A stretch of DNA of 64,000 nt, taken from an uncultured Clostridium sp. (GTDB lineage Bacteria > Bacillota > Clostridia > TANB77 > CAG-508). Made by a program: the position numbers and the translations under genes. The stretch is taken from positions 41,665 to 105,664 of the forward strand of contig CANPNZ010000003.1 of the NCBI GenBank assembly GCA_947575605.1. The letters are read 5' to 3'. The notes below the pieces were generated by a model. That model searched no databases. It worked only from the letters and a program-made list of their open reading frames with translations, and was not told the DNA's origin. This document shows, piece after piece, positions 1-64,000 of the stretch (its first letter is position 1; each line of letters begins with the position of its first letter).

Positions 1-144
1 TACTTCTCTATGGGTTATATTCTGATAGTTTCCTTCTTCTATTTTGATTTGATAGGCTATTCTATCAGCATATTTTTTTCCTGATTTTTTTAACATATCT
101 TTTAGGTCTGTTATTTTCATAGCCTCATATATTCTCTCACTCAT
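1..144 (-). CDS. AMP-binding enzyme / acyl-CoA ligase-like; only the N-terminal 48 codons are in the window (gene runs off the left edge)
   Basis: ATG at 144 with AAGGAG upstream. Translation is MSERIYEAMKITDLKDMLKKSGKKYADRIAYQIKIEEGNYQNITHREV, which resembles acyl-CoA ligase N-termini. The fragment is short. Confidence 0.4.
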   Translation of the reverse strand, partial: MSERIYEAMKITDLKDMLKKSGKKYADRIAYQIKIEEGNYQNITHREV

Positions 145-161
145 AGTTTTCTCCTTGTTTC

Positions 162-295
162 AAGTTTCGATTTTTTGTAAGTGCGGGTTGTAATATATAA
201 TTTTTTTACACTTTGTGTGTCGCACTCGTTTGGTCGCTTATGCAGTGTTGCAAAAATTATATATTACAACCCGCACTTACAAAAAATCGAAACTT
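162..295. repeat. Family-A palindromic MITE-like element, copy A1
   Basis: Terminal inverted repeats AAGTTTCGATTTTTTGTAAGTGCGGGTTGTAATATATAATTTTT / reverse complement. The core contains CTCGTTTGGTCGCTTA. Related copies at 55807-55989 and 62677-62750. Confidence 0.85.
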
Positions 296-490
296 AAATC
301 TCCTTGTCTATTATTTATGCTATATTTATATCATAAATTAGCAAAAAAACGATTAGACTGAAAGGTCAGTATAAATCGTTTCTTTCTAAAAAATCAATTT
401 GACATACAAACAAAAAGACATTAGAGGTAGTATTTTTAGTCATGTTGTTTTTTCTGTATCATACAATGTGATATGTGAGGTGCATGAAAA

Positions 491-1287
491 ATGAAATTTT
501 TATCCAATTGTTTCAAAGGAATTGCCATTGGGAGTGGAGCCATTTTACCTGGTATTAGTAGTGGGGTTTTTTGTGTGATTTTTGGAATTTATGAAAAACT
601 TTTAGATAGTATTTTAAATTTTTTCTCTGATATAAAAAATAATTTTAAATTTCTTTTTCCTATTATCTTAGGTACTGGTTTTGGTATTGTTTTGTTTGGT
701 AATATTTTAAACTACTGCTTGTATCAATTTCCCGTACAAACGAAATCAATTTTCATTGGACTTATTTTAGGAAGTATTCCTTCCTTATTAAAAGAAGTGA
801 GTAAAAAACAAACCTTTCAAATTTCTTACTGGTTTTTCTTTTTATTCACCCTTTTTATTGGGATTAGTTGTATTTTTTTAGAAAAAACATTAGCCATACA
901 AGCCCTTGAAACTGTCAATTTTCCTTATCTTGTTTTATGTGGTTTCTTCATGTCTGTTCGGAATTGTGGTACCAGGTGTTAGTAGTACAATTATTCTAAT
1001 GCTTTTAGGTGTTTATAGTGTTTATCTATCTTCTGTTTCTAGTTTATATTTTCCCGTTTTAATTCCCCTAGCTATGGGGGTAATTCTTGGTGGTTTTTGT
1101 TTTATGAAATTAACTAAGTTCTTACTAGAACGTTTTTATGCTCCGACTTTTTATGCCATTATTGGATTTACCGTTGGTTCTATTTTCGTTTTACTGCCAA
1201 CTTTCTCTTCTATTATTGATGTAGTAATAGGTACTTTATGTTGTTTTTTACGGTTTCATCCTTGCTTCTTTGCTTGAAAATTGCTAA
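491..1287 (+). pseudogene. DUF368-family membrane protein (polyprenyl-phosphate transporter family), broken by two +1 frame breaks at 959 and 1251
   Basis: ORFs 491-982 and 906-1277 each carry a PG(I/V)SS motif (ILPGISSGVF, VVPGVSSTII). Skipping C959 joins ...FFMSV to GIVVPGVSS. Skipping C1251 gives the C-terminus GFILASLLENC. Confidence 0.8.
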
Positions 1288-1603
1288 ATGGCAACTTTGC
1301 CACTGTGCCACTGGGGACGGACCTTTTTGGCAATTTTAAGATTAATAGAATAAAAATAGTAAAAAATAAAAAAGTTTTGCTTGAAAGTAATTGAATTAGA
1401 ACTTCTTAATTCATAATAGGGAAAGAGTTCATGCGTCGTGCATGGAAGGGTGCCATATTATGAATTTAGAAGTTCTATGATAATTAGCTTGAACAAAAAA
1501 CTTTTTTATTTTTTTCTATTTTATTATGAATAACAGAAACATTGCCAAAAAGGTCCGTCCCCAGTGGCAAAGTTGCCATTTAAACCCGGAACCAATGACA
1601 ACC
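1286..1603. repeat. Family-B nested long palindrome, copy B1 (core 1399-1477), with E- and F-type REP hairpins as outer layers
   Basis: The left arm (TGGCAACTTTGCCACTG...GGGGACGGACCTTTTTGGCAA...) is mirrored by the right arm (...TTGCCAAAAAGGTCCGTCCCCAGTGGCAAAGTTGCCA). The centre is GGAAAGAGTTCATGCGTCGTGCATGGAAGGGTGCCAT. Confidence 0.85.
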
Positions 1604-1612
1604 TGAAGGCTT

Positions 1613-2842
1613 TTATTTTTTTCTTCTAATGATCCAATCTTTTTGACATGGAATTGGCAATTTCATTTTTACTTTTTGTCCTTTTACACCTGGACTTACC
1701 TCTGTAATCTCTTGTTCCGTTTCCTCATTCCACAATTGATTAATTGTAAATACATAAGGTTCTATTTGATTTGGTACAATTATTTCTAACGTATCACCTA
1801 CTTGTAATTTATTTCTTATTTCTATGATTGATTTTCCCTCCGCATATTCTACTACTTTTCCACCAAATTCATAATTTTCATTGTATTGCCTTCCACTATA
1901 TTCTTGAATATCTTTATTCTTTCTATCATTAAAATAAAAGGTGGTTAATCCTCTTGTTTTTACTTTTTCTAATTCTTTTAAATATTTGCTAGCATTATAA
2001 TTTTTAGGATCTTTTTGATAATCGTCAATCGCATTTCGATAAGCATTGATTACGCTCGCTATGTAATATTCTGTTTTTAATCTTCCCTCTACTTTTAAAC
2101 TATCAATTCCCATTTCTATGATTTCTGGTAATTCTTTTATTAGACATAAATCTTTGGAAGAAAAAATACTGGTTCCATGTTCATCTGTTTCAATTGGCAT
2201 AAATTCTCCCGGATTATTTTTTTCTTCTGCATATAAATTATAAGACCAACGGCAACTTTGTACACAATCTCCTAAATTGGCACTTCTGCAAGATAAGAAA
2301 TCACTTAAAAAACATCTTCCAGAAAAAGCAAAACAGATGGCTCCATGTACAAATATTTCTACTTCTAGGTCTTTGTGTTTATTTTCCATGATATATTTTA
2401 ATTGTTCTTTGTTCATTTCTCTAGCCATAATTACTCTTTTGGCTCCATTGTTATACCAAAAGTTACAATCATGAAGACTTATAATATTGGCTTGTGTACT
2501 GATATTAATGGGTACAGATGGTGCCTGTTTTTTTAAGGCTTCTATAACTCCTACATCGGCTGCAATGATTCCGTCTGGTTTTAGTTCTTCTAGTTTTTTT
2601 GCCATTTCTTCTATTTCTTGATATTTGTCATCCCATGCGAAAATATTTAAGGTTACATATACTTTCTTCCCTATGCTATGGGCATATTTTATGGTTTTTT
2701 CTAAGTCATCGTTTTTCATGTCTGCTCGTGCTCTTAATGATAAGGATGATGTCCCACAGTATACAGCATCTGCTCCATAAAGATACGCTATTTTGGCTTT
2801 TTCAAATGATCCCGCTGGGGCTAGTAGTTCGATTAATTTCAT
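1613..2842 (-). CDS. Peptidase U32 family protein (YrrO/TrhP-like)
   Basis: MKLIELLAPAGSFEKAKIAYLYGADAVYCG and EIFVHGAICFAFSGRCFLS motifs. AAAGGAG lies 8 nt before the ATG at 2842; the longer ORF start at 2893 lacks an RBS. Confidence 0.85.
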   Translation of the reverse strand: MKLIELLAPAGSFEKAKIAYLYGADAVYCGTSSLSLRARADMKNDDLEKTIKYAHSIGKKVYVTLNIFAWDDKYQEIEEMAKKLEELKPDGIIAADVGVIEALKKQAPSVPINISTQANIISLHDCNFWYNNGAKRVIMAREMNKEQLKYIMENKHKDLEVEIFVHGAICFAFSGRCFLSDFLSCRSANLGDCVQSCRWSYNLYAEEKNNPGEFMPIETDEHGTSIFSSKDLCLIKELPEIIEMGIDSLKVEGRLKTEYYIASVINAYRNAIDDYQKDPKNYNASKYLKELEKVKTRGLTTFYFNDRKNKDIQEYSGRQYNENYEFGGKVVEYAEGKSIIEIRNKLQVGDTLEIIVPNQIEPYVFTINQLWNEETEQEITEVSPGVKGQKVKMKLPIPCQKDWIIRRKK

Positions 2843-2979
2843 GTTCATTTCTCCTTTTGAATTTATTATATATTTAGTTTTTCCTATTGTCAAATTAATA
2901 TTATGTTTATAAATTGTACTTTTTTCTCTTTTTGTGTTATAATTATTTTAATATAATATGTAAGAAAGGATTTTTAATT

Positions 2980-3897
2980 ATGAGGAAAAAAACCAAAATA
3001 TTACTACATCGGTCTTATGTAACTGCCGTAGAAGAATCAAGCAATATTTTAGAGATTATTGAAAATTTATACAATTTATTGCATGAATCTTCTGGTATTC
3101 CTAGCGAAGATATGGGAGATTTCGAGAATTTCTTGAGAGGTCTTTATACCTCTAAAATGATTCGACGTCAAACCTTCCAATTGACTAATCTTACAACAGA
3201 TATGGTATCAGTCATTATGTATATTATTGTTTGGTTAAACTCTACCAAACAAATGCATTTACAAGCTGATATAACAGGTCGGCGGAAAGCCTTAGAAACA
3301 GAATTGGGGAAATTATGGGAAAAACCTTTTCTTCATGATAGATTCGGAATACGTACTATCATTTCCACACCAGGTACTACTGAGGAAAATAATGCCATAA
3401 TTATTGAAGTATCTTCTTATATTATTGGCATATTAACCCGGAAACATAGGAAGATGTATAATGAATTTCTATCTTGGATTCATACTGTTAATATTGATAA
3501 GCTTTCCATTTTCAAGATTGAATATATTTTAAATCTTCCTTTAACATCTGACCCAGATTTATATAAAGATTATGTCAGTAATCCTAAAGATTCCACTTAC
3601 CAATCTTTACACTTTGTTTTAGATTTAGAATCTTTTTCTCCTATTCTTCCTGGATCTGAATTTGAACTTCAATTCCGGACTCATGCTATGCATGATAACG
3701 CTGAAAAAGGTCCTGCCTCTGAATACAGTAAAAAACGTCGTCCAGAAACACAAGGAATTTTTTGTGTTGACGATTTTTCTCAAATTCATATTGATGGTTT
3801 TACCAGTTATGATTCAAAAGAGCATGATACAGATGGAATCCACTTTCCCAAGCAATTTATTGCTCGAAAAGTAAGTCCAACACTGGTCTATCTGTAA
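2980..3897 (+). CDS. RelA/SpoT-domain (RSH, small alarmone synthetase-like) nucleotidyltransferase
   Basis: DRFGIRTII, DYVSNPKDSTYQSLHFVL and ELQFRTHAMHDNAEKG match synthetase-domain motifs. The ATG at 2980 follows AAAGGA. It is one of only three plus-strand genes and carries five in-frame CGG codons. Confidence 0.7.
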   Translation: MRKKTKILLHRSYVTAVEESSNILEIIENLYNLLHESSGIPSEDMGDFENFLRGLYTSKMIRRQTFQLTNLTTDMVSVIMYIIVWLNSTKQMHLQADITGRRKALETELGKLWEKPFLHDRFGIRTIISTPGTTEENNAIIIEVSSYIIGILTRKHRKMYNEFLSWIHTVNIDKLSIFKIEYILNLPLTSDPDLYKDYVSNPKDSTYQSLHFVLDLESFSPILPGSEFELQFRTHAMHDNAEKGPASEYSKKRRPETQGIFCVDDFSQIHIDGFTSYDSKEHDTDGIHFPKQFIARKVSPTLVYL

Positions 3898-3930
3898 AAT
3901 TGGACCATTGTTCACCCATTAAAAAACTTT

Positions 3931-3964
3931 ACTCACCCAGAAGTTCTTTCTGGGTGAGTTTTTC
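3931..3964 (+). terminator. Rho-independent terminator (bidirectional shape)
   Basis: ACTCACCCAGAA-gttctt-TCTGGGTGAGT followed by TTTTT, with an A-run on the other side. Confidence 0.75.
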
Positions 3965-3969
3965 ATATA

Positions 3970-4557
3970 TTATTTAATTCTACTAACAGCCAAACCATCT
4001 CCCACCTCTAAAATCTCAGTTTCCAAATATGGACTTTCGCTCACTTCCTTAATATACTCTCGTAAATTTCTAACAGCTGTACGTTGTTTATGTTTATTAT
4101 AATCACTTAGCACATATCCTTTATATAAAATATTATCCGCAAAAATAATACCATTTGGTGCAATGAGCCTTAAAGCTTCTTTCAAGAAAAAAGGATATTT
4201 TCCTTTGGCTGCATCAATAAAAACAGCATCATATTTTTCATTTAAAGTTGGTAGAATTTCAACCGCATCCCCTTCATAAATATTAATTCTGTTCTCCACT
4301 CCAACTTTTTTGATATTTTCCCTTGCTTCTTTTACTCGTTCTTCTTCTCTTTCTATCGTATCTATCTTTCCATTTTCACACAAAAAATTCGTGAAACACA
4401 TAGCAGAATATCCCACTGCTGTTCCTATCTCTAACATTCTTTCTGGCTTCATTTTAATTAAATATTTTTCCATTATTGCTAAGGTATCATCCATAATAAT
4501 TGGTATATGTTCTTCTAACGCTTTTTGTTTTATTTTTTCTAATTCCTCTTGGTTCAT
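3970..4557 (-). CDS. Class I SAM-dependent O-methyltransferase (YrrM/TrmR-like)
   Basis: LEIGTAVGYSA SAM-binding motif and DAVFIDAAK. It neighbours a U32 peptidase, as in the Bacillus yrrMNO arrangement. Confidence 0.8.
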   Translation of the reverse strand: MNQEELEKIKQKALEEHIPIIMDDTLAIMEKYLIKMKPERMLEIGTAVGYSAMCFTNFLCENGKIDTIEREEERVKEARENIKKVGVENRINIYEGDAVEILPTLNEKYDAVFIDAAKGKYPFFLKEALRLIAPNGIIFADNILYKGYVLSDYNKHKQRTAVRNLREYIKEVSESPYLETEILEVGDGLAVSRIK

Positions 4558-4580
4558 TTTTCCTCCCCAATTTTTCTAAA

Positions 4581-4613
4581 GGTTGCCAAGAGGGACGGAC
4601 CTTTTTGGCAACC
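4581..4613. repeat. Family-E REP-like hairpin
   Basis: GGTTGCCAA-GAGGGACGGACCTTT-TTGGCAACC. The same GGGACGGACCTTTTTGGCAA motif occurs at 1314, 1542 (rc) and 27714 (rc). Confidence 0.8.
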
Positions 4614-4620
4614 TTTTCTA

Positions 4621-4902
4621 TTATCTTTCTTTTTCAAGACTACTTTGTCGTTCTCTGTATATTCTATTGCTCCAAGTTAAAATACATTTTCTAATATCTA
4701 ATCCATTCTTCGTTAAATAATTAAACTGTTCTAAAACTTCCTTGTCTTGCATAATTAAATCTGCTGCTTCTTCTTGAGTGATACCTTTTTTCCTATATTC
4801 CGCTATTCTTTCCACAACTCTTTTTCTATTTTGGGTATCTGTATCTGTATTTGGATTTGCTCTTTCTTTTTGTCTCTTTCTGTCACTTTCTATTTCATCC
4901 AT
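4621..4902 (-). CDS. Hypothetical basic protein (93 aa as an ORF; may start at 4949 if the A9 tract is read through)
   Basis: Open frame only. There is no RBS before 4902, but GGAGG precedes an ATG at 4949 that is out of frame by one base across A9 (4932-4940). Confidence 0.4.
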   Translation of the reverse strand: MDEIESDRKRQKERANPNTDTDTQNRKRVVERIAEYRKKGITQEEAADLIMQDKEVLEQFNYLTKNGLDIRKCILTWSNRIYRERQSSLEKER

Positions 4903-4961
4903 TATTATTCTAGCTATTATTGCTCTTTTATTTTTTTTTGTCTATCCATCAATTAATCCTC

Positions 4962-6776
4962 CTATTTATTTCTATTGGCTCTTTCTCTTTCTTTGCTGTC
5001 CAATATTTTTTTTCTTAAACGAATGGACTCTGGTGTAACCTCTACTAGCTCATCATCTTGAATAAACTCAATTGCCTTTTCCAAAGACATTTGAATAGGC
5101 GGTACTAAACGAAGTGCCTCATCTGATCCAGAAGCTCTTGTATTTGTCAAATGTTTTTCCTTACATACATTGATTGCCAAATCTTCTCCTCTCGAATTAA
5201 GACCTACAATCATTCCTTCGTATACTTCAACACCTGGTCCAATGAATAGCTCACCTTTATCTTGTGCATTGTATAATCCATAAGTAACCGATTTACCATT
5301 TTCAAAAGCAACAATGGTTCCTCTTACTCTGGCTTGAATCTCTCCCTTGAATGGCTCATAAGAATCAAAAATATGATTCATGGTTCCTTCTCCTTTAGTA
5401 TCGGTTAAGAACTCTGTACGATAACCAATTAGGCCTCTTGCTGGTATTTTAAATTCAATCTTCGTATGCCCTGCTTCCGCTGGTTCCATATTAACCATTT
5501 CTGCTTTTCTTCTTCCCAATTTTTCGATTACATTTCCCACGCAATCATCTGGAACATTTACTACTAAGCTTTCGATTGGTTCTGATTTTACACCATCCAT
5601 TTCTTTGATGATAACTTTTGGTCTGGATACTAAAAGTTCAAAGCCTTCTCTTCTCATGGTTTCAATTAAAACGGATAGATGCAATTCTCCTCTTCCTGAT
5701 ACCTCAAAAGAATCTGGTGACTCGGTCTCTTTTACTCGCAACGATACATTTCTTTCTAATTCTTTAAATAATCGATCTCTAATATGTCTTGATGTAATAA
5801 ATTGACCTTCTTTTCCTGCAAATGGTCCATTATTTACACTAAAAGTCATAGAAACCGTTGGTTCATCAATATCCACAAATGGTATTTTCTCTGGATGGTT
5901 AAAATCACAAATGGTATCTCCTATGTTGATATCTGGAAGTCCTGCCAATTCTATAATATCGCCCGCTTTTCCTTCTTCTACTTCTACTTTGTTTAATCCA
6001 ACATGAGTATAAACTTTCGCAATTCTACCTTGTGTAACTTTATCTTCTTTTCCACAAATAGAAACAGGCATACCATTTTTAATGACTCCTCTTTCAATTC
6101 TACCAACTGCAATTCTTCCTACATAATCATCATAATCAATGTTAGATACTAGCATTTGAGCTGGTCCTTCTTCATCACAATCAGGAGCTTGAATCGTATT
6201 TATCATAGTTTCAAATAAGCAATTTAAATCTTCTGTTTCATCGTTTAAATCCATTTTGGCAATTCCATTTTTAGCGGAAGCATACACAACTGGAAAATCT
6301 AATTGTTCATCACTAGCATCTAATTCTATGAATAATTCTATTACTTGATCCACTACTTTTTCTGGCGTTGCTCCTGGTCTATCAATTTTGTTGATAACAA
6401 CAATTGGTTTTAATCCTAATGCTAAGGATTTTTTCAAAACTTCTCTTGTTTGAGGCATAGCTCCTTCAAAGGCATCTACTAATAATAAAACGCCATCTAC
6501 GGTTTTTAAAACTCTTTCTACTTCTCCTCCAAAATCGGCATGGCCTGGCGTATCTACAATATTAATTTTGACATCACCATGCATAACCGATGTATTTTTG
6601 GAAAGTATCGTAATTCCTCTTTCTTTTTCTTGATCATTGGAATCCATGATTCTTTCTTGCACTTGTTCATTTTCTCTAAAGATATGGCTTTGTCTTAATA
6701 AGGCATCTACCAATGTGGTTTTTCCATGATCTACGTGTGCAATGATTGCAATATTTCTAATATTTTGATTGTTCAT
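4962..6776 (-). CDS. typA: Translational GTPase TypA/BipA
   Basis: [23 protein letters not shown]1 motif, [13 protein letters not shown]; length 604 aa. Confidence 0.95.
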
Positions 6777-6815
6777 TTTTTATTACTCCTTCATCCTTTT
6801 ATGTTTACAAATTTT

Positions 6816-6870
6816 AAGGACTGTCCCCCAGTCCTCTTTTAGGGATTTTAAGGAACATCCCTCAATCCCT
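6816..6870. repeat. Two adjacent REP-like hairpins (family C)
   Basis: AGGACTG-TCCCC-CAGTCCT, then AGGGATTTTAAGGAACATCCCTCAATCCCT. The second recurs as GGGATTAAGGAACATCCCCTAATCCC at 35165-35190. Confidence 0.7.
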
Positions 6871-6933
6871 GTTTCTCTTAAAAACATATAAAATTATACA
6901 TCTTTTGGGTGATTTTGTCAAATAGCTTTCTTT

Positions 6934-7539
6934 TTAACTTTCGGTTTTTGCTAATTCTATAATATTTCCCATAATTTCCTCTGTTATCTTATCTAAAACC
7001 TCTTTATCTTTACTTCCCTTGTATTGGCTATAATCTAAAGGTTTCCCATAGGTAATCGTAACCTTTCGATTTTCCTTCGTTCCTCCTTTAATGCCACATG
7101 GCACTACTTTTGCTCCACTTCTTACGGCAAAAAATGCTACGCCATCTTTCACTTTTTCCCCTTTTTCTAGTCCGTTTCTTGTCCCTTCTGGAAATAGTCC
7201 TATACATTGTCCATTTTTTAAGGCTTTTAGTGATTCTTTGATCGCTGTTACATCTTTTTCATCTCTTTTTACATGAATTGCCTCAAATGCCCAACCCAAA
7301 AAATTCAAAAATGGATTTTTAGCTAATTCATCTTTTGCTAAAAAACGCATATCTCTTTTAGCTGTACATACTATCAATGGTGGATCTAAATAACTTCTAT
7401 GATTTCCACAAAATATGGCGGCGCCTTCTTTAGGTATATTTTCTAATCCTATAATTTCTGCCCTGTAATAAACTTTACACCACAAATAGATAGCACCTCT
7501 TACGATCCATTTTATTATATTTTTTATGATTTGCTTCAC
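6934..7539 (-). CDS. plsC: 1-acyl-sn-glycerol-3-phosphate acyltransferase
   Basis: GNHRSYLDP (HX4D) and FPEGTR motifs. Confidence 0.85.
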   Translation of the reverse strand: MKQIIKNIIKWIVRGAIYLWCKVYYRAEIIGLENIPKEGAAIFCGNHRSYLDPPLIVCTAKRDMRFLAKDELAKNPFLNFLGWAFEAIHVKRDEKDVTAIKESLKALKNGQCIGLFPEGTRNGLEKGEKVKDGVAFFAVRSGAKVVPCGIKGGTKENRKVTITYGKPLDYSQYKGSKDKEVLDKITEEIMGNIIELAKTES

Positions 7540-7583
7540 TTTACCCGTCCTTTCTTTTATAGGACTGAATTTTTTAGTTCTTC

Positions 7584-8264
7584 CTATAAACTTTGTGTTT
7601 TCTCCTCTTGCTTTTGTTTGATTATCTTAACAATCTCTTTTGTTACTTCCGCAACTGACATATTAGTCGACTCCATATAAATAGCATCTTCCGCCTTTTT
7701 CAAGGGAGCTATTTCTCTTGTCGCATCTCTTTTATCTCTCTCTATTATATTCTGTAATACTTCTTCATAAGAACCACCTTTTATTCCCTTTTCTTCATTT
7801 TGTTTCACTCTTCTTCTGGCTCTTTCTTCTGGTGAAGCATCTAAATAGATTTTGATATCTGCATTGGGAAATACAACGGTTCCAATATCCCTTCCTTCCA
7901 TAATAACTTTTTTGCCTTGTGCTATCTTTCTTTGTAAATCTAGTAATTTTTTTCTTACGATTGGGATAACAGAAACAGGAGAAACCATACGATTCACTTC
8001 TTCTTCTCTTATCTTTTGTGTTACATTTTCCCCATCTAAGAAAATCTCTCCCTCTTCTTTCATGTCAATTTTTATGGTGTCCAACATTTTTTTTATGCTG
8101 TTCTCATCTTCTATTTCAATGTTTTCTTGTAATATCTTTAAGGTAACACATCGAAACATAGCTCCTGTATCAATATTGATTAATCCTAGTTTTTCTCCTA
8201 CTTGTTTCGTTATGGTTCCTTTTCCAGCTCCTGCTGGTCCATCGATGGCAACAATAAATGACAT
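7584..8264 (-). CDS. cmk: Cytidylate kinase
   Basis: IAIDGPAGAGKGT P-loop; typical length of 226 aa. Confidence 0.9.
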   Translation of the reverse strand: MSFIVAIDGPAGAGKGTITKQVGEKLGLINIDTGAMFRCVTLKILQENIEIEDENSIKKMLDTIKIDMKEEGEIFLDGENVTQKIREEEVNRMVSPVSVIPIVRKKLLDLQRKIAQGKKVIMEGRDIGTVVFPNADIKIYLDASPEERARRRVKQNEEKGIKGGSYEEVLQNIIERDKRDATREIAPLKKAEDAIYMESTNMSVAEVTKEIVKIIKQKQEEKTQSL

Positions 8265-8297
8265 TTTATCCTCCTAAATTTTGTTACATTTTATTTT

Positions 8298-9170
8298 CTA
8301 ATCTTCTTTTTCTGGTACATAGATATTTTTTGCTACTACCTCTAGTTCAACTACATTCATAGCCGTTAACTTTTCGATTTCTTTTTTGGCTCTTTCTTTA
8401 AACTCTTTCAATCCATCCATCACATTATAACCATACAAAATAGTAACTTCCATATAAATTTTAGCACCATCTCCATAGTTTTCAACCCTTGTTTTTAATA
8501 TCTTATAAATGGATGGTGTTTGTATGGCTAAATATTCTACAATTTGTCGAAATACTAAATCTGAAATGGTAAATCTCCCCATATAACTGAAGGTAGGTCT
8601 TATGATGGATTTTTCTGATATGTACGGTTTTTGTCCCTTTCCTTTTGATTTAAAGATTTGAAGAGGATCTAATAAATATCCTGAAAAATCTTTTTTGATT
8701 TCAAAGGTTGGTACTGGTATAACGTGTTTCCCTTCTGTTACTCTTATTCTTCTTGCTGTTTTCATTTCCGCTTCTGTCGCTACCTCTGTAATATACGTTG
8801 TTTCTGAAATTTCTGGTAAGCCTAAATTAGCGGCAATCTTTTGCACCATCCCATCGGATGTACCTAATATTAAGATACTTTCTGGCTTATATTTTTTTAA
8901 AGCTTTTATAATTTCTGCCTTTTCCTCTTCTTCATAAAAAAGGGCGTGCTTAACAGTCGCTACTTTTGTAGATGCTTTTTTGGCTGATTCGCCTGCTACT
9001 ACTTGATTGTCTTTGATTAATAATCCATCATCTATAATAAAATGGGTGTCTTTTTCTCCTGCTACCATTTGTGCTCGATAGCTTTTCCCCGTTCCTGATG
9101 GTCCTACAAAAGCATATACTTTTATTTTATTGGCAAATGGTAAAATCTCTTTTATATCTTTTAATATCAT
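8298..9170 (-). CDS. P-loop NTPase fused to an Asp23/Gls24-like C-terminal domain; function unknown
   Basis: GPSGTGKS Walker A near the N-terminus. The C-terminal 90 aa (FTISDLVFRQIVEYLA...ELEVVAKNIYV) resemble alkaline-shock Asp23-family proteins. Confidence 0.6.
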   Translation of the reverse strand: MILKDIKEILPFANKIKVYAFVGPSGTGKSYRAQMVAGEKDTHFIIDDGLLIKDNQVVAGESAKKASTKVATVKHALFYEEEEKAEIIKALKKYKPESILILGTSDGMVQKIAANLGLPEISETTYITEVATEAEMKTARRIRVTEGKHVIPVPTFEIKKDFSGYLLDPLQIFKSKGKGQKPYISEKSIIRPTFSYMGRFTISDLVFRQIVEYLAIQTPSIYKILKTRVENYGDGAKIYMEVTILYGYNVMDGLKEFKERAKKEIEKLTAMNVVELEVVAKNIYVPEKED

Positions 9171-9385
9171 GTTTTCTCCTTTTGATTCTTTTTGACAAAT
9201 TTTATATCATTATTATAAACCATCTCATCTGTTTATTCTCATTTTCTATCCTTCTTAGTGTATAACATTTTTTCCAAAAAAACAAGCGAACACTAGATTC
9301 AAATTTCGATTTCGTAACTGTTCCAACCTATTGTTTTTCTTAATAAAAGTTTATGTATTTTTTATTTGGAACTACTACGAAAACA

Positions 9386-10405
9386 CTACAAATTCTTTCT
9401 TCTTAATTGTCCACAAGCAGCATCAATATCGGAACCTAGCTCACGTCTAATCGTTGCCACAATCCCATGATCATTCAAATAATCTCTAAATCTCATAATA
9501 TTTTCATTGGAACTTTTAACAAATTCACCATTTTCAATCTTATTAATTGGTATTAAATTGACATGGCATAGCATTCCTTTCAAAAGCTTTACTAACTCTT
9601 TGGCATCTTCTAAATTGTCATTATTATCCTTCGCTAACGCATATTCAAAAGATATTCTTCGATTGGTTTTTTCTATATAATCTTGGCAAGCTTGCAACAA
9701 TTCCTCTATGGGATAAGTATGATTAACTGGCATCATACTACTTCTTTTTTGATTATTGGTTGCATGTAAAGAAATCGATAAGGTACATTGGATATTCTCT
9801 TCTGCTAATTGATAGATTTTAGGAACTAATCCGCTGGTTGATACACTAATATGTCTTGCTCCAATATTTAAGCCTTTAGGATGATTTATCATTCGAATGG
9901 CATTTACTACATTATCATAATTATCTAATGGCTCTCCTATTCCCATAAATACTACATTAGATATCCTTTCTCCTGTATCTTGTTCTACTCGTATTATTTG
10001 TTCAACAATTTCACCACTGGTTAAATTTCTAATAAAATTAATTCCCGTAGAAGCACAAAATTTGCATCCCATTTTACAGCCAATTTGAGAAGATACACAA
10101 ATACTATTTCCATGATGATAACGCATCAAAACTGTTTCAATCGCATTGCCATCTAATACATCAAATAAATACTTTATTGTCCCATCTTTGGATTCTTGCT
10201 TTTTTAAAATGTTAAAATGACACATGGTATAGTTTGTTTTTAATTTTTCTCTTAACTCTAATGACAAATTCGTCATTTCGTCAAAAGATTGTACTTTCTC
10301 TTCATATAACCATTGGAATATTTGCTTGGCTCGAAATGGCTTTTCTCCCATTTCTTTTAATTCTTTTTCTAATTCTTCTAAGTTATAATTTTTTATATTT
10401 TTCAT
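9386..10405 (-). CDS. rlmN: 23S rRNA/tRNA (adenine-C2)-methyltransferase RlmN (radical SAM)
   Basis: CKMGCKFCAST radical-SAM cysteine motif, GIGEPLDN; 339 aa. Confidence 0.9.
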   Translation of the reverse strand: MKNIKNYNLEELEKELKEMGEKPFRAKQIFQWLYEEKVQSFDEMTNLSLELREKLKTNYTMCHFNILKKQESKDGTIKYLFDVLDGNAIETVLMRYHHGNSICVSSQIGCKMGCKFCASTGINFIRNLTSGEIVEQIIRVEQDTGERISNVVFMGIGEPLDNYDNVVNAIRMINHPKGLNIGARHISVSTSGLVPKIYQLAEENIQCTLSISLHATNNQKRSSMMPVNHTYPIEELLQACQDYIEKTNRRISFEYALAKDNNDNLEDAKELVKLLKGMLCHVNLIPINKIENGEFVKSSNENIMRFRDYLNDHGIVATIRRELGSDIDAACGQLRRKNL

Positions 10406-10605
10406 AGCTTTCTTAGGTCCTTTCCCATTTCTTTTGGTATGATGATTTGACTACTGTTTTTTGGCCTTTTGGGTTTGATTAAATTCTCTAATCTTCGTAT
10501 CATTTCGTAATCCTTTTGATAGATAACGAAAAAAAGACTTTTTCTGATTTTATCAAATATCGTTTCTTTTTTGATAATAAGACTGGTTTCTACTAGGTTA
10601 CCCAT
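10402..10605 (-). CDS. Small hypothetical protein (67 aa), 4-nt overlap with the rlmN start
   Basis: ORF only. The ATGA-type overlap suggests translational coupling. Confidence 0.35.
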   Translation of the reverse strand: MGNLVETSLIIKKETIFDKIRKSLFFVIYQKDYEMIRRLENLIKPKRPKNSSQIIIPKEMGKDLRKL

Positions 10606-10645
10606 TCCTTTTCTCCTTTTTTTCTTTGATGCTATCTAGCCTTCT

Positions 10646-11209
10646 TTAAAAATGAAACTTTCTAACCATTTCTTCTTTTATCTCTTTAGCACACAATCCC
10701 AAGCAAAGCAAAAAATTCAAGACAGAAACACCACTAGCAATTATGCTTAAGGACTTATCTTGCACAACATGTTCTGTCACCAATATCACTGGTAGCATGC
10801 TAAAAAGTACAATCAATAATTGAAAAATAGCATATTTCATATATCTTTTAAAACTAACAATTGTCAGCACAAGCATTGTCAAATTAGCAATCATAATCAT
10901 AATAGGAATAGCCATACTCAATGACCATCCTTTCATTCCCAATTTATAATCTATATATACAGTCAACACGGAAAGTGCTATTGTTTGTAGCAATACATGA
11001 CCTGCTATATTAACATTTTTCTTAATCGAATACATAACAATAATCCAACTATATAAAACACCTGCATTAGCCAAAGCGGCCCATGGAATAGTAGGAGTTG
11101 TCAATTTATTAATAAGCAATAAGATAAGAGCCATTACCACAGATAAGCCTATCCCTATTTTAATCAATTTATTACTCTTCTTTGCTTTTATTTTCTTTGG
11201 ATATATCAT
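10646..11209 (-). CDS. Multi-pass membrane protein (DUF6320-like)
   Basis: About five hydrophobic helices. It overlaps the stop of the upstream acyltransferase-like gene. Confidence 0.6.
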   Translation of the reverse strand: MIYPKKIKAKKSNKLIKIGIGLSVVMALILLLINKLTTPTIPWAALANAGVLYSWIIVMYSIKKNVNIAGHVLLQTIALSVLTVYIDYKLGMKGWSLSMAIPIMIMIANLTMLVLTIVSFKRYMKYAIFQLLIVLFSMLPVILVTEHVVQDKSLSIIASGVSVLNFLLCLGLCAKEIKEEMVRKFHF

Positions 11210-12503
11210 CTAAAACACCATTACTTTCTATTTGTATTCTAATTCCCTTTTCTTTTAGAAAATCATAAAACCTCTTTTCAATACGATTATCTTGTAAAAT
11301 AGACGTAAAAGTAAAAACCATCTTATTTTCAAACGTACAGCTAGAACACTTTATCTTTTCGACTGGTTCTGGTGCAATTAACATTAAAAAATAATCAATA
11401 TAATCCTTATATTTTCCTATCATACCAACTCTTCCTATATTAGAAAATGTAGTTGTCGTATACTTTCTAATTTCAATATAGCTTAATCGAACAATAGCCT
11501 TTTTTAGCCATAATGGAACTGGTCTAACGAATGGATTATTCCCTATTTTGACATTAGCTGACATCGTTTTCATAATCTCTTCTTCTGTCAATCTTTTACT
11601 AAAATCGCTTTTCACAAAATCCAAAATCTTATCAAAAGTATCTAAATTATCTTTTTTCAGTTCCGCTTCCACCGTAATATACGAAAAGAAATTTGACATC
11701 GTTTTAGAAGGAAAATACTTTTTCAAATTAACTGGAATACATACTTTTACTGGTCTTTTCCCTCTTGCTTTTTTATAATTCTCATGGTAAATACTATCAA
11801 TCAAAACAGCTGTTAAATACTGTGTTATCGTCGCCCCTTGTTTTTTACTCTCTCTTTTTAAATCCTCTAAATCCATTATCTCATGAATAGCACTTACCGC
11901 TCCTAACGGTATCTTTTTCCCCTTCAAAATATAGGCTTTCTTACCAGACGCATTGGACTTTGCCTTTTTATCATAATTCTTCATATAGCTGTCTTCTGAA
12001 TCGTACTCAATCTTGCGAAGTCTTCTTTGTTCTTCCTCCAATATCTCTGGATTTTTTAATTCTAAATATGTATAAATAATCTCCTTAAAAAAAGTCGTTC
12101 CACTATTTCCATCTGTCAGAGAATGGAAAATATCGATATTAACTTTATTCTCAAAATAAGTAACCTTAAACAAATAATAATGATTGCGTCTACCATCAAT
12201 ATATTTACAAGGATAATCTTGTTCCTCCTCTATGATTGGCAACTTATTATTATCTTCCAAATAATACCAAAAAAAACCAGGCTTCATTCTCACTTTAAAA
12301 AACGGATACTTCTCCAAAGTTTGATTTACCGCTTCAGCTAATAACTTAGGATCTACCTTCTCTTTTAACACAGCTGACAAACGAAACACCGTACTATACT
12401 TCTTTCCGGTTGATATAGGAAAAATCTTAGCCGAATTATCCAATCTTCTCCAATGTAATTTACTATCCTTTTTATTCTTCTTACTCTTCCTCTTCATTTT
12501 CAT
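11172..12503 (-). CDS. Condensation-domain / alcohol-acetyltransferase-like acyltransferase
   Basis: DIFHSLTDGNSG is a variant of the HHxxxDG condensation/WS-DGAT catalytic motif; 443 aa. Confidence 0.6.
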   Translation of the reverse strand: MKMKRKSKKNKKDSKLHWRRLDNSAKIFPISTGKKYSTVFRLSAVLKEKVDPKLLAEAVNQTLEKYPFFKVRMKPGFFWYYLEDNNKLPIIEEEQDYPCKYIDGRRNHYYLFKVTYFENKVNIDIFHSLTDGNSGTTFFKEIIYTYLELKNPEILEEEQRRLRKIEYDSEDSYMKNYDKKAKSNASGKKAYILKGKKIPLGAVSAIHEIMDLEDLKRESKKQGATITQYLTAVLIDSIYHENYKKARGKRPVKVCIPVNLKKYFPSKTMSNFFSYITVEAELKKDNLDTFDKILDFVKSDFSKRLTEEEIMKTMSANVKIGNNPFVRPVPLWLKKAIVRLSYIEIRKYTTTTFSNIGRVGMIGKYKDYIDYFLMLIAPEPVEKIKCSSCTFENKMVFTFTSILQDNRIEKRFYDFLKEKGIRIQIESNGVLDDISKENKSKEE

Positions 12504-12522
12504 TCGTTAAAATCCTTTCTTT

Positions 12523-12672
12523 GGCTAGTTTGGTGGCGGCTTTGGGACAGGTACAACCTATCCATTGTGGTGTATGTCTTGGGACAAGCTAGGTTGATTG
12601 TATCCAAAACTATCTCAAAATGGTCAATTGGTGCCTGTCCCAAAGCCGCCCAAAGCCACCACCAAATTAGCC
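12523..12672. repeat. Family-D REP pair in inverted orientation (BIME-like)
   Basis: GGCTAGTTTGGTGGCGGCTTTGGGACAGGTAC ... GGTGCCTGTCCCAAAGCCGCCCAAAGCCACCACCAAATTAGCC. The right end supplies the stop codon of the 12667 gene. Confidence 0.85.
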
Positions 12673-13494
12673 CAAAAAATGAAGGATGTCTTGATATCCT
12701 TGTTTTTCTAGTTCTTGATTACTATTTTTCTCAATGACCCAAATATGCCCTGCTTCTTCATATTGCTTGATTTCTATTTGTTCTCCGACTTCTTGCTCTT
12801 CTGCTTTTTGTTTTAATATGTGTACGTCTGGATTTAAGATGTCATGGGTTCCTGTTAGTATAGTTATATTTTTTAGTTTGGCTAGGTCTCCGTCAATTGG
12901 ATTGACTAAATAGCTGTCTATTCCGTCTTCTCCTGCATAGGCTATTCCTGCTAATTTTAGTGTTTCTTTGTTTAATTGCTTGTCTTTTTTTTGTACTTCG
13001 TCTATTTGTGGATTGGTTAGTCTGACGTCTAACCATGGTGATATTAATATGGTTTTGGCTGGCATGGGTAGATTTTCAGTTCCTACTTTTTGCTCTAATG
13101 CTAAGGCTAACCCTCCTCCTGCTGAGTCTCCCATGATGATTAGCTGGTTTGTGTCTACTTTTTCTATGATTTCTTTATAAAGTGGAACTGTCATTTGAAA
13201 GACGTCTTTGTAATTGTACTTTGGAGTTAGTGGATAGTCTGGTAGGATAACGGTTGCTCCTGTGTCGCTGACAATGTTTTCAATGAAGTCCCAGTGCTGT
13301 TTGGTTGCTTCTGCTACATAGGCTCCTCCATGAAAATATAAAATTTTGATACTGGTTTTGGGTCTGCTTTTAGGCGTTACGATGAATATATTTCTTCCCA
13401 TAAATTTTTCTGTTTGTAATTGACATTTCTCTTTTACTTGCTCTGGTACTTTTGTTTGAATGTCGATTAACCAATAATAGGCAATGATTACCAA
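12667..13494 (-). CDS. Alpha/beta hydrolase (esterase/lipase, HGG/GDSAG type). The probable true start is at 13548, separated by a frame break at 13525.
   Basis: YFHGGAY and GDSAGGG motifs. Upstream, ATG 13548 gives MKIAKIII; skipping one base gives GILLILLAIALVIIAYYW, a signal anchor. Confidence 0.8.
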   Translation of the reverse strand: MVIIAYYWLIDIQTKVPEQVKEKCQLQTEKFMGRNIFIVTPKSRPKTSIKILYFHGGAYVAEATKQHWDFIENIVSDTGATVILPDYPLTPKYNYKDVFQMTVPLYKEIIEKVDTNQLIIMGDSAGGGLALALEQKVGTENLPMPAKTILISPWLDVRLTNPQIDEVQKKDKQLNKETLKLAGIAYAGEDGIDSYLVNPIDGDLAKLKNITILTGTHDILNPDVHILKQKAEEQEVGEQIEIKQYEEAGHIWVIEKNSNQELEKQGYQDILHFLG

Positions 13495-13620
13495 CGCTAT
13501 GGCTAATAGGATTAATAAGATCCCGTATAATGATTTTTGCTATTTTCATTTTTCTTTTTCCTTCTTATTCCTGTTTTTTCCTATTGTATCACAGCTATTT
13601 TGAAAACTCAAGTGATGATA

Positions 13621-13896
13621 TATTCCTTTAAGTTTCGTTTTTTTGCAATGGGTACTTATATATTAAAAAACGGAATTTAAAATGATCTTAGTACCCGACA
13701 CTTTTTTTGAAATGTGTAATAAAATATAAAAATTAGAAAAAAAGCGAATGGAAAGTAATTTTAACTAGAACTTCTTAATTAATTTTATGGAAAATGTTCG
13801 CACTTTATGTGTGAAAGGGTGCCATAAAATTAATTTAGAAGTTATGTGAAAATTAGCTTGACCGAGCATTTTGATAATTTTTATATTTTCTTACAC
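13621..13896. repeat. Family-B nested palindrome, copy B2 (core 13767-13845), preceded by a family-A-like end AAGTTTCG
   Basis: Arms GTGTAATAAAATATAAAAATTA / TAATTTTTATATTTTCTTACAC. Core ATGGAAAATGTTCGCACTTTATGTGTGAAAGGGTGCCAT. Confidence 0.8.
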
Positions 13897-13984
13897 CTAT
13901 AAAATTAAAAACTGTCAGGTAATAAGTAAAATGATATATCTTGAGGTTACAGGAAAGTCGATTTTTCTTATAACAAATAATTAT

Positions 13985-14020
13985 CCCCCAGTATGACAGC
14001 TTTTGCAGCATAACTGGGGG
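13985..14020. repeat. GC-stemmed hairpin downstream of carB (REP-like or terminator)
   Basis: CCCCCAGT-20 nt-ACTGGGGG. Confidence 0.5.
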
Positions 14021-14090
14021 TTACTTTATCTCACTTGTATAGCTCGTTTTACTATCCACCATTAAAGCTTTGCTTGTTACAGTGACAGTC

Positions 14091-17000
14091 TTATTCATCA
14101 ATTGTTGAAATTCCAAGTGTAATCTCTTCTAGTACATCAAGCAATACTCTTACCGTATCAAGAGCCGTAAAAATTGGAATGTTGTTTTCAACCGCACATC
14201 TTCTAATATGGGAACCATCAGTATCTTCACCAATCGAATCAATATTTCTGGTATTAATGACATAATTTACATAGCCTTTTCTCATAGAATCCAGAATTTC
14301 TTCACTACCTTCACTTATCTTCTTTTTGATTCTTGTTCTTATGCCATGTTCTTTTAAGAATTTTGCGGTTCCTTCTGTTGCCTCTATATTAAATCCTAGA
14401 TTATAAAATCTTCTAATCAAGGGAAGTGCTTCTTCTTTGTCTTTATCGGCTATCGTTAAAAAGATCGTTCCATAGTTAGCCAAATGCATGCCAGAAGATT
14501 GCAATGCCTTGTAAAGGGCTCTTGTCAATTTCTTATCATAGCCTATCGCTTCTCCTGTTGATTTCATCTCTGGTGATAAACAAGCATCTAAACCATTTAA
14601 TTTAGAGAAAGAAAAGGCTGGTGCTTTTACATACCATTTTTCTTTTTCTTTTGGATATACCGTCTGTATTCCTTGTTCTTTTAAAGATTTTCCAAGCATA
14701 ACTAAGGTTCCGATATCAGCTAAAGAATATCCTGTTGATTTTGATATAAATGGCACGGTTCGAGAAGATCTCGGATTCACTTCAATCACATACACATCTT
14801 CGTTTTTATCTACAATAAATTGAATATTATATAATCCTACTATTCCAATTCCTAGTCCAAGTTTTACGGTATAATCTAGTATGGTTTGTTTCGCCTTTTC
14901 ACTGACACTAAAAGTTGGATAAATGCTTATGCTATCCCCTGAATGAATCCCTGTTTTTTCAACATGTTCCATAATGCCTGGTACAAATACATCAGTTCCA
15001 TCACAAACCGCATCCACTTCCAATTCTTTTCCTATAATATATTTATCTACTAATACAGGTTGTTTTTTGTTAACTTCCACAGCCGTTTTTAGGTATTTTT
15101 CTAGTGCCTTTTTATTAGATACGATTTGCATCGCTCTTCCTCCTAGCACATAGCTTGGTCTTACTAAAACAGGATACCCAATTTCTTCTGCTACTTTAAT
15201 ACCATCTTCTATATTAGTAACGGCTTCCCCTTTTGGTTGTAGTAATTTTAACTTTTTCATTACTTTTTCAAAAGCATCTCTATTTTCTGCTTTTTCAATA
15301 GCATTTACATCGGTTCCAATTATTTTTACACCTAATTTTGCAAGTGGCTCTGCTAAGTTAATGGCGGTTTGTCCTCCTAACGCTGCAATGACTCCTTCTG
15401 GCTTTTCTAAATCTATAATATTCATAACATCTTCTACGGTTAGTGGTTCAAAATACAATTTGTCACTGGTTGTATAATCTGTTGATACGGTTTCTGGATT
15501 ATTATTGATAATAATCGCCTCATATCCCGCTTCTTTTATGGTTTTAATGGCATGTACAGTGGAATAGTCAAATTCTACTCCTTGCCCAATTCTAATTGGT
15601 CCTGCCCCTAATACAATTATTTTCTTTTTCTTACTAATAATAGATTCATTTTCTTGTTCATAGGTAGAATAAAAATATGGCACATAGCTTTCAAATTCAC
15701 TACTACAAGTATCTATCATTTTATAGACTGGATAGATATTTTCTTTTTTTCTTAGTTGATAAATTTCTTCCTCTGTTTTCTTCCATACTTTAGCAATATA
15801 TTTATCACTAAAACCTAATTTCTTGACTTGTTTTAAAACTTCGATGTCCCCTTTGTTTTCTTGTAATACACTTTCTGCTTTTACTATATTTTTTATTTTA
15901 TCTAAGAAGAACATATCTATTTTAGTAATGTTATAAATAAGTCCCAAATCTACATTTCTTCTCATTAATTCCGCAATGGCATAAAGTCTATCATCAGTTC
16001 CTTCTTTAATATATGTCATTAGTTCTTCTGTTTCTGTCTCATTAAATTTATCCATTTGTATATGGCATACACCTATTTCCAAAGAGCGAATTGCTTTTAA
16101 CAAGCTTTCTTCTAAGGTTCTTCCCACACTCATTACTTCTCCCGTTGCTTTCATTTGCGTACTTAATTTATTAGATGCTAAAGTAAATTTATCAAATGGA
16201 AATCTTGCTACTTTTGATACCACATAGTCTAATGCTGGCTCAAAGCTAGCTGGTGTGTTAGCTAACATGATTTCATCTAATCGCATACCAATAGCTATTT
16301 TAGCAGAAACCCTCGCAATTGGATAACCACTTGCTTTAGAAGCCAAAGCAGAAGAACGTGATACTCTTGGATTTACCTCAATTAGATAATAGTGAAAAGA
16401 ATGAGGATCTAGGGCAAATTGAACATTACATCCACCTTCTATTTTTAAAGCTCTAATAATTTTTAATGCACTATCACGTAATAATTGGTATTCTTTATTA
16501 GTTAAAGTTTGACTTGGTGCTACAACAATAGAATCTCCTGTATGAATTCCTACTGGATCTAAGTTTTCCATATTACATACTGTAATGGCAGTATCATTTT
16601 TGTCCCTTATTACTTCATATTCAATTTCTTTGTAACCTTTAATACTTTTTTCTACTAATACTTGTCCTACTGGTGAAAGTTTCAAAGCATGTTTTATAGT
16701 TTCCGTTAATTCTTCTTCATTATCAGCAAAGCCTCCTCCTGTTCCTCCTAAGGTAAAAGCTGGCCTTAATACGACTGGATACCCTATTTTATTGGCTGCT
16801 TCAATTCCTTCTTGGATAGAAGTTGCTATGATAGATTCTAATACTGGTTCTCCTAAACTTTCACACAATTCTTTGAATTTCTCTCTGTCTTCTGCCTTTT
16901 CGATACTTTCACTGCTGGTTCCTAAAAGCTCTACTTGGCATTCTTGTAAAACTCCCTTTTTATATAGTTGCATCGCGATATTTAAGCCTGTTTGCCCTCC

Positions 17001-17270
17001 TATTCCCGGCAAAATAGCATCTGGTCTTTCATAACGAATGATTTTTGCTACATATTCTATGGTTAATGGCTCCATATATACTTTATCGGCAATGGTAGTG
17101 TCTGTCATAATGGTAGCTGGATTGGAATTGACTAATATTACTTTGTACCCTTCTTCTTTTAAGGCTAGACAGGCTTGTGTTCCTGCATAATCGAATTCTG
17201 CTGCTTGTCCAATTACGATTGGTCCTGAGCCAATTACTAATACAGTTTTTATATCTTTTCTTTTTGGCAT
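14091..17270 (-). CDS. carB: Carbamoyl-phosphate synthase large subunit
   Basis: 1059 aa with duplicated ATP-grasp halves; N-terminus [33 protein letters not shown]. Confidence 0.97.
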
Positions 17271-17324
17271 ATTTAAACTCTCCTTATTTAATATTTATTT
17301 TATTAACTAAACCTATGTTAAATT

Positions 17325-18404
17325 TTAATTATTTAGTAGATTAATAAACCTATCAAACAAATACCCACTATCTTGTGGACCTGGTGCACTTTCTGGATGG
17401 TATTGTACACTAAATACTTTATCTTTTTTACATTCTACTCCTTCTATCGTATCATCTAAAATATTTTTATGTGTCACCGTTAAATCTGTTTTTTGCAATG
17501 ATTTTTCATCTACGGCATAGCTATGATTTTGGCTCGTAATTTCTATTTTATCTGTCGCTAAATTCAATACTGGATGATTTCCACCTCTATGTCCAAATTT
17601 CAATTTATACGTTTTGGCTCCATAAGCTAGACTTATCATTTGATGACCTAAACAAATTCCAAATATCGGATATTTCCCCTTTAACTCTTTTACTAACTTT
17701 ATTACTTCTTTTACATCTTCTGGGTCGCCTGGTCCATTCGATAAAAATATGCCATCTGGTTTTAAATCTATAATTTCTTTAGCAGTGGTATTGTAAGGAA
17801 CAACGGTTACATTACAACCTCTTTTGTTTAGACTTCTTACGATATTTAATTTGATACCACAGTCAATGGCAACAATGTGATAGTTTGGATTGGCTGTTCT
17901 GGAATACCATTTCTTCTTACAACTTACTTTTGCTACCGCATCTTTTGGTATCTCTGTTTCTTTTAGTTTTTTTAATGCTTGTTGTTTACTGGTATTGCTA
18001 TCTGTGATAATTACTTTTCTACTTCCCTTTTCTCGAATACTTCTTGTTAGTTTTCTTGTATCAATCCCTGCAATTCCTGGTATATCATTTTCTTCTAAGT
18101 ATTCTGATAATGTTTTGGTATACCTAAAGTTACTTGGCAGGTCATTATATTCTCTTACAATCATTCCTCCTATGGTTGGTTGCTTGGTTTCGTAGTCATC
18201 ATCCGTTATTCCATAGTTTCCTATTAGTGGATATGTCATCACTACCATTTGATAGGTATATGATGGATCTGATACAATTTCTTGGTAACCTACCATAGAT
18301 GTATTAAATACTATTTCACATATGGCTTCTTTGTCCGCTCCAAATCCATATCCATAGTATTCTTCTCCACCTTCTAATACGATTTTTTTGTCAAATTCTT
18401 TCAT
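17325..18404 (-). CDS. carA: Carbamoyl-phosphate synthase small (glutaminase) subunit
   Basis: GICLGHQ catalytic Cys motif and HPE near the C-terminus. GGAGGG lies 7 nt before the ATG at 18404. Confidence 0.95.
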   Translation of the reverse strand: MKEFDKKIVLEGGEEYYGYGFGADKEAICEIVFNTSMVGYQEIVSDPSYTYQMVVMTYPLIGNYGITDDDYETKQPTIGGMIVREYNDLPSNFRYTKTLSEYLEENDIPGIAGIDTRKLTRSIREKGSRKVIITDSNTSKQQALKKLKETEIPKDAVAKVSCKKKWYSRTANPNYHIVAIDCGIKLNIVRSLNKRGCNVTVVPYNTTAKEIIDLKPDGIFLSNGPGDPEDVKEVIKLVKELKGKYPIFGICLGHQMISLAYGAKTYKLKFGHRGGNHPVLNLATDKIEITSQNHSYAVDEKSLQKTDLTVTHKNILDDTIEGVECKKDKVFSVQYHPESAPGPQDSGYLFDRFINLLNN

Positions 18405-18445
18405 TATGTATCCCTCCATTTTTTCTTTATTTTCTAACTTTTCTC

Positions 18446-18478
18446 CAAAAAAAAATAAGGAAACTTCTCCTTATTTAA
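18446..18478 (-). terminator. Leader terminator/attenuator just upstream of carA
   Basis: Minus strand: AATAAGGAGAAGTTTCCTTATT followed by T9, about 40 nt before the carA start. Confidence 0.6.
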
Positions 18479-18558
18479 AATGTAAGCAAAAATAAAACAA
18501 CGATTAAGAAAACTTTTAGTTTTGCTATTACGTTTTCTTGTTTTAGCTCGTTTTTCAT
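18475..18558 (-). CDS. Possible 27-aa leader peptide in the carAB leader
   Basis: GGGAGTAGGGAAA-ATG; peptide MKNELKQENVIAKLKVFLIVVLFLLTF. Its stop codon touches the 5-prime arm of the leader terminator. Confidence 0.2.
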   Translation of the reverse strand: MKNELKQENVIAKLKVFLIVVLFLLTF

Positions 18559-18625
18559 TTTCCCTACTCCCTTCTTTTTTATTACTTTTATGTTCGATTG
18601 TTTTTTCCTCTTTCTTGTTTTTAAT

Positions 18626-18655
18626 ATTATAACAAATTTCGATTATAAATTGCAA
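18626..18655 (-). promoter_or_regulatory. Sigma-A-like promoter for carAB
   Basis: TTGCAA - 18 nt - TATAAT on the minus strand. Confidence 0.45.
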
Positions 18656-18735
18656 GCGTTTTTTGACATTTTCAAGTATATTATTGCTTATTTATTAAAA
18701 TTATTGTGAAAAAAATTGCTAATAAATATTTAAAG

Positions 18736-18768
18736 AAACCAACAGCAATATAACACACTGTTGGCTTC
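18736..18768 (-). terminator. Rho-independent terminator after the 127-aa gene
   Basis: AAGCCAACAG-12 nt-CTGTTGGTTT followed by CTTT. Confidence 0.6.
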
Positions 18769-18802
18769 TGCTCTCTCTCCACTGATTATTGTTGCTTATA
18801 TC

Positions 18803-19186
18803 CTACATCGTTATAATTTCCTCAATTTTAGCCTCTTTTAAATCATACATATCCATATGATCTCCAATTTTAACAGCCAGTTCTTCACCCTTTTCTTTGG
18901 CCAATACAATAATGCTAGTATAGTATTTAAAAATCTTATCATCATCCAATTTGGAATGCATAAAATAAAAAATTGTTTCATAGAAACACTCTACTATTGG
19001 AATTTCATCCACTTGTAATTCTAATTCTCTGTCATCACAAAACTCATTTAGTGTTGAAAAATCCAGTTCTTCGGCTACTTGTTTCAGCTCATCAACCCGG
19101 CCATGCTTCATTAAATCTTCAACATGTTTTTCTTTGAGCTTTTTAATCTGAATTCTTAAAAACTCTAATATTTTTTCTCTATCCAT
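18803..19186 (-). CDS. Hypothetical acidic protein (127 aa)
   Basis: ORF only. It contains one in-frame CGG (19097-19099). Confidence 0.5.
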   Translation of the reverse strand: MDREKILEFLRIQIKKLKEKHVEDLMKHGRVDELKQVAEELDFSTLNEFCDDRELELQVDEIPIVECFYETIFYFMHSKLDDDKIFKYYTSIIVLAKEKGEELAVKIGDHMDMYDLKEAKIEEIITM

Positions 19187-19368
19187 GACATTTTCCTCGT
19201 CTGCTTTTATTTAAATTAGTTGTTTTAGAAATACGAGAGAGCTTTCAACTAATCTATGTAAATATAATACCATTGTTTTTTATTTATGTCAATTGACTTA
19301 TTTAAGTTAAACCTATCATGACTATCTTCTACGGATAGCTTCTCCTTTTAATGAAACTGGCTAGAATA

Positions 19369-19413
19369 TAAAAAAAGTTAAGACTTTTTCCCTCGCATAC
19401 GAAAAATCTTAAC
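19369..19413 (-). terminator. Terminator downstream of gap
   Basis: GTTAAGA ... TCTTAAC stem followed by T-run on the minus strand. The loop is long. Confidence 0.4.
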
Positions 19414-19439
19414 TTTTATTTTAGCACTCCTATTAAAAA

Positions 19440-20468
<1,029 letters not shown>

Positions 20469-20553
20469 TTACCTTTAATCGTAATCATAAAAATAAAGCA
20501 TTTTTGGCATCTATTCTTTAATATAGTATTACCTAAATTTCTCAGGCAATTCA

Positions 20554-20582
20554 ATTCTATACCAAAAAACAATACTTTGCAA
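20554..20582 (-). promoter_or_regulatory. Sigma-A-like promoter for gap
   Basis: TTGCAA - 17 nt - TAGAAT on the minus strand. Confidence 0.4.
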
Positions 20583-20616
20583 GTATTTTTTTATTTTTAA
20601 ATGGTAGAGATTTAGT

Positions 20617-21752
20617 GGCAAGTTTTGGTGGGATTGGGACAGGCACAAACTAACCATCTCTCTTGTTCCTATTTTCTTTCATATAAGCTCTTTGTATCAT
20701 TCTAATATTAATTCCTAATATTCTTGCCATTTGAGGTTGTGTTACACCTTGAAATCTTCTAATTTTTTGTATAATTTCATCTCGATAGTCTATATTATAT
20801 TTTTGTATTTCTTGAATATTATAGATTCCTAATTTTTCCTTTATAAAATAGATTACTTCCTCATCTGTTAATCTTTTTTTTATTTCATATTCTAACAATT
20901 CGGCACTTTCTTGAAATTTAAAACTTTTTCTATTATATTGAAAAAACTGTTTTTTAGCTTGTTCTTTTGCTGGTGAAAATATTTCTAGAACTTCATTTGT
21001 ATCTACTATTCCATCTTCCTTTTTTAGATTTTCTTCCTCAAAATATTCTAAATAACTACTCCACTTGTATTTCTCCATTTTACTAATACCAGCTTTTATG
21101 GGATTTTGATGAATATATCTAACTAAATTTAACATATAATAGGTATTTTCAACATTTTTGCTTTGGAATCTATTTTCAAATAGATGTCCTACTCTTCTAT
21201 ATTTTCTATTAAAATAATTGGCATAGCTAGTTGCTATACTATGGATAATTTGAGATACTCTTTGACTTTCATCTTTGATTTCTAAATGAACATGATTTGG
21301 CATTAAAACATATGAATATAATTTATATAAAAAATTGTTTTTTGTTTTCCTAATAATATTTTGAAATTCTAAATAATCTTGTTTATCAAAAAAAATGTCT
21401 TGTTTGTTAATTCCTCGCAGCATACAATGATATATACTACTATGGCTTTTCCTTCTGGGTTGTCTTGGCAATCTTTAACCTCCTTTAAAATGTTTAATAT
21501 TGATACCATAAATAACTATCTTCTATGAAAAGTTCCTCCTTTTAATCAAACTTTCCTATAATATAAAAAAGTATAACACATTTTTATCTATTTTGCTATA
21601 CTTTTTTACATTTATTTACATTTTTAATTTATCTACTCTCAATCTCCACTTAAATAGGTAGTTTTCACTATTTAATTTATTCCTATGGCTAGTTTGTGCC
21701 TGTCCCAAATTAGCCAAAAATGGTCAACTTGTGCCTGTCCCAATCCCGCCAC
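20617..21752. mobile_element. REPtron: RayT-like Y1 transposase gene bracketed by inverted family-D REP copies
   Basis: Left: GGTGGGATTGGGACAGGCACAAACTAACC. Right: GGCTAGTTTGTGCCTGTCCCAAATTAGCC and CAACTTGTGCCTGTCCCAATCCCGCC, in the opposite orientation. Confidence 0.7.
20650..21471 (-). CDS. REP-associated tyrosine (Y1, HUH) transposase, RayT/IS200-like, with a C-terminal HTH
   Basis: LMPNHVHLEI (HUH) and VRYIHQNPIKAGI (catalytic Tyr region). TTG start preceded by AAAGGAGG. Confidence 0.8.
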   Translation of the reverse strand: MPRQPRRKSHSSIYHCMLRGINKQDIFFDKQDYLEFQNIIRKTKNNFLYKLYSYVLMPNHVHLEIKDESQRVSQIIHSIATSYANYFNRKYRRVGHLFENRFQSKNVENTYYMLNLVRYIHQNPIKAGISKMEKYKWSSYLEYFEEENLKKEDGIVDTNEVLEIFSPAKEQAKKQFFQYNRKSFKFQESAELLEYEIKKRLTDEEVIYFIKEKLGIYNIQEIQKYNIDYRDEIIQKIRRFQGVTQPQMARILGINIRMIQRAYMKENRNKRDG

Positions 21753-21760
21753 GTGCCTAA

Positions 21761-23722
21761 CTAACCATATAATTTTTCTAAAACGATAACAAACATAGCA
21801 TGAGACCATCCAAGACCCAAAACCCAATTGGGTTGTAACGTATTATTATCTACTTGTTCTCCTAAAAAGTTATGCTTTCCTGCTGTTTTTACAACAAAGT
21901 CAAATGTTTCCTTCGCTTTTTTCTTTTCCCCTGTTTCTAAGTAATATAATGTCATCCACAAATTAGCAATTGGCCATGGATTTCCATTTCTATAATGGTC
22001 TCCTTCAAATCTTTGGTAGCCTCCTGTGTAAGTTCTTAAAGATAAGTTGATTCTTTCTACGGTATTTACGATTTTCTTTTCTTTTGGTTTAAAAACATTA
22101 AAGGGGATTACACTCCCTATTATGCTAATGTCCATCTTTTCATCTTCTGTGTTTCTTAAATACGTTTTCTTTTCTTCATCATACATATTTTCATTGATAT
22201 ATTTTTTGATTTCGACTTGTAATTTTTCTAATTCTCGTTCACTTTTTATTATCTTCTCATCTTTTAAACGATTTTTTTCAAAATCAGAAGTTTTGTCTCC
22301 TAATACTCTATAAATTTTCATGATGCACTCAAAAGCAGCATAAATGCTTGCTAACGAATATAAATGAATTCCTTCGCACATTTCCCAAAGGTCATAACTC
22401 ACATGATATTTATGTTCTTGATGATTTCTGTTTTCTTCTATTTCTTGTTGTACTTTGTCCTTATCATGCTCATCTTGTCCACTTATAGATAACCAATCTT
22501 GTACATATCCTTTCAAGAAATTTACCGCTTTTTCACACATTTGTAAATTGTCTTTTAAAAATTTCTCTGATTTAGTATATTGATAATGCTCATAAATACC
22601 ATAGACAACACTTGCTGTTTCATCAATTTGATACCCCCAAGCTGGTGCTAATTTTCCATCTGTAAAAAATCGTTGTTCCCACATACCATTTTTACTCTGG
22701 GTTCTTTTACAAAATATCTTATAAAATTTTTCTGTTTCTTTATCCATCTTAAGAATATCTAAAGCTTTTGTCATAAATACAGCATCTCTTGTCCAACAAT
22801 AAGCATATCTTCCACATTGTGTGAAATTTTCATCTACTTCGGCTGAAGCAATAATTCCTCCTGTTTCTGCATTGGTTAACAGTGGAAATAATAAAATACT
22901 TCTTTTGTAGATGTCATAAATTTTCTCTTCATAGCTATTTTCTGACTCTTTTAAATCTAATCCATTATGTGTTTTTACATATTTACGCCAATAGGATTTT
23001 GTATCTGTATATTCTTTATGTAAGTCAATTTTCTTAATCCTTTCAATTTCCGCTTCCATTTGTGATATGTTTTTATTTTCTCCAATGGCAATACAAATTT
23101 CTAATGTTTTCTTTTCTTGCGGATGAATGATTCCTAAATCATAGCAAATGCTCGTGTCATTTGACATTCCAATGTAATCTTTATCATAAATTTCTCCTCT
23201 TTTGATGGTTTCTTTGCTACCATTGATTTGATGTTTTGAAAGTTTATGCCCTTTAGCAAAAGTCGAAAATGTGAAATCATGAGCATATTGCATCATACCA
23301 CCATCTATTATTTTACAACTTACATGATTATTATAATCTGACAACAATTCAGAATGGATATAAAAACTTGTATTCAAATCAATTTTTCCTTCATTTAAAA
23401 AGATGTATTTCTTAACTAATACATTTTCTTTTATCATCACATAATCTGTTTGAAGAATTTTTAAATTAAAATACGTATTTGTTATTTCGGTATTTAATAT
23501 ATTGGTATCTGTATCATAATATTGTTTGTAAATATTATTGATATCATCGTGTAAATAGATCAAATCTGAATGATTAATTTTTACACCTGTATGGAAATAA
23601 TCCAAGTATTGCCTATTATCTTTACTTGGGAAATAGATTCTTTGTATTTCTCCTTTCCCTGTAAATGTCGCTAACATATTTTTATTACCTATCATTGCTT
23701 CATTAAAATACTTATTTTCCAT
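21761..23722 (-). CDS. Glycoside hydrolase family 15 (glucoamylase/glucodextranase-like)
   Basis: YCWTRDAVF, FLGEQVD and LGWSHAMF motifs; 653 aa. Confidence 0.8.
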   Translation of the reverse strand: MENKYFNEAMIGNKNMLATFTGKGEIQRIYFPSKDNRQYLDYFHTGVKINHSDLIYLHDDINNIYKQYYDTDTNILNTEITNTYFNLKILQTDYVMIKENVLVKKYIFLNEGKIDLNTSFYIHSELLSDYNNHVSCKIIDGGMMQYAHDFTFSTFAKGHKLSKHQINGSKETIKRGEIYDKDYIGMSNDTSICYDLGIIHPQEKKTLEICIAIGENKNISQMEAEIERIKKIDLHKEYTDTKSYWRKYVKTHNGLDLKESENSYEEKIYDIYKRSILLFPLLTNAETGGIIASAEVDENFTQCGRYAYCWTRDAVFMTKALDILKMDKETEKFYKIFCKRTQSKNGMWEQRFFTDGKLAPAWGYQIDETASVVYGIYEHYQYTKSEKFLKDNLQMCEKAVNFLKGYVQDWLSISGQDEHDKDKVQQEIEENRNHQEHKYHVSYDLWEMCEGIHLYSLASIYAAFECIMKIYRVLGDKTSDFEKNRLKDEKIIKSERELEKLQVEIKKYINENMYDEEKKTYLRNTEDEKMDISIIGSVIPFNVFKPKEKKIVNTVERINLSLRTYTGGYQRFEGDHYRNGNPWPIANLWMTLYYLETGEKKKAKETFDFVVKTAGKHNFLGEQVDNNTLQPNWVLGLGWSHAMFVIVLEKLYG

Positions 23723-23951
23723 TTTTAATTCATTCCTTTTTTTTGGTTACCAATAGTTCCGTTTTCAATGGTTTCAGGGTTTTCGGCAAGTTTACAAATG
23801 CCAATAGTTGCCTGCAAATTATCCTATTTTTAAAATTATTGGATAATGTATTTACATGCTTCTCTTTGAATTTATTGCACAATTTTTATTTATTTCTTAG
23901 GATAGTTAAACGTGTCCCAAAAACATCAAAAGGGATAAGTTGTGTGTGGAT

Positions 23952-24084
23952 AAATTGTGCCTGTCCCAAATTAGCCAAAATGGGTCAATGGGAGTCTGTC
24001 TCAAATCATCTCAAAATGGTTAATTAATGCCTGTGGTTAATTCGTGCCTGTCCCAAACTCGCCATCCCAAACTCGCTACTAACC
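23952..24084. repeat. Cluster of three to four family-D REP copies in direct orientation
   Basis: TTGTGCCTGTCCCAAATTAGCC, GGGAGTCTGTCTCAAAT (degenerate), TTCGTGCCTGTCCCAAACTCGCC. It ends in CTAACC, which supplies the stop of the 24079 gene. Confidence 0.85.
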
Positions 24085-25742
24085 ATCTATTACATTTATA
24101 ATTTGTTTTTCTAAATCTTTTATTTTCTCATTAATTCTAAAGATATCCTCATCTTTTAGTTTTTCATCATCTATGTCTTGTCTTACATAAGTGTCCATAT
24201 CTTTGATTTCTTCTTTTAATTTTTCTAATCGTTCTATGACTTCATGCCTTATGGTTTTTGTTATTTTTCTTTCTATTTTGTGTGTCATTTTTATCTTTTC
24301 TTCGTTTTCTTCTATGGCATTTATTTCATAGGTTTCGCCAAATTCTGGTACGGTTACCCCAATTCCTGTGTCTTTTTCGATTTTTTCTTCTAGCACTTTT
24401 TGTGCTTCTGCTTCTCCATGTACTAAGAAGATATGTTTTGGTTTGTTGATGAAAGAATAGATAAAGTTCATTAATCCTTCTTGATCGGCATGTCCAGAAT
24501 ATCCTTCGATGTACTCAATTCTAGCATTTACAGCTATTTCTTCTCCGAATATTTTTACTTTTTTAGCGCCATTTACAATGCTATATCCTAAGGTTCCTGG
24601 TGCTTGATACCCAACAAAAAGGATGGTGGATTTTGGATTCCATAGGTTATGTTTTAGATGATGTTTGATTCTTCCTACTTCACACATTCCGACTTGCTGA
24701 TATAATGATACTTGGCGTACTATCTTCATTTAATGCTTTTGATTCATCGGCTGTTTGCGTGAATTTTAATCCTGGAAATTCAAGTGGATTGTCTCCTTGC
24801 ATAATTTCTTCTTGGATTTGTTCTTCGAAAAGATTGGTATTTTCTCTGAATACTTCGGTTGCTGATATTGCCAATGGGCTATCTACATATACATTGGATT
24901 TCATTAATGTTTTGTATTTTCTTCTGAATTCGTCATCGTCTTTAATCTCTTTTAATTTATTGATTTCATATAAAATCTCTTGCGTTCTTCCGTACCGCAA
25001 AGGATGGAATGACAACACTACCTTCGTTATCTAAGGTTTCTGATACAATGTCTAAAAATAGCTCCGCTTTTTCATCATTTCTTAAGTGTAGTCTACTTCC
25101 ATAGGTGGATTCCATGACTAAATAGTCTGCACTTTCTATCATGGTTGGTGAATCTAATAACGGAATATCATTATTTCCTAAGTCTCCCGTAAATACTGTT
25201 TTGGTTTCTTTTCCGTCTTCCTTTGTCCATAATTCTATAATACTAGATCCTAACATATGACCTGCATCATTAAATCTTACATGGATATCTTCTGTGATTT
25301 CTATGATTTCATCATATTGTACTGGTTCTAATATTTCTAACGATCTTGCTGCTTCTTCTGCTGTATATAAAGGAGCTACTTCCTTTTCTCCTTTTCTTTT
25401 CCTTTTTTTGTTTTTCCATTCGTTTTCCATCTCTTGTATATGTCCACTGTCTGGTAACATTAAGGCACATAGGTCACAAGTTGCTTTATGGGCATATATT
25501 TTGTTTTTATACCCTTCTTTATATAATTTGGGAATTCTTCCTGAATGATCAATATGAGCATGTGTTAATAACATAAAGTCTATTTCAGTTGGATTAAATT
25601 CAAATTCTTCTGCATTTTGTGTTTCATATTCTGCTTTTCCTTGCCACATTCCACAATCTACTAAAAATTTCTTTCCGCAAGCTTCTACTAAAAAATTTGA
25701 ACCAGTAACGGTTTTGGTTGCTCCTAAAAATGTAATTTTCAT
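24079..25742 (-). pseudogene. MBL-fold beta-CASP RNA-metabolising hydrolase (RNase J/CPSF-like), split into three ORFs by two +1 breaks (24691, 24992)
   Basis: HAHIDHSG in the N-terminal ORF. Junctions restore ...IPSFAV|GRTQEILYE and ...IIISAS|GMCEVGRIKHHLK, both conserved beta-CASP segments. Confidence 0.85.
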
Positions 25743-25834
25743 CTACCTTTTCTTCCCTTCTTTTTTATTTTTTAAGTACTCTTCTTTTGCTTTCGTATCA
25801 CTTTTTGCTTATTAATCTAATCATACACATTATA

Positions 25835-27418
25835 TTAATTAAATAGCTTTACTTTTTTATTTAATTTTAAAGATATTTCTTTTTTGTCAAATCCCCACAT
25901 ATTTTCAATCTCAATTTTTTCTTCTAATACATCCTCATCAAATACTTGTACATAGTAGCGATTTTGTTCTTTCGTTACCCTAATATATAGATTCTCTAAA
26001 TTGATGATTCTGACATGAAATATATTTTTTGCAATTTGATAATCTATTTCTTTTTCTTTGGAAAAAGCATCCCATAATTTTAATTCATGAGCTTTGTTAA
26101 TCAGTAGCATTTCTACTTCTTCCCTTTGAGACTTCATCACTTCTACTTCGCCAATTTCTTGGCTATCATTAAATGGCAATAAACAGTAATACCTGAATTC
26201 ATAGATACATTTCATTAATTCTTGTTTGGTATCTATGTGGGCTATTTTCTTTTGATAACATAGTAAAAACGCTTTTTGAAATGCTAATATGCTATTGATG
26301 ATTTCTTTTTCTATATCTTTGATGTCTAACCATTTTAGATATTTTTCTTTTCTTTCTAATTCTTTTTTTATTTTGACAAATTCTTGTGGATTTAGCAATT
26401 TGTTTAATCTTTCTAATCTTTTTAGTTTTTCTTCTCTTTCTTTGGCCATCATTTGAGATAAAATTCTTACACTAAAAATTTTTTCTTGTAGTGGTAAGTA
26501 TTCATTTCTTTTTTCGTATTCTTCTTGTAACAGTTTTCTATTATTTAATGTTTCATCCATTCGTTTAATATCTTTTGTTAATTCTCTTTTTTCTTGGGTT
26601 ATCTCTTGTATAAAATTTTGATTATTTCTTATTTTTCCTAATTTCTTTTCTACTTCTACTTTTTCCTTTTGCAATCTATTTTTTAGTTTGGGATTGTATC
26701 TAATTGCCAATAATACTGATATTTTATTTAAAAGCTTTAGAATATTTTGTTGGTGTTCTTTTCCATATTGTTCTTCTAATTTATCCTTAAAAGTTTCCAT
26801 ATAGTCTATCATATATTCTTTATTTTGAATCCAATGGTTCAAAAAATGCTGTCCTACTAATATTCTAATATTTTGATATACGATATTGTGTTTGATACTT
26901 TCTATTTCTCTTGGAATAGTTGTCCAAGAATACCCATTAAAATCACGCATTGGTTCGACGGTATCTATGTTATTTCCTACATTAATTAAATCAGACAATG
27001 TTCTGTCAATGATTGAATATTTGTCTTTTATGATGGTTTCTTTTTTATCTATTTTTGCTATACAATATAATAACTTTCTTTCCAGTGGATAACATATAAT
27101 TCTTTTTTTATTTTTTTCTACTAAGAATGTTTTGTTTCCTAACATTTCACATTCTTTGGTGTTTAATTTCACAACTTTTATATCCTCACAATTTTTTTGG
27201 ATACTATTAATGATGGATTGAATAAAATTTTCTTTGTTTTCCACATTGGGCTTCACTTTTTCATAGTCCTTATAGGCTGTTTCAATTTTATATAAAATAC
27301 TAAGTAGTATACTTTTAGTATCTTCATGAAACGCCTTTTTTTCAAGGACTTTTTCAAGTTCATTATTATAATCCTTTTTTACAATTTTATCGAAAAATTT
27401 TTCTGTCTTCTTTTGCAA
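25835..27418 (-). CDS. Hypothetical coiled-coil-rich protein (527 aa)
   Basis: Long uninterrupted ORF; no motif recognised. Confidence 0.6.
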   Translation of the reverse strand: MQKKTEKFFDKIVKKDYNNELEKVLEKKAFHEDTKSILLSILYKIETAYKDYEKVKPNVENKENFIQSIINSIQKNCEDIKVVKLNTKECEMLGNKTFLVEKNKKRIICYPLERKLLYCIAKIDKKETIIKDKYSIIDRTLSDLINVGNNIDTVEPMRDFNGYSWTTIPREIESIKHNIVYQNIRILVGQHFLNHWIQNKEYMIDYMETFKDKLEEQYGKEHQQNILKLLNKISVLLAIRYNPKLKNRLQKEKVEVEKKLGKIRNNQNFIQEITQEKRELTKDIKRMDETLNNRKLLQEEYEKRNEYLPLQEKIFSVRILSQMMAKEREEKLKRLERLNKLLNPQEFVKIKKELERKEKYLKWLDIKDIEKEIINSILAFQKAFLLCYQKKIAHIDTKQELMKCIYEFRYYCLLPFNDSQEIGEVEVMKSQREEVEMLLINKAHELKLWDAFSKEKEIDYQIAKNIFHVRIINLENLYIRVTKEQNRYYVQVFDEDVLEEKIEIENMWGFDKKEISLKLNKKVKLFN

Positions 27419-27459
27419 AATTTTTCTCCTTTCAAAAGGGATTGAGCATTCTTCCTAAA

Positions 27460-27750
27460 GGTTGCCATTAATTCCGGATTTAACTTGCCATTGGTTCCAG
27501 GTTTAAATGGCAACTAATAAATTCTTATTATTTAGATTGTATGTTATATAAAAAAACAGTGACGCGCAGTTTGGAAGGACTCCTATTCATACAGAACAAA
27601 TAGATTAACTTTTCTACTTATGAAATATATCTAATGCCTTTATATGATTCGTTCGACCAGTAAGGAACGAAATTTTTATATATCATACAATCTAATAAAA
27701 AATAAACGAAAGATTGCCAAAAAGGTCCGTCCCCAATGGCACAGTGGCCA
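27460..27750. repeat. Composite nested palindrome: F-type hairpin, AT-rich inverted arms, E-type REP
   Basis: GTTGCCAT...ATGGCAAC; TTAGATTGTATGTTATATAAAAA / TTTTTATATATCATACAATCTAA; TTGCCAAAAAGGTCCGTCCCC. Confidence 0.75.
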
Positions 27751-27755
27751 CTTTT

Positions 27756-30233
27756 CTAAGATGCTTCGCCTTCTCCCTGTCCCATCTTCAATTCATTCCA
27801 TCTATCTAGGGTCATAAGAACTTCTCTTGGTTTACTTCCTTGATAGCCAGAAATAACGCCTCTTTCTTCCATTTGATCGATAATTCTTCCTGCTCTTGCA
27901 TAACCAACTTTAAACCTTCTTTGGATAAAGGATGTAGACGCTTGTCCTGTTTCAATTACCGTTTGAATGGCTTCCATTAAAAATGGATCGGTATCGTCAT
28001 CTTCTGTTGCTTCTCCCGTTATTTCTTTCTCTGTTTTGTTACTATTTTCTATACTTTCTAAGATATCTTCACTATAAGTTGCTGTACCATTTGATTTAAC
28101 AAAGTCTACTATTTTTTCTACTTCATCATCTGTTACAAATGCACCTTGTACTCTGGATGGTTTTGGTGCTCCTGATGGGAAGTATAGCATATCTCCTTTT
28201 CCTAATAACTTTTCTGCTCCTACACTATCTAAAATGGTCCTAGAGTCGACTTGAGAAGATACGGCAAAAGCAATTCTGGATGGTACATTGGCTTTAATTA
28301 ATCCTGTAATGACATCTACGGATGGTCTTTGTGTGGCAATTACCAAATGCATTCCTGCTGCTCTTGCTTTTTGTGCTAATCTACAAATGGCATCTTCTAC
28401 ATCATTTTTAGCTACCATCATTAAGTCTGCCAACTCATCAACAATGATAACAATTTGTGGTAATTGTCCTAATTCTTCGTCATTTTCAATGGCTTTGTTA
28501 TATCCTTTTAAATCTCTTACCCCTTTTTCTGCAAATAGATTATAACGATTGTCCATTTCTTGTACGGCCCATGCTAAAGCTCCTGCTGCTTTTTTTGGAT
28601 CGGTTACAACTGGTATCAATAGATGTGGTATTCCGTTATAAACGGATAATTCTACTACTTTAGGATCTACCATAACAAACTTAACTTCACTTGGTTTGGC
28701 ATGATAAATAATACTCGTAATAATCGTATTGATACATACACTCTTTCCTGAACCAGTTGATCCTGCAATTAGAACGTGTGGCATTTTCGCAATATCTGCC
28801 AATTGTACGTTTCCTGCTACGTCTTTTCCTAAGGCAATTGCTAATTTCGAGTCATTCTCTCTAAATACATCGCTATCTAAAACTTCTCTTAAGTGTACCG
28901 CTTCTCTCTCTGTATTTGGTACTTCAATTCCAACCGCTTGTTTCCCTGGTATGGGTGCTTCAATTCTAATTGTCTCTGCTGCTAAATTAAGGGCAATATC
29001 ATCTGCTAAATTTGCAATTTTACTAACACGTACTCCCTCTGCTGGTTTTAACTCATATCTGGTAATAGCTGGTCCTACGGAAACATTTTCTACTTTTGCG
29101 GATACCCCAAAACTATGTAATGTCTTTTGTAATTTGGCTGCTGTATCAGTTAAGGCTTTGGCTCCTCCTTTTAGAGATTTTTTACTTGGCTTTCCTAAAA
29201 TTTCTAATGGTGGGTATTCGTAATGTTCGTCTTCTACTGTCATGGCATGTTCTAATTGTAAAACCGCTTTGGTTTTATCTTCTTTTTCTTCTTCTACATT
29301 TTTAAATAGATTACTTTCAATCACATCTGGTTCCATTTCTGGTATGGTGTCATCTATTTCTGGTACTTGCATTTTTCTTTTTTCTTGTTTTCCTTTTAAT
29401 TTAGACTGCTTTGTTAATGGTTCTAAATCATCTTGACTATGGTCATATTTCTGTAATCCACTGTTTTCTTCATCTGTATTGTCTACAAATCTTCCACCAA
29501 AATTGATTTTGATTTGTTCTTCCATTGCTGCCTTTTCTTGTTTCGCTAGTTGTTTTTGCACAAGTCTTTCTTCTCTTTCTCTTCTTCTACGTTCAGCTGG
29601 CGTTTCTTTTTCTTCTTTTTCCATCTGTTTACGCATTTCTTCTCTTCGTGCTAATCTTTCTTCTTTTCTTTCTTCTGCTCCTTCTACCATTTTATTAATG
29701 ATTTCTGACATGTTAATTCCAAAAGTAAATACAATCAATACAAATGCTATCCCTAAACAAAGAATAATGGCTCCCATATCGCCTAGTAATTTATTGAGAG
29801 GTACTGCTCCACAGGCTCCAATGGCTCCTCCCCCTTTACTTTGCGAACCTAAAGTATACGCATCTTTGACTACTTCGGATAATTCTTTATTGTTTTGTAA
29901 TTCTCCTGATGAGATCTGAAATACACTAAATACAATACAAAGACTTACTAATAATATTCCATATTGGATTAGTTTAGCCTTTAATTCTTCACTTCCTTCT
30001 GATGCCAATTTAATGGCTATTACAAATATACCAATTGGTAATACGTATTGTATCATTCCTAGCATACCACCTAATATTTCATTTAATTTTACACCAATTA
30101 CGCCAGATTTTGTATAAATTAGTACCGCTAGTAAAATACTAATTATAATCATAACGACTACTGTCATATCTGCTTTAGAAGCTGTACTTCTCTTTTTTTT
30201 ATATCTTCGTTTTTTTGCCATTTTTTGCACCAT
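27756..30233 (-). CDS. ftsK: DNA translocase FtsK/SpoIIIE
   Basis: N-terminal TM helices, acidic/basic linker, GSTGSGKS Walker A, C-terminal gamma wHTH; 825 aa. Confidence 0.93.
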
Positions 30234-30308
30234 CCTTTTGTTCGATTTTATAATAGAATTGATTTTAAATTCCTTAATAAACGCCTACTCTTCCTATCTT
30301 TTTCCCTA

Positions 30309-30410
30309 TGCCAACGGTTTCAGGTTTATTTGGCAACTTTTCAATTATCATCCTTTTTCCCTGTATTACTAACTAAAAAAGTTGCCAAATAAACCCAGAA
30401 CCGTTGGCAA
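30309..30410. repeat. Family-F palindrome (33-nt arms)
   Basis: TGCCAACGGTTTCAGGTTTATTTGGCAACTTTT ... AAAAGTTGCCAAATAAACCCAGAACCGTTGGCA. Confidence 0.8.
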
Positions 30411-30421
30411 CTATTACTTTT

Positions 30422-30925
30422 CTATTTTAATTCTTTTCTACTATTTTGTATCGTTTTTATCGTATCTTCTAATGAAAGTTGCATCAAGTTTAATGCTTCT
30501 GACATATTATTTTCTAATTTGGCTAATGTATTGTTTAACACTTCTTCTGTATTTAATAATAATGTATCTGCATATTCTTTGGTCCCTTTTGATATTTCTC
30601 TTGACATTTCATTGGCTGTTTCTATAATTTCTGTTTTTTGGTCATATGCTTTTCTGGTTATTTCATGTTCATCTACCATAGCTATAATCCTATTTTCTGC
30701 TTCTTTTACAATACCATCTGCTTCTTTTTGAGCTTCTACCAAAATACGTTGTCTTTCTTCTTTGACCCATTTTGCTTGCTTTAATTCATCGGGAAGCTTA
30801 ATACGTATTTCTTTGATTAAATCTAACATTTCCTCCTTATCTACTATACCTTTTGAAGAAAATGGTACATTTTTACTTGTTTCTAATAATTCCTCTAACG
30901 TTTCTAATATTGTAAATATTTCCAT
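30422..30925 (-). CDS. Hypothetical coiled-coil protein (167 aa)
   Basis: ORF with a 3-nt gap to rsmD. Heptad-rich, with no catalytic motif. Confidence 0.55.
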   Translation of the reverse strand: MEIFTILETLEELLETSKNVPFSSKGIVDKEEMLDLIKEIRIKLPDELKQAKWVKEERQRILVEAQKEADGIVKEAENRIIAMVDEHEITRKAYDQKTEIIETANEMSREISKGTKEYADTLLLNTEEVLNNTLAKLENNMSEALNLMQLSLEDTIKTIQNSRKELK

Positions 30926-30928
30926 GGT

Positions 30929-31489
30929 TTACCCCTTTCTTTTTTGGCTCAAGAAGATAAGATGTGCTCTTCCATATTTTCTTTCATCCATGATTTCTAT
31001 TTCTAACGTTTCTAATTGTTCTTTTACTTTTTTGGGTTGATCGGTTTCAATAATTATCATACTATCTTGTTTTATTAATTCATTTTCTAATATTATTTTT
31101 ACGGCTTGATAGGCATAGTTCGTTTCATAGGGTGGGTCGATAAAAATAATATCTAACTTTTCTTTTATTCTCATTTTTAATACTTCTTCAAAATTAGCTT
31201 GGTATAATTCTACTTTTTCTTCCATATGTGTTTTTTGTATATTTTTTTGGATGATTTCAACGGCTTGTTTTGATTTGTCACATAAAATTGCTTTGCTAAC
31301 ACCTCGACTAACAGCTTCTAGCCCACAAGCTCCACTTCCTGAAAATAAGTCTAAAAAGATAGCTTCTTGCAGTTTATATTGAAGAATATTAAATAAGGAT
31401 TCTCTTACTCGATCTAATGTTGGTCTTGTATTTTTACCTTCTAATGTATATAGTTTGGTTCCTTTTGCTTTTCCACCTATTATTCTCAT
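30929..31489 (-). CDS. rsmD: 16S rRNA (guanine966-N2)-methyltransferase RsmD
   Basis: MRIIGGKAKG..., LDLFSGSGACGLEA and IFIDPPY motifs. The internal ATG at 31489 fits homolog length. Confidence 0.85.
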   Translation of the reverse strand: MRIIGGKAKGTKLYTLEGKNTRPTLDRVRESLFNILQYKLQEAIFLDLFSGSGACGLEAVSRGVSKAILCDKSKQAVEIIQKNIQKTHMEEKVELYQANFEEVLKMRIKEKLDIIFIDPPYETNYAYQAVKIILENELIKQDSMIIIETDQPKKVKEQLETLEIEIMDERKYGRAHLIFLSQKRKG

Positions 31490-31793
31490 AATCTTGCCTT
31501 TCTTTGCTATTCTTATTTTATTCTTTTTTGAGATAATGTCAATAGTATTTACTGAAATGTAACATACATTTAACAGTTCTGTAATATACTTCCTACATTG
31601 TAACATTTTTCTATTTTAAATTGGGTAAAGCATCAATTATGTTAAGATTTTTGACAATTTGTTTCGATTTAAAAATTATTCTGTTGGATTATATCCATTA
31701 TCAAGTTGAATTGCTTTTTTATATAATTTGTAAATATTTTTTCTAAAAATAAAAAACCACCTATTTTCATAGATAGTTCTCATTTGTATATAT

Positions 31794-32249
31794 TTAAACG
31801 TCTTCTTTATTCACATCTTTTAACAACTCTAATTGAGAAATTAACAAAGACTCCATTTTTGCCTTATAAATATCAAATTGTTTTTTCACATCTTCTAATT
31901 CTTTTTTCTTAGCTATAATTTCATTATCTAAATCACTCACTTGTTTTTGAGCGGTACTCTTTGCTTCATTAATAATTTGTTCTGCTTGTTGCTGTGCTAC
32001 TTTTTTCACATCATCTGCTGTTGTTTGTGCCATTATTAAAGTATTTTGCAAAGTTTCTTCAATTGTTTTATAATGTTCTAAGCTTTTAGTTAATTCTTCT
32101 ACTTTTGATTTTAATTCCGTTGCTTCTTTATAATTTTTGGAATAATCTGCTGTTAAATCATCCAAAAAATCATCTACTTCTTCTACACTATATCCATTCA
32201 TCATTTGTTTTGAAAATTTTTTGTTCTCAATATCTAATGGTGTTATCAT
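31794..32249 (-). CDS. DivIVA-domain protein
   Basis: MITPLDIENKKFSKQMMNGYSVEEVDDFLD is a canonical DivIVA N-terminus. Confidence 0.85.
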   Translation of the reverse strand: MITPLDIENKKFSKQMMNGYSVEEVDDFLDDLTADYSKNYKEATELKSKVEELTKSLEHYKTIEETLQNTLIMAQTTADDVKKVAQQQAEQIINEAKSTAQKQVSDLDNEIIAKKKELEDVKKQFDIYKAKMESLLISQLELLKDVNKEDV

Positions 32250-32272
32250 ATTTTCCTCCTTGAATAAACGGA

Positions 32273-32764
32273 TTAGTTAACTCCGTTGTTTTTTAACCAT
32301 GAAACAGAAAGTTTGCTTTTCATTTCTTCTCTTGCCATTTCATTGGCTATTTCATAGTTTGATGGTGCTACTAAAAAGATGGAATTAGATACTTTTTGAA
32401 TGTATCCATCTAACGCATAAACTCCACCACTAATAAAGTCTACTATTCTTCTAGCAACATCTTTATTGACATATTCTAAATTAACAATAATAGATTTCTT
32501 CTCTTTTAAAAAGCTACAAATTTCATCTGATTGTTCAAATGTTGTAGGTTGTGATATTACCATTTGAATTGCATTCGCATTTGCTTGTGGCATAGCAACC
32601 ACTTTATCTTTATTATTTCTTCTTCCAAATAATTTTCTATCCTCTACTTCTTCTACTTCATCTTCTTCATCATAATCATATACATTTTCTTCGTCATATT
32701 CGCCTTCCTCTACTGCATCCATTCCAAATAATCCCCATACTTTGTCCATCAATGCTCCTGCCAT
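32273..32764 (-). CDS. sepF: Cell division protein SepF
   Basis: Acidic linker, then a DUF552-like C-terminal domain (IVNLEYVNKDVARRIVDFISGGVYALDG). Confidence 0.8.
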   Translation of the reverse strand: MAGALMDKVWGLFGMDAVEEGEYDEENVYDYDEEDEVEEVEDRKLFGRRNNKDKVVAMPQANANAIQMVISQPTTFEQSDEICSFLKEKKSIIVNLEYVNKDVARRIVDFISGGVYALDGYIQKVSNSIFLVAPSNYEIANEMAREEMKSKLSVSWLKNNGVN

Positions 32765-32890
32765 AAAAAAAACCTCCTAATTACTTTCCTTTGTTTTATT
32801 TTTATTTAGTATCTACTTTTTTTACAAAATTGTCAATATTTTTTACCAATGTTATTATTTTTTAATATTTTTGTAATATTTCTGTAATAT

Positions 32891-34153
32891 TTATTCTATA
32901 TTTTCCAAATTTGGATTCAATAATATTTCATCATAAAGTGATATTTTTTTATATTTTGCTATCTCCTCATTGGTAAATCCTAACTCTTTCAATTCTTCCG
33001 TTGAATAAGTTTCTACAATAGAATATTTTTCTCCTTGCTTTTTTATTTTTATCAACATTTTACTTAAATATCCTGCTCGATTTCTAACGACATAGTTTAA
33101 TTCGTTTTCTGTTACAATTGCTTGATTTGGTACTTTTAATCCTGTATCATCCCACCAAATTAAATCAAAAGTAATTTTTCGATAATTGATTAATTCCTCT
33201 ATTTCTTTTTCTATTTTTAATATAATGACAACTTCTTGGTCATTTTCTTTAATCAAATTTGTTATTTCTGCCAATACTTCTGTATTATTGGATAACCTGA
33301 TTTTTATTTTTTTCCCTATCTCTGCGTTTTTTGCTTCTTCGGAAGATGATACTGTTACAATATAGCAATAAAAATTGTCGATTACTTTTCCGCTTTCTTC
33401 ATTCGTTGCTACTAATTTTCCTGTTTTTAAATCTAAACTTTCCAAATATTCTTTACTTAATGAACTAAAATTATCTGGTGTTAAAACTTCCTCTAAACCA
33501 TCTACTTTATAGGATACAATTCCACTTACTGGTGCTTTTACATATTCTGCCCCCGAATTCAATTGACTTTCATATCCTTTTCTTTCTTCTATTAATTGAT
33601 TTAAGTAAGAACCTTTTGGGCTTAAGTCTCCAGCAATCTGTGCCTTTTTTGTCACTAAATCACTAATGTTTTTCTTATATTCTGCTAATTTACTACTATC
33701 TTCTATTTGGTTAATATCGGCAACTTTTTCGTCGATTTGGTTTTCTAATAATTTCATATCTGAACTAAATAAACTTGTATCATTTAACATAACTTCTTGT
33801 ATCTTATGGTCTAAGTCTTCTATTTTCTTTTTTAGTGTTTCTTCATTTGAACTATAATATCGAAAAATATTTTCGTCTTTAGCTGCTCTCTCTCCTTCTG
33901 ATTTTATCTGCATCATTCCATTTTTATAGTTTTCTCCTTTTACTACTGTTTCCTTTCTAATGACATAACCTATATCTGTTTCTTCCTGATATAACTTACC
34001 CTCTTCTATGGTAAAAATATTGGTTGGTTGCTTAACCAGTAAATAAATAGCATAGGCAACATAGCATAAAATGGCTACTAATGTAATAGATACCATTACT
34101 TTTTTCTTTTGTGAAGATGATTTCTTTTTCACCTTTTTACTTTTTTCTTTCAA
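32891..34153 (-). CDS. Membrane-anchored coiled-coil protein, HlyD/membrane-fusion-like
   Basis: N-terminal TM, long coiled coil, beta-rich C-terminus; TTG start. The assignment is tentative. Confidence 0.5.
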   Translation of the reverse strand: MKEKSKKVKKKSSSQKKKVMVSITLVAILCYVAYAIYLLVKQPTNIFTIEEGKLYQEETDIGYVIRKETVVKGENYKNGMMQIKSEGERAAKDENIFRYYSSNEETLKKKIEDLDHKIQEVMLNDTSLFSSDMKLLENQIDEKVADINQIEDSSKLAEYKKNISDLVTKKAQIAGDLSPKGSYLNQLIEERKGYESQLNSGAEYVKAPVSGIVSYKVDGLEEVLTPDNFSSLSKEYLESLDLKTGKLVATNEESGKVIDNFYCYIVTVSSSEEAKNAEIGKKIKIRLSNNTEVLAEITNLIKENDQEVVIILKIEKEIEELINYRKITFDLIWWDDTGLKVPNQAIVTENELNYVVRNRAGYLSKMLIKIKKQGEKYSIVETYSTEELKELGFTNEEIAKYKKISLYDEILLNPNLENIE

Positions 34154-34227
34154 GGCTTCTCATCCTTTCTAAAAAACTAAAATGTTTTTTTCTTCTAATG
34201 TTAATATTAACATTTATAGCAACATCC

Positions 34228-35145
34228 TTATTTTTCTATATTTTTTAATATGATATTTATATTATCTTCTATACTAGCTTGGCCGTCTAGCCATATGGTT
34301 TGCTTATTTTTTCGAAACCAAGTCATTTGTCTTTTGGCATATCTTCTTGTCTCCATTTTTATTTTTTCTATCATCTCTTCTTCTGTCGTATCTCCTTTTA
34401 AAAATTGTACTACTTCTTTATATCCTAATCCCTGCATTGCTGTTGGAAATTTGTCATGTTTTTTCAAAATTTCTTGTACTTCCTGTATTAATCCCTGTTG
34501 TAGCATTTGATCCACTCTTTTATTAATTCTTTGGTATAATATTTCTCTATCCCATTTTAACGCATATACTTGATAATCATATTCTAATGGTTTTTTCCTA
34601 GATTCTATTTCTTGTTCTGTTTTAGTTTTTCCTGTGGCATGATAAATTTCTAAAATTCTAAGAATTCTTTTTTCATCATTTTGGCTTATTTTTTGTATGG
34701 CCAATGGGTCTGTTTCTCTGGCCTCTTCATATAAAATTTCTAGCCCTTCTTGTTGCACTCTCTTCTCTAAGTTTTTTCGATAATTTTCATCAAATTCTAT
34801 ATTCGGATATTCTATCTCATAAATCAAGCTATCAATATAAAGACCTGTTCCCCCTACTACAATCGGTATTTTCCCTTTTGCTATGATTTCTTTGATTGCT
34901 TTTTTGGCATTTTTCTTATAATCTGCGACACTATACCTTTCTTCTGGTGATACAAAATCCATTACATAATGTTTTACACCTTGTTTTTCTTTTTGTGTTG
35001 GTTTGGCTGTTCCTATATCCATCTCTTGATATATTTGCATAGAATCTGCTGAAACAATTTCACCATTTATCTTTTTGGCTAGTTCTATTGATAACCCTGT
35101 TTTGCCAGAGGCTGTTGGACCACATATTACAATCACCTTTTCCAT
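34228..35145 (-). CDS. miaA: tRNA dimethylallyltransferase MiaA
   Basis: GPTASGKT P-loop. AAAGGAG lies 8 nt before the ATG at 35145. Confidence 0.92.
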   Translation of the reverse strand: MEKVIVICGPTASGKTGLSIELAKKINGEIVSADSMQIYQEMDIGTAKPTQKEKQGVKHYVMDFVSPEERYSVADYKKNAKKAIKEIIAKGKIPIVVGGTGLYIDSLIYEIEYPNIEFDENYRKNLEKRVQQEGLEILYEEARETDPLAIQKISQNDEKRILRILEIYHATGKTKTEQEIESRKKPLEYDYQVYALKWDREILYQRINKRVDQMLQQGLIQEVQEILKKHDKFPTAMQGLGYKEVVQFLKGDTTEEEMIEKIKMETRRYAKRQMTWFRKNKQTIWLDGQASIEDNINIILKNIEK

Positions 35146-35164
35146 TTTGCCACTCCTTTTCATC

Positions 35165-35190
35165 GGGATTAAGGAACATCCCCTAATCCC
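35165..35190. repeat. Family-C REP-like hairpin overlapping the 3-prime end of the 145-aa gene
   Basis: GGGATTAAGGAACATCCCCTAATCCC; compare 6841-6870. Confidence 0.65.
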
Positions 35191-35606
35191 TGATACATTC
35201 TTAAAATGGTTTCTTGTGTATCTTTCATGTAATTACTTTCTAAAATAAGACATACGATAAACACTATTATTAATATAATAATTCTTTTTCCTAGTATTTC
35301 TTTCTTGGTTTCATCTTCTTGTATTTTATCCCAAATTCTTGCTATTTGTGGCATGATTATGATGCCATTAATTCCCGTAAAAATAGCTACTAAAATGTTT
35401 TGTATTCCTTTTTGCATTTCTGGATTCTCATAGATAATTCCTCCTTTTGTCATTTGAAAAACAAATAAGGTTATTACATACATAAGGATGATTCCAATTA
35501 CCATAAAGATTACTTTTTTTGTTTTTGCCATAAAACCTAAACTTTGCCAAGTCCAAGCCATTAAAACTAAATAGATAATAATTGCTGTTATAACGATTAA
35601 TGCCAT
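35169..35606 (-). CDS. Small integral membrane protein (145 aa)
   Basis: Four hydrophobic helices. The last codons (GLGDVP) are encoded by the REP. Confidence 0.6.
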   Translation of the reverse strand: MALIVITAIIIYLVLMAWTWQSLGFMAKTKKVIFMVIGIILMYVITLFVFQMTKGGIIYENPEMQKGIQNILVAIFTGINGIIIMPQIARIWDKIQEDETKKEILGKRIIILIIVFIVCLILESNYMKDTQETILRMYQGLGDVP

Positions 35607-35620
35607 TTTTATGTTCCTTT

Positions 35621-38131
35621 CTACTTTCTAGCAAATTTTCTCTCAATATCATATTTTGTCATTTTAATAACTGTTGGTCTCCCATGTGGACAAGTAAATG
35701 GATTTGGCAATTCTAATAGCTTGTCCATTAAAGCTTCTACCTCTTTTTCATCTAATGCCATATTGGCTTTTACTGCTGCTTTACAGGCTACTGTTGCAAT
35801 GAATTTTTCTTCTTTTTCTTGTTTGGCTGTTCTTGCTACTGTATTGATTTCATCTAATGTTTCTAAAAATAATTCTTTCGTATTTAAATCAATACAAACG
35901 GTTGGTACCCCATTTAATTTTATGGTATTGTCTCCAAATTCTTCTAAACTAAATCCTGCTTGCTCAAACATTTCCATATTTTCTCTGGCTATATCCATTT
36001 CTTTATGGGATAATGTCATAACGTCTGGCAATAATAACATTTGAGAGTCTTTGTTTTTCTCACTGTAATAATTTTTCTTTACTTTTTCGTACATAATTCT
36101 TTCATGGGCAGCATGTTGGTCTAATATGTACATTTCTTTGTCTATTTCTAATATAATGTAAGTTTTGAATACAATTCCAACAAATTTGTAGGTTGGTTTT
36201 TGGAATTCTTCTGTTTCTTCAAATACAGATACATTATCTTTTATAATATCAACTGCACTCGTTTTTTGCTGTTCTTCTCTCTCTTTTTCTTCTATTTCTC
36301 TTTCTTTTTCAATTGGCAATCTTCCAAACATTTTAGCATACATTTCATTAAAATCTTTGGAAACTACTTCTGGATTGTTATTTAAGTCTTGCATTTTTTG
36401 TTTGATTTCTTCAAATTCTTTTTGAATTTCTGGGTCTTCTATATTTTCTATGATTTCTTCTGCTTTTTCTTCCCCTGGTTCTTGCGTATTATTGTGTTTG
36501 CACTCTTCTTCCTTTTCTGGCTGTTTTTCTGTCTCTTTTTCCTCTTCGTTTTCGTTGTCTAATTGTTCTTTTATTGATTCCTCTTCTTTTTCTTCTGTTA
36601 CTTGTTCTGCTACTACAACTTCATCATTATTTTCATTTACTTTTTTTTCTGATTCGTTTTCTGTTTTTTGTTGTTCCTGTTTTTCTTCTGCTATTTCTTT
36701 TATTACTTCTTCTTCCTTTGTTTTTTCCTCTATGGTGTCATTTGCTATTTTTGCTTCTTCTTTTGCTTCTAACTTATATTCTGTTTCTGTATCTTTTAAT
36801 CCCACTACTGGTGTTATATTTTTCTTTTCTAAATCTTTTACAATTTTTTCTTTCATTTCTCTTAATTGTTTTAAAACATCAGATGTGTCAATTGGTGTTC
36901 CTATTTCTTTTAACTTAGGTGTCTGCTCTTCTTCTTTTTGACCTTGAAAAACTTCCTCTACATGATTGGTTTTTATACTACTCTCTTCTTCTGTGTACTT
37001 TTCAATCTTCTTTTCATTTTGCTTTCTAAATCCAAATAAGCCGCTACTATTATTTGAGTTCTCTTTCTTGGCTTCTCTAATGCTTTTTAATCTTTCTTCA
37101 AAGCTTACTTCTCTAGGTGTTGTCGCCGTATTTACTACCAATTCACTTTTTAATAAAGTATCTTTTATGGCATGATAAATAGATTGAAATATTTTGTTTT
37201 CTTCTTCAAAACGTACCTCCAATTTTGCTGGATGAACATTAACATCCACTTTGGCTGGATTCATTTCGATGTTTAGAATAACAAATCCAAATTTTCCAAT
37301 TGGTATCAAGCCTTTATAAGCTTGCTCTGTCGCAGCTGTTAAAGTTTTGTCTTTGATGTATCTTTTATTCACAAAAAATAATTGATGGGAACGATTGGAT
37401 CTAGCTATTTCTGGCTTTCCAATAACGCCTGAAATCGTGATGTCTTCATATTGATAATTTAGTTCCATAATACCATTGGCTACATCTTTTCCGTAAATAC
37501 TGTATATAACACTTTTTAATTCTCCATTCCCATTGGTTTGAATGACTGTTTTTCCTGTATTAATTAGCTTTATGCTAATTGCTGGATTAACTAATGCTAT
37601 CCTTGTGATGACATCTTCTATATATCCTGATTCTGTATAATCTTTTTTTAAGAATTTATATCTAACTGGTGTATTAAAAAATAAATTTCTAACGGTAATA
37701 GAAGTTCCTGTCTGACATCCTACTTCTTCTTGCTCTAATATGTCTCCCCCTTCTACTACAATTCGATAACCTGTTTCTTGTTCTTGTGTTTTGGATACCA
37801 TTTCTACATTACTAATGGCTGCAATACTTGCTAAGGCTTCTCCTCGAAACCCCATAGAAGTTACTAAGTCTAAGTCATCCGCTGTTCTAATTTTGCTGGT
37901 AGCATGTCTTTCAAAAGCAATTTCTAAGTCGTCTTGTGCAATTCCTTTTCCATTGTCTGTTACTTTTATGTAAGATATTCCTCCATTTTTGATTTCTACC
38001 GTTATATTGGTTGCTCCTGCATCAATTGAGTTTTCTACCATTTCTTTTATGACAGATGCTGGTCGCTCTATTACTTCTCCTGCTGCTATCTTATTAATCG
38101 TTAATTCGTCTAATAATACTATGTTTCCCAT
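35621..38131 (-). CDS. mutL: DNA mismatch repair endonuclease MutL with an expanded E/K-rich linker
   Basis: GEVIERPASVIKEMVENSIDAGA GHKL ATPase motif and DQHAAHERIMYE endonuclease motif; 836 aa. Confidence 0.93.
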   Translation of the reverse strand: MGNIVLLDELTINKIAAGEVIERPASVIKEMVENSIDAGATNITVEIKNGGISYIKVTDNGKGIAQDDLEIAFERHATSKIRTADDLDLVTSMGFRGEALASIAAISNVEMVSKTQEQETGYRIVVEGGDILEQEEVGCQTGTSITVRNLFFNTPVRYKFLKKDYTESGYIEDVITRIALVNPAISIKLINTGKTVIQTNGNGELKSVIYSIYGKDVANGIMELNYQYEDITISGVIGKPEIARSNRSHQLFFVNKRYIKDKTLTAATEQAYKGLIPIGKFGFVILNIEMNPAKVDVNVHPAKLEVRFEEENKIFQSIYHAIKDTLLKSELVVNTATTPREVSFEERLKSIREAKKENSNNSSGLFGFRKQNEKKIEKYTEEESSIKTNHVEEVFQGQKEEEQTPKLKEIGTPIDTSDVLKQLREMKEKIVKDLEKKNITPVVGLKDTETEYKLEAKEEAKIANDTIEEKTKEEEVIKEIAEEKQEQQKTENESEKKVNENNDEVVVAEQVTEEKEEESIKEQLDNENEEEKETEKQPEKEEECKHNNTQEPGEEKAEEIIENIEDPEIQKEFEEIKQKMQDLNNNPEVVSKDFNEMYAKMFGRLPIEKEREIEEKEREEQQKTSAVDIIKDNVSVFEETEEFQKPTYKFVGIVFKTYIILEIDKEMYILDQHAAHERIMYEKVKKNYYSEKNKDSQMLLLPDVMTLSHKEMDIARENMEMFEQAGFSLEEFGDNTIKLNGVPTVCIDLNTKELFLETLDEINTVARTAKQEKEEKFIATVACKAAVKANMALDEKEVEALMDKLLELPNPFTCPHGRPTVIKMTKYDIERKFARK

Positions 38132-38300
38132 TTTCTCTTTTCATTCCTTCCTATACATGCTAGGTTTTTTCTTTCTTTGGCTTTTATTATATCATTACTT
38201 TTTTTATTTTGTATAGGCTTTTATGAAATTTTTTTGTTTATAATAGTTACTATTTCGTTACAACTCACAGTTAAAAAAAATACTGACAAAAATTATGATA

Positions 38301-38330
38301 GACAGACAGGACTTTTCAGCCCTGCCTGCC
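38301..38330 (-). terminator. GC-rich hairpin terminator after the split membrane-protein gene
   Basis: Minus-strand GGCAGGCAGGGC-TGAAAAG-GUCCUGUCUGUC (uses G-U pairs), 53 nt after the stop at 38383. Confidence 0.5.
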
Positions 38331-38382
38331 TTTGATACATTCATATCTTCATTGTTTCTCCGCCTTTTCTGGTTACAATTGC

Positions 38383-38556
38383 TTATGCTTTAGACTTATG
38401 TTTTCTCTCAATCAGAGGTTCATCCCATTCATAGTCGTCCTTTAATTTCTCATATGCTATCACAAAAGCAATGATTGCTATAATGGATAAAGCCCCCCAC
38501 CAAAAGAATTGTTCATTATAGGGATAAATACTTATTCCCTGTGCATCACAGGAATC
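38383..38556 (-). pseudogene. 3-prime part (57 codons plus stop) of a membrane-protein gene split by the integrative element
   Basis: The frame reads DSCDAQGISIYPYNEQFFWWGALSIIAIIAFVIAYEKLKDDYEWDEPLIERKHKSKA* with no start codon. It begins exactly at the GGAATCT repeat. Confidence 0.75.
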
Positions 38557-38630
38557 TCATATTCATATCTACATACAACCCTAAATCCTGAAATATTTAG
38601 TGTGGATATTCATGTCTACGATGCACATTG

Positions 38631-40403
38631 CTATATGTCTGAACATACCTTAATGTGAATTTTGTTTATAATATCTTTTCTTTTATAACCATTTTCTTTT
38701 ACATTAAATACTTCAAAAAATACCTCTGCATCCAGCTCTGTTATTAATGTTTCATCTATATATGTGATTCGATTTTCTTTATCTATTGTATTTGTACCTA
38801 TATTATCAGAATTTAATATAAATTTCAAGGCAAATGGCTTAACACTTCCATCTTTATTGTAATCACCTACAATAATTTCTTTTACCATACATTTAAAAGA
38901 ATTGTCTTCAAACTCATTAATTAATTCGTTATTGTTATTAATATTCTTTCTCATCGTTTGAACTCTTTCTTTTACTTTTTCTTCTGATTTTGATGTAGAT
39001 ATTGCTTTTTCAATCTTTTTATCACAATTTTTTATTTCATCTTCTAATTCTTGTCTTTTCTTTGTGTATGTTTCATCATCTATAATTTCATTTAGATTCT
39101 TTTCTACTAATTTTTCCGTTTGTTTCTTGCAATTTTCTTTCTTAGCTTTTAAATCTTCTATTAAAGAATTTACATTGTATTTTGTTAATAGCTTTTCTAT
39201 TTTATTAAAAAAGTTATCTACTACGTTTTTATTATTCTTTAGTAATTCGTTATGAACTGTAATAAAACATTGCTGCAAAACTTGTTCTGGTATTCCTCTA
39301 CTGTTTGGACAGTTTTCTTTTCCATGTTTAATTGATGATACACAATTCCAACCTACTTTTAAATTATCTTTTTGTCCCCAAGTTTTTCTCGAATATATTC
39401 TGCCACAAAAAGCACATTTAATTTTACCACTAAAGGCATATTTATTTTCAAGTGTAACTTGTCTTTCTCCTGGTTTTGCTCTTGATTTCATTATTTCTTG
39501 TACTTTATTCCAAGTTTCTTCAGATATTATTGCTTCATGATTATTAGAAGTATAATATTGGTCTACTTCTCCCATATTAATCATTCTCTTGTGTGAAATT
39601 GGATCTACAGTAAATGTTAAACCTTGTATTACATCACCTTTATATTTTACATTTTTTAATATTTTCCTTACACTACTATCAGACCATACTACATTTCCTA
39701 GTTTTGTTTCTACTCCTAAATCTGTTAATTCTTTTGCTATAATTGTAGCTCCTGCTCCCTGTAAATATCTATTATAAATATACCTTACTGTCTTTTTCTC
39801 CTCTTCATTTATAGTTATAGAATGATTTTTTCTATCATAATCATATCCTAAACACCCATTAAATCCAATTAGTTCTCCTCTTTCCATTTTTGCTTTGAAT
39901 CCTAATTTTACATGGTTAGATATGTTCTCACTTTCTTGTTGTGCTACTGAACTTAATATTGTTAATACAAATTCGCTAGACATTTCTAATGTATTTATAT
40001 TTTCTTCTACAAAATATACTGCTATGTTCTTTTCTTTTAACATTCTAACATATTTTAATGTATCTACTGTATTTCTAGCAAATCTTGATATTGATTTTGT
40101 AATTATCATATCAAATTTTCCACTAAGTGCATCATTTATCATTCTCATAAAATCACTTCTTTTATAGTCTAATGTCCCACTAATAGCTTCATCCGAGTAC
40201 ATATCAATATATATCCAATCTGAATTTTCTTTTATTTTTGATTTAAAGAATAATAACTGCGATTCATAACTATTCTTTTGGTCTTCATCATCTGTACTTA
40301 CTCTAGCATAAGCTGTTACTCTTAATAGTCCATTAATAACACCTCCATTCCTTCTATCAATTCTTCCATCGAATTTTTTTATTACTTTTACTTTAGCACC
40401 CAT
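38631..40403 (-). CDS. Large serine recombinase (integrase)
   Basis: YARVSTDDEDQ catalytic-Ser resolvase domain, recombinase domain, zinc-ribbon cysteines (CAFCGR...CPNS), coiled-coil tail. GGAGG lies 7 nt before the ATG at 40403. Confidence 0.9.
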   Translation of the reverse strand: MGAKVKVIKKFDGRIDRRNGGVINGLLRVTAYARVSTDDEDQKNSYESQLLFFKSKIKENSDWIYIDMYSDEAISGTLDYKRSDFMRMINDALSGKFDMIITKSISRFARNTVDTLKYVRMLKEKNIAVYFVEENINTLEMSSEFVLTILSSVAQQESENISNHVKLGFKAKMERGELIGFNGCLGYDYDRKNHSITINEEEKKTVRYIYNRYLQGAGATIIAKELTDLGVETKLGNVVWSDSSVRKILKNVKYKGDVIQGLTFTVDPISHKRMINMGEVDQYYTSNNHEAIISEETWNKVQEIMKSRAKPGERQVTLENKYAFSGKIKCAFCGRIYSRKTWGQKDNLKVGWNCVSSIKHGKENCPNSRGIPEQVLQQCFITVHNELLKNNKNVVDNFFNKIEKLLTKYNVNSLIEDLKAKKENCKKQTEKLVEKNLNEIIDDETYTKKRQELEDEIKNCDKKIEKAISTSKSEEKVKERVQTMRKNINNNNELINEFEDNSFKCMVKEIIVGDYNKDGSVKPFALKFILNSDNIGTNTIDKENRITYIDETLITELDAEVFFEVFNVKENGYKRKDIINKIHIKVCSDI

Positions 40404-40483
40404 ATGTTCAACCTCCATATAGTGCTTGCTACATCATATATTGTATACTCTTTTTATTACCGAATCAATTTCAAAAAAATTTT

Positions 40484-40603
40484 TCACAGAATCTTCTTTA
40501 AATGCTCATATTCCTTATCCTTAAGCAATTTTTGCTTATATAAAAAATTCAAAAAGTATATTTCTGTGCTTTTTATTAATAGTTTATTGATGTTTTCAAA
40601 CAT
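40484..40603 (-). CDS. Possible 39-aa ORF upstream of the recombinase
   Basis: GAGGAG lies 9 nt before the ATG; MFENINKLLIKSTEIYFLNFLYKQKLLKDKEYEHLKKIL. No homology can be judged. Confidence 0.25.
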   Translation of the reverse strand: MFENINKLLIKSTEIYFLNFLYKQKLLKDKEYEHLKKIL

Positions 40604-40662
40604 TTATCTCATCTCCTCATATATGACTGTATCAAGCCTTATTAATGTTTATTTTGCAAAAT

Positions 40663-40697
40663 AAATAAGTGAAAGAGTTTTACCCCCTCACTTATTT
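40663..40697 (-). terminator. Terminator-like hairpin after the Fic operon
   Basis: AAATAAGTGA-15 nt-TCACTTATTT. Confidence 0.5.
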
Positions 40698-40765
40698 GCT
40701 CACTAAAGTCGATTTTGTACTCCCCTGTTTTAAAAAATTTTTTATTTTTTTTGAAATTTAAAAGT

Positions 40766-40881
40766 CTATAGGACGAATTTTTTGAATTTTCCGTCCTATG
40801 AATTTTTATAGGACGAAATTTTTATTTTTTTCGTCCTATGGATTTTTATAAGTCAATTTTTTTGACTTTTTCGTCTTATAA
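40766..40881. repeat. Three tandem 35-bp palindromic units with about 40-bp periodicity
   Basis: TATAGGACGAA-N13-CCGTCCTATG; TATAGGACGAAA-N9-TTTCGTCCTATG; TATAAGTCAA-N-CGTCTTATAA. They start 4 bp after the Fic stop. Confidence 0.85.
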
Positions 40882-40884
40882 CTT

Positions 40885-42021
40885 TTATTTTAAAAATAAA
40901 TCTATATAATTTTGAAAAGCAAATACTTGATTTCTACTATATCCAGTTGTTTCTATTATTATATTATTTTCTAACAAAACATTTACTGTATCCTTTAATG
41001 TTGATGGTTTTATATCAGTTATTTCCATTAATTTTTTTCTATTTGTTATTGGTTCATTATACAAAACATCGATTACTTTCTTTGCATTTTCTACTTTGAC
41101 TGGTAAATCTATTATAATTTTATCCATTTCCATTGTAAGTTCAACAACATTTCTAAATTTTTCTTTAGCAATTTTTGATGTTTCAATAACTGCTTCTAGG
41201 AAAAATTTAATCCATCCAATCATATCATTGTGAGTTCTTACTCTTGTAAGCATATCATAATATGTATCTTTATTCCTTTCGATATAATCTGAAATATATA
41301 AACAAGACTTTTCAAGCATTCCTCTACTTTGAATATATAATGGTATAATTAATCTTCCTATTCTTCCATTCCCATCTAAAAATGGATGTATTGATTCAAA
41401 TTGATAATGTAAAATTGCGATTTTTATTAAATCTGGTGTGTCTATTTCTTCATTATTTATAAATTTTTCAAAATCAGATAGGCATTCTGCAATTTCTGTA
41501 TGTGGTGGTGGAACATATACTGCTGTACTCGGCATACTGCCTCCAATCCAGTTTTGTGATGTTCTAAATTCTCCTGGTGTTTTATGTTCTCCTCGAACTC
41601 CTTGCATTAATATATTATGTATTTCTCTTATTAATCTAGTGCATACTGGAAAACCTTCTTTTATTCTTTCTACTCCATAATTTGTAGCTTTCACATAGTT
41701 TTGTACTTCTTCCCAATCATCTCTCTTTTCTGGATTAATATCTGTAACATCTAATAAATCTTCCTCTACCGTTGTTCTTGTTCCTTCAATTCTGCTTGAT
41801 TTATTGGCTTCAATTTTTACATGCATTTTAATGTATAAATCCACATTTGGTATTAATAATGAATAAGCATTTAGTTCTCCAATTTGCCTATTTGCTTCTG
41901 CTAATAGCTTGTCCAATTTTGTATCATCCCATCCCCAGTTGTAATTTATTTTACTTGGAATAAATGCTTTGTAGTCATTCATTTGTATATATTCACCTGA
42001 TTTATATGCTTCTAATTTCAT
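40885..42021 (-). CDS. Fic-family protein (AMPylase type) with an N-terminal inhibitory-helix motif and a C-terminal wHTH-like tail
   Basis: HPFLDGNGRIGR matches HxFx(D/E)GNGRxxR. SSRIEG fits (S/T)xxxE(G/N). GGAGG lies 8 nt before the ATG. Confidence 0.88.
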   Translation of the reverse strand: MKLEAYKSGEYIQMNDYKAFIPSKINYNWGWDDTKLDKLLAEANRQIGELNAYSLLIPNVDLYIKMHVKIEANKSSRIEGTRTTVEEDLLDVTDINPEKRDDWEEVQNYVKATNYGVERIKEGFPVCTRLIREIHNILMQGVRGEHKTPGEFRTSQNWIGGSMPSTAVYVPPPHTEIAECLSDFEKFINNEEIDTPDLIKIAILHYQFESIHPFLDGNGRIGRLIIPLYIQSRGMLEKSCLYISDYIERNKDTYYDMLTRVRTHNDMIGWIKFFLEAVIETSKIAKEKFRNVVELTMEMDKIIIDLPVKVENAKKVIDVLYNEPITNRKKLMEITDIKPSTLKDTVNVLLENNIIIETTGYSRNQVFAFQNYIDLFLK

Positions 42022-42040
42022 TTATATCGCCTCCAAAATC

Positions 42041-45000
42041 TTAAATATATTCATCAAGAAATTCTCGTTCTTTAATACTTTCCTTATATTTTTTTAATCC
42101 ATCTATTCTATTTTCAATCTTAATTTTATGCTTTAAGTATTTAATATCTGTTAAAAGATCTGATATTTTTTTATAGAAATTTATTCTATTATTTATTATA
42201 GGTATTTCACTTCCAGACCAAGACATACTACTGCTAATTAAAGTTATTTTATCAAAAACATAAAAATCACTATTAACATTAAGAAATTTTTGTATAAGCT
42301 TTAATCTTCTCTCTTCATCAAACTCTGAAATTATATTAAAAATTTCTTCCATTTTATCTATATTCGTATTGTTTTTTTCTATATATGCTTCTAGCCATTT
42401 ATCCTGTTCAATACTATAATCTTCTTCTGAAAAAATTCCTTCTAACAAATACTGCCTCTTATGTCTTACTGTGATATTATCAATTTTACTAAGAAATATA
42501 TCTATTACCTTATCATAAATATCCATCTCCCATATATGTCTTATTGGTTCATTGTCATTGCTATAATATCCACTATTTTCCATTCTGAATTTTATATACT
42601 CATCTAGCAATTTTTCTTCAGCTATATTTAATATTTTATTGAAGTATAACCCTTTATAATCAAAGTATTGTTCAATTTTATATATTTTAAAATATATATC
42701 TATTAATAAACTAATATCTTTTATAAAAACACTTATAAGAAAATCTGCATTTTCAACATTATGTCTCCAAAACAATAAATTAGTAAATGTATATATTATC
42801 TGCTCATCATTATTATATACTCGATTTATTATTTTAAAAGTATTAATAAACACATCAGTATCAACACTTCTATATTTTTTTAGGAAATGTAAATTTATAT
42901 TTCTAACTATTGGCAATTCGATTTTTTCTCCTATTAATTTATACCATTCATCTAAAGCCTTTTTATTCACATTTCTAGTAGGAATTTCTGAAAAGCATGC
43001 TACTCTCCAACAAAATTTATTTTTTATATTACTTTCCGATATATATTTGTACAATTTATCAAATTCATACTCGTTATATAAAATTTCTATTGCTCTAGCG
43101 AAATCTATATCAATTATAGCACCACTAGTAATAAATTCCTGTATTATCTGTATATTATCATTTGGTCTATTATTAAAAATTTCTAAAAACAATATATCTA
43201 TCCCATACTTAATATCAGATATATTTTCTCCAACTGCACTTAATATTTCATTTATATTCTTAAAAATTTCTCTTATCTCATCTATTGAAGCATTTTTTAT
43301 AATTTTTTCTATTTCCCTTTGTCTTATTTTTCCATCATAATCTTTATTTTTTCCTTTTAAAATTTTATATAAATTATATGTTTTGTTGTTTCTAATATCT
43401 TCAGATATGTCTATACTTAATTTGCTTGTTTTTAATTCTTCTAATATATTATTTACAACTAATACTTCAGAAAAATTTGTTTTGTTTACTTTTTTACAAA
43501 ATTCTTCTATATATAATAAATCATTTTTCATTATTTCTTTTAGAGTTTTATTTTTATATTCTCTTATATAAAGATTATTAAATATATCATCTATTTCTCG
43601 CCTATAATTCACATGTTGATCATATACATCTAATAAGAACTTAAATATCTTATTTCTTATTTTTCTTAATCCTTCATCTTCCGCTAATGTATAATTGCAT
43701 ATCCTCATTGTTTTCATATTAACATTTTCCGCATAATCTCCATATGTTTTCAAAAAAATTGGTAATATAGTTAATCCTAATATAATGATATTTTCCTCAC
43801 AATTAGACTCTTTATATTGTTTTATCAATTCATCAATAAAAATATTTTGTACTACATAATTGTTTCTAATGTCATCAATTCTAAAAGATATATAATTTTT
43901 CACACAAAAATATATATCCTTTATTAGTATAGGTTTCTTTTTAAAAAATATAAATAATAATTGTACTGCCATACAAAAATGCTCTGAGTCTCTATATCCT
44001 ATCAATCTAGTTAATTCTTTATTTTCTATAGAATAATTCTTTTCTTTTTTTACATTTTGTATCTCATTAATATCTAGTTTTATATTTTCAGCACTCTTTT
44101 GATTAATCCTTTCAGAGATACTATTTAAGGCTTCTATTGGAATTAACGCATGAAATGTATCCATAAATTCTTGCTTATCTATATCTCTGTTTTTTCCAGA
44201 TTTTATATCTTCCCATAAATCCTTTATAGAATCCTCGACAATATCAATTGTATTTTTACTATAGAAAATATTAGTTAAAGTATTTAGAGATTCTATCATT
44301 CTTTCTCGTGGCCCATTAAATGTTACTTCTATTATACTTTTTATAGAAATATACCTATTTTTTACAAATACTAAATATAGTAAATAATTTGCTAAACATT
44401 GTTCTGATATTTTAGTCATTTTATCATTTAATACATCAACAAATTCAATATCATTTAAAATATGTATTGCATCCCAGAAATCATTCATTGATATATTTAC
44501 TTTTTCAAGTAGTTCTATAAACTTTTCATTTGTTTTGTTTACCCCATTTAAAAAAGCAATTAGTCCAGCCGATTTAACAATTTTATTTTCATTTTGAATC
44601 ATTAACTCATCTATAACGTTTTTAAAATAAATATCATATATTTGCTCTCCACTTATTATTTCTTGAAATCCTTTTTCTTTTGCTACTTTTCCTGCCATCA
44701 TAGCTATTCTAGGATTACTTAAAGATATTTTTTGAATTTGCTCTATATATGTTGAATTTTTTATTCCTAATTCTGAACTAAGAATCTCTTTAATTTGTTC
44801 ATCTGTAAGTGGTTTTAATTCTATATTTTTAGGTATAATATAGTATTTACTTAGCAAATTTAATACTTTACTCTTTGCATAGTCTCTTACTGTCATTATA
44901 ACTTTTAGAGTTTTAAATTGGTGTATCTTAATATAATCCAAAAATTGGCTCATATTAGTTAGCATATTAGCATCATCAATAAAAATTAAATATTCTCCAT

Positions 45001-45763
45001 TTTTCTTAAAATATTTTTGTAAATCTTCATATAACTGTAAATTATTGTTTCGTATACATATGACATTAATATTTTTATTTATAGATTTATATCTTTTACA
45101 TAATTCTACACAAAAATGAGTCTTTCCAGTTCCAGCAGATCCACTTAATATAATATAATTATCATTATTTATAATACTAATTGATTTATCTATCTCTTCA
45201 TCTCTATACAACAATCTTTCATTTATTTTAATTGTTAATTTATTAGAATTATATTGACTAATAAAATCTTCAATTTGTAATATTTGTAATGTATCAACTT
45301 CTATTTTTAAATAATCTTTAGCAATTGTAGCATATTCATATTTCAATAGATATGCAATCTCATCTATACTATATATTTTTATATTAGTACCAATATCATT
45401 ACAAAGTTTTTCTATTTTTTTTAATTCTTCTAGTTTAAGATTAGATGATGTATGAAAATAAATGATTTTTGTGTCTTTAGTATCTATCTTTGCAATTTTA
45501 AATACTTGAACACATTTATTAATATCATCTTCAATTTTGCCAGCCAAGCCATCAGTTTGAGTTGTATACTCAACGGCAATATATTTACCATTATCACTTG
45601 CAAATGCATCTGGAGTTCCCTTTGTGGTTTTATTTGATAAAGTATGAGAACCTAATTGGTTTATATTTTTATAGCCTTTTCTATATAATATTTCATTACA
45701 CATATTTTGAAATTCTCCTGGACCCAGTTCTATTATTTTACTCTTTATATCTAATACATCCAT
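42041..45763 (-). CDS. 1240-aa protein: N-terminal restriction-endonuclease-like domain, P-loop NTPase (STAND/AAA-like), long helical-repeat C-terminus
   Basis: GPGEFQNMCNEILYRKGY...GTPDAF...YIAVEYT (Mrr-like pattern), GSAGTGKTH Walker A, YLIFIDDAN Walker B, ELKPLTDEQIKEIL, then about 850 aa of N/I/K-rich helical sequence. Confidence 0.7.
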   Translation of the reverse strand: MDVLDIKSKIIELGPGEFQNMCNEILYRKGYKNINQLGSHTLSNKTTKGTPDAFASDNGKYIAVEYTTQTDGLAGKIEDDINKCVQVFKIAKIDTKDTKIIYFHTSSNLKLEELKKIEKLCNDIGTNIKIYSIDEIAYLLKYEYATIAKDYLKIEVDTLQILQIEDFISQYNSNKLTIKINERLLYRDEEIDKSISIINNDNYIILSGSAGTGKTHFCVELCKRYKSINKNINVICIRNNNLQLYEDLQKYFKKNGEYLIFIDDANMLTNMSQFLDYIKIHQFKTLKVIMTVRDYAKSKVLNLLSKYYIIPKNIELKPLTDEQIKEILSSELGIKNSTYIEQIQKISLSNPRIAMMAGKVAKEKGFQEIISGEQIYDIYFKNVIDELMIQNENKIVKSAGLIAFLNGVNKTNEKFIELLEKVNISMNDFWDAIHILNDIEFVDVLNDKMTKISEQCLANYLLYLVFVKNRYISIKSIIEVTFNGPRERMIESLNTLTNIFYSKNTIDIVEDSIKDLWEDIKSGKNRDIDKQEFMDTFHALIPIEALNSISERINQKSAENIKLDINEIQNVKKEKNYSIENKELTRLIGYRDSEHFCMAVQLLFIFFKKKPILIKDIYFCVKNYISFRIDDIRNNYVVQNIFIDELIKQYKESNCEENIIILGLTILPIFLKTYGDYAENVNMKTMRICNYTLAEDEGLRKIRNKIFKFLLDVYDQHVNYRREIDDIFNNLYIREYKNKTLKEIMKNDLLYIEEFCKKVNKTNFSEVLVVNNILEELKTSKLSIDISEDIRNNKTYNLYKILKGKNKDYDGKIRQREIEKIIKNASIDEIREIFKNINEILSAVGENISDIKYGIDILFLEIFNNRPNDNIQIIQEFITSGAIIDIDFARAIEILYNEYEFDKLYKYISESNIKNKFCWRVACFSEIPTRNVNKKALDEWYKLIGEKIELPIVRNINLHFLKKYRSVDTDVFINTFKIINRVYNNDEQIIYTFTNLLFWRHNVENADFLISVFIKDISLLIDIYFKIYKIEQYFDYKGLYFNKILNIAEEKLLDEYIKFRMENSGYYSNDNEPIRHIWEMDIYDKVIDIFLSKIDNITVRHKRQYLLEGIFSEEDYSIEQDKWLEAYIEKNNTNIDKMEEIFNIISEFDEERRLKLIQKFLNVNSDFYVFDKITLISSSMSWSGSEIPIINNRINFYKKISDLLTDIKYLKHKIKIENRIDGLKKYKESIKEREFLDEYI

Positions 45764-45782
45764 TTCATTATTTACTCCTCGC

Positions 45783-46256
45783 TTAATTATTTATACATAT
45801 TGGTGTATAATCAATTACATCACAAGATACACATATATGATTGCTTTTATCAAATCTTTCATCCAATGGCTTATCATGTATATGTCCAAAAACATTGATA
45901 TAATTTCTTTCCACTTCAATTGGTTCATGTGTCAAAATTAGATTTCCTAGAATAAATTTCTTTTTATATACTTCACTAAATCCAACTTCTTTCCAACCAT
46001 TTAATCCTCTTTTATAATCATGATTTCCTCTTATTAATATTTTTGTACCATTTAATTTGTCAACTAATTGCTTTAATTCTTCTGTACTACCAAATCCAAC
46101 ATCTCCCAAATGATAAACAATATCATTTTCAGTAACAACAGAATTCCATTTATTTACTATATATTCATTCATTTCTTTTGAATTTTTGAACGGTCTATTG
46201 CAATATCTAATTATATTTTCATGATTAAAATGTGTATCTGCTATAAAATATTTCAT
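45783..46256 (-). CDS. Small calcineurin-like metallophosphoesterase (157 aa)
   Basis: ADTHFNH, HLGDVGF, RGNHDYK, LTHEP and FGHIHD motifs in canonical order. Confidence 0.85.
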   Translation of the reverse strand: MKYFIADTHFNHENIIRYCNRPFKNSKEMNEYIVNKWNSVVTENDIVYHLGDVGFGSTEELKQLVDKLNGTKILIRGNHDYKRGLNGWKEVGFSEVYKKKFILGNLILTHEPIEVERNYINVFGHIHDKPLDERFDKSNHICVSCDVIDYTPICINN

Positions 46257-46298
46257 GACGTCCTCCTATTATCTTTAATTGTACTTGCGAACATTTGT

Positions 46299-46327
46299 AT
46301 TGTATTATTTTTCTTAAAAATATTCAA
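46299..46327 (-). promoter_or_regulatory. Candidate promoter of the phosphoesterase/ATPase/Fic operon
   Basis: TTGAAT - 17 nt - TACAAT on the minus strand, about 40 nt upstream of the TAGGAGG RBS. Confidence 0.4.
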
Positions 46328-46450
46328 TCTTTTTAGCGAAATTTGTAAAAATTTATTGCTAAAGAAACAAATTACATTATAATAGTTTTGCATTTACTTG
46401 TTACACACTTATAAAGTGTGTAGTTTGTTTAATCTTTTATGAAGATAAAT

Positions 46451-46479
46451 AAAAGCCTTCTATCAAAAGAAGACTTTTT
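46451..46479 (-). terminator. Terminator after the HAD gene
   Basis: AAAAGTCTTCT-tttgat-AGAAGGCTTTT followed by ATTTAT on the minus strand. Confidence 0.6.
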
Positions 46480-46527
46480 ACCTTGAATATGTACTTCTAA
46501 GGCATATATAAAATAATTTCCGATTAA

Positions 46528-47253
46528 TTATCTCTCCAATTCATGTTTCATATAAGTTAGCATTTCAATATAATCTTTAAATTGATATTGTGATAATTGA
46601 TTAATTTTCTCTCTATTACAATCAGAATACTTATCATATATTACTGCTACCTCTATACCTGCATTATTTCCTGCTTCTACTCCTATAAGTGAATCTTCTA
46701 TTATTAGACATTCATCAGCTGTTACATTTAATTCTTTTAATATCTTATAATGTATCTCTGGATTTGGTTTTAGTTCTTTAACTGCGCCTTTTGAGTATAC
46801 AAGCGAAAATATATCTTCGATGTTTGCCTTATTTATTATATTTCGATTGTGTTTCTTATATATTTCTATTGTATGGTCGTTTGTTGTACTTGCGATAGCT
46901 AATATAAATCCTTTTTCTTTTAAATACTCTAAGACTCTTTCAACATTCGGTTTATAATCAATTAACTTTCTTAAATAATTGTCTGCTATTTGATACCTTA
47001 AATTTTTTATATCTGCAATTTCCATATTTGAACCATACTTTTGTTTTAAAAATTTACAATATTCTAAATAAGCATCTTCACATTTGCTATATTCTTTTAA
47101 TTTTTCATCTCTTTGTTTTCCTATATCTATATTATCAATGTTTCCGTTTCCTATTGCTTTTATTAGCTCTTTATCTATTTCGTTCCATATTCCTATTGAA
47201 TCAATCAGTGTTCCATCCATATCAAATATAATTACTTTTTTACCTTTTAACAT
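46528..47253 (-). CDS. HAD-superfamily phosphatase
   Basis: IIFDMDGTLIDS motif I, ASTT motif II, IEDSLIG motif IV. Confidence 0.85.
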   Translation of the reverse strand: MLKGKKVIIFDMDGTLIDSIGIWNEIDKELIKAIGNGNIDNIDIGKQRDEKLKEYSKCEDAYLEYCKFLKQKYGSNMEIADIKNLRYQIADNYLRKLIDYKPNVERVLEYLKEKGFILAIASTTNDHTIEIYKKHNRNIINKANIEDIFSLVYSKGAVKELKPNPEIHYKILKELNVTADECLIIEDSLIGVEAGNNAGIEVAVIYDKYSDCNREKINQLSQYQFKDYIEMLTYMKHELER

Positions 47254-47271
47254 ATTGAGTTATACCTTTCT

Positions 47272-47892
47272 TCATCTAATATTTTTCCCTAATTTTATTC
47301 CTCTAGTTTCAATTATATTAAACTTACCATTATCATATTCTAATAATGTAGTTGCCACATCATCAATTTCCTCTATTTCTCTATCCACATTCAATATGTT
47401 TTTAAATATACTTTTATGTACATTACCATGTGTTACTATTGCAATTGTATTTAATCCTTCACTGTCTTTTATGATAGAACTAATTGCTTGTTTTACTCTT
47501 TTATCAAATTCTTCAATATCTTCTCCTCCTAAGAATGTCTTGCCAAAATAATATCCTGTATTTTTATATTCTTCTTTTTGAAATACATAAGAAAATATAT
47601 TTTTGGCAAGTTCTTTATTTATACCAGATAAAATACCATAAGAATTTAACTCTCTTATGTCTTCTATAACTTTCAATTCCACTTTTATATCTTTATTAAG
47701 TATTTGTGCTGTTTGATACGCTCTTTTATACGGACTTGTATATATTCTTTCTATTCCATAACTATCTATTTCTTTTTTATATTCTTTTACTTTATCTTTT
47801 CCGTTTTCTGTTAAGTTAAAATCAGCAATTCCTCCATAACAATTTTCTATATCGTCTATAGACTCGCTATGTCTTATTAAATAAATCTTCAT
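47272..47892 (-). CDS. Histidine phosphatase (phosphoglycerate-mutase family)
   Basis: IYLIRHSES catalytic His motif; VTHGNV second His. Confidence 0.8.
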   Translation of the reverse strand: MKIYLIRHSESIDDIENCYGGIADFNLTENGKDKVKEYKKEIDSYGIERIYTSPYKRAYQTAQILNKDIKVELKVIEDIRELNSYGILSGINKELAKNIFSYVFQKEEYKNTGYYFGKTFLGGEDIEEFDKRVKQAISSIIKDSEGLNTIAIVTHGNVHKSIFKNILNVDREIEEIDDVATTLLEYDNGKFNIIETRGIKLGKNIR

Positions 47893-48304
47893 AATTTGTC
47901 CAGCCTTTCTTACTCCTTCGATATTATGTATCTTTTTATATCATAATTTGCCCTATTTTCAAAGTCTTTTAATAATATTTTATACCGTTCCATATATCCA
48001 TTTATCCTTTTCTAATACAACACACATTATTTTTTACCCTTTCTACTTTTCCTGTGTTATCTCCTTATACTCCACACACCCTAAATCTCGATTTTGCTTT
48101 ATTTTTCAAGTTTTATAATAGTGTCAAAATGTCCAGTTGAGTTGTTGAAAAAATAACTTTAAATGGACATTTTAACCTATCCATTTAAACCTCGTTTTGT
48201 GTCCAGTTTTACATTTTTTGTTTAGTAATTTATATTTATTAAGATAAAATAGAATTGTGCTATTTACACTCTCATTTGCTATATGTCTATAATTTTTTCT
48301 GTTC

Positions 48305-49213
48305 TTATAATAGCTTTTCTATTTCTTCGCCTTTTAAATATACATCATTTATTTTATTGATTTGTTCCTTAGCTTCTTCTATTCTATTATTAGCTAGTAA
48401 ATATCCAACTATATATACAAAAGAACTTTTTAAATAAGCATAGGCTAATTTCTTATTTAAGTTTTTATCATCTAACTGTTTTTTATCTATTCCAGTGATA
48501 ATTCCTTCTATAAACTGCTTACTTTTATTTGCTTTTTCATCATTATTCATAATGTGATATATTTCACATCTTAAAGCAATTGGTAAATATATCAAAGCAC
48601 TATTTTCATAATCTATCATCAAAAATTCATCACTTACCATTATGTTGTCTGCTTTTAAATCCCAATGCATATAAAGAGGTATATCATCTTTAAAATATTC
48701 TATTAGTCTTTCCATATCGTTCTTTATTTTCTCTACATCTATATTTGGAAGAATTTTTTTGTACTTTTCTATTAATTCTACTGTTTGATTATATTTTTTC
48801 AATTCTGCTTTCTTAAATTCTGTAAAAAAGTTATCATTAATGTTTGTATATTTTTCAATTAATATTTTTTGTTTTTCTCCTAACTTTCCTGCCTTATTAA
48901 ATATATCCTCTTGTATAAGATTATCATATACTTCTTCTAAAGTACCATTGTCCATATAATCCATTATAATATAATAACCCAAATTTTCTGTTTGACCGTA
49001 TTCTAGTATATTTGGGATAGGTTGGTTTGTTTCAATATATTTATCTGTAACACTTTTTCTGCCTAAATTATTATCTTTATATATCTTTAGTATATATTTT
49101 TTATTGTCTTGATATAATTTGAACACTTTAGCATAAGATAATCCTTTATTTATTAGTTCTACTTTTGAACATTTATCTAAAAATTTAATTTCTTTCTTTA
49201 AAGAATCAAGCAT
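48305..49213 (-). CDS. Protein-kinase-like / aminoglycoside-phosphotransferase-fold kinase
   Basis: HWDLKADNIMV catalytic loop and IDYENS (DFG-equivalent). Confidence 0.75.
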   Translation of the reverse strand: MLDSLKKEIKFLDKCSKVELINKGLSYAKVFKLYQDNKKYILKIYKDNNLGRKSVTDKYIETNQPIPNILEYGQTENLGYYIIMDYMDNGTLEEVYDNLIQEDIFNKAGKLGEKQKILIEKYTNINDNFFTEFKKAELKKYNQTVELIEKYKKILPNIDVEKIKNDMERLIEYFKDDIPLYMHWDLKADNIMVSDEFLMIDYENSALIYLPIALRCEIYHIMNNDEKANKSKQFIEGIITGIDKKQLDDKNLNKKLAYAYLKSSFVYIVGYLLANNRIEEAKEQINKINDVYLKGEEIEKLL

Positions 49214-49612
49214 CTATTTCTCCTTAATTGCAATTACTTCTATTTCTATTTTACATCCTTTTTTAACTAGACTATTTACTTCAACTAATGTACTTACTGG
49301 TTTACTATTTGCAAAATATTTATTTCTAATAGGCGATACTTTAGCAAAGTCATTCATATCTGTCAAAAAAATTTGAGTTTTTACTACATCATCTAAACTT
49401 GAATTTGCTTCTTTTAATATTTTTTGAATGCAATTAAAAACATATTCTGTTTGTCCTTCAATATCTTCACATACAACATTCCCTTTTGAGTCTTGTGCAA
49501 TTTGTCCAGTAACAAATATCATTTCTGCAGTACCTATATCTACTTTTATTCCATGAGAATAAGCCCCCATAATTTCTGCTGAATCTTCTGGTATGATACT
49601 TTCTTTAAACAT
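49214..49612 (-). CDS. RidA/YjgF-family deaminase
   Basis: GAYSHGIKV..., PVSTLVEVNSLVKKGCKIEIEVIA. AGGAGG precedes the ATG at 49612. Confidence 0.8.
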   Translation of the reverse strand: MFKESIIPEDSAEIMGAYSHGIKVDIGTAEMIFVTGQIAQDSKGNVVCEDIEGQTEYVFNCIQKILKEANSSLDDVVKTQIFLTDMNDFAKVSPIRNKYFANSKPVSTLVEVNSLVKKGCKIEIEVIAIKEK

Positions 49613-49626
49613 ATTCTTTCCTCCTC

Positions 49627-50391
49627 TTAAATACTCTTTCCTCCATCTACAAGATATATTGCTCCAGTTGTCCATAATGACTTATCTGATAGTAAAAATT
49701 CTATTGTTGGTGCTATATCTTTTTTAGCATCTCCAATTCTTCCTAATGGATATAATGGTGCTTTTTCTTCTGACCATTTATCATATCCTTCTTGTGTATA
49801 GTCTCCACTTGCTACATAAATGTTAGTATATACTGCTGCAGGATTTACACTATTTACTCTTATATTATATTTTCCAAGTTCTTGACCCATATATTTAGTT
49901 AGCATATCAACTCCTGCTTTACTTGCACAATAAGCTATTGAGCCTCCTGCTCTTTCTGATGACATTGAAGAAATATTTACAACCGATGTATTTGTTCCTT
50001 TTTTTAATAAAGGTAATAGTGTTTTAGTTAATGCAAATATTCCTGTTAAATTTATATTTATAGAATTATTCCATTCTTCAATAGTTTGCTCTTCAATTCC
50101 ACCTAATTTAATAATTCCTGCTGAATTTACTAATCCATCTAGTTTTCCATATTTTCTATCTATTTCATTATATATCTTTTTGCAATCTTCTATATTACTA
50201 ATATCTCCTTGTAAAAATGTAACTTTGTCAGAATTACTACCTAATTTTTCTTTTGCTAAAGATAAATTTTTATCTCCTCTTGACAGAGAAATAATCTCAT
50301 AATTTTCTTGTTCCAATAAATATTCTATTGTTCCAAGACCAATACCACTTGTTCCTCCTGTTACTAAAACAACTTTTTTATTATCTAACAT
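49627..50391 (-). CDS. Short-chain dehydrogenase/reductase (SDR)
   Basis: VTGGTSGIGLG cofactor motif and YCASKAG (YxxxK). Confidence 0.88.
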   Translation of the reverse strand: MLDNKKVVLVTGGTSGIGLGTIEYLLEQENYEIISLSRGDKNLSLAKEKLGSNSDKVTFLQGDISNIEDCKKIYNEIDRKYGKLDGLVNSAGIIKLGGIEEQTIEEWNNSININLTGIFALTKTLLPLLKKGTNTSVVNISSMSSERAGGSIAYCASKAGVDMLTKYMGQELGKYNIRVNSVNPAAVYTNIYVASGDYTQEGYDKWSEEKAPLYPLGRIGDAKKDIAPTIEFLLSDKSLWTTGAIYLVDGGKSI

Positions 50392-50849
50392 TTTTTACCT
50401 CCAATAATCTTATTTATAATATAAATCTTTTCATCCATATGTTTAATTTATATCACAATTTAACACATTTTCATAGTCTTTTACAAATATTTTTATCTAT
50501 CAACACATTCTTTAACATTTATTAATTTTTTCCTTTGGGCAGACGCAAGGCCTGCCCCTACAATTCTACTTTGTTTACAATATTAAAGAAGATAAAGTAT
50601 CTCTACTCTATCTTCTTTAGTAACAAGCACTTTCTTTATTTTTTTATTTCAATTAGGTAGTGTGCATATACATGTTTACGCATCCCCTGTTATTTTTGCA
50701 ATTATGTCCACTCTACTTTTTTTGCCATCTTTTTATGTTTTTTGCTCTTTTTCTATCTTTTAAAAAATCTTATCAAATTCTTTTGTATCAATGGTTATGT
50801 GTTTTTCTTTAAACTTAGAACTGATACACATTCGACGTGGGTGCTGAAC

Positions 50850-51230
50850 GGAATCTTGTCCTCCTGTCAGGCCTTTTCTTTGCCTTTCCAATCCAAACAG
50901 CTGATTGTTAATGTTCTCTTTTGAGAGGATTTTTAATTCCTCTCTACTTCTCAATAAGTTTTGGTACCAGATTCCAATATCGTTATTGGGATCCTTCCAA
51001 AAAATAGAGATTTGTCCTTCCGTTAATTGCTTCTTTTCCAGTGCTACAATTGCAGCAGTTAATTCTTCTTCTGCTGTTTCAATTGTGCCTGCCTCGACAT
51101 AGTTCTGAAGATGACCTTTTACTTTTACAGTAAAGTCATCCGCAGCCACTAGCCGAATAATGGCCCAAACCCCAAACGACGCAATTGAAAGAATCAGTAA
51201 AGCTGTGATAAGTTTTCCTTTTGTCATCAT
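50850..51230 (-). pseudogene. 5-prime part (127 codons) of the membrane-protein gene split by the integrative element
   Basis: MMTKGKLITALLILSIASFGVWAII... up to ...GLTGGQDS. After the GGAATCT repeat the ORF runs 29 codons into element DNA and stops. Confidence 0.75.
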
Positions 51231-51393
51231 AAAATACCTCCTATTTTAAGACATTCGGCAGAGAGATACTTGATACATATTCTTATTATATCATACATTC
51301 ACATAATTTTCAATTTTCCTTCCATTTATTAAAAATCTTTTTTACATAATGTCTTAAACTATATCACAATAACTGTAACTTTCTAAAAATGGA

Positions 51394-51424
51394 AACGGAA
51401 CCAACTTTAAGTTTGATTCCGTTG
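51394..51424 (-). terminator. Terminator after the SecF-like gene
   Basis: AACGGAATC-13 nt-GGTTCCGTT followed by TCCATTTTT on the minus strand. Confidence 0.6.
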
Positions 51425-51448
51425 TTCTTTATCTTAAAACTTATGTTT

Positions 51449-52105
51449 TTATTCCTCTTCTTTTCTCTTCTCTGCTAACTTTTTCTCAAAATAAGAAGTA
51501 ATTGCAATTAGGGACAATACATACACTGCCAATACCAATGGAATCGTTATCCTTCCAATTGGTATTCTTGCAATTGCCATAACACTTAACAAAGTAGCTT
51601 GTGCTACTATTAGTAAAGCAACTGTTTCTAGCAAGGTTTTGATCATACCTAATTTATAATAGCGAATTGCCATATATACTAATATAATAATGGTTGCGAT
51701 AGCAAAAGGCATAATATATGGTCTTACAATATCTCTTCCTCTTGTATGAGGAATATTGGTTATTTGTATACTATCTGTTGTTAGCTCTAATCCATATTTT
51801 TCATTCACTTTATTGATAAGATTACTTTTTTGTTCTTCTGTCATTTCTTTTGCCAAAATACTAACGGTATCTTCAAACACTTCTACTTTTTGAATCACCA
51901 CTGCTTGGTTTGGTAATACTTCATCTGTTATTTGTTTGATATCTCCTATTTGAAAATCTTTTTCTAAATATAATTGTATACTTTTTGCTTCTTGATATCT
52001 TAAATCAAAATTCAAACCGATTGTAAAGGTAACAATCATTCCTGCTATGATTATCATTGCTATCAAAATTGCTAATATTTTTGTTTTTTTGTTCATTTCT
52101 TTCAT
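51449..52105 (-). CDS. SecF-like protein-export membrane protein (short form)
   Basis: N-terminal TM, periplasmic-type domain, C-terminal TM bundle. It lies directly after the SecD-like gene (2-nt gap). The assignment rests on architecture. Confidence 0.5.
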   Translation of the reverse strand: MKEMNKKTKILAILIAMIIIAGMIVTFTIGLNFDLRYQEAKSIQLYLEKDFQIGDIKQITDEVLPNQAVVIQKVEVFEDTVSILAKEMTEEQKSNLINKVNEKYGLELTTDSIQITNIPHTRGRDIVRPYIMPFAIATIIILVYMAIRYYKLGMIKTLLETVALLIVAQATLLSVMAIARIPIGRITIPLVLAVYVLSLIAITSYFEKKLAEKRKEEE

Positions 52106-52107
52106 CT

Positions 52108-53544
52108 TTACTTTTCCTTTCCTGTTTCTATTTTTAATAAACTATTGGTTACAGCTATGTTATAAAGAACAATTAAAACAATCCCCCAGAACATTGCCAT
52201 ACCAAAGCTACTAATTGGTGTCCATCTAATAAAGCAGAAAGTAATTACTAGGATGATGATTGGTATTATTTTGATAAAGAAATTTTTATACACTTCTTTT
52301 CTATCTTCCTTTTGGGTTAATAATTTATTTACTAAAATATAATTTAATGCTAAAGCTACTACCATTCCGAAAAAGCCCTCTAGTGCTAGCACAACATTCG
52401 TATAACGAACGATTATCATATATAAAGACACAAAACCGATATAAGAAATAACACCTAATGCCCCTAATGCTTTATATCTCACTATCCATACTATTAAGGC
52501 TATCACTACAACGGCTAATACAATATAAATAGCTAATTCCGTTTCATTTTCTGTGATATCAGATAATATATATTGATTACTGTTGACATCATATTTTACG
52601 GGTATGTTTCCTGTATCTAAAACTGTTGCCATACTAGAAGCTTGGTCGATATAGCCTTGTAAGGTATCTTTATCGTTTGAGGCAGAACCAATAGATAATT
52701 GTAATTTTCCTGTTCTTACTGGTTCTTCAAAACTAGTTGACATGATTTCATTATCATCAATATTCATGGTTATCTTCTTTTCATTTGTCGCTTCTGTATT
52801 GGTGGCATTTTCTTCTGAAGTTGTGTTTTCTTCTGTCGTCGTATTTTCTTGTGAAGTTGTGTTTTGCGTTGCTTCATTTTCTGTTTTTCTATATTGATTA
52901 CTAATTTCTTCTAATTTTTTACTACCTTCTTTATTAAATTCAATATCTAAATATACAGTCGTTCCATTATTGGCACTTGTACTATTATTTCCTGAACCAT
53001 ACATGACTTTTGCTTGTTTAATATCTTGATTATTTAATAAAACCTCTTTTGTTTCACTATCGATAATTTGAAATTTACCTACTGTGCTTAAATTACTAAC
53101 TACATGGTCTGTGTTTTCATTTTCTGGTAATTCAATTACAATGTCTCCTGTTTCTTCTTCTAATTTTATAATGTAGTTACTAACACCCAATTTTTGTAAT
53201 CTTTTCTCAATTACTTTTTGAGAAGTTTTATAATTTTCAATGTTTTTCACTTCTTCTCCATTTTTTGCTTTTTCTTCTTTTGTATATCCTTTTTCAGCAA
53301 TCTCTTCGTCTGTTAAGTTAGCACTATCTTCTACCTTATTTCCTTCTGCATCCTTTATTGTTGTTTCCGTTTCTGTATTTACTTTTAATCGAATATTTCT
53401 ACTTCCTTTTAAATCCATAGCCAAGTCATATTCTCTTACTTGGTTTTCCATTCTATTTTGTACTGGTATATAAACCCCAAAAAACGCAATCATGGTAACT
53501 GCTACTATAACTAATGTAATGGTTAATATTTTAATTTTTTTCAT
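52108..53544 (-). CDS. SecD-like protein-export membrane protein (divergent)
   Basis: AMDLKGSRNIRLKV resembles the SecD GLDLKGG motif. LALEGFFGMVVALALNYILVNKL resembles LTLPGIAG..GMAVDANVLIFER. Confidence 0.55.
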   Translation of the reverse strand: MKKIKILTITLVIVAVTMIAFFGVYIPVQNRMENQVREYDLAMDLKGSRNIRLKVNTETETTIKDAEGNKVEDSANLTDEEIAEKGYTKEEKAKNGEEVKNIENYKTSQKVIEKRLQKLGVSNYIIKLEEETGDIVIELPENENTDHVVSNLSTVGKFQIIDSETKEVLLNNQDIKQAKVMYGSGNNSTSANNGTTVYLDIEFNKEGSKKLEEISNQYRKTENEATQNTTSQENTTTEENTTSEENATNTEATNEKKITMNIDDNEIMSTSFEEPVRTGKLQLSIGSASNDKDTLQGYIDQASSMATVLDTGNIPVKYDVNSNQYILSDITENETELAIYIVLAVVVIALIVWIVRYKALGALGVISYIGFVSLYMIIVRYTNVVLALEGFFGMVVALALNYILVNKLLTQKEDRKEVYKNFFIKIIPIIILVITFCFIRWTPISSFGMAMFWGIVLIVLYNIAVTNSLLKIETGKEK

Positions 53545-53562
53545 TTTTTCCTACTCCTCCAT

Positions 53563-54223
53563 TTATAATAATTTCGTATCGTTGATTACTAATTCAAACC
53601 ATATTTTTAAATATTTGGCTGCATATTTACTCATCATCGTTCGATCCATAAAAATTTCAAAATAGTCTAATACAGGACATATTTGGGTATCGATGGTTAG
53701 ATTTAGTATTACTTTTCTGTCTTTACTATCAATTTTTAATTCCGCATTAGATACGGCATAATTCACTCTATCATGTATATCAAAAGTGGATAAATTCATA
53801 TTGGAAACTCTGTTTCTATGCACATCTGATTTATCCGCTAAAATGAGAGCTGCTGAAATATCACTGACTGCTGTTCCTGTCTGTTCATCATGATTTCCAA
53901 TTGCCATCATAATTTCTGTTCTTTCTTCTACTGGCATGCCCATGTCTTTTAAAATATGATAGGCCAATATGGCTCCACTATGTGCATGGTCGGTACGATT
54001 GACACAATTCCCAATGTCATGTAAATACCCTGCAATTCTAGCAAGTTCAATGGTTCTTTCTGGATAGCCTAGTGTGTCTAAAATATCTCCTGCCCTTTGT
54101 GAAACAATAGAAATATGCCTATGACTATGTTCTGTGTATCCGAAGACCATCTAATTGTTTTTGTGCTCCTTGAATTAAGGCTTCTACCTCTTTATTTTCT
54201 ATTACGTCTTGTAAGGTTATCAT
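53563..54223 (-). pseudogene. HD-domain phosphohydrolase with a +1 frame break at 54142
   Basis: GYLHDIGN HD motif. ATG 54223 (AGGAGG upstream) gives MITLQDVIENKEVEALIQGAQKQLDGL; skipping one C continues GYTEHSHRHISIV. Confidence 0.8.
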
Positions 54224-54296
54224 TTTATTTTGCCTCCTATTTTTTGTCTTTCTCAATTTTATCTTAAATTATAAAAAATATCAACTCTTTTTACAA

Positions 54297-54470
54297 TAAA
54301 TTTGTGCAAATTAATACTATTTTTGTTACAATTCACTGCTAGAGTTACTTATATATACAAAATTTATTATATTTTTATAAAATAACTATTTTATAAAAAT
54401 GCTAATAAATTTTGTTAGTATTATTTTTACTGTGTATTGTAACCTATTTTTATTAATTTGCACAAATTTA
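54297..54470. repeat. Long AT-rich palindrome with about 40-nt arms
   Basis: TAAATTTGTGCAAATTAATACTATTTTTGTTACAATTCACTG ... CTGTGTATTGTAACCTATTTTTATTAATTTGCACAAATTTA. Confidence 0.8.
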
Positions 54471-54495
54471 CTCGTATTCATACATAAGAACAAAA

Positions 54496-54542
54496 GGGGC
54501 ATTCTAAAATTTTTTTAACTTTTTAGCTAGCTTACATGCCCC
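54496..54542 (-). terminator. Hairpin with flanking A/T runs (bidirectional terminator shape)
   Basis: GGGGCAT-33 nt-ATGCCCC, with AAAA before and TTTTT after. The loop is long. Confidence 0.4.
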
Positions 54543-54607
54543 ATTTTTGTTTGTCCGTGAAAATTCTTTAAAGCTTTTCTGTTCCCTGTATCTTTTTGTA
54601 TTTTAAT

Positions 54608-55216
54608 TTACTCTCCTCTTGCACAAATAGTAAAATTGTATTGTTTGATTTTTTGTGCATCTTTCGTATCTTGTATATCTTCTATTTTGCTTGTTTCGTA
54701 TTCCCACCTCCAATGTATGATAATTCTTTTATGGTTCGTCATTTCTCCTTTCAATTCTTCTTCCATATCTTCTAACTTAGCATATTTTCTATCTTTTCCT
54801 TCTATTTGAAAATTTAAATTTTGTGGTTTTTCATTTTGACTCTTAAATTTGATTTGATAATTAATTTTCTGATTGGTTTGTAAAACTATTTCAAACGTTC
54901 CTTCTGTTCCTGGTGCTATTTTTTCGTGAACTTGTGTCTTTTGATTTATGGTATCAGCTAAATAAATATCTTTAAAATCAATATTTTTATACGATACCTC
55001 AAAACAATAGGATGGATGCGGTTCATTGTCTTGATTTCTTTGATTTTTTGATAGAAGTGTATTTTCCTTTTCTCCTCTTCCAGAAGAAAACCATTTGAAA
55101 AAAATAAGTTCCTCTTGAAATTTATTGTTTGGATATTTTTTGTTTAGAAATAAAAAAATGACTATTATTATAATTAGAATCACTAATAAAAATGTTTTTC
55201 TTTTTCGTTTCTTCAT
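54608..55216 (-). CDS. Secreted/anchored protein, paralog of 56111-56698 (TasA/camelysin-like fold suspected)
   Basis: N-terminal TM. Shares KIAPGTxGxFxI, NYxIKF, PxNLxF and IxWxWxYET with the 56111 gene. AAGGAGG RBS. Confidence 0.7.
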   Translation of the reverse strand: MKKRKRKTFLLVILIIIIVIFLFLNKKYPNNKFQEELIFFKWFSSGRGEKENTLLSKNQRNQDNEPHPSYCFEVSYKNIDFKDIYLADTINQKTQVHEKIAPGTEGTFEIVLQTNQKINYQIKFKSQNEKPQNLNFQIEGKDRKYAKLEDMEEELKGEMTNHKRIIIHWRWEYETSKIEDIQDTKDAQKIKQYNFTICARGE

Positions 55217-55231
55217 ATTGCTTGTGCCTCC

Positions 55232-55744
55232 TTACTTTTTTAATTGCTCAGAATGCACTTTTATTTGAACTTCTTGAAAAATGTCCCTTGTAGGTATCCC
55301 TTTGGTTTTATCATAAATAATTTGTAGTTGATAGCTGTCCTCTTGTCTATTTTCTTTTTGTAATTTCATATTACCTGTTTGGTTATTTTCTAGTGGAATT
55401 TCTTGATTATCTTTATATAATTTAAAAGAAATGGCTTCTTCTGTTTGTGCTATAATTTCAATATTGTATTGTAAATCAATTTGGGTGACTTCTCCATTTT
55501 CTCTATAATTTTTCACTTTAAAATCATAGTATTCCTTCTGTTTTTTTCCATTTATTTCAATTACTGGATTATTTTCTACTGTTAATATTGGTTCTGCTAT
55601 TTTACTACTTGCTTCTATATTGGTATTACTGTATTCTTTTCCCATACTGTATCCCGAAAAGAATAATACTAATACCATGATACTTACTAAAATAAGTGTT
55701 ATTTCTCTTCTTTTTATTTTTAGTGGGATTTTTGCTTTTCTCAT
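55232..55744 (-). CDS. Secreted/anchored small protein (170 aa)
   Basis: Signal anchor and beta-rich body. GGGAGGAATGA-ATG RBS. Confidence 0.65.
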   Translation of the reverse strand: MRKAKIPLKIKRREITLILVSIMVLVLFFSGYSMGKEYSNTNIEASSKIAEPILTVENNPVIEINGKKQKEYYDFKVKNYRENGEVTQIDLQYNIEIIAQTEEAISFKLYKDNQEIPLENNQTGNMKLQKENRQEDSYQLQIIYDKTKGIPTRDIFQEVQIKVHSEQLKK

Positions 55745-55806
55745 TCATTCCTCCCTTTTGCTATTTTTGTTTCGTTTTAATTTACATGGTAAGACAAGTA
55801 ATTTTC

Positions 55807-55989
55807 AAGTTTCGGCCTTTGTAAGTAAAGATTATGATATATAATTTTAAAACACTGCGTAAGCGACCAAACGAGCTATGCGAGTGCGATTGGAGCAACC
55901 GACAGATATTTTTTAAATTTGGTAGGTTGCGACACACAAAGTGTAAAAAAATTATATATCATAATCTTTACTTACAAAGGCCGAAACTT
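55807..55989. repeat. Family-A palindromic element, copy A2, with an extra hairpin inserted in its core
   Basis: Ends AAGTTTCGGCCTTTGTAAG... / ...CTTACAAAGGCCGAAACTT. The core TAAGCGACCAAACGAG and GCGACACACAAAGTG are separated by a 52-nt insert carrying GCAACC...GGTTGC. Confidence 0.85.
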
Positions 55990-56110
55990 AAACCTTACTT
56001 TTTATTGACAAATAAAATAAAAATATAATATAGAATAAAGGTGTACTTTTACCATATAAATCAATACTATTTCTTACATTTTCAATCTTCTATTCTTTCT
56101 AATCATTTTC

Positions 56111-56698
56111 CTATGTTTGTGGTACCACTTGTGTACCTGAAACAATCACCTTGAAAGTATAAGTAGCAATATCTTGTGCATTTTGTGTATCGATTTTGTC
56201 ATTTTCTGCTATTTCTGTTTCATTGTTTCCTGTTTCGTAATCCCATTTCCAATTAATTGTTAAAGTTTTCATTTTGTTTTCATCATTGGCATGAATCGTT
56301 CCTGATAAATTGTTTTGTAATTCATCAACAGAACTGTATTCTTGCCCGTCATAGATAAATTTTAAATTGGTTGGTTTGGTACTCTCTTCTGTAAATTTAA
56401 TACTATAATTAATCCCTACATCAGAGCCTGTTCCGTCTACCATAATATTAAAACTCCCCTTTGTGCCTGGTGCTATTTTATTATTTACTAATGTTTCATT
56501 ATCGCAAGTAGAAGCTAATTGAATGGTTTGTACTTGTTCTTGCTGTCCATTAACTTTAAAACTCCAGGTTGCAACTTCTGCTATTCCATCTCCTCTTACT
56601 TCTGATACATATTTAGAATAACTTTGACCTCCTATAAAGGATACAATAACACAAGATAAAAGAGCTATTATGGCTGTAATTTTTTTCTTTTTGCTCAA
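56111..56698 (-). CDS. Secreted protein with a SipW-type-like signal peptide, TasA/camelysin-like
   Basis: TTG start at 56698, 8 nt after AGGAGG: MSKKKKITAIIALLSCVIVSFIGGQSYSKY. KIAPGTKGSFNIMV motif. The ORF-track N-terminal extension has no RBS. Confidence 0.7.
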   Translation of the reverse strand: MSKKKKITAIIALLSCVIVSFIGGQSYSKYVSEVRGDGIAEVATWSFKVNGQQEQVQTIQLASTCDNETLVNNKIAPGTKGSFNIMVDGTGSDVGINYSIKFTEESTKPTNLKFIYDGQEYSSVDELQNNLSGTIHANDENKMKTLTINWKWDYETGNNETEIAENDKIDTQNAQDIATYTFKVIVSGTQVVPQT

Positions 56699-56850
56699 TA
56701 AGCATGCCTCCTCTCTTTTTAAAAAATTTTTTGTTTGGATTTTTTTCGATAAAATTTTCGAATTAAAATTTCTTTGAATGAATATAGAAATTTGAAAATG
56801 TATACACATTATAATCCCATTTTCTGGAATTGTCAATTACTTTTCATCGC

Positions 56851-57342
56851 AAGTTTCGACATTTTTTGAGATTTGCCAAAAGTCCAAACTTGAAAAATTT
56901 TGTTTAAGTTTCGGTTCTTTGAAAAGCTTGGTTCCCCCTCCTCTTGGTATGAATATCATCTATTTTATTCGTATCGCTTGATTGAAACAAGAAATAGAAA
57001 TTGTTAAGTAAGAAAATGAGGGACGTTCAAGGCAAGACAGTATTCTATCCTTCTCATAAATTCAGTGATTTCTTACATAAATCAAGAAATTCTAGAATCA
57101 TTTTATGGCACCCTTCCACGCACAACGCGTGAACTCTTTCCATAAAATGATTTAAGAATTTCTAAATTTATTCCAGTCACACACTTCATTTATTCAAAAG
57201 ATAGAATGCTGTCTTGAACGTGAAAGCGGCTCATTTTCTTACTTTACAATTTCTTTTCAAGTGGAATGAACAAGATACGAATAAAATAGATGATATTCAT
57301 ACCAAGAGGAGGGGGAACGAATCTTTTCAAAAAACCGAAACT
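56851..57342. repeat. Family-B nested palindrome, copy B3 (437-bp palindrome 56906-57342, core 57085-57162 in reverse orientation), plus a solo family-A-like end at 56851
   Basis: AAGTTTCGGTTCTTTGAAAAG...CCTCTTGGTATGAATATCATC mirrored by GATGATATTCATACCAAGAGG...CAAAAAACCGAAACT. Centre ATGGCACCCTTCCACGCACAACGCGTGAACTCTTTCCAT. Confidence 0.9.
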
Positions 57343-57461
57343 AAAAAAAATTTAGCTCTTGACTTTTCCAATTTTTTACATTATAATGTTTTATATTTTC
57401 TATCTTTTATTTCTTAAATTTCCCCTTAAAATTATATATAAACTGAAAGGAGGCACGTTTA

Positions 57462-58815
57462 TTGCACAAAAAAACAAAAATTTTTATTGCTTTATTTTTT
57501 ATCTTTATTTTTAATATCTTTTCTCAAACTGCTTCGGCAAAATATGTAATAGAAGATATCCAACTGGTAGCCAAAATAGATATTGATCGATGCAAGCCTG
57601 ATATTGAACTTATGGATATTACTTCTTCGAATACTAATTATCCAACCTATGCCAATCAAAATCATTTAATCAGTGGACATCTCAAGATAATAGAAAAAAA
57701 TATTACTCGAAATGATTTATCCATAGACAATATAAAAGTTATGGTTAATCATGATTTGGTTACTCCTGAATTTAAAAGCTTTTTTCTAGTTTCTGAAAAT
57801 ACTGCTGAAAAAATATACGAATTTTCTTTTACACACACAATTAGTAATGGTTCTTTAAACCTAATGATTCCAGAAGGGATAGTAGAGGATAAATCACGGT
57901 TTAACCAATGAGAAAAAAACTTTTACAACAAATCTAATCATTGATAATATTCCTCCCAATGGCTCATGGAAAGAAACTTCTATTGCTGATGGTAAATCCA
58001 AAGCAGAAATAACTTGTAACGAAGCAATACGACCTATTGTTGGTTGGAATATCTCTAATAATCATCAATTGTTATCAAAGGAATTTCCCATTTCCGTATC
58101 TTATCCTTTACCAATTATGGATTTTGCTGAAAATTCTTCTGAAGTCATGGTTAACATTCAAAATGCAACTTATGTTTCTCTTTACTATGGTGCTTATGAT
58201 GAATACACCAATAAAACAACCATTGTTTCTGGTGGGAAAATATCAGACTCTAGCACTATTTCCTCTAATACCATTTGCAAAACAGAAGCTATTTACATCA
58301 GAACCGTTGGTCTTCCTTTAGCAAATTGTTTACAAGCAAGAGCTTATCTTCATACTTATTGGGGAGAAGGTGCTCGTTCTTTTTGCCTATATTCAGAACT
58401 TCCCTATTATCATGGTTACAATCCTACTAATACTTCCAATTGGTGGAATGTTAATTATGAAAATGGTCTTAACTACTTAAAGAATTTTTATACACAATTA
58501 GGAGGAATTGGCGTAAATAGACCGAATAAAACTTCTTCTATTTATAAACCCATTCCCCCTGATATTGCCAAACAATACTTATATGGCATCTCTGGCATTC
58601 AATTCAAATTTAAAAATTCTTCTGATTTATCTGTGGTTTATCAATCTTATGTAAAAGATGTTGGTTGGTTACCTGTTTCTTCTGATGGAGAAGAAAACTT
58701 GTATCAACATGATAAGCCTATTTCTGCCCTTCGTGTTAATTTTGTTCCTAAGACAGAAAAACAATATTTAATAGATTTCTGGAATCGTGATATGGGAACC
58801 AATCATCTTGATTAA
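57462..58815 (+). pseudogene. Secreted protein of about 450 aa with a C-terminal ChW-like repeat, broken by a +1 frame break at 57897
   Basis: Signal peptide MHKKTKIFIALFFIFIFNIFSQTASA. Skipping C57897 joins ...GIVEDKS to GLTNEKKTFTTNLIIDNIPPNGSW... in the frame of ORF 58069-58815. YVKDVGWLPVSSDGEE is ChW-like. Confidence 0.7.
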
Positions 58816-58816
58816 T

Positions 58817-59182
58817 CTATTTTTTGTTTACACCAATAATTCCACCCAAAATTCCAAATATCATTCCAACTACTATCATAACGATACTTTGTATTTCTAA
58901 TCCAAATTTCCAATTTAAAATACTAGAAATTAAATAGATGGTAAAAATATAAAGTCCCCCTATTATCGCTCCATTTACTAACCCATTCTTTTTTATTTTT
59001 AGATTTCCAATGGAACTTCCTATTAAGATACTAATAGCAGTTATGACTATAATGACAGGATTTATGATGGTTTCACTTATTTCTGTATAAGTAAGCATAG
59101 TTGCAAATATTAGTAATAAGATAAAGGTGGTAAGTAAGGATATTCCTACTCCTTTGGCAATATTGTTGATGGTTTTTTCCAT
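58817..59182 (-). CDS. Small membrane protein (TIGR04086/YrzE-like)
   Basis: Four TM helices with a G-rich pattern; 121 aa. Confidence 0.6.
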   Translation of the reverse strand: MEKTINNIAKGVGISLLTTFILLLIFATMLTYTEISETIINPVIIVITAISILIGSSIGNLKIKKNGLVNGAIIGGLYIFTIYLISSILNWKFGLEIQSIVMIVVGMIFGILGGIIGVNKK

Positions 59183-59225
59183 TTTTTCTCTCCTTTTTGC
59201 TTTTTGTTTAATTTATATGTAGTAT

Positions 59226-59256
59226 AAAAAAAAAATAGAACTTTTCGAATAAGTTC
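59226..59256 (-). terminator. Terminator after the DUF4238-like gene
   Basis: GAACTT-attcgaa-AAGTTC followed by T10 on the minus strand. Confidence 0.6.
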
Positions 59257-59283
59257 CATTTTTAGTTAAATTTAATATTATTT

Positions 59284-60204
59284 TTATTTGATATATGTTT
59301 TTAATTCTATATCACTTTCAGCATATATTTGATTATATGCATTTCTTATCATTAAGTTATTATAAAATTGAATATCCTGTTCTTCTGTTATTACTTTATT
59401 TTTCATATTACTATCACTTGTCAATATAACTGCCATTGTTGGACTTACTGGATAATACCAATCCAATTCTTTTGGTTCTTCCGATAGTTCTGGATTAGAT
59501 TTTAGATTTATTATTGGCGAATCCGCTGTTATAAAGTGTCTTGCTGTTTTATTTTCCAACAAATTTAATTTCATTTTATTTTCTGTTATTCCAGCAAATA
59601 TGTGTGATGGCATTGTCATTAATAATAATACATATACATTTTCAAAATTAACTCCCTCTATTCCTTCTGTCATTTCTTTAATTCTTTGTTTACACCAGTT
59701 TGTTCTCATAAATTGAATAGCTAGATATTCATTAAAATTTTCGATATCTTCTTTCTTATTATAAAATGAAATATTACCATTTTTTATTTCTTCTAAATAC
59801 TGAATTGCTCCCTTTTCATTTTCACACATTTCATTTTCTATCATTTGTTTTCTTAAACTATCCCAATACTCTTCTGCTTCTTTACACACTCTCTTAGATG
59901 ATAATAATTTATATATATCAAAACCATATTTAATCATATCTATTAACTTTATAGCTTCTTCTTTTACTAATCCATTATTTATTTTATTTATAATTCCCTT
60001 TACTAGCCTAATTTCATTTTCATTGATTTCTTTCATCTCATAAAAATATCTTTCTTGAGCAACGTTCATTAAATTTGTAAAAAAGATTTTATTTTCATTC
60101 TTAAACAAACAATATATTTTTCCTTCTACTGAATTATTATTAGTCCATGCTGACAAATACTTTCTCCATACATAGTGTTGTTTTTTTACATTATTAAATT
60201 CCAT
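59284..60204 (-). CDS. DUF4238-like protein (306 aa)
   Basis: N-terminal KQHYVWRKYLSAW resembles the DUF4238 HYxPxxYLxxF signature. It is a single gene between a tRNA-fragment scar and a terminator. Confidence 0.55.
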   Translation of the reverse strand: MEFNNVKKQHYVWRKYLSAWTNNNSVEGKIYCLFKNENKIFFTNLMNVAQERYFYEMKEINENEIRLVKGIINKINNGLVKEEAIKLIDMIKYGFDIYKLLSSKRVCKEAEEYWDSLRKQMIENEMCENEKGAIQYLEEIKNGNISFYNKKEDIENFNEYLAIQFMRTNWCKQRIKEMTEGIEGVNFENVYVLLLMTMPSHIFAGITENKMKLNLLENKTARHFITADSPIINLKSNPELSEEPKELDWYYPVSPTMAVILTSDSNMKNKVITEEQDIQFYNNLMIRNAYNQIYAESDIELKTYIK

Positions 60205-60254
60205 ATTTTCTCCCTTCTTATTCTATTATTTTTTATGCGAATAAAACTTATAAC

Positions 60255-60276
60255 GGTTGGGCTGGCTAGATTTGAA
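60255..60276 (-). other. Duplicated 3-prime end of tRNA-Gln (att-like scar)
   Basis: GGTTGGGCTGGCTAGATTTGAA versus GGCTGGGCTGGCTAGATTCGAA of the intact gene (60397-60418). Homology starts inside the T-loop. Confidence 0.7.
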
Positions 60277-60357
60277 TCCCCTTCGAGGACTTCCTCGCTT
60301 CGCTCACATCGCCGCGTGCCTTCGGCTCGCTATTTCTTCTTACTTGTCAGTTCTTCC

Positions 60358-60386
60358 AAAAATAAAAACGATAGCTTCACTATCGT
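60358..60386 (-). terminator. Terminator after the tRNA operon
   Basis: ACGATAG-tgaag-CTATCGT followed by TTTTTATTTTT on the minus strand. Confidence 0.75.
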
Positions 60387-60395
60387 CCTTATTTT

Positions 60396-60470
60396 TGGCT
60401 GGGCTGGCTAGATTCGAACTAGCGCATGGTAGAGTCAAAGTCTACTGCCTTACCGCTTGGCTACAGCCCA
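60396..60470 (-). tRNA. tRNA-Gln (anticodon UUG)
   Basis: Manual cloverleaf: acceptor UGGGCUG/CAGCCCA, D stem GCC/GGC, anticodon arm GUAGA-CUUUGAC-UCUAC, T arm GCUAG-UUCGAAU-CUAGC, encoded CCA. Confidence 0.9.
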
Positions 60471-60503
60471 ATGTATTTAAATTATCATTTAGCTTATATA
60501 AAA

Positions 60504-60581
60504 TGGGGTGGAAGATGGGACTCGAACCCACGATCTCCAGTGCCACAAACTGGCGCGTTAACCAGCTACGCCACATCCACC
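60504..60581 (-). tRNA. tRNA-His (anticodon GUG) with G-1
   Basis: Extra 5-prime G opposite C73, D stem GCGU/ACGC, anticodon arm CCAGU-UUGUGGC-ACUGG, T arm GUGGG-UUCGAGU-CCCAU, encoded CCA. Confidence 0.9.
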
Positions 60582-60619
60582 ATTAACGTGTTTATCCATT
60601 CACAATAAACACATTAATT

Positions 60620-60649
60620 ATTTTACCCTATCTCTACCCCATTTGTCAA
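60620..60649 (-). promoter_or_regulatory. Promoter of the tRNA-His/tRNA-Gln operon
   Basis: TTGACA - 18 nt - TAAAAT on the minus strand, about 40 nt upstream of tRNA-His. Confidence 0.5.
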
Positions 60650-60699
60650 CTACTTTCTAAAAATATTTACTTCTTTTTAAATTATTTGTCCTTACAACA

Positions 60700-61488
60700 C
60701 TATTGACCCATTGTACTTGGATCCATTCCATATTGTTTATACATCCATGTCATGTAATCAAAAGGTTCTAGTGTTTCTGGTAATCCATAATCTGCTCCAA
60801 ATGTTTCTACTTTAAGTGATGTGATTTTTGGAGGATTAACTGGTGTACTAACTTCTGTATTGGCACTTTCTTCTGCATTATCTGCCGCTTTCACTTCTAC
60901 TTCTTCTATCTTATGCACAATGTCTAAACCTTCGATTACTTTACCAAATGCCGTATAATATCCATTTAATGAAGGACTGGCTTTTGTTACAATAAAGAAT
61001 TGTGAGCTTCCAGAATTATAAGATTCTTCTGTTAATGTTGGTGAATAGGAAGTATAATCACCTCTTGCCATTCCCAAAATTCCTTCTTCAAATTTCAACT
61101 TATTTTTTGTTACGCCATTTGAAATAAATTCACCTTTTATGGTATATTCTGTTTCGTCTCCATCATCTTTCAAGTCTGCTGTTGTGGCAGATCCTTGTCC
61201 TGTTCCCTCTTTATCTCCACCTTGAATCATAAAGTCTTTTACAATTCTATGGAAAGTTAATCCATCATAAAATCCTCTGTTAGCAAGTGTCGTAAAGTTT
61301 GCTACGGTTTGTGGTGCTAATTCTGGATACAATTCTATTTTTATGGTTCCAAAATTTTCTACCTCCATTGTGGCTATCGGATTTTTTACTTCCATCGTGG
61401 CTTTTTTATAATATCCATATCCTAATCCTGCTATTATTACTATTACCAAAATTAACGCAATTATCCATATTATGTTTTTTGTTTTCAT
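60700..61488 (-). CDS. Membrane-anchored cyclophilin-type peptidyl-prolyl isomerase
   Basis: FHRIVKDFMIQGGD and SQFFIV motifs; N-terminal TM. Confidence 0.88.
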   Translation of the reverse strand: MKTKNIIWIIALILVIVIIAGLGYGYYKKATMEVKNPIATMEVENFGTIKIELYPELAPQTVANFTTLANRGFYDGLTFHRIVKDFMIQGGDKEGTGQGSATTADLKDDGDETEYTIKGEFISNGVTKNKLKFEEGILGMARGDYTSYSPTLTEESYNSGSSQFFIVTKASPSLNGYYTAFGKVIEGLDIVHKIEEVEVKAADNAEESANTEVSTPVNPPKITSLKVETFGADYGLPETLEPFDYMTWMYKQYGMDPSTMGQ

Positions 61489-61553
61489 TTTCTCTTTTCT
61501 CCTTTTCTTTTTATTGTATTGACAACTTTTCTTGGTTGTCTATATTATCTAAC

Positions 61554-62621
61554 CTAGAATACAAATTGGTCTTGCATTCTTTTTAACGATTGCTTAATCG
61601 TTCTTGCCCTTACTTCTCCAATTCCTTCTACATCATCTAAACTTTCTATATCCGCATCTAAGATATGTTGGAAGGATTTGAAAGAATCAATTAAATTTTC
61701 TACAATGTTAGATGGCATTCTTGGTATCTTATTTAAAATACGATACCCCTTTGTATAAACGCCAACTTCATCATAATTATCAAAATTTTCATAACCTAGC
61801 AATTTTGCAATTATATTTTCATTGGATAGTTCTTCATATTCTAATATTCTTAATTTTTCTAGCACCTTTTCTGGCGTCTGTTTTCTTTTCGTTGCTACTA
61901 TATAATCTTTTATAATGTATAATTCTTCTTTTTCTAGTCCTCCTATTAATTCTTCTAATTGCATTTCTACCAATCTTCCATCACTGCCTAATTCATAGAT
62001 TTGTCGTTGAATTTCTTCTACTATTTGCATTACCATTTCTGCTCTTTGAATAGCTACTAACACATTTTCCAATGTTACAATATCATTAAATTCGTATTCA
62101 TTTAGCAAGCTTAATTTATTATCAAATACTTTTTTATATTTTTCTAATGTTTGTATCGCTTGATTTGCCTTATTTAATACAACATCGGTATCTTCTAATA
62201 TGTATCTATCATTTCCTTTAAATACCGTTATGATACTTCTTCTTTGTGAAATACTAATGACTAATTCTCCTGTTTGTTTAGCTGTTCTTTCTGCTGTTCT
62301 ATGCCTTGTTCCTGTTTCTAGGGTTAGTATTTCTCTTGCAGGAATTAATTGTGCATTGGCATATAAAATCTTCTTTAAGTCTCCACTTAGTACAATCGCT
62401 CCATCCATTTTGGCTAATTCATATAACTTAGCTGATGTATAATCTTCATTAATCGTAAATCCGCCATCTACAATCTCTTTTAAAATTTGACTATTGTCTG
62501 TTATTAATAACAAAGCACCTGTCTTTGCTCTTAATATGTTTTCTAGCCCATCTCTAATTGGTGTGCCTGGAGCAATTAATTTTAGAATTTCTGTAATATT
62601 GTCTTCTTTTCCTTTTATCAA
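61554..62621 (-). CDS. disA: DNA integrity scanning protein DisA (diadenylate cyclase)
   Basis: DGAIVL and GTRHRTAER DAC-domain motifs; C-terminal HhH (GIGEVRARTI). Confidence 0.92.
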   Translation of the reverse strand: MIKGKEDNITEILKLIAPGTPIRDGLENILRAKTGALLLITDNSQILKEIVDGGFTINEDYTSAKLYELAKMDGAIVLSGDLKKILYANAQLIPAREILTLETGTRHRTAERTAKQTGELVISISQRRSIITVFKGNDRYILEDTDVVLNKANQAIQTLEKYKKVFDNKLSLLNEYEFNDIVTLENVLVAIQRAEMVMQIVEEIQRQIYELGSDGRLVEMQLEELIGGLEKEELYIIKDYIVATKRKQTPEKVLEKLRILEYEELSNENIIAKLLGYENFDNYDEVGVYTKGYRILNKIPRMPSNIVENLIDSFKSFQHILDADIESLDDVEGIGEVRARTIKQSLKRMQDQFVF

Positions 62622-62676
62622 AATTACTCTCTCCTTCTTTTTTCCTCTCTTCTAAATGATTACATTATTTATCTTC

Positions 62677-62750
62677 AAGTTTCGACTTTTTGTAAGGGTA
62701 GGTTGTAATATATAATTTTGCAACTACTTAAGTAAGCGACCAAACGAGTG
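62677..62750. repeat. Family-A element, copy A3; left half only, ending 2 bp before the radA stop codon
   Basis: AAGTTTCGACTTTTTGTAAGGGTAGGTTGTAATATATAATTTTGCAAC...TAAGCGACCAAACGAGTG. Confidence 0.8.
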
Positions 62751-62752
62751 AA

Positions 62753-64000
62753 TTATCCTATTGCTTTTTTGATTGCTTCCTTTACATTTCCAACGCCTAT
62801 TATATCTAATTTATACTTATCTTTCAAGTCTTTTTTATTACTTTCTGGAATAATACAAGATTTAAAGCCTAAACGCTCCGCTTCTTTTAGTCTTTTTTCT
62901 ATTAAATTAATTCTTCTAACTTCACCTGTCAAGCCAACTTCGCCCATAATTACCATATCTTTTGGAATAGGACTATTCTTAAAACTAGAAGTAGTTGCCA
63001 TAATGATTCCTAAATCAATAGAAGGTTCATTAATTTTCAATCCGCCTACTACATTTAAGTATACATCTTGTGTTCCTAACATAAGTCCTGCCTTTTTTTC
63101 TAAAACAGCAATTAATAAAGATAATCTATTAAAATCAATTCCATTGGCTGTTCTTTTAGCATAACCAAAAGCAGTTTGAGCAGTTAAAGCTTGCAATTCT
63201 ACTAAAATTGGTCTTGTCCCTTCCATACTAGAAACAATGCAAGAACCAGATGGATTATCTTCTCTTTCTGAAATCAGAACTTCAGATGGATTGGTAATTT
63301 CGCACATTCCCTCTTCTTTCATTTCAAACATTCCGATTTCATTGGTAGAACCAAATCTATTTTTTACGCCTCTTAAAATTCGATAAGAAAAATACCTTTC
63401 TCCTTCTAAATATAGAACTGTATCTACCATATGTTCTAATACTCTTGGCCCTGCAATATTTCCTTCTTTGGTAACATGACCAATAATAATGGTAGTAATC
63501 GCCCTAGACTTGCAAACTCTCATAACTTGAGAAGTGATTTCTCTTACCTGACTTACACTTCCTGCTGCTGCTGATAATTCCTCTGAATACATTGTTTGAA
63601 TAGAATCAATAATAACCAATTTAGGATTATTATTTATAATTGCCTGATTTACCATATCAATATCAGTTTCTCCTAAAAATAAAATATCTTCATTATTAAT
63701 ATGCAATCTGTCTGCTCTCATTTTTATCTGTTCGGCTGACTCTTCTCCTGAAACATATAAAACTTTTCCTTCTCCTTTTACTTTATCACAAATTTGAAGA
63801 ATTAAGGTAGATTTTCCAATTCCTGGTTCACCTCCGTAACAAAACAAGGGAACCTTTTACTAATCCACCACCTAACACATTATCCAATTCTCCAAATCCA
63901 GTGGAAGTTCTTATCGTTTCTTTTGCTTCATAAGAATTCAATTTTTGTGGTTGATTATTTTTGGTATCTTTTGGTTTTAAACTACTATTTTTACTTTCTA
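62753..64000 (-). pseudogene. radA: DNA repair protein RadA/Sms, N-terminus off the window, with a +1 frame break at 63836
   Basis: GGEPGIGKSTL Walker A, KNRFG, Lon-like C-terminus. Upstream frame reads ...ELDNVLGGGLVKGSLVLL; skipping one C continues GGEPGIGKST. Confidence 0.9.

Follow-up and report, generated by a model that had tools for sequence, protein, structure and literature searches.

Three hairpin cores in the window

The window, that is, the whole 64-kb stretch of DNA analyzed here, carries three copies of a conserved hairpin core, which we refer to as B. B1 is located beyond the end of ORF 906-1277 at the U32 site, B2 at the locus of carB and an esterase gene, and B3 at the center of a 445-nt foldback element (Table 1). 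A first-pass annotation had placed these cores at 1399-1477 (+), 13767-13845 (+) and 57085-57162 (-), and all three positions were confirmed. The covariance-model search that it had proposed, performed here with a model built from 71 homologues, returned these three matches at 86-96 bits (E 1e-19 to 4e-22) and no further core in the 64 kb; on their reverse strands the three cores reach 38-49 bits, and no unrelated hairpin in the window exceeds 24 bits.

Individual cores fold as predicted when treated as RNA, with energies of -32 to -35 kcal/mol and z scores of -7 to -9. The apical stems are those read in the annotation, namely CATGC/GCATG in B1, CGCAC/GTGTG with one G.T pair in B2, and CACGC/GCGTG in B3. 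The internal-loop strands had been described as nearly constant, which holds, but their extent had to be revised: RNAalifold lengthens the apical stem by U-A and U.G/U-A pairs, leaving a 6x6 internal loop (AAAGAG / AGGGTG) instead of an 8x8 one. On a larger scale, the entire 1286-1603 region forms a single hairpin (-135 kcal/mol, z -15), and region 56890-57360 folds at -229 kcal/mol (z -24).

Table 1. Features of the three B loci in the window.
Feature	Position	Strand	Remarks
8-nt direct repeat, copy 1	1272-1279	+	GCTTGAAA; copy 2 at 1379-1386; extra left block between the two copies
B1 left outer arm	1286-1378	+	E-type REP-like hairpin (about 1297-1333) and A/T-rich spacer
B1 left flank of the unit	1379-1397	+	GCTTGAAAGTAATTGAAT; 5' strand of the second conserved asymmetric loop
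B1 core hairpin	1394-1479	+	86.0 bits; fold -33.2 kcal/mol, z -7.1; covariation in the family
B1 outer stem	1397-1406 / 1468-1477		TAGAACTTCT paired with AGAAGTTCTA
B1 lower stem	1409-1421 / 1453-1465
B1 internal loop	1422-1427 / 1447-1452		5' strand AAAGAG; 3' strand AGGGTG
B1 upper stem	1428-1434 / 1440-1446
B1 terminal loop	1435-1439		GTCGT
B1 right flank of the unit	1478-1494	+	TGATAATTAGCTTGAAC; 3' strand of the second conserved asymmetric loop
B1 right outer arm	1497-1602	+	Palindrome to 1581; inverted E-type hairpin 1542-1571, F-type hairpin 1572-1602
Solitary family-A-like end	13630-13644	+	AAGTTTCGTTTTTTT; left of B2, no right partner
B2-type unit	13723-13905	+	Core, second and third loops, short arms
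B2 core hairpin	13763-13848	+	86.0 bits; fold -32.3 kcal/mol
Target-site duplication, left copy	56893-56900	+	AAAAATTT; 8 bp
Foldback MITE	56901-57345	-	445 nt, B3 at center
Family-A terminal inverted repeats of the 445-nt element		+	TGTTTAAGTTTCGG... and ...CCGAAACTAAA
Ends of shells in the family			TTAAGTTTCGG and CTGTCAACCTAAA
B3 core hairpin	57082-57167	-	95.7 bits; fold -35.4 kcal/mol, z -9.0
Target-site duplication, right copy	57346-57353	+	AAAAATTT; 8 bp

Covariation and strand specificity of the core

The compensatory substitutions first noticed in three copies are borne out, far beyond these copies, by covariation among the 71 sequences. The variable apical pairs occur as CG39/AU17/UA11/GC1 and GC21/AU13/UA11/CG7. 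Over the structure, 89.6% of cells are paired against 82.2% in shuffles, slid controls reach 42-53%, and double changes affect 17 pairs, a number attained by none of 500 shuffles. The apical stem varies in both sequence and length with matched changes on its two sides; GAGA or GTGA loops cap many of the short apical stems, and some long variants carry TAGCGA. The 6x6 purine loop and the lower stem are nearly constant in the family, a constancy that is partly one of ascertainment in the columns of the exact core 16-mer with which most homologues were fetched; among eight second copies found by the model alone, the 16-mer is exact in four and within one mismatch in six. Divergent members keep the design, with compensated changes in the lower stem. 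K-turn, sarcin-ricin, C/D-box and CsrA-type motifs were rejected by inspection as identities of the purine loop, their sequence constraints being unmet or not conserved across sub-families.

Pairing is strand-specific, as the annotation had held: a U.G pair stands at the base of the upper stem in 52 of the 71 sequences, and the upper stem contains about 10 G.U pairs against 2 C.A/A.C. The outer arms exhibit no strand-specific wobble tolerance (G.T 51 vs A.C 50) and look like DNA-level palindromes, not selected structure.

Covariation alone is not proof of selection, since the arms of a DNA palindrome can also change together by arm-to-arm templated correction. Quasi-palindrome correction is an established mutational process, and the matched changes could in principle be its by-product in neutral palindromes under no selection. 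The outer arms, near-perfect, locus-specific and free of strand bias in their wobbles, have this character, and templated correction is their likely explanation. For the core, this reading is contradicted because correction would remove loops of mismatched bases, whereas more than 40 species retain the 6x6 loop, the U.G pair and both further asymmetric loops (the second and the third), with freely changing stems between them; we consider it very improbable. The proposal that the core is a selected structure and not a plain inverted repeat is upheld by loops that are conserved and strand-asymmetric and by helices that covary in more than 40 species.

Distribution and gene context

About 95 core copies were found in more than 40 species-level MAGs of gut Clostridia, originating from human, rabbit, sheep, goat and mouse guts, and seven copies occur in 461 kb of loci picked without regard to B. 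The copies are scattered between housekeeping genes in both orientations; 90 of 90 are intergenic, none lying inside an ORF, and all four gene contexts are represented. Among 166 flanking ORFs no family is larger than three. An HNH-endonuclease neighbor (L067/L117) corresponds to a single locus. The B unit itself measures about 150-190 nt; in the comparison with MITEs its size was taken as 150-470 nt, within their limit of about 500 bp. It contains no conserved ORF, the codon after CCATAAA being ATG, ATA, ATT or ATC, and searches for a conserved promoter or terminator gave counts no higher than in shuffles. A small ORF behind the Shine-Dalgarno-like GAAGGGTG was considered and discarded, the position of its start codon not being conserved.

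Comparison with Rfam, also suggested by the annotation, revealed that the core matches no family: only two tRNAs reach the gathering threshold in the window, and the best matches around B2 and B3 at E<=10 are microRNA-precursor models with 16-30 bits against thresholds of 60-210 bits. No true copies were detected in 72,556 plasmids (blastn, two queries) or in IMG/VR phage contigs (exact 16-mer). B is an undescribed family of small non-coding hairpin-forming repeats present in many uncultured gut Clostridia.

The core might act in transcripts, as a structured RNA module involved in protein binding, processing or stability like the ERIC, Correia and bcr1 hairpins, or as a small RNA, with repeats spreading it. 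Purine-rich symmetric internal loops are typical of RNA-protein sites and the core contains one; U.G and G.U are tolerated on one strand only; and the GAGA or GTGA closing loops of many short apical stems point in the same direction. A contig from a run labelled metatranscriptomic spans 1304-1569 at a depth similar to that of the neighboring genes, although such RNA data come as Logan contigs, which end at the repeat and in which DNA may be included. Compensatory changes in repeats that are transcribed have precedents in bcr1 and ERIC (PMC3184786). Conversely, the generic hairpin hits in Rfam fall far under gathering scores even at E<=10, and the core comes without conserved promoter, terminator or gene association. 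An upstream gene is directed into the purine-loop strand in no more than 27 of 74 contexts; this strand is antisense to both neighboring genes in 33 of 74, and 14 of the 74 copies lie between divergent genes. An RNA role is on balance unlikely, albeit a reading of some weight.

An ssoA-like single-strand origin or ssDNA promoter, whose hairpin would recruit RNA polymerase for a primer or a transcript, was prompted by the GCCGAGAAA motif. Like B, ssoA origins are long imperfect hairpins with conserved unpaired, strand-specific regions and a one-strand function. The right arm of B, GAGCCGAGAAATTTAT, recalls RS_B (5'-TTATGCCGAGAAAATTT; PMC4598088), the left arm ACTGGAATAAATTT recalls the RS_B partner GGAAATTGGAATAAA in pE194 and pT181, and the TAGCGA of some long apical variants resembles CS-6, the TAGCGT/A of the ssoA terminal loop. 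However, the arms are swapped relative to ssoA, the RS_B-like motif being on the 3' arm, and most copies lack CS-6. Searching with nhmmer and the family profile was silent at the ssoA of pE194 and pT181, and the best ungapped RS_B match (11.0/17 vs 11.1/17 in composition-matched shuffles) is at chance level. Moreover, the element is chromosomal and multi-copy, without plasmid context: neither BLAST against the 72,556 plasmids nor the IMG/VR search yielded a match. The ssoA origin was rejected, and we find this explanation scarcely credible.

The B1 locus and its outer layers

The flanks GCTTGAAAGTAATTGAAT and TGATAATTAGCTTGAAC are both conserved in sub-family a, the former across genomes. In the sister strain L227 and the sister species L130, the left motif provides the TGA stop of the neighboring gene and the right flank is absent from the truncated copies. 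Further out, the arms of inverted repeat I3 (1299-1378 and 1497-1576, 80 nt, 83% complementary) enclose the unit, and E-type REP-like hairpins stand on both sides of B1 as an inverted pair. The E unit is also found without B at 27703-27748 and 4584-4631, and other species carry REP-like hairpins at the same position, after the U32 stop codon. The E/F outer blocks of B1 are missing in L227 and L130, both of which contain a single copy of the 8-nt repeat GCTTGAAA; in the window, the copy at 1272-1279 holds the TGA stop (1275-1277) of ORF 906-1277. Of 81 loci at the U32 site, only 6 carry B: those of the window and L130, and four more in which the variant is divergent. No fewer than two events are needed for the history of B1, which is compatible with loss as well as with gain.

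The annotation had described nested palindromic layers of other repeat families around each core. Such layers are present, but they are of three kinds and not all repeat families: a shell with terminal inverted repeats and target-site duplication (B3), pairs of REP-like hairpins (B1) and, in other genomes, locus-specific inverted duplications. Its assignment of E/F REP-like hairpins to B1 and of family-A ends to B3 was retained, whereas at B2 a single A-like end (13630-13644) without a pair replaces the family-A-like ends it had proposed.

The B2-type unit, the B3 composite and mobility

The B2-type unit terminates on its right side in a 15-nt non-palindromic extension, TCTTACACCTATAAA. It recurs in L069, a different species, where similarity begins and ends at the 13723-13905 limits; neither carB nor the esterase was found there by tblastn, and therefore the two loci are probably not orthologous. 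The unit has no inverted-repeat or target-duplication signature and its right end is asymmetric; its left junctions, known from two junction pairs only, are GTAAT and GTACT. Same-species Logan contigs break about 204 nt beyond the carB stop. The family-A-end pattern matches seven times in the window against 0.47 expected.

Five conspecific strains (L233, L234, L235, L238 and L239) have an empty site where the window has the B3 composite. Six other loci, in four assemblies, share the conserved composite. Further copies of B3-type shells are bounded by target duplications of 9-10 bp (L039, L045, L074), and a TA duplication is possible in the CTGTCAAC sub-family. The right AAAAATTT copy lies directly upstream of a promoter-like TTGACT-17-TATAAT at 57359-57387. 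Naked units have no terminal inverted repeats and no target duplication, and their flanks are palindromic or unrelated. The B unit is thus encountered in three states: naked, within shells with terminal inverted repeats and target duplication, and at the center of locus-specific inverted duplications. It is seen present or absent at orthologous sites, and the B core family still moves between strains.

No transposase recurs next to the sampled copies. A crude HUH...Y..Q motif scan for an IS200-like TnpA in 1.49 Mb of lineage DNA returned two ORFs, neither credible, and the scan and the flanking ORFs together disclosed no mobilizing enzyme for the unit.

The clean junctions are of DDE type, with an A-type shell and 8-10 bp duplications or the possible TA duplication of the CTGTCAAC sub-family, as would be expected if B were a passive passenger with a host-level DNA role, spread by MITE hitch-hiking and local duplication. 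It could then be a site for a nucleoid or replication protein; BIMEs, for instance, are binding sites for gyrase and IHF. In addition, conservation of the core sequence is high between species in which U32 protein identity is only 69-96%. However, naked units (L130, L227) and units with unique arms (L018, L096) have no carrier shell, and asymmetric purine-only loops make little sense as a double-stranded DNA site. We regard the passenger explanation as quite unlikely.

Inverted duplications centered on the core

The arms of L018 extend by eye over about 118 nt with 3 mismatches (76 nt at 96% with a strict aligner), and those of L096 over 53 perfect nt (42 nt at 100% with the aligner). Neither pair was found elsewhere in 185,579 species genomes. 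Being unique to their locus, these arms are inverted duplications centered on the core; at L018 and L096 this rules out an origin of every outer layer by nested insertion of other repeat families. About 35 of 79 copies have additional arms, in symmetric register, and no shells having the second loop without the core were found. The only overlap of arms with coding sequence is a symmetric 17-nt overlap at L036, which is not decisive for flank duplication. The asymmetric loops have a direct-repeat-like character and were considered as fossil target duplications of nested insertions.

Palindromes are able to seed inverted duplications centered on themselves (PMC3315005), and the fold-back duplication of the arms is inferred here from its end products. 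The B hairpin may be a 'palindrome seed', where fold-back template switching would copy flanking DNA inverted around the landing site and convert a single transposon end into a perfect pair of terminal inverted repeats, a newborn MITE for a resident transposase. This idea, which we consider unlikely as it stands, would account for the presence of a single conserved core in shells whose ends are unrelated. In a stronger version, the unit's own insertion mechanism would directly create the inverted flank duplication; if true, this would be a transposition mode not described in bacteria.

Proposed role of the core

The reading we tentatively prefer, while giving it somewhat less than an even chance, is that B is a lineage-specific non-coding mobile foldback repeat of low-GC gut Clostridia, in which the core has been selected as a single-strand hairpin and probably serves as a site of protein recognition. 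Selection would keep the core of about 80 nt as a hairpin of the single-stranded purine-loop strand, of which the constant 6x6 purine loop and the lower stem would constitute the recognition surface for a conserved trans-acting protein; pairing alone would be required of the apical stem. By analogy with REP/RAYT or the ends of IS200/IS605, the hairpin would most likely serve as a cis site for the unit's own ssDNA propagation, a role favored by the naked units, in which both terminal inverted repeats and target duplication are missing. The long outer palindromes would be secondary, the hairpin seeding a fold-back (template-switch) inverted duplication of adjacent DNA. Wherever this DNA included a transposon end, its duplication may yield a new MITE movable by a DDE transposase, as for B3.

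Several observations weigh against this preferred reading. The search for a mobilizing enzyme, in 1.49 Mb of lineage DNA and among the flanking ORFs, was negative, and the sole transposition event with clean junctions, B3, is DDE-type, for which the core is not required. In 59 of 90 copies (59:31, the copies being phylogenetically non-independent), the purine loop is carried by the C-rich strand, the leading-strand template, a bias opposite in sense to that of IS200/IS605. In addition, the matched changes may arise mechanically by arm-to-arm templated correction, and B1 needs at least two events in which loss is as readable as gain.

Comparison with known repeat systems

The B unit has several features in common with ERIC, the enterobacterial repetitive intergenic consensus of about 127 bp (PMC3184786; reportedly also Wilson & Sharp 2006). 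Each is an imperfect palindrome located between genes, with a conserved center, occurs in both orientations and is kept in related genera; each has size variants that arise by insertions into the element, and a folded single strand is suspected to be the working form. Unlike B, ERIC belongs to a host of another phylum, and the two have no sequence similarity. ERIC-type elements bear terminal inverted repeats with a TA flank, whereas naked B units have neither, and the B core stands apart by its asymmetric purine loop, which is strictly conserved, and by the variable length of its apical stem. Like B, bcr1 (Bacillus cereus group, about 155 bp) is a strain-variable intergenic repeat of Firmicutes of some 150 nt whose long hairpin is kept by compensatory changes (PMC3184786), but bcr1 is transcribed and flanked by 5-bp direct repeats, which naked B units lack.

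REPINs of the REP-RAYT system are likewise non-autonomous hairpin repeats without target duplication, inherited vertically over long periods and thought to be recognized as ssDNA hairpins (PMC3116915, PMC3337134). They consist, however, of two short inverted REP palindromes separated by a variable spacer, while the arms of B are non-palindromic and its center is the most conserved part. In REP-RAYT systems the repeats flank a single-copy RAYT (Y1 transposase) gene; the motif scan of 1.49 Mb found no RAYT gene for B. The E/F hairpins of this genome fit the REP/REPIN definition better than B does. IS200/IS605 derivatives (PATE) have no inverted repeats or duplication, bear sub-terminal hairpins on one strand, insert 3' of a fixed short motif and are oriented by the lagging-strand template. 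For the B2-type unit, neither inverted repeats nor duplication were observed and the right end is asymmetric; the 59:31 strand bias of B is opposite in sense. Integron attC sites are analogous in hairpin anatomy, but B is dispersed between housekeeping genes in both orientations and does not form one-orientation arrays with cassettes by intI; an attC site is a folded single strand whose spacer is unpaired and whose terminal structure varies.

With its 445 nt, absence of coding capacity, terminal inverted repeats, 8-bp duplication and empty sites, the B3 composite is comparable to classical MITEs (Correia/NEMIS, RUP). These features reside in the shell and not in the core, which also occurs in shells with other ends or in none. 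Palindrome-centered inverted duplications (E. coli interrupted palindrome; fold-back priming) resemble the unique duplications centered exactly on a pre-existing hairpin (PMC3315005, PMC10622511). The known cases are nevertheless large rearrangements in repair mutants, as opposed to the arms of 20-120 nt fixed here in wild populations.

Significance

The B family adds a strongly conserved structured repeat to a large, uncultured and genome-reduced group of gut Clostridia, a lineage without entries of this kind in Rfam or in the searched plasmid and phage collections. Its many natural variants of one hairpin, with constant loops and free stems, offer material for finding the protein that reads it. 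Mobility at strain level makes the element usable as a strain marker, and the repeat family explains why short-read contigs of this lineage stop at the repeat. Work on palindrome growth has until now concentrated on repair mutants and cancer genomes. The locus-specific inverted duplications on the B core provide a natural, population-level view of this process, and suggest how new MITEs may originate in a simple way.

Conservation and folding of the B core

The first-pass annotation had placed three related cores of about 80 nt in the window (B1, B2 and B3), and both their positions and their apical stems match the sequence. As RNA, each core is predicted to form a hairpin of -32 to -35 kcal/mol (z -7 to -9), the opposite strands folding 4-7 kcal/mol more weakly, and the shapes are unchanged under DNA parameters. 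The wider palindromes around B1 and B3 each fold as a single hairpin, of -135 kcal/mol (z -15) and -229 kcal/mol (z -24), respectively. A covariance model built from homologues and searched against the 64 kb recovered exactly three copies at 86-96 bits, the best unrelated hairpin scoring 24 bits, and no Rfam family matches the core.

The family was sought in a collection of species-representative genomes with the exact core 16-mer AAGGGTGCCATAAAAT, which matched at least 120 stretches. Among the matches listed, about 90 of 124 are B elements, hosted by more than 40 MAGs of uncultured low-GC Clostridia (e.g., Clostridium sp. CAG:440, Ca. Scatovivens) from human, rabbit, sheep, goat and other guts; the window organism is from mouse gut. 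The core consensus reads TAGAAATTCT - N5-7 - ATTTTATGG - AAAGAG - UUC[variable hairpin]GRA - AGGGTG - CCATAAAAT - N - AGAATTTCTA. The constancy of the 16-mer columns is inflated by this sampling; in eight second copies found by the model only, the 16-mer is exact in four and within one mismatch in six, and columns that the search pattern did not cover, for instance TAGAAATTCT, nonetheless reach at least 90% conservation. Conservation of the B unit, the foldback repeat around the core, extends about 50-60 nt beyond the core on each side and takes in two further asymmetric loops, the second and third (5'/3' strands CGAATGTGATTGGAG/GTATTGAGCCGAG and TTGAATGAAAT/GTAATGAAAA in sub-family b, GAATTGAAAG/CTTGAACGA and TTGAAAAA/TTTTTGAAAA in sub-family a). 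A search for shells bearing the second loop without the core found none.

The compensatory changes first noticed among the three apical stems extend to the family: in 71 sequences, two variable pairs of this stem are distributed as CG39/AU17/UA11/GC1 and GC21/AU13/UA11/CG7. Double changes affect 17 of the 28 pairs of the structure, and 89.6% of cells are paired, against 82.2% after shuffling and 42-53% with partners slid. The shortest apical stems have 3 bp closed by a tetraloop, and the largest form a branched domain of 32 nt. Divergent members preserve this architecture, their lower stem (TATATGGAG/CTCCATATA) being compensated. The pair at the foot of the upper stem is U.G in 52 of 71 sequences, the others having U-A there, and the pairs next to it include about 10 G.U against 2 C.A/A.C. 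This one-sided tolerance of wobble pairs indicates that folding is required of the strand carrying AAAGAG and AGGGTG, hereafter the purine-loop strand. Isolated mismatches in the outer arms are evenly split (51 G.T, 50 A.C) and show no strand preference, as expected of DNA-level palindromes rather than of a selected fold. The core itself is a selected structure and not a simple inverted repeat. Of 90 copies, 59 have the purine-loop strand on the C-rich strand, a modest bias among copies that are not phylogenetically independent.

Genomic context

All 90 scored copies are intergenic. Both neighbouring genes run antisense to the purine-loop strand at 33 copies and in its sense at 17, and they diverge at 14 and converge at 10; B1, B2 and B3 lie between convergent, tandem and divergent genes, respectively. 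The 166 flanking ORFs contain no family of more than three. The copies show no enrichment of promoters or terminators, no conserved small ORF was found in the unit, and no copies were found in plasmid and phage collections. Together, these results speak against both a cis-acting regulator of particular genes and a simple 3'-UTR element.

At one locus, fetched twice (L067, L117), a 244-aa HNH-endonuclease-like ORF (...DHMYPRDTGGPTIPQNLIPACRGCNHKK...) lies 10-140 nt from the core, the single occurrence of such a neighbour. Several contigs (L124-L129, L131, L135, L161, L173, L185, L198, L199) end at repeat edges within a few hundred bases past genes, and these repeats appear to add to the fragmentation of short-read MAG contigs in the lineage.

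Features of the window (coordinates refer to the whole stretch)
Feature	Coordinates	Description
B1 core	1399-1477 (+)	
B2 core	13767-13845 (+)	
B3 core	57085-57162 (-)	
B1 palindrome	1286-1603	entire region a single predicted hairpin
B3 palindrome	56890-57360	single predicted hairpin
B3 element	56901-57345	445 nt, family-A terminal inverted repeats
B3 target duplication	56893-56900, 57346-57353	AAAAATTT, flanks the 445-nt element
Extra blocks at B1	about 1280-1378, 1478-1612	relative to L227 and L130
8-nt repeat	1272, 1379	GCTTGAAA, brackets left extra block
B2-type unit	about 13723-13905	
VCA0040/DUF368-like membrane protein gene	491-1277	split: ORFs 491-982 and 906-1277
Promoter-like site	57359-57387	strong, TTGACT-17-TATAAT, 11/12 matches
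Family A (MITE-like elements, solitary ends)	159-298, 13630-13644, 55796-56000, 56851-56865, 62674-62719	
E-type REP-like hairpins	1297-1333, 1542-1571, 4584-4631, 27703-27748	
F-type REP-like hairpins	1572-1602, 27485-27515, 30309-30409	
GTGCCTGTCCCAAA repeats	12535-12650, 20610-20657, 21684-21751, 23945-24064	reverse complement TTTGGGACAGGCAC
Tandem units	40736-40886	three 40-nt units

Mobility and turnover of the three copies

The intergenic region holding B3 measures about 650 nt in the window and 213 nt in strains encoding an identical 121-aa neighbour; the site is empty in five strains, and alignment to these gives clean junctions. The composite is conserved at six other loci in four assemblies. 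Two more full composites occupy separate loci of one MAG with 9-10-bp duplications, and L074 carries a further one of this kind. The B3 shell, i.e., the terminal inverted repeats and target duplication around the core, is a genuine MITE, mobilised by a DDE-type enzyme, with the core carried at its centre. The composite is inserted directly beside a solitary A-like end (56851-56865), and the downstream gene's promoter-like site, starting six bases past the duplication, is left intact. The family-A motif AAGTTTCG(N2)TTTTT has 7 matches in the window (0.47 expected). On both sides of the copy at 159-298 lies a 9-nt direct repeat, TCTCCTTGT, part of which is a ribosome-binding site in reverse complement.

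Elsewhere in the family, a sub-family of units (L008, L009, L011, L071 and L120) ends in CTGTCAACCTAAA...TTTAGGTTGACAG, with TA at both sides in L008 and L009. This TA is possibly a target duplication of IS630/mariner type, in which case the core would be found in shells of two kinds.

The U32 peptidase gene next to B1 was compared with eighty orthologous loci. A B copy lies downstream of it only in the window, in the sister species L130, whose protein is 96% identical, and in four related MAGs, where the variant is divergent; the remaining species carry assorted REP-like hairpins there. The sister strain L227, whose carB and methyltransferase proteins are identical to those of the window, and L130 both have B1 without the E/F layers. 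Their B1 is truncated, since the canonical right flank of the unit is missing and the copy runs directly up to the U32 stop codon. The most economical history would start from an ancestor with REP hairpins on the U32 side only, after which the window lineage would have duplicated this flank in inverted orientation across B1 and the L227/L130 lineage would have undergone a deletion. The stop codon of the split VCA0040/DUF368-like gene falls in the GCTTGAAA repeat beside B1; the split itself is possibly a frameshift or an assembly error.

A second species (L069) also has the B2-type unit, at a locus where neither carB nor the esterase gene that neighbour it in the window was detected by tblastn, and the two loci are probably not orthologous. 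The unit bears no inverted-repeat or duplication signature and its right end is asymmetric. B2 is present in every same-species contig examined, the short-read contigs breaking at its edge.

Outer arms and other repeats

Arms extend 58-242 nt on each side of the core, and in about 35 of 79 copies additional arms match each other in symmetric register at 81-100% identity; in one MAG, the B unit is exactly central to unrelated near-perfect arms. By eye the L018 arms span about 118 nt with 3 mismatches (76 nt at 96% with a strict aligner) and the L096 arms 53 perfect nt (42 nt at 100%). Across 185,579 species genomes, neither was found beyond the two arms of its own locus, so they are not other repeat families. 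These layers are inverted duplications specific to their locus, with the core at their centre. That palindromes can seed just such a rearrangement is known (PMC3315005; fold-back priming, PMC10622511). The view of the cores as wrapped in different outer layers stands for the B3 shell and the REP-like hairpin pairs of B1, and the notion that all layers derive from other repeat families is ruled out by the L018 and L096 arms: the layers have three origins, transposon shells, REP-like hairpin pairs and local inverted duplication. At L036 (CAZBMU01), the final 17 nt of both convergent flanking ORFs, stop codons included, lie inside opposite palindrome arms, making the two C-termini reverse complements of each other.

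The REP-like hairpins seem to constitute a second family of structured repeats whose stems covary: the loop is conserved (GGGGACNGNCCTTTTT, or GGTTCCGGGTTTAAA in F type) and the stems are wholly different between species (TGCCA.., GAGAC.., GGAGCA..). They often sit right behind stop codons and precede a T-run, as at L131-L146, just past the U32 stop codon, and some form REPIN-like inverted pairs. The GTGCCTGTCCCAAA repeats occur as direct and inverted pairs and resemble the GGGACAGG loop of REP-like hairpins from other species. The tandem units, each with a small CGTCCTATAG-like hairpin, lie where the window is richest in A/T (24% GC).

Possible role of the core

The B family combines a conserved strand-specific hairpin and covarying stems with independent recurrence, strain-level gain or loss, and secondary arms. 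The constant loop and lower stem are probably the surface by which a conserved protein recognizes the folded single strand. We lean towards a role of the core in the unit's own propagation as single-stranded DNA, because naked units lack inverted repeats and target duplications and because the loops of a mere passenger would not have been retained in more than 40 species and in shells of several kinds. Against this reading, the replication-strand bias of B is opposite to that of IS200/IS605 and the only clean junctions are of DDE type; no mobilising enzyme was found for the unit. The main rival is that the core acts at the RNA level, on which the RNA data are confined to contigs stopping at the repeat.

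An ssoA origin was suggested by a right-arm motif, GAGCCGAGAAATTT, recalling the ssoA motif RS_B (PMC4598088). It was rejected as a chance resemblance in A/T-rich DNA: the match to RS_B scores 11.0/17 against 11.1/17 in composition-matched shuffles, the motif pair is on swapped arms compared with pE194 and pT181, and the family profile found nothing at the ssoA of either plasmid.

In behaviour, B is closest to ERIC and bcr1, which are conserved, folded, intergenic repeats (PMC3184786), and near REPINs, hairpin repeats without target duplication (PMC3116915). It belongs to none of these families: it has no sequence relation to them, its arms are not REP palindromes, no RAYT was found, and its inverted repeats and duplications are a property of the shells, not of the core. 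The less ordinary feature of B is the growth of palindromes around its core, which may be a route to new MITEs.

Follow-up and report, generated by a model that had tools for sequence, protein, structure and literature searches.

The pseudo-attB sites of phiC31 are an example of secondary-site integration by a large serine integrase. In Bacillota, single serine integrases that target rumA are found in streptococcal ICEs and IMEs (such as IME_SpnAP200_rumA), in 'rum' prophages and in CTn5 of C. difficile (Ambroset et al. 2016, PMC4701971; Guedon et al. 2017, PMC5704250). Integration into secondary sites inside protein genes is also described for them, and CTn5 was seen to pass from an adhesin gene to rumA (PMC4701971). 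A further set of elements interrupts sporulation genes: skin in sigK, SPbeta in spsM and gin in gerE (PMC4191935, PMC5025042, PMC5595907). Here we describe an element in a 64,000-nt stretch of DNA from an uncultured Clostridium sp., hereafter the window, that is probably a non-phage, non-conjugative island, carried into a secondary attB of a membrane-protein gene by a rumA/rlmD-targeting large serine recombinase (LSR).

The insertion splits a real, conserved gene. The uninterrupted orthologs and empty sites foreseen in the initial annotation do exist in synteny, between a SecF-like gene and mutL (loci L001-L007, all with the intact gene), and it is only by comparison with such an empty site that the crossover can be placed. 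Alignments by blastn with L001 and L003 break at window positions 50838 and 38543, with a 2-bp overlap. In a base-by-base comparison with L007, the closest empty site (97% DNA identity; 99.4% for MutL), host identity stops exactly at a shared CAC. These comparisons define an element of 12,296 bp with CA as the core on the gene strand (Table 1). We found no long terminal repeats at its ends, either direct or inverted; it is bounded by the identical dinucleotide. Its GC content is 25.0% vs 30.9% in the flanks, that is, the interval is AT-richer, and all its genes have the same orientation as those of the host. The junctions of L015, L025 and L026 read P_L-CA-T.... Besides, the insertion recurs in other samples (L016, with 99.99% identity, and L028), and the right junction was assembled independently in another run, with 99.99% identity.

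Table 1. Features of the split gene and of the inserted element, in window coordinates.
Feature	Coordinates	Strand	Remarks
Host gene 3' fragment	38383..38541	-	Q132-A183 plus stop; no start codon of its own
Crossover dinucleotide, LSR-proximal copy	38542..38543	.	TG on +, CA on gene strand; blastn overlap with L001/L003
Inserted island	38544..50839	-	12,296 bp, 25.0% GC; one core copy included
LSR-proximal arm, attP-derived	38544..38630	-	...GAGATTCCTGTGATG, then CA; 87 nt from LSR stop to core
Large serine recombinase	38631..40418	-	ORF of 595 aa; relatives called at 590 aa, equal to a start at 40403
Conserved 39-aa ORF with RBS	40484..40603	-	always at -200..-81 from LSR start
Three palindromes, 40-nt spacing	40736..40886	.	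CGTCCTAT..ATAGGACG; border of variable cargo segment
Fic-domain protein, SoFic-like	40885..42021	-	PADLOC SoFic E=3.9e-118, full length; Pfam Fic_N and Fic
1240-aa P-loop/STAND-like NTPase	42041..45763	-	sub-threshold AAA_14 and nSTAND5 matches
Metallophosphoesterase	45783..46256	-	domain and PHROG matches
Backbone cargo common to L015	46528..50391	-	five genes
HAD hydrolase	46528-47253	-	backbone cargo
Histidine phosphatase	47272-47892	-	backbone cargo
302-aa kinase-like protein	48305-49213	-	backbone cargo
RidA	49214-49675	-	backbone cargo
SDR	49627-50391	-	backbone cargo
Distal arm, attP-derived	50795..50839	-	CAC GTC GAA TGT ... TAA, encoding HVECVSVLSLKKNT and stop
Crossover dinucleotide, distal copy	50838..50839	.	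TG on +; L007 comparison and L001/L003 blastn breakpoints
Host gene 5' fragment	50840..51230	-	M1 to P131; last two bases of P131 are the core
Host-gene sigma-70-type promoter match	51285..51313	-	TTGAAA-17-TATAAT, upstream TG, 11/12; consensus match only

The initial annotation had placed the recombination core in a direct repeat, GGAATCT. This heptamer is indeed present at 38551-38557 and 50850-50856, and the real core is the CA, 9-13 bp distant (L001/L003 blastn, L007). Two random 60-bp windows of this AT-rich sequence share a 7-mer with P=0.40 (0.17 at the in-frame offset), so the repeat is no more than expected by chance. The claim that deletion of the interval restores a 183-aa ORF holds for a join at the CA, which gives ...GGQDSVQHPQGIS with a junction, DSVQHPQGISIYPY, like that of intact orthologs (identical across it to P0001, P0399, P0400 and P0402; P0396, P0397 and P0002 read ...HPEGIS at this point), and fails for a join at GGAATCT, which gives a protein of 182 aa, ...GGQDSCDAQGIS, containing DSCDAQG. 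Likewise, the dyad CCTG..ACA/TGT..CAGG attributed to attB derives from a chimeric sequence in which element and host DNA are mixed; counting matching half-site positions, dyad symmetry is 7/25 (weak) in attB and 12/25 in attP. The in-frame nature of the split is no argument either, since a precise site-specific excision restores the ORF whatever the frame.

The interrupted gene encodes a conserved, uncharacterised protein of 183 aa with two TM helices. Both frames first reported here, the 156-aa ORF at 50760-51230(-) and the startless C-terminal frame at 38383-38556(-), are present. After its host part, the truncated ORF continues with 25 element-encoded codons, and not the 29 initially counted, up to a stop at 50760. 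The nearly invariant (P)-GISIYP-N motif lies in the 3' fragment, as does the C-terminal TM helix. As the 156-aa product has neither, the host gene has most likely been inactivated, and its loss tolerated. The family is widespread, with ~680 clusters at 50% identity, and one homolog comes from a MAG labelled Paceibacterota. No member of Pfam, NCBIfam or PDB matched it, including sporulation families. Its neighbours, here and around distant homologs, are housekeeping genes (for example S9/GrpE, PRTase/M23 and ABC-F/CorA), and a terminator-like hairpin lies at 51394-51423, upstream of the promoter match.

Regarding the recombinase, the gene that had been noted near the left end of the element is there, with Pfam matches to PF00239, PF07508 and PF13408 (Resolvase, Recombinase and Zn_ribbon_recom) all above the cut-off, a match to PHROG integrases and a catalytic motif, YARVST, readable directly in the sequence. 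An SCC-type cassette was considered and rejected, with NCBIfam scores for CcrA/B/C of 100-121 bits vs cut-offs of 700-900. The LSR is 92-95% identical to those of nine other loci (L015 and L019-L026) and shows only ~11 private substitutions; the zinc ribbon is free of them and the recombinase domain has two. Its nearest annotated relatives, with ~46% identity, belong to streptococcal and Erysipelothrix 'rum' prophages. A sigma-70-like match lies upstream of the gene, as does the 39-aa ORF, whose presence, length and position are kept in three diverged lineages, with 24 of the 39 aa conserved between the extremes. This ORF, a putative recombination directionality factor (RDF) or accessory factor, gave no match in Pfam or PHROG.

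The same nine loci indicate where this family inserts. In all of them (9/9) the core sits 87 nt past the LSR stop, as in the window, and is flanked by a RumA C-terminus (HVEC...), a count in which only L019 shows both rumA junctions, the rest contributing the LSR-proximal flank, and in which part of the flanks may belong to tandemly inserted elements instead of rumA. L015 is a tandem accretion, whose second LSR has its att site inside the integrase gene. In L019, an element of 8,726 bp occupies the 3' end of a rumA-like gene (TRAM and tRNA_U5-meth_tr domains), and the insertion swaps the C-terminus ...HVECCSVLYLKN for ...HVECVSVLNLKKTV, supplied by the element arm together with its stop codon. 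The window element keeps a fossil of this arrangement: its distal arm encodes, at 50839-50795(-), the RumA C-terminal surrogate HVECVSVLSLKKNT followed by a stop, and the host gene reads these codons in another frame. Between the window attB and that of rumA, 26 of 52 positions agree, and 19 of 30 in the central 30-mer, a score tied for the top with one other among the 103,350 positions of the empty-site window. This copy is not in rumA: it is flanked by the two halves of the membrane-protein gene, and no rumA homolog was found in the 64,000-nt window. Judged from these sequences, the primary site of the family would normally be the 3' end of rumA. Because of the nine-locus flanks, L019, the fossil surrogate and the 19/30 match, we interpret the window element as an LSR island of the rumA-targeting kind, here integrated in a secondary attB.

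We scanned ten ORFs of the element, nine of them longer than 150 aa, against Pfam, NCBIfam, PADLOC and PHROGs. Among them there was no conjugation module or relaxase mobilisation module and no phage structural, packaging, lysis or replication gene, the PHROGs categories being integrase, moron/other and unknown only. Homology to L015 stops at 40763, within the palindromes that border the variable segment. In this segment, the Fic-domain protein scored under the cut-off of the NCBIfam SoFic model, and the 1240-aa NTPase, which has 525 homologs, mostly of ~1240 aa, gave no PADLOC match.

Taking these data together, the family would have as its primary attachment site the 3' end of the gene for a rumA/rlmD-type 23S rRNA (uracil-5) methyltransferase. 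In this Clostridium lineage, the LSR would have recombined the element attP with a secondary (pseudo-)attB located where the 183-aa two-TM protein gene encodes its conserved ...HP-GISIYP... motif. Exchange would take place at the CA dinucleotide, probably by cutting, rotation and religation at the 2-bp core, as known LSR biochemistry suggests. The insertion leaves the 156-aa truncated product, with probable loss of host-gene function, and brings in a conserved module (39-aa ORF, LSR and attP) along with small-molecule enzymes and the variable segment with the SoFic-like Fic protein, the 1240-aa NTPase and the phosphoesterase.

Precise excision that rebuilds the host gene is possible. One could argue, extending the parallel drawn in the initial annotation, that this is a skin-type developmental element: a domesticated insertion in a sporulation-related gene that the LSR and a sporulation-controlled RDF would excise in the mother cell, rebuilding the gene when needed. 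The host is a Clostridium-like member of the Bacillota, an LSR element splits one of its genes, the 39-aa ORF adjoining the LSR could be the RDF, and not all intervening elements are phages, as shown by gin in gerE (PMC5595907). However, the LSR family normally resides in rumA and a rumA surrogate is present in the element, which therefore has no dedicated link to this host gene. The insertion is, moreover, a minority polymorphism and not a stable association: within the same 90% cluster, the interrupted allele is found in 4 contigs (three with the window element and one in which another arm adjoins this core) vs 21 with the intact gene. Neither the sigma-70-type promoter match (11/12), nor the housekeeping neighbours, nor the Pfam and NCBIfam searches link the host gene to sporulation, and the homolog in the Paceibacterota-labelled MAG also speaks against such a role. 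No repaired isogenic attB was seen, the exact repaired protein being absent from the protein collection searched, and the JGI metagenome and viral collections yielded no attP junction (organisms related to this one are from ENA/Logan data). We consider a developmental element very unlikely. It is also highly improbable that the locus is a degraded, immobile prophage remnant or a mis-join of metagenomic contigs. The 'rum' prophages that hold the nearest annotated LSR relatives and the several cargo genes with matches to PHROG moron/other families would fit a prophage, but the phage genes listed above are absent and the LSR, which shares 95% identity with copies elsewhere, is intact, while the junctions are exact at the dinucleotide and the right one recurs in an independent assembly.

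A different question is whether the site is used regularly. The HP-GISIYP codons might be a second attB at which insertion and excision turn the membrane protein off and on, in a manner similar to active lysogeny. At locus L027, the CA used in the window is joined, in the same host allele, to another rum-type arm, so the site could be a regular alternative target and not an accident; it also ranks first, with one tie, in similarity to the rumA attB core. There are precedents for CTn5, which was excised from a secondary site and re-inserted in rumA (PMC4701971), and for some clostridial LSRs, which are bidirectional without an RDF (PMC5704250). Nevertheless, L027 spans only 1.3 kb and may represent tandem accretion onto a resident element and not a separate insertion, the window-type N-terminal allele is found in its interrupted form only, neither attP nor a repaired site was found in the collections named above, and nothing ties the function of the host protein to conditions that would reward switching. 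A reversible switch thus seems unlikely to us, and quite unlikely the broader proposal of a recurrent second attB for rum-type LSRs, with the 39-aa ORF as a minimal RDF, a phase-variable membrane protein and a shuttled defence pair formed by SoFic and the 1240-aa NTPase.

For a rumA-targeting island at a secondary attB, the lesson for split genes is that the element's own arm, with its fossil RumA C-terminus, shows the normal home of the family. For an LSR clade abundant in gut Clostridia, the case provides a natural triplet of attP, primary attB and pseudo-attB, with CA as the core, which may help those mining for integrases, and a candidate 39-aa partner ORF for the LSR. It also yields a compact island in which a SoFic-like gene is found together with a 1240-aa NTPase that lacks annotation, and suggests that a widespread two-TM protein family is dispensable in at least one lineage. 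The current understanding of serine-integrase elements is unchanged. The use of secondary attB sites was already known from CTn5.

In comparison with the known rumA-targeting elements, this family has a single LSR, very short direct repeats and an exchange of the rumA C-terminus on insertion; its regular site falls in the conserved ...FP.T.HVE... codons near the end of rumA, inside the 3' end of the gene, and tandem accretion occurs, here in L015. The window copy lies outside rumA, inside another protein gene like CTn5 in the adhesin gene. Unlike the streptococcal ICEs, in which att is inside the integrase gene, its core is 87 nt downstream of the LSR stop; unlike ICEs and IMEs, it has no conjugation or recognisable mobilisation module, and it shares only ~46% identity with annotated 'rum' phage integrases. 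With skin, SPbeta and gin it has in common an LSR-bounded element in a Bacillota coding sequence, the precise excision of which would rebuild the gene, and a prophage-like nature is not required of these elements, as gin illustrates. It differs from them in that no link between the host gene and sporulation was found, the LSR family is tied to rumA and not to this gene, the insertion is polymorphic, regulated excision is not evident and the RDF is only a candidate. Finally, as in pseudo-attB integration, there is partial identity to the canonical attB around the same core (19/30 in the centre, CA), but this integration occurred naturally, in the chromosome of an uncultured gut Clostridium, and not in an experimental system.

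A search with the rebuilt host protein for uninterrupted orthologs and empty sites, as the initial annotation had proposed, returned four clusters of full-length orthologs (185-206 aa, 57-89% identity). The contigs that carry them are syntenic with the window, with genes for SecD-like and SecF-like proteins, the ~185-aa gene, mutL, a 145-aa gene and miaA in that order. At L007, one of the empty-site loci, the insertion is absent, the flanking DNA is 97% identical and MutL is 99.4% identical; its source is essentially the same species as the window. Given the syntenic, uninterrupted orthologs and the insertion-free L007, both the insertion and the splitting of the gene are real. The interval has a GC content of 25.0%, compared with 30.9% in the flanks. 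The two GGAATCT copies, the 156-aa ORF, the startless frame and the large serine recombinase (LSR) gene described initially are likewise present in the sequence (see the table).

The junction had been placed at the GGAATCT repeat, and here our results disagree. Intact orthologs read ...GGQDSVQHP(Q/E)GISIYPY across the site, while the window fragments read ...DSVQHP/RRMC... (5') and ...CDA/QGISIYPY (3'). In a base-by-base alignment, host identity with the chromosomal site (attB) of L007 reaches CAC from one side and resumes at CAC on the other; blastn of the empty-site loci L001 and L003 breaks at window positions 50838 and 38543, with an overlap of 2 bp; and related elements have junctions of the form P-arm-CA-T.... 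Together these place the crossover core at a CA dinucleotide of the gene strand (TG in the plus strand). Removal of the 12,296-bp element at this core gives a 183-aa ORF that agrees with intact orthologs across the junction, while joining at the repeat gives 182 aa with four residues wrong. The L007 alignment, the breakpoints and the comparison of joins thus all argue against GGAATCT as the recombination core. Two random 60-bp windows of this AT-rich DNA share a 7-mer with a chance of 40% (17% with an in-frame offset), so the repeat carries no weight. The dyad symmetry proposed for the attB was derived from a sequence that was never present as such. We also considered the shorter GGAAT as a recognition motif and set it aside: it is repeated in several half-sites, but at inconsistent offsets (4, 8 and 11 nt).

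Positions of the features in the window, with the element genes listed in their order along the plus strand from the LSR end
Feature	Position	Strand	Details
3' host-gene fragment, in the startless frame that ends at 38383	38383-38541	
Crossover core	38542-43 and 50838-39		TG
Element	38544-50839		
GGAATCT copies	38551-57 and 50850-56		
LSR gene	38631-40418	minus	Pfam Resolvase, Recombinase and Zn_ribbon_recom (full LSR architecture)
Conserved 39-aa ORF	40484-40603	minus	MFENINKLLIKSTEIYFLNFLYKQKLLKDKEYEHLKKIL; RBS; -200..-81 from LSR start
Three palindromes	40736-40886		CGTCCTAT..ATAGGACG, 40-nt-spaced
Segment absent from L015	40764-46427		
SoFic-like Fic gene and adjoining 1240-aa P-loop/STAND-like NTPase gene	40885-45763	minus	Fic: PADLOC E=3.9e-118
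Metallophosphoesterase gene		minus	
HAD hydrolase gene		minus	
Histidine phosphatase gene		minus	
Kinase-like 302-aa protein gene		minus	
RidA gene		minus	
SDR gene		minus	
RumA-type arm	50839-50795		
156-aa ORF	50760-51230	minus	
Site lacking a stretch of L001	51358-51379		
SecF-like (218 aa) and SecD-like (478 aa) genes	51449-53544	minus	Upstream of host gene
Extra sequence relative to L001	56882-57342		~460 bp
Strain-specific segment	59286-60343		~1.06 kb
DUF4238 ORF, 306 aa	59284-60204	minus	Pfam E=2.6e-23
tRNA-Gln	60396-60470		
tRNA-His	60504-60580		

The syntenic contigs differ from the window at other places too. The segment that encodes the DUF4238 protein, which directly adjoins the two tRNA genes, is missing from L001 and L003, as a second small strain-specific insertion. 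Besides having the extra sequence, the window is without a 472-bp stretch of L001 (9403-9874); this stretch includes a 58-aa ORF and, in L001, separates the SecF-like gene from the host gene. The SecF-like and SecD-like proteins of the window are very divergent, far under NCBIfam cut-offs and with no above-threshold Pfam match.

The 90% cluster of the window LSR has 54 members, and we fetched nine loci (L015 and L019-L026) whose LSRs share 92-95% identity with that of the window. In all nine, as in the window, the core lies 87 nt past the LSR stop, and in all nine the flank translates from the core as HVEC(C/V)..., a C-terminal sequence that is conserved in RumA-type rRNA methyltransferases. 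At L019, where both ends are visible, an 8,726-bp element occupies the 3' end of a TRAM + tRNA_U5-meth_tr gene of 458 aa; the element exchanges the gene end ...DMFPFTSHVECCSVLYLKN for ...HVECVSVLNLKKTV (each followed by a stop), encoded by its own arm. The same arm is present in the window element (CAC GTC GAA TGT ... TAA, encoding HVECVSVLSLKKNT and a stop), where it serves no purpose, being read by the host gene in a different frame. This fossil is the strongest single sign of rumA as the home of the family. At L015, the related element lies directly against the 3' end of another LSR gene, of 484 aa (763-2217; positions 2192 / 11862), whose own coding sequence contains its att core and after which comes a rumA 3'-end flank; here two different rum-type elements stand in tandem.

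Regarding gene content, PHROGs found no structural, packaging or lysis genes on the element, no conjugation or relaxase families were present among its genes, and Rfam and tRNA scans gave nothing inside it. Membership among prophages, SCC, ICEs or IMEs was ruled out by gene content, and comparison of the element DNA with annotated plasmids and phages gave no informative match. L015, whose LSR is 95% identical, shares the backbone (LSR, HAD, HisPhos, kinase-like, RidA and SDR) and lacks the Fic/NTPase/phosphoesterase segment, which is therefore a variable cargo module; a Fic C-terminal remnant lies at L015 9440-9676. The palindromes separate the Fic gene from the LSR module at the point where homology to L015 stops; they may be terminators in a stack, or a scar left by recombination during cargo exchange. 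The 1240-aa NTPase has no PADLOC model and 525 homologs, mostly of ~1240 aa among those listed. In L019-L021 the Fic neighbor is a 524-aa reverse transcriptase (RVT_1) instead, which suggests that this position may be a swappable slot for defense-like partners.

LSR excision normally needs a recombination directionality factor (RDF) (PMC12286644), and some clostridial LSRs excise without one (PMC5704250). No known RDF family was recognizable in the element. The 39-aa ORF lies upstream of the LSR in every related element, irrespective of cargo; its length and position are kept across three diverged lineages (24/39 residues identical between the extremes), and Pfam and PHROG searches gave no match. 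It is possibly a partner of the LSR, as RDF or regulator.

The host protein belongs to a family with 679 representatives at 50% clustering in a profile search; the listed members, mostly of ~155-215 aa, span the insertion point. The family architecture comprises, from the N-terminus, a TM helix, a helical ectodomain, a nearly invariant P-GISIYP-N motif, in whose Pro codon the core sits, and a second, C-terminal TM helix. Since the 156-aa product lacks this motif and the second TM helix, loss of function is likely. Scans of the protein with Pfam and NCBIfam, of 40 family members with Pfam, and of PDB by sequence were uninformative about function; Foldseek against PDB with an AlphaFold model (pLDDT 96.5) found only generic four-helix bundle resemblance. 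A strong sigma-70-type promoter match belongs to the gene itself, and a terminator-like hairpin lies upstream. Housekeeping genes surround the host gene in the window and its distant homologs elsewhere, and no conserved neighborhood was found among the latter. Nothing in these data points to a sporulation link.

How could a rumA-type element come to lie in this gene? The window and rumA attB sites are equal at 26/52 positions, with the matches clustered at the core (TTCCGTT.A..A.C-CA-C.GGGAAT). When we scored the rumA attB at every position of the empty-site window, on both strands, the true site came joint first with one other among 103,350 positions by the central 30-mer, in the top 7 by 36-mer and in the top 15 by 52-mer, a ranking that is supportive and gives no formal P value, as window sizes were picked after the alignment had been seen. 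The element has the same orientation relative to the aligned attB halves as in rumA, which is expected with an asymmetric CA core. A shift in specificity of the window LSR is unlikely, because it has few private substitutions (~11 in 590 residues; the recombinase domain has two of them, the zinc ribbon none). The insertion is best explained as a rumA-type LSR island that sits in a secondary attB within the membrane-protein gene. Of the initial reading, the element, the split gene and an LSR insertion that would restore the gene on precise excision are retained, and the empty sites that it proposed to look for are real, while the repeat, junction and dyad were wrong and the analogy with skin-type intervening elements is not supported.

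The same insertion is found in L028 and in L016, which is 99.99% identical over 10.4 kb with the junction included, and internal fragments occur in two more runs; the runs with it are the source assembly, SRR27913913, ERZ14650996 and SRR28883714. In the 90% protein cluster, 21 contigs carry intact alleles and four carry interrupted ones, three with the window-type element and one being L027, where the allele of the window is likewise cut at the CA core (L027 593-660) but a different rum-type arm (HVEVVSVLGLKEEKKPKNQ and a stop) and unrelated cargo come next. L027 is either a second independent hit, with the secondary site used recurrently, or the product of tandem accretion onto the resident element; its different arm at the same CA keeps alive the reading of the site as a regular alternative target. 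The N-terminal allele of the window is always interrupted in the collection, so there is no direct sign of excision, and exact look-up of the repaired protein in its 183-aa and 182-aa forms found neither there. The predicted junctions are ...GAGATTCCTGTGATG-CA-CGTCGAATGTGTATC... for the element site (attP) and ...GTTCAGCACC-CA-CAGGGAATAAGT... for the repaired attB. The circular junction, a check that had also been proposed initially, gave 0 matches (GATTCCTGTGATGCACGTSGAATGTGTATC) in metagenome_contigs and viral_contigs, and the LSR-proximal arm 0 in metagenome_contigs, collections that may lack the organism.

The secondary-site island of the window belongs to exactly the class of rumA-targeting elements described in the literature, in which single serine integrases target rumA, exchange its C-terminus on insertion and form tandem arrays. 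A few such elements occupy secondary sites inside protein-coding genes, and CTn5 of C. difficile 630 moved out of an adhesin gene and into rumA (PMC4701971, PMC5704250).

Follow-up and report, generated by a model that had tools for sequence, protein, structure and literature searches.

The locus described here is probably a hotspot for defence cassettes on a 12.3-kb serine-recombinase island of uncultured gut Clostridia, with a 1240-aa Avs-like STAND protein as its cargo and a neighbouring Fic-domain protein as a separate module. In the window (the whole 64,000-nt stretch of DNA analysed), genes for a metallophosphoesterase (MPE), this 1240-aa protein (the big protein) and the Fic protein follow one another on the minus strand. 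A first-pass annotation had taken the three for one novel defence system; we instead find that MPE and Fic flank other cargo in sister islands and that each gene decays independently. The features on which the analysis draws are the following.

38544..50837, no strand: 12.3-kb integrative island (empty site in L086, GTG cores at both junctions)
38631..40418, minus: large serine recombinase, 595 aa, at the mutL-proximal island end (Pfam and phrog_95)
40484..40603, minus: 39-aa ORF with a GAGGAG RBS, upstream of the recombinase (ORF scan)
40736..40886, no strand: three 40-nt repeat units with hairpins, part of the conserved Fic block (repeat scan)
40885..42021, minus: SoFic-type class II Fic AMPylase, 378 aa (Fic_N, Fic, C-terminal wHTH-like), conserved right flank of the slot (PADLOC, Pfam, structures)
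42041..45763, minus: 1240-aa Avs-like STAND protein, variable slot cargo (homologs, AF2, Foldseek, Pfam nSTAND)
42044-44353, minus: predicted α-solenoid sensor of the big protein, aa ~470-1240, ~800 aa (AF2)
44354-45211, minus: predicted NTPase and winged helix of the big protein, aa ~185-470 (AF2)
45269-45763, minus: predicted N-terminal α/β domain of the big protein, aa 1-~165 (AF2)
45783..46256, minus: 157-aa calcineurin-like MPE of phage type, conserved left flank or leader gene of the slot (Pfam, phrog_547)
46257..46478, minus: left-block leader with hairpin/terminator (46478-46451), promoter-like site (46327-46299) and MPE RBS (scan and sister-island conservation)
46528..50391, minus: other island cargo outside the defence slot, namely HAD hydrolase, histidine phosphatase, 302-aa protein, RidA and SDR (Pfam)

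A serine-recombinase island with a precise empty site

The island is missing in the closest relative, L086 (mutL 94% identical), where the blastn alignment to the window leaps from 38543 to 50838. GTG cores flank it in the junction sequences, at 38541-38543 and 50837-39, and the attB of L086 reads CCCT-CTG-GGTGCTGAACGG. Dozens of relatives share the empty site with L086, and the gene order g478-g218-(g156)-mutL is uninterrupted in L086 and many other MAGs; in the window, g156 is truncated by the insertion. The protein at the mutL-proximal end matched Resolvase (4e-31), Recombinase (1.5e-22) and Zn_ribbon_recom (8e-11) in Pfam and the phrog_95 integrase (1.5e-131), and this domain set at one end of the element, together with the precise empty site, identifies a large serine recombinase integrative element. 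The earlier proposal that the three genes are defence cargo on a mobile element beside its integrase is supported, and the empty site confirms the mobile element.

The cargo at 46528..50391 is also missing between g156 and mutL in L086, and a Pfam search gave no family for its 302-aa protein. The 39-aa ORF returned zero matches in a Pfam search; its C-terminus is similar to the ORFs of 61 aa that precede recombinases in L185, L187 and L205. An RDF, a leader and a small antitoxin are among its possible identities.

Conserved MPE and Fic blocks flank a slot of exchangeable cargo

The three ORFs (45783-46256, 157 aa; 42041-45763, 1240 aa; 40885-42021, 378 aa) are separated by spacers of 19 nt each, with a GAGGAG RBS in 45764-45782 and a GGAGG RBS in 42022-42040, as the first-pass annotation had described, and these spacers indicate that all three are co-transcribed. 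The signals it had placed at the two ends fared less evenly. The single upstream promoter candidate is present (TTGAAT-17-TACAAT, 46327-46299) and falls within a DNA block conserved in sister islands, but promoter-like matches are not enriched in this AT-rich window (72 found, 79.5 expected), so the site carries no statistical weight of its own. In the supposed terminator region we found two copies of a perfect palindrome, ATAGGACG-N16-CGTCCTAT, at 40768-40799 and 40808-40839, unique in the window and with 0 expected by chance, although the scan called a canonical terminator at 40768-40839 on the plus strand only. The hairpins of 40736..40886 are probably a terminator or an operator.

We compared the locus with sister islands from related gut Clostridia MAGs (L182-L189, L199, L208 and L213). 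Two blocks of DNA, 46477-45783 with MPE and 42039-~40760 with Fic, are 86-90% identical in these islands; the left block, at 86-90% identity in L182-L189, starts sharply at ~46477, and Fic copies of ~90% identity are present in L182-L185, L189, L199, L208 and L213. Similarity stops at the MPE stop codon and resumes at the Fic RBS, and breakpoints lying exactly at these two elements argue that cargo was inserted into the operon.

The content of the slot differs from island to island. Between MPE and Fic stand Gabija in L183 and L184 (GajA, 616 bits; GajB, 375 bits), a KAP NTPase with DUF4238 (candidate system PDC-S49) in L189 and L199, one unknown 200-aa gene in L185, and in L182, where MPE and Fic are intact, what is left of a shredded big gene. 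In islands from which Fic is absent, MPE is followed by KilA-N (PDC-S22) and an OLD-like protein (L188), KilA-N and a Schlafen-type protein (L186) or AbiEi/AbiEii (L187). Alternative defence cargo thus occupies one position between conserved flanks, as in a defence hotspot. Gabija and KAP NTPase with DUF4238 share the MPE-Fic slot with the big protein, whereas AbiE stands behind MPE in an island without Fic; all three are unrelated to the big protein in sequence and mechanism and are alternatives to it, not homologs. Moreover, MPE, the big gene and Fic have each been lost independently somewhere: MPE is cut to remnants of 24-61 aa in L085, L208 and L213 with Fic intact behind it, and L084 has an in-frame stop in Fic beside an intact MPE and big gene. 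The order MPE-big gene-Fic is retained in relatives 78-100% identical (L081-L085).

P2/P4 prophage hotspots and pipolins (PMC11551731) have in common with this island conserved flanks, swapped cargo of known and unknown defence genes, and an integrative element. The island differs from them in its size (~12 kb), its large serine recombinase, the absence of phage, conjugation and PolB genes on it within the window, and its flanks, a phage-type MPE and a SoFic gene with breakpoints exactly at stop codon and RBS.

All five metal-binding motifs of the MPE are present (DTH 7-9, GDVGF 51-55, GNHD 77-80, THE 109-111 and GHIH 124-127), in agreement with the earlier statement that they are intact, and the protein scored 31.4 bits against Pfam Metallophos PF00149 (cut-off 21.5), as expected of a calcineurin-like metallophosphoesterase. 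It matched phrog_547 (4e-45) and has homologs in 1704 phage records; its relatives form at least 120 clusters at 69-89% identity. From its distribution, the MPE appears to be a conserved backbone gene needed by neither the big protein nor Fic.

The big protein resembles Avs-type STAND sensors

In AF2 models (pLDDT 87 and 88), the big protein has the tripartite Avs layout with an all-α solenoid of ~800 aa as its repeat sensor and an N-terminal domain presumed to be the effector. Its NTPase carries Walker A GSAGTGKT (208-215), Walker B LIFIDD (259-264) and TVRD (291-294), all invariant in 60 sequences, and with the sensor Arg and the helical and winged-helix domains has the full STAND NTPase core. 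Pfam matches across the family were weak: nSTAND5 in 21/21 members, NACHT in 15/21, and nSTAND3 and NB-ARC in 14/21 each. UniProt labels its relatives nSTAND3 NTPase, the NTPase domain also found in Avs5. When residues 1-470 were searched with Foldseek, EcAvs4 (8dgf) was the best match (E 5e-12, 514 columns); Avs3, Avs5, SAMD9, Apaf-1 and CED-4 came after it for the big protein, and ORC/Cdc6, RFC and RuvB were further matches. The motifs, models and first-ranked EcAvs4 uphold the early impression of a giant STAND/Avs-like protein in which an NTPase lies between an effector-like N-domain and a long helical sensor.

The likeness to Avs4 (Mrr-like nuclease-STAND-TPR, PDB 8dgf) and Avs5 (SIR2-nSTAND3) lies in this layout, in the STAND NTPase with winged helix, and in being single-gene and located in defence islands or on MGEs; with Avs5 the big protein shares nSTAND3, and its NTPase also matches nSTAND5. 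In contrast to characterised Avs proteins, the big protein gave 0 matches in PADLOC v2, AVAST (Avs1-5) models included, and its relatives matched mad8 and PDC models alone, weakly. A structure search with the ~800-aa solenoid found no resembling solved Avs sensor, and its sole structural matches were generic karyopherin-like solenoids (TM 0.2-0.3). Lee et al. 2026 list 198 defence-associated STAND clades, and their main text names no family of this kind.

The N-domain had no Pfam or PDB sequence match, including none to Mrr or Cap4. P51-D52 is invariant, as are K76 and D80 in the next helix, and in E65-Y66-T67 a Thr takes the place of the (D/E)xK Lys, giving PD…E-x-T; of the 15 N-domain sequences aligned, 2 have another residue in place of E65. 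Because there is no sequence match and this Lys is missing, assignment as a nuclease depends on fold-level similarity to Avs4, which itself comes only through the long alignment to that protein. We infer on this modelled basis that the N-domain may be a restriction-endonuclease-like nuclease. Overall, we favour reading the big protein as an Avs-like STAND sensor that stands alone, and its defence role, trigger and effector chemistry are those that we infer from this likeness.

The family comprises 525 homologs, and matches occur in 238 species. It is mostly found in Bacillota and keeps a fixed architecture of ~1240 aa across phyla, and the N-domain (PD…E-x-T, TSSN) occurs essentially only within this architecture. 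We surveyed the big gene in 80 reference genome loci and 8 metagenomic contexts (88 in all) and found MPE beside it in 0 of 80 and 0 of 8, respectively; the trio had been put forward as one candidate system, and it does not co-occur beyond one narrow clade. Neighbours included R-M, AIPR, HEPN, PARIS-like, GmrSD and SLFN-helicase genes, and in the contexts examined the big gene always lay at the edge of an MGE or in the company of R-M and Abi genes, the association typical of Avs-type STAND proteins.

The Fic protein is a SoFic-type AMPylase

The Fic protein contains SSRIEG (75-80), a class II inhibitory motif of the form (S/T)xxxE(G/N), and HPFLDGNGRIGR (212-223), of the form HPFx(D/E)GNGRxxR; aligned with SoFic structures, the two stand opposite SSEIEN and HPFIDGNGRTGR, respectively. 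The alignment places it in class II, SoFic type, and agrees with the first-pass description of an intact active site and an auto-inhibited AMPylase. The PADLOC SoFic model matched residues 15-376 (3.9e-118, 393 bits), and SoFic structures 9tcl, 3eqx and 3zcn matched over the full length (E~1e-34 to 1e-36), with residues 35-376 covered by phmmer to 9tcl and 3eqx. Fic_N, Fic and the C-terminal domain align end to end with SoFic of Shewanella oneidensis, whose SxxxEG helix motif and HPFxDGNGRxGR are both present, which gives the protein the SoFic architecture and profile. As it scored 171.5 bits, far under the NCBIfam SoFic equivalog cut-off of 550, we consider it a member of the SoFic family and not an orthologue. 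It also differs from SoFic in serving as the flank of a cassette slot, and no AS1-like 47-aa gene was recognisable near it, the 39-aa ORF being unrelated.

By these alignments, Fic belongs to the SoFic-type AMPylases, which are known as a defence encoded by a single gene, and this part of the trio does have a name. SoFic is reported to be a toxic, self-sufficient single-gene anti-phage protein (PMC12249575); AMPylation of EF-Tu has been reported (PMC12249575; 10.64898/2026.07.09.737422), as have its own deAMPylation activity and a separate small antitoxin (10.64898/2026.07.09.737422, PMC12249575).

Alternative explanations of the locus

We consider it distinctly unlikely that the STAND protein and Fic cooperate as a two-gene module, at least in the window branch, with Fic as second effector or sensor regulator. 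Among the nearer subfamilies there are four separate contexts in which Fic does adjoin the big gene: a SoFic-type Fic lies 19 nt downstream in the window clade and 116 nt downstream in L168, and a 282-aa Fic lies 442 nt downstream in L169 and 44 nt upstream in L001. However, subtype, side and distance all differ among these contexts, seven other near-subfamily contexts (L002 among them) have no Fic, and in the survey Fic adjoined the big gene in 3 of 88 contexts (L001, L168 and L169) and was missing from 79 of the 80 genome loci. The window Fic block also accompanies unrelated cargo in sister islands and outlives the big gene in L182, and SoFic is reported to suffice on its own. In another subclade the neighbour that recurs is RhuM, which shows no relationship to Fic (hhalign probability 0.4%) and is itself fragmented in 3 of 12 loci.

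That the big protein serves housekeeping or regulation as a STAND/AAA+ protein (MalT- or ORC-like) and is on the island by chance is very improbable. Its matches to ORC/Cdc6, RFC and RuvB, the lack of a defence HMM call in PADLOC and the non-canonical catalytic motif of its N-domain would fit such a role, but the family is sporadic across phyla, with copies 76-94% identical across Lachnospiraceae, Streptococcus, Veillonella and Streptobacillus, and the gene keeps to R-M and Abi genes or MGE edges. Its slot is interchangeable with Gabija and KAP NTPase with DUF4238, its best structural match is Avs4, and we found in it neither an HTH nor any other DNA-binding output domain.

Nor do we give much credence to a toxin/antidote-like pair in which MPE would undo AMPylation by Fic, with the middle gene as passenger. 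The conserved flanks consist of MPE and Fic, which occur together at ~90% identity in at least nine sister loci, and phosphoesterases could in principle cleave an AMP-protein bond. Against this, Fic is intact behind the MPE remnants of L213, L208 and L085, Fic is missing from the surroundings of many close copies of MPE (L186-L188, L190-L198), and SoFic can itself deAMPylate and has another small antitoxin reported for it.

An obligate three-component defence or abortive-infection system, with the STAND protein sensing and Fic and/or MPE as effector or regulator, is scarcely credible and largely refuted by the comparative data, for although the tight spacing, the RBSs, the single promoter-like site and the synteny in L081-L085 speak for it, MPE is missing from 88 of 88 other big-gene contexts, MPE and Fic also flank Gabija, KAP with DUF4238 and the 200-aa gene, MPE without Fic precedes AbiE or KilA-N with OLD, and the big gene (L182), MPE (L085, L208, L213) and Fic (L084) are each broken where others persist.

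Proposed organisation and implications

We propose a defence-cassette hotspot in which the left block consists of a terminator hairpin, a promoter and the phage-type MPE gene, and the right block of an RBS, the SoFic-type Fic gene and the palindromic hairpin pair, with the recombinase next. As the block structure suggests, homologous recombination between the conserved blocks would swap cargo among islands, and the cargo would be expressed within an MPE-led transcript. In the window this cargo is the Avs-like STAND NTPase. By analogy with characterised Avs proteins, its C-terminal α-solenoid would bind a phage protein, binding would lift autoinhibition, the NTPase would drive oligomerisation, and the oligomer would activate the restriction-endonuclease-like N-terminal domain, so that the infected cell is killed or arrested. 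Fic, judging from the literature, would be a separate, self-contained SoFic-type abortive-infection module, an auto-inhibited AMPylase.

A tentative and rather unlikely extension is that interchangeable sensors and effectors are served by a common chassis made up of the MPE leader and the SoFic-type gene, in which MPE may act on a nucleotide or protein-phosphate signal and SoFic, through its wHTH and the adjoining palindromes, may be both transcriptional governor of the operon and back-up abortive infection; separately, the N-domain may be a new kind of Avs effector and the solenoid may sense a phage component outside the range of the characterised Avs proteins. In sister islands, the place that the uncharacterised Avs-like sensor has here is taken by known defence systems such as Gabija.

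Layout of the operon

The three genes described in the first-pass annotation are present exactly as claimed, and they share their surroundings with two further features:

40484-40603, minus strand: 39-aa ORF between the Fic and recombinase genes, with a GAGGAG ribosome-binding site (RBS) and no family match
40885-42021, minus strand: Fic, 378 aa
42041-45763, minus strand: the big gene, 1240 aa
45783-46256, minus strand: calcineurin-like metallophosphoesterase (MPE), 157 aa
46528-50391, minus strand: other cargo assigned with Pfam (HAD hydrolase, histidine phosphatase, a 302-aa protein without a Pfam family, RidA and SDR)

The two intergenic spacers of the trio are 19 nt each and contain GGAGG-type RBSs (GAGGAG and GGAGG). 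The metal-binding motifs of MPE (DTH, GDVGF, GNHD, THE and GHIH) are all intact, as are the Fic active site HPFLDGNGRIGR (residues 212-223) and the inhibitory SSRIEG motif (residues 75-80). The candidate shared promoter, TTGAAT-17-TACAAT at 46327-46299, is there in sequence, but promoter-like sites are no commoner in this AT-rich window than in shuffles of it (72 observed vs 79.5 expected), so we do not count the promoter scan as evidence. An Rfam search of 38000-51500 matched no families.

The operon lies on a serine-recombinase island

With mutL (35621-38131) as the query, we fetched 80 related loci, which come from MAGs of uncultured gut Clostridia. The genes at 52108-53544, 51449-52105 and 50760-51230 adjoin mutL in the closest of these (L086, mutL identity 94%) and in many others. 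A blastn alignment to L086 skips from window position 38543 to 50838; the island junctions are CCCT-GTG-CATCA (left) and CGAC-GTG-GGTGC (right), and the unoccupied site of that locus is CCCT-CTG-GGTGC. From the contiguity of the mutL neighbors in L086, the alignment jump and the comparison of the junctions with the uninterrupted site, we conclude that the window contains a 12.3-kb insertion. The island interrupts a gene of 156 aa in its 3' portion (50760-51230, minus strand; junction 50837-50839), whose C-terminal hydrophobic segment, present in L086, has been lost, with island-encoded residues in its place. A large serine recombinase (Resolvase, Recombinase and Zn_ribbon_recom domains; phrog_95) is encoded 88 nt from one island end. 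This recombinase and the empty site in L086 bear out the earlier proposal that the operon sits on a mobile element near an integrase.

The C-terminus of the 39-aa ORF is similar to those of 61-aa ORFs that precede recombinases in L185, L187 and L205. Candidate roles for this ORF are recombination directionality factor, leader peptide and small antitoxin. In L187, a histidine phosphatase gene (7176-7796) whose product is 88% identical to that of the island lies just after the recombinase, which suggests that the island family has another cargo module with a different arrangement.

The big gene is not accompanied by MPE and Fic elsewhere

MPE, the big gene and Fic had been proposed to form a novel three-gene defense or abortive-infection system. 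Relatives of the big gene are found in 238 species, and we took the best 80 loci (from Bacillota, Cyanobacteria, Bacteroidota, Proteobacteria, Planctomycetes and one archaeon) for neighborhood analysis. MPE was within 10 kb of the big gene at none of these 80 loci; a SoFic-like Fic was located 6-9 kb away in 3/80, and another type of Fic adjoins the big gene in L001 only. The neighbors across the 80 loci include the rumA/rlmCD integration site (17 loci), RhuM, HsdR, AIPR, HEPN, XamI and a kinase. We also examined eight further contexts from the nearest subfamily (33-34% identity to the window protein), where the big gene is at the 3' end of restriction-modification (type I, II or III), AIPR, PARIS-like, GmrSD or SLFN-helicase clusters; Fic is downstream of it in two of the eight, and MPE is present in none. 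The trio was therefore not found together in any of these 80 loci and 8 further contexts.

We considered whether RhuM could be a partner of the big gene with a Fido fold and rejected this, as RhuM is unrelated to Fic (hhalign probability 0.4%), its association is limited to one subclade (76-94% identical) and 3 of 12 loci have it in fragments. In a subclade of the big-protein family other than that of the window (L004, L010, L011, L015, L021, L022, L030, L041, L063, L079 and others), only 20-30 nt separate the big gene (at ~10001) from a 3'-extended rumA/rlmCD methyltransferase gene upstream of it, an arrangement indicative of the border of an element inserted at this known hotspot. Lachnospiraceae, Streptococcus, Veillonella, Vagococcus and Streptobacillus have copies that are 76-94% identical, implying that horizontal transfer has been recent and wide. 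We found no big-protein homologs in phage records, and those in plasmids come from Leptospira and one B. cereus record only, annotated as hypothetical or ATP-binding. The Leptospira homologs, on 13 plasmids (H16-H28; L. interrogans and L. noguchii), are distant (25-29% identity) and annotated as hypothetical, and several are cut to ~60% of the length.

Sister islands carry alternative cargo between MPE and Fic

We fetched 35 genome loci via MPE and compared them with the island at both the protein and the DNA level. Two blocks are conserved at 86-90% DNA identity across sister islands of related gut Clostridia: a left block of hairpin, promoter and MPE (46477-45783) and a right block of Fic RBS, Fic and downstream palindromes (42039-~40760). 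Similarity ends at the MPE stop codon and restarts at the Fic RBS, and the slot between these breakpoints holds different genes in different islands. In L183 and L184 the cargo is GajA (616 bits) and GajB (375 bits) with a 189-aa gene, in L189 and L199 it is a KAP NTPase and DUF4238, and in L185 it is a 200-aa gene of no known family. In islands without Fic, MPE is followed by KilA-N and an OLD-like nuclease (L188), KilA-N and a Schlafen-type protein (L186) or AbiEi/AbiEii (L187). Neither the 189-aa (L183:4595-5164) nor the 200-aa (L185:887-1489) slot gene matches anything in Pfam or PADLOC, and a 330-aa gene after a more distant MPE copy without Fic (L190:10562-11554) has no PADLOC match; all three are candidates for defense genes of new kinds.

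Members of the trio have also been lost separately. The MPE-Fic stretch of L182 contains ~700 nt of shredded big-gene remnants; in L208 and L213, MPE is reduced to 51 and 24 codons, respectively, and runs into Fic, with the 3' end of a DUF4238 cargo gene retained in L208. Among close relatives in the window clade, MPE survives only as a remnant in L085, and Fic is interrupted by a stop codon in L084. These last two losses would fit a one-sided decay in which the flanking genes are lost and the big gene is kept; we rejected this reading because L182 shows the reverse, and prefer three independent modules. Together, the losses and the alternative cargo indicate that each gene is dispensable for the other two. 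Given this, and the absence of MPE from all 80 loci and 8 further contexts of the big gene, the comparative data largely refute the proposed novel three-gene system. We conclude that the operon represents the conserved framework of a defense-cassette hotspot carried by a family of small serine-recombinase islands, with the 1240-aa gene as one alternative cargo of its slot among several. Cargo would be swapped by homologous recombination between the conserved blocks.

The frame proteins MPE and Fic

MPE is a phage-type small phosphoesterase (phrog_547, 4e-45) with homologs in 1704 phage records, and it is common in lytic phages; its sole solved relative is an uncharacterised Aquifex protein. 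Its close clusters number at least 120 (identity 69-89%), and in the genomes examined it is consistently embedded amid defense genes. More distant copies (71-78% identity) in L190, L192 and L195 adjoin AbiEii, PDC-S01 and a Gabija remnant.

The Fic protein matches the PADLOC SoFic model over its whole length (3.9e-118) and SoFic crystal structures (E~1e-34 to 1e-36), yet it scores 171 bits against the NCBIfam equivalog, under the cut-off of 550. By sequence, it is thus a SoFic-family protein and not an orthologue, and its type is already known: SoFic is a single-gene defense, described as a toxic AMPylase with a small antitoxin downstream (PMC12249575); AMPylation of EF-Tu by SoFic and its binding to its own promoter have also been reported (10.64898/2026.07.09.737422). 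Fic would act as an independent abortive-infection layer. Directly 3' of it are two perfect palindromes, ATAGGACG-N16-CGTCCTAT, at 40768-40799 and 40808-40839 (spacing 40 nt), with a degenerate third copy at ~40846-40880. They occur nowhere else in the window and are inside the Fic block kept in sister islands. These palindromes could be tandem terminators or, given the reported promoter binding by SoFic, an operator for the Fic wHTH domain.

The big protein has an Avs-like architecture

Homologs of the big protein (n=525) are almost all 1220-1260 aa long and align end to end, and the family comprises at least 943 clusters at 50% identity from many phyla, including an archaeon. The protein contains GSAGTGKT, LIFIDD and TVRD motifs, UniProt names its relatives nSTAND3 NTPases, and 21/21 family members have weak matches to Pfam nSTAND5, most also matching nSTAND3, NB-ARC and NACHT. 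We modeled it with AlphaFold in two parts, residues 1-470 (pLDDT 87) and 441-1240 (pLDDT 88). The N-terminal half is closest in structure to EcAvs4 (8dgf; E 5e-12, 514 columns), followed by Avs3, Avs5, SAMD9, Apaf-1, CED-4 and ORC/Cdc6, and the C-terminal 800 aa fold into an α-solenoid whose only matches are generic karyopherins (TM 0.2-0.3). The models thus show a STAND-type fold.

The STAND/Avs-type build originally proposed, with an effector-like N-terminus, an NTPase and a long helical sensor, is supported. The N-domain (residues 1-~165) carries P51-D52…E65-Y-T67 and invariant K76 and D80; as the canonical Lys is missing, it may be considered a putative nuclease at most. Neither N-domain nor sensor had Pfam matches in the 21 members scanned, and PDB sequence searches with the family and N-domain-only profiles returned just P-loop noise and a chance dioxygenase match. 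Among the best 150 of the 943 clusters, the N-domain is restricted to the ~1240-aa architecture or shorter, fragment-like matches. PADLOC v2, which called Fic as SoFic, left the big protein uncalled at E≤1, AVAST models included. The protein therefore differs from known Avs in going unseen by these models and in its unmatched N-domain and sensor, although it may work like Avs4/Avs5: the solenoid would bind a ligand, leading to NTP-dependent oligomerisation and in turn to N-domain activation. A 2026 survey describes 198 defense-associated STAND clades and 684 sensor clusters (PMC13581612), with no such family named in its main text; we provisionally file the big protein as a new uncharacterised Avs-type protein. 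We found no experimental characterisation, solved structure or trigger for its family in the literature and databases searched.

Implications

Our results correct a mis-annotation, as close operon spacing on an island is insufficient to define a system. In logic, the hotspot is like those of P2/P4 and pipolins, but it differs from them in element type and in having breakpoints internal to an operon. What is left standing is useful in two respects. The big-protein family is large, widespread and NLR-like, with a fixed ~1240-aa architecture, and is directly amenable to phage-gene co-expression screens, as used for Avs7-21. Furthermore, the slot on the small serine-recombinase islands of uncultured gut Clostridia is precisely bounded by the stop codon of MPE and the RBS of the SoFic gene, and the unannotated cargo found in this position makes it a ready discovery handle for new defense genes in a section of the gut microbiome that has been little explored.
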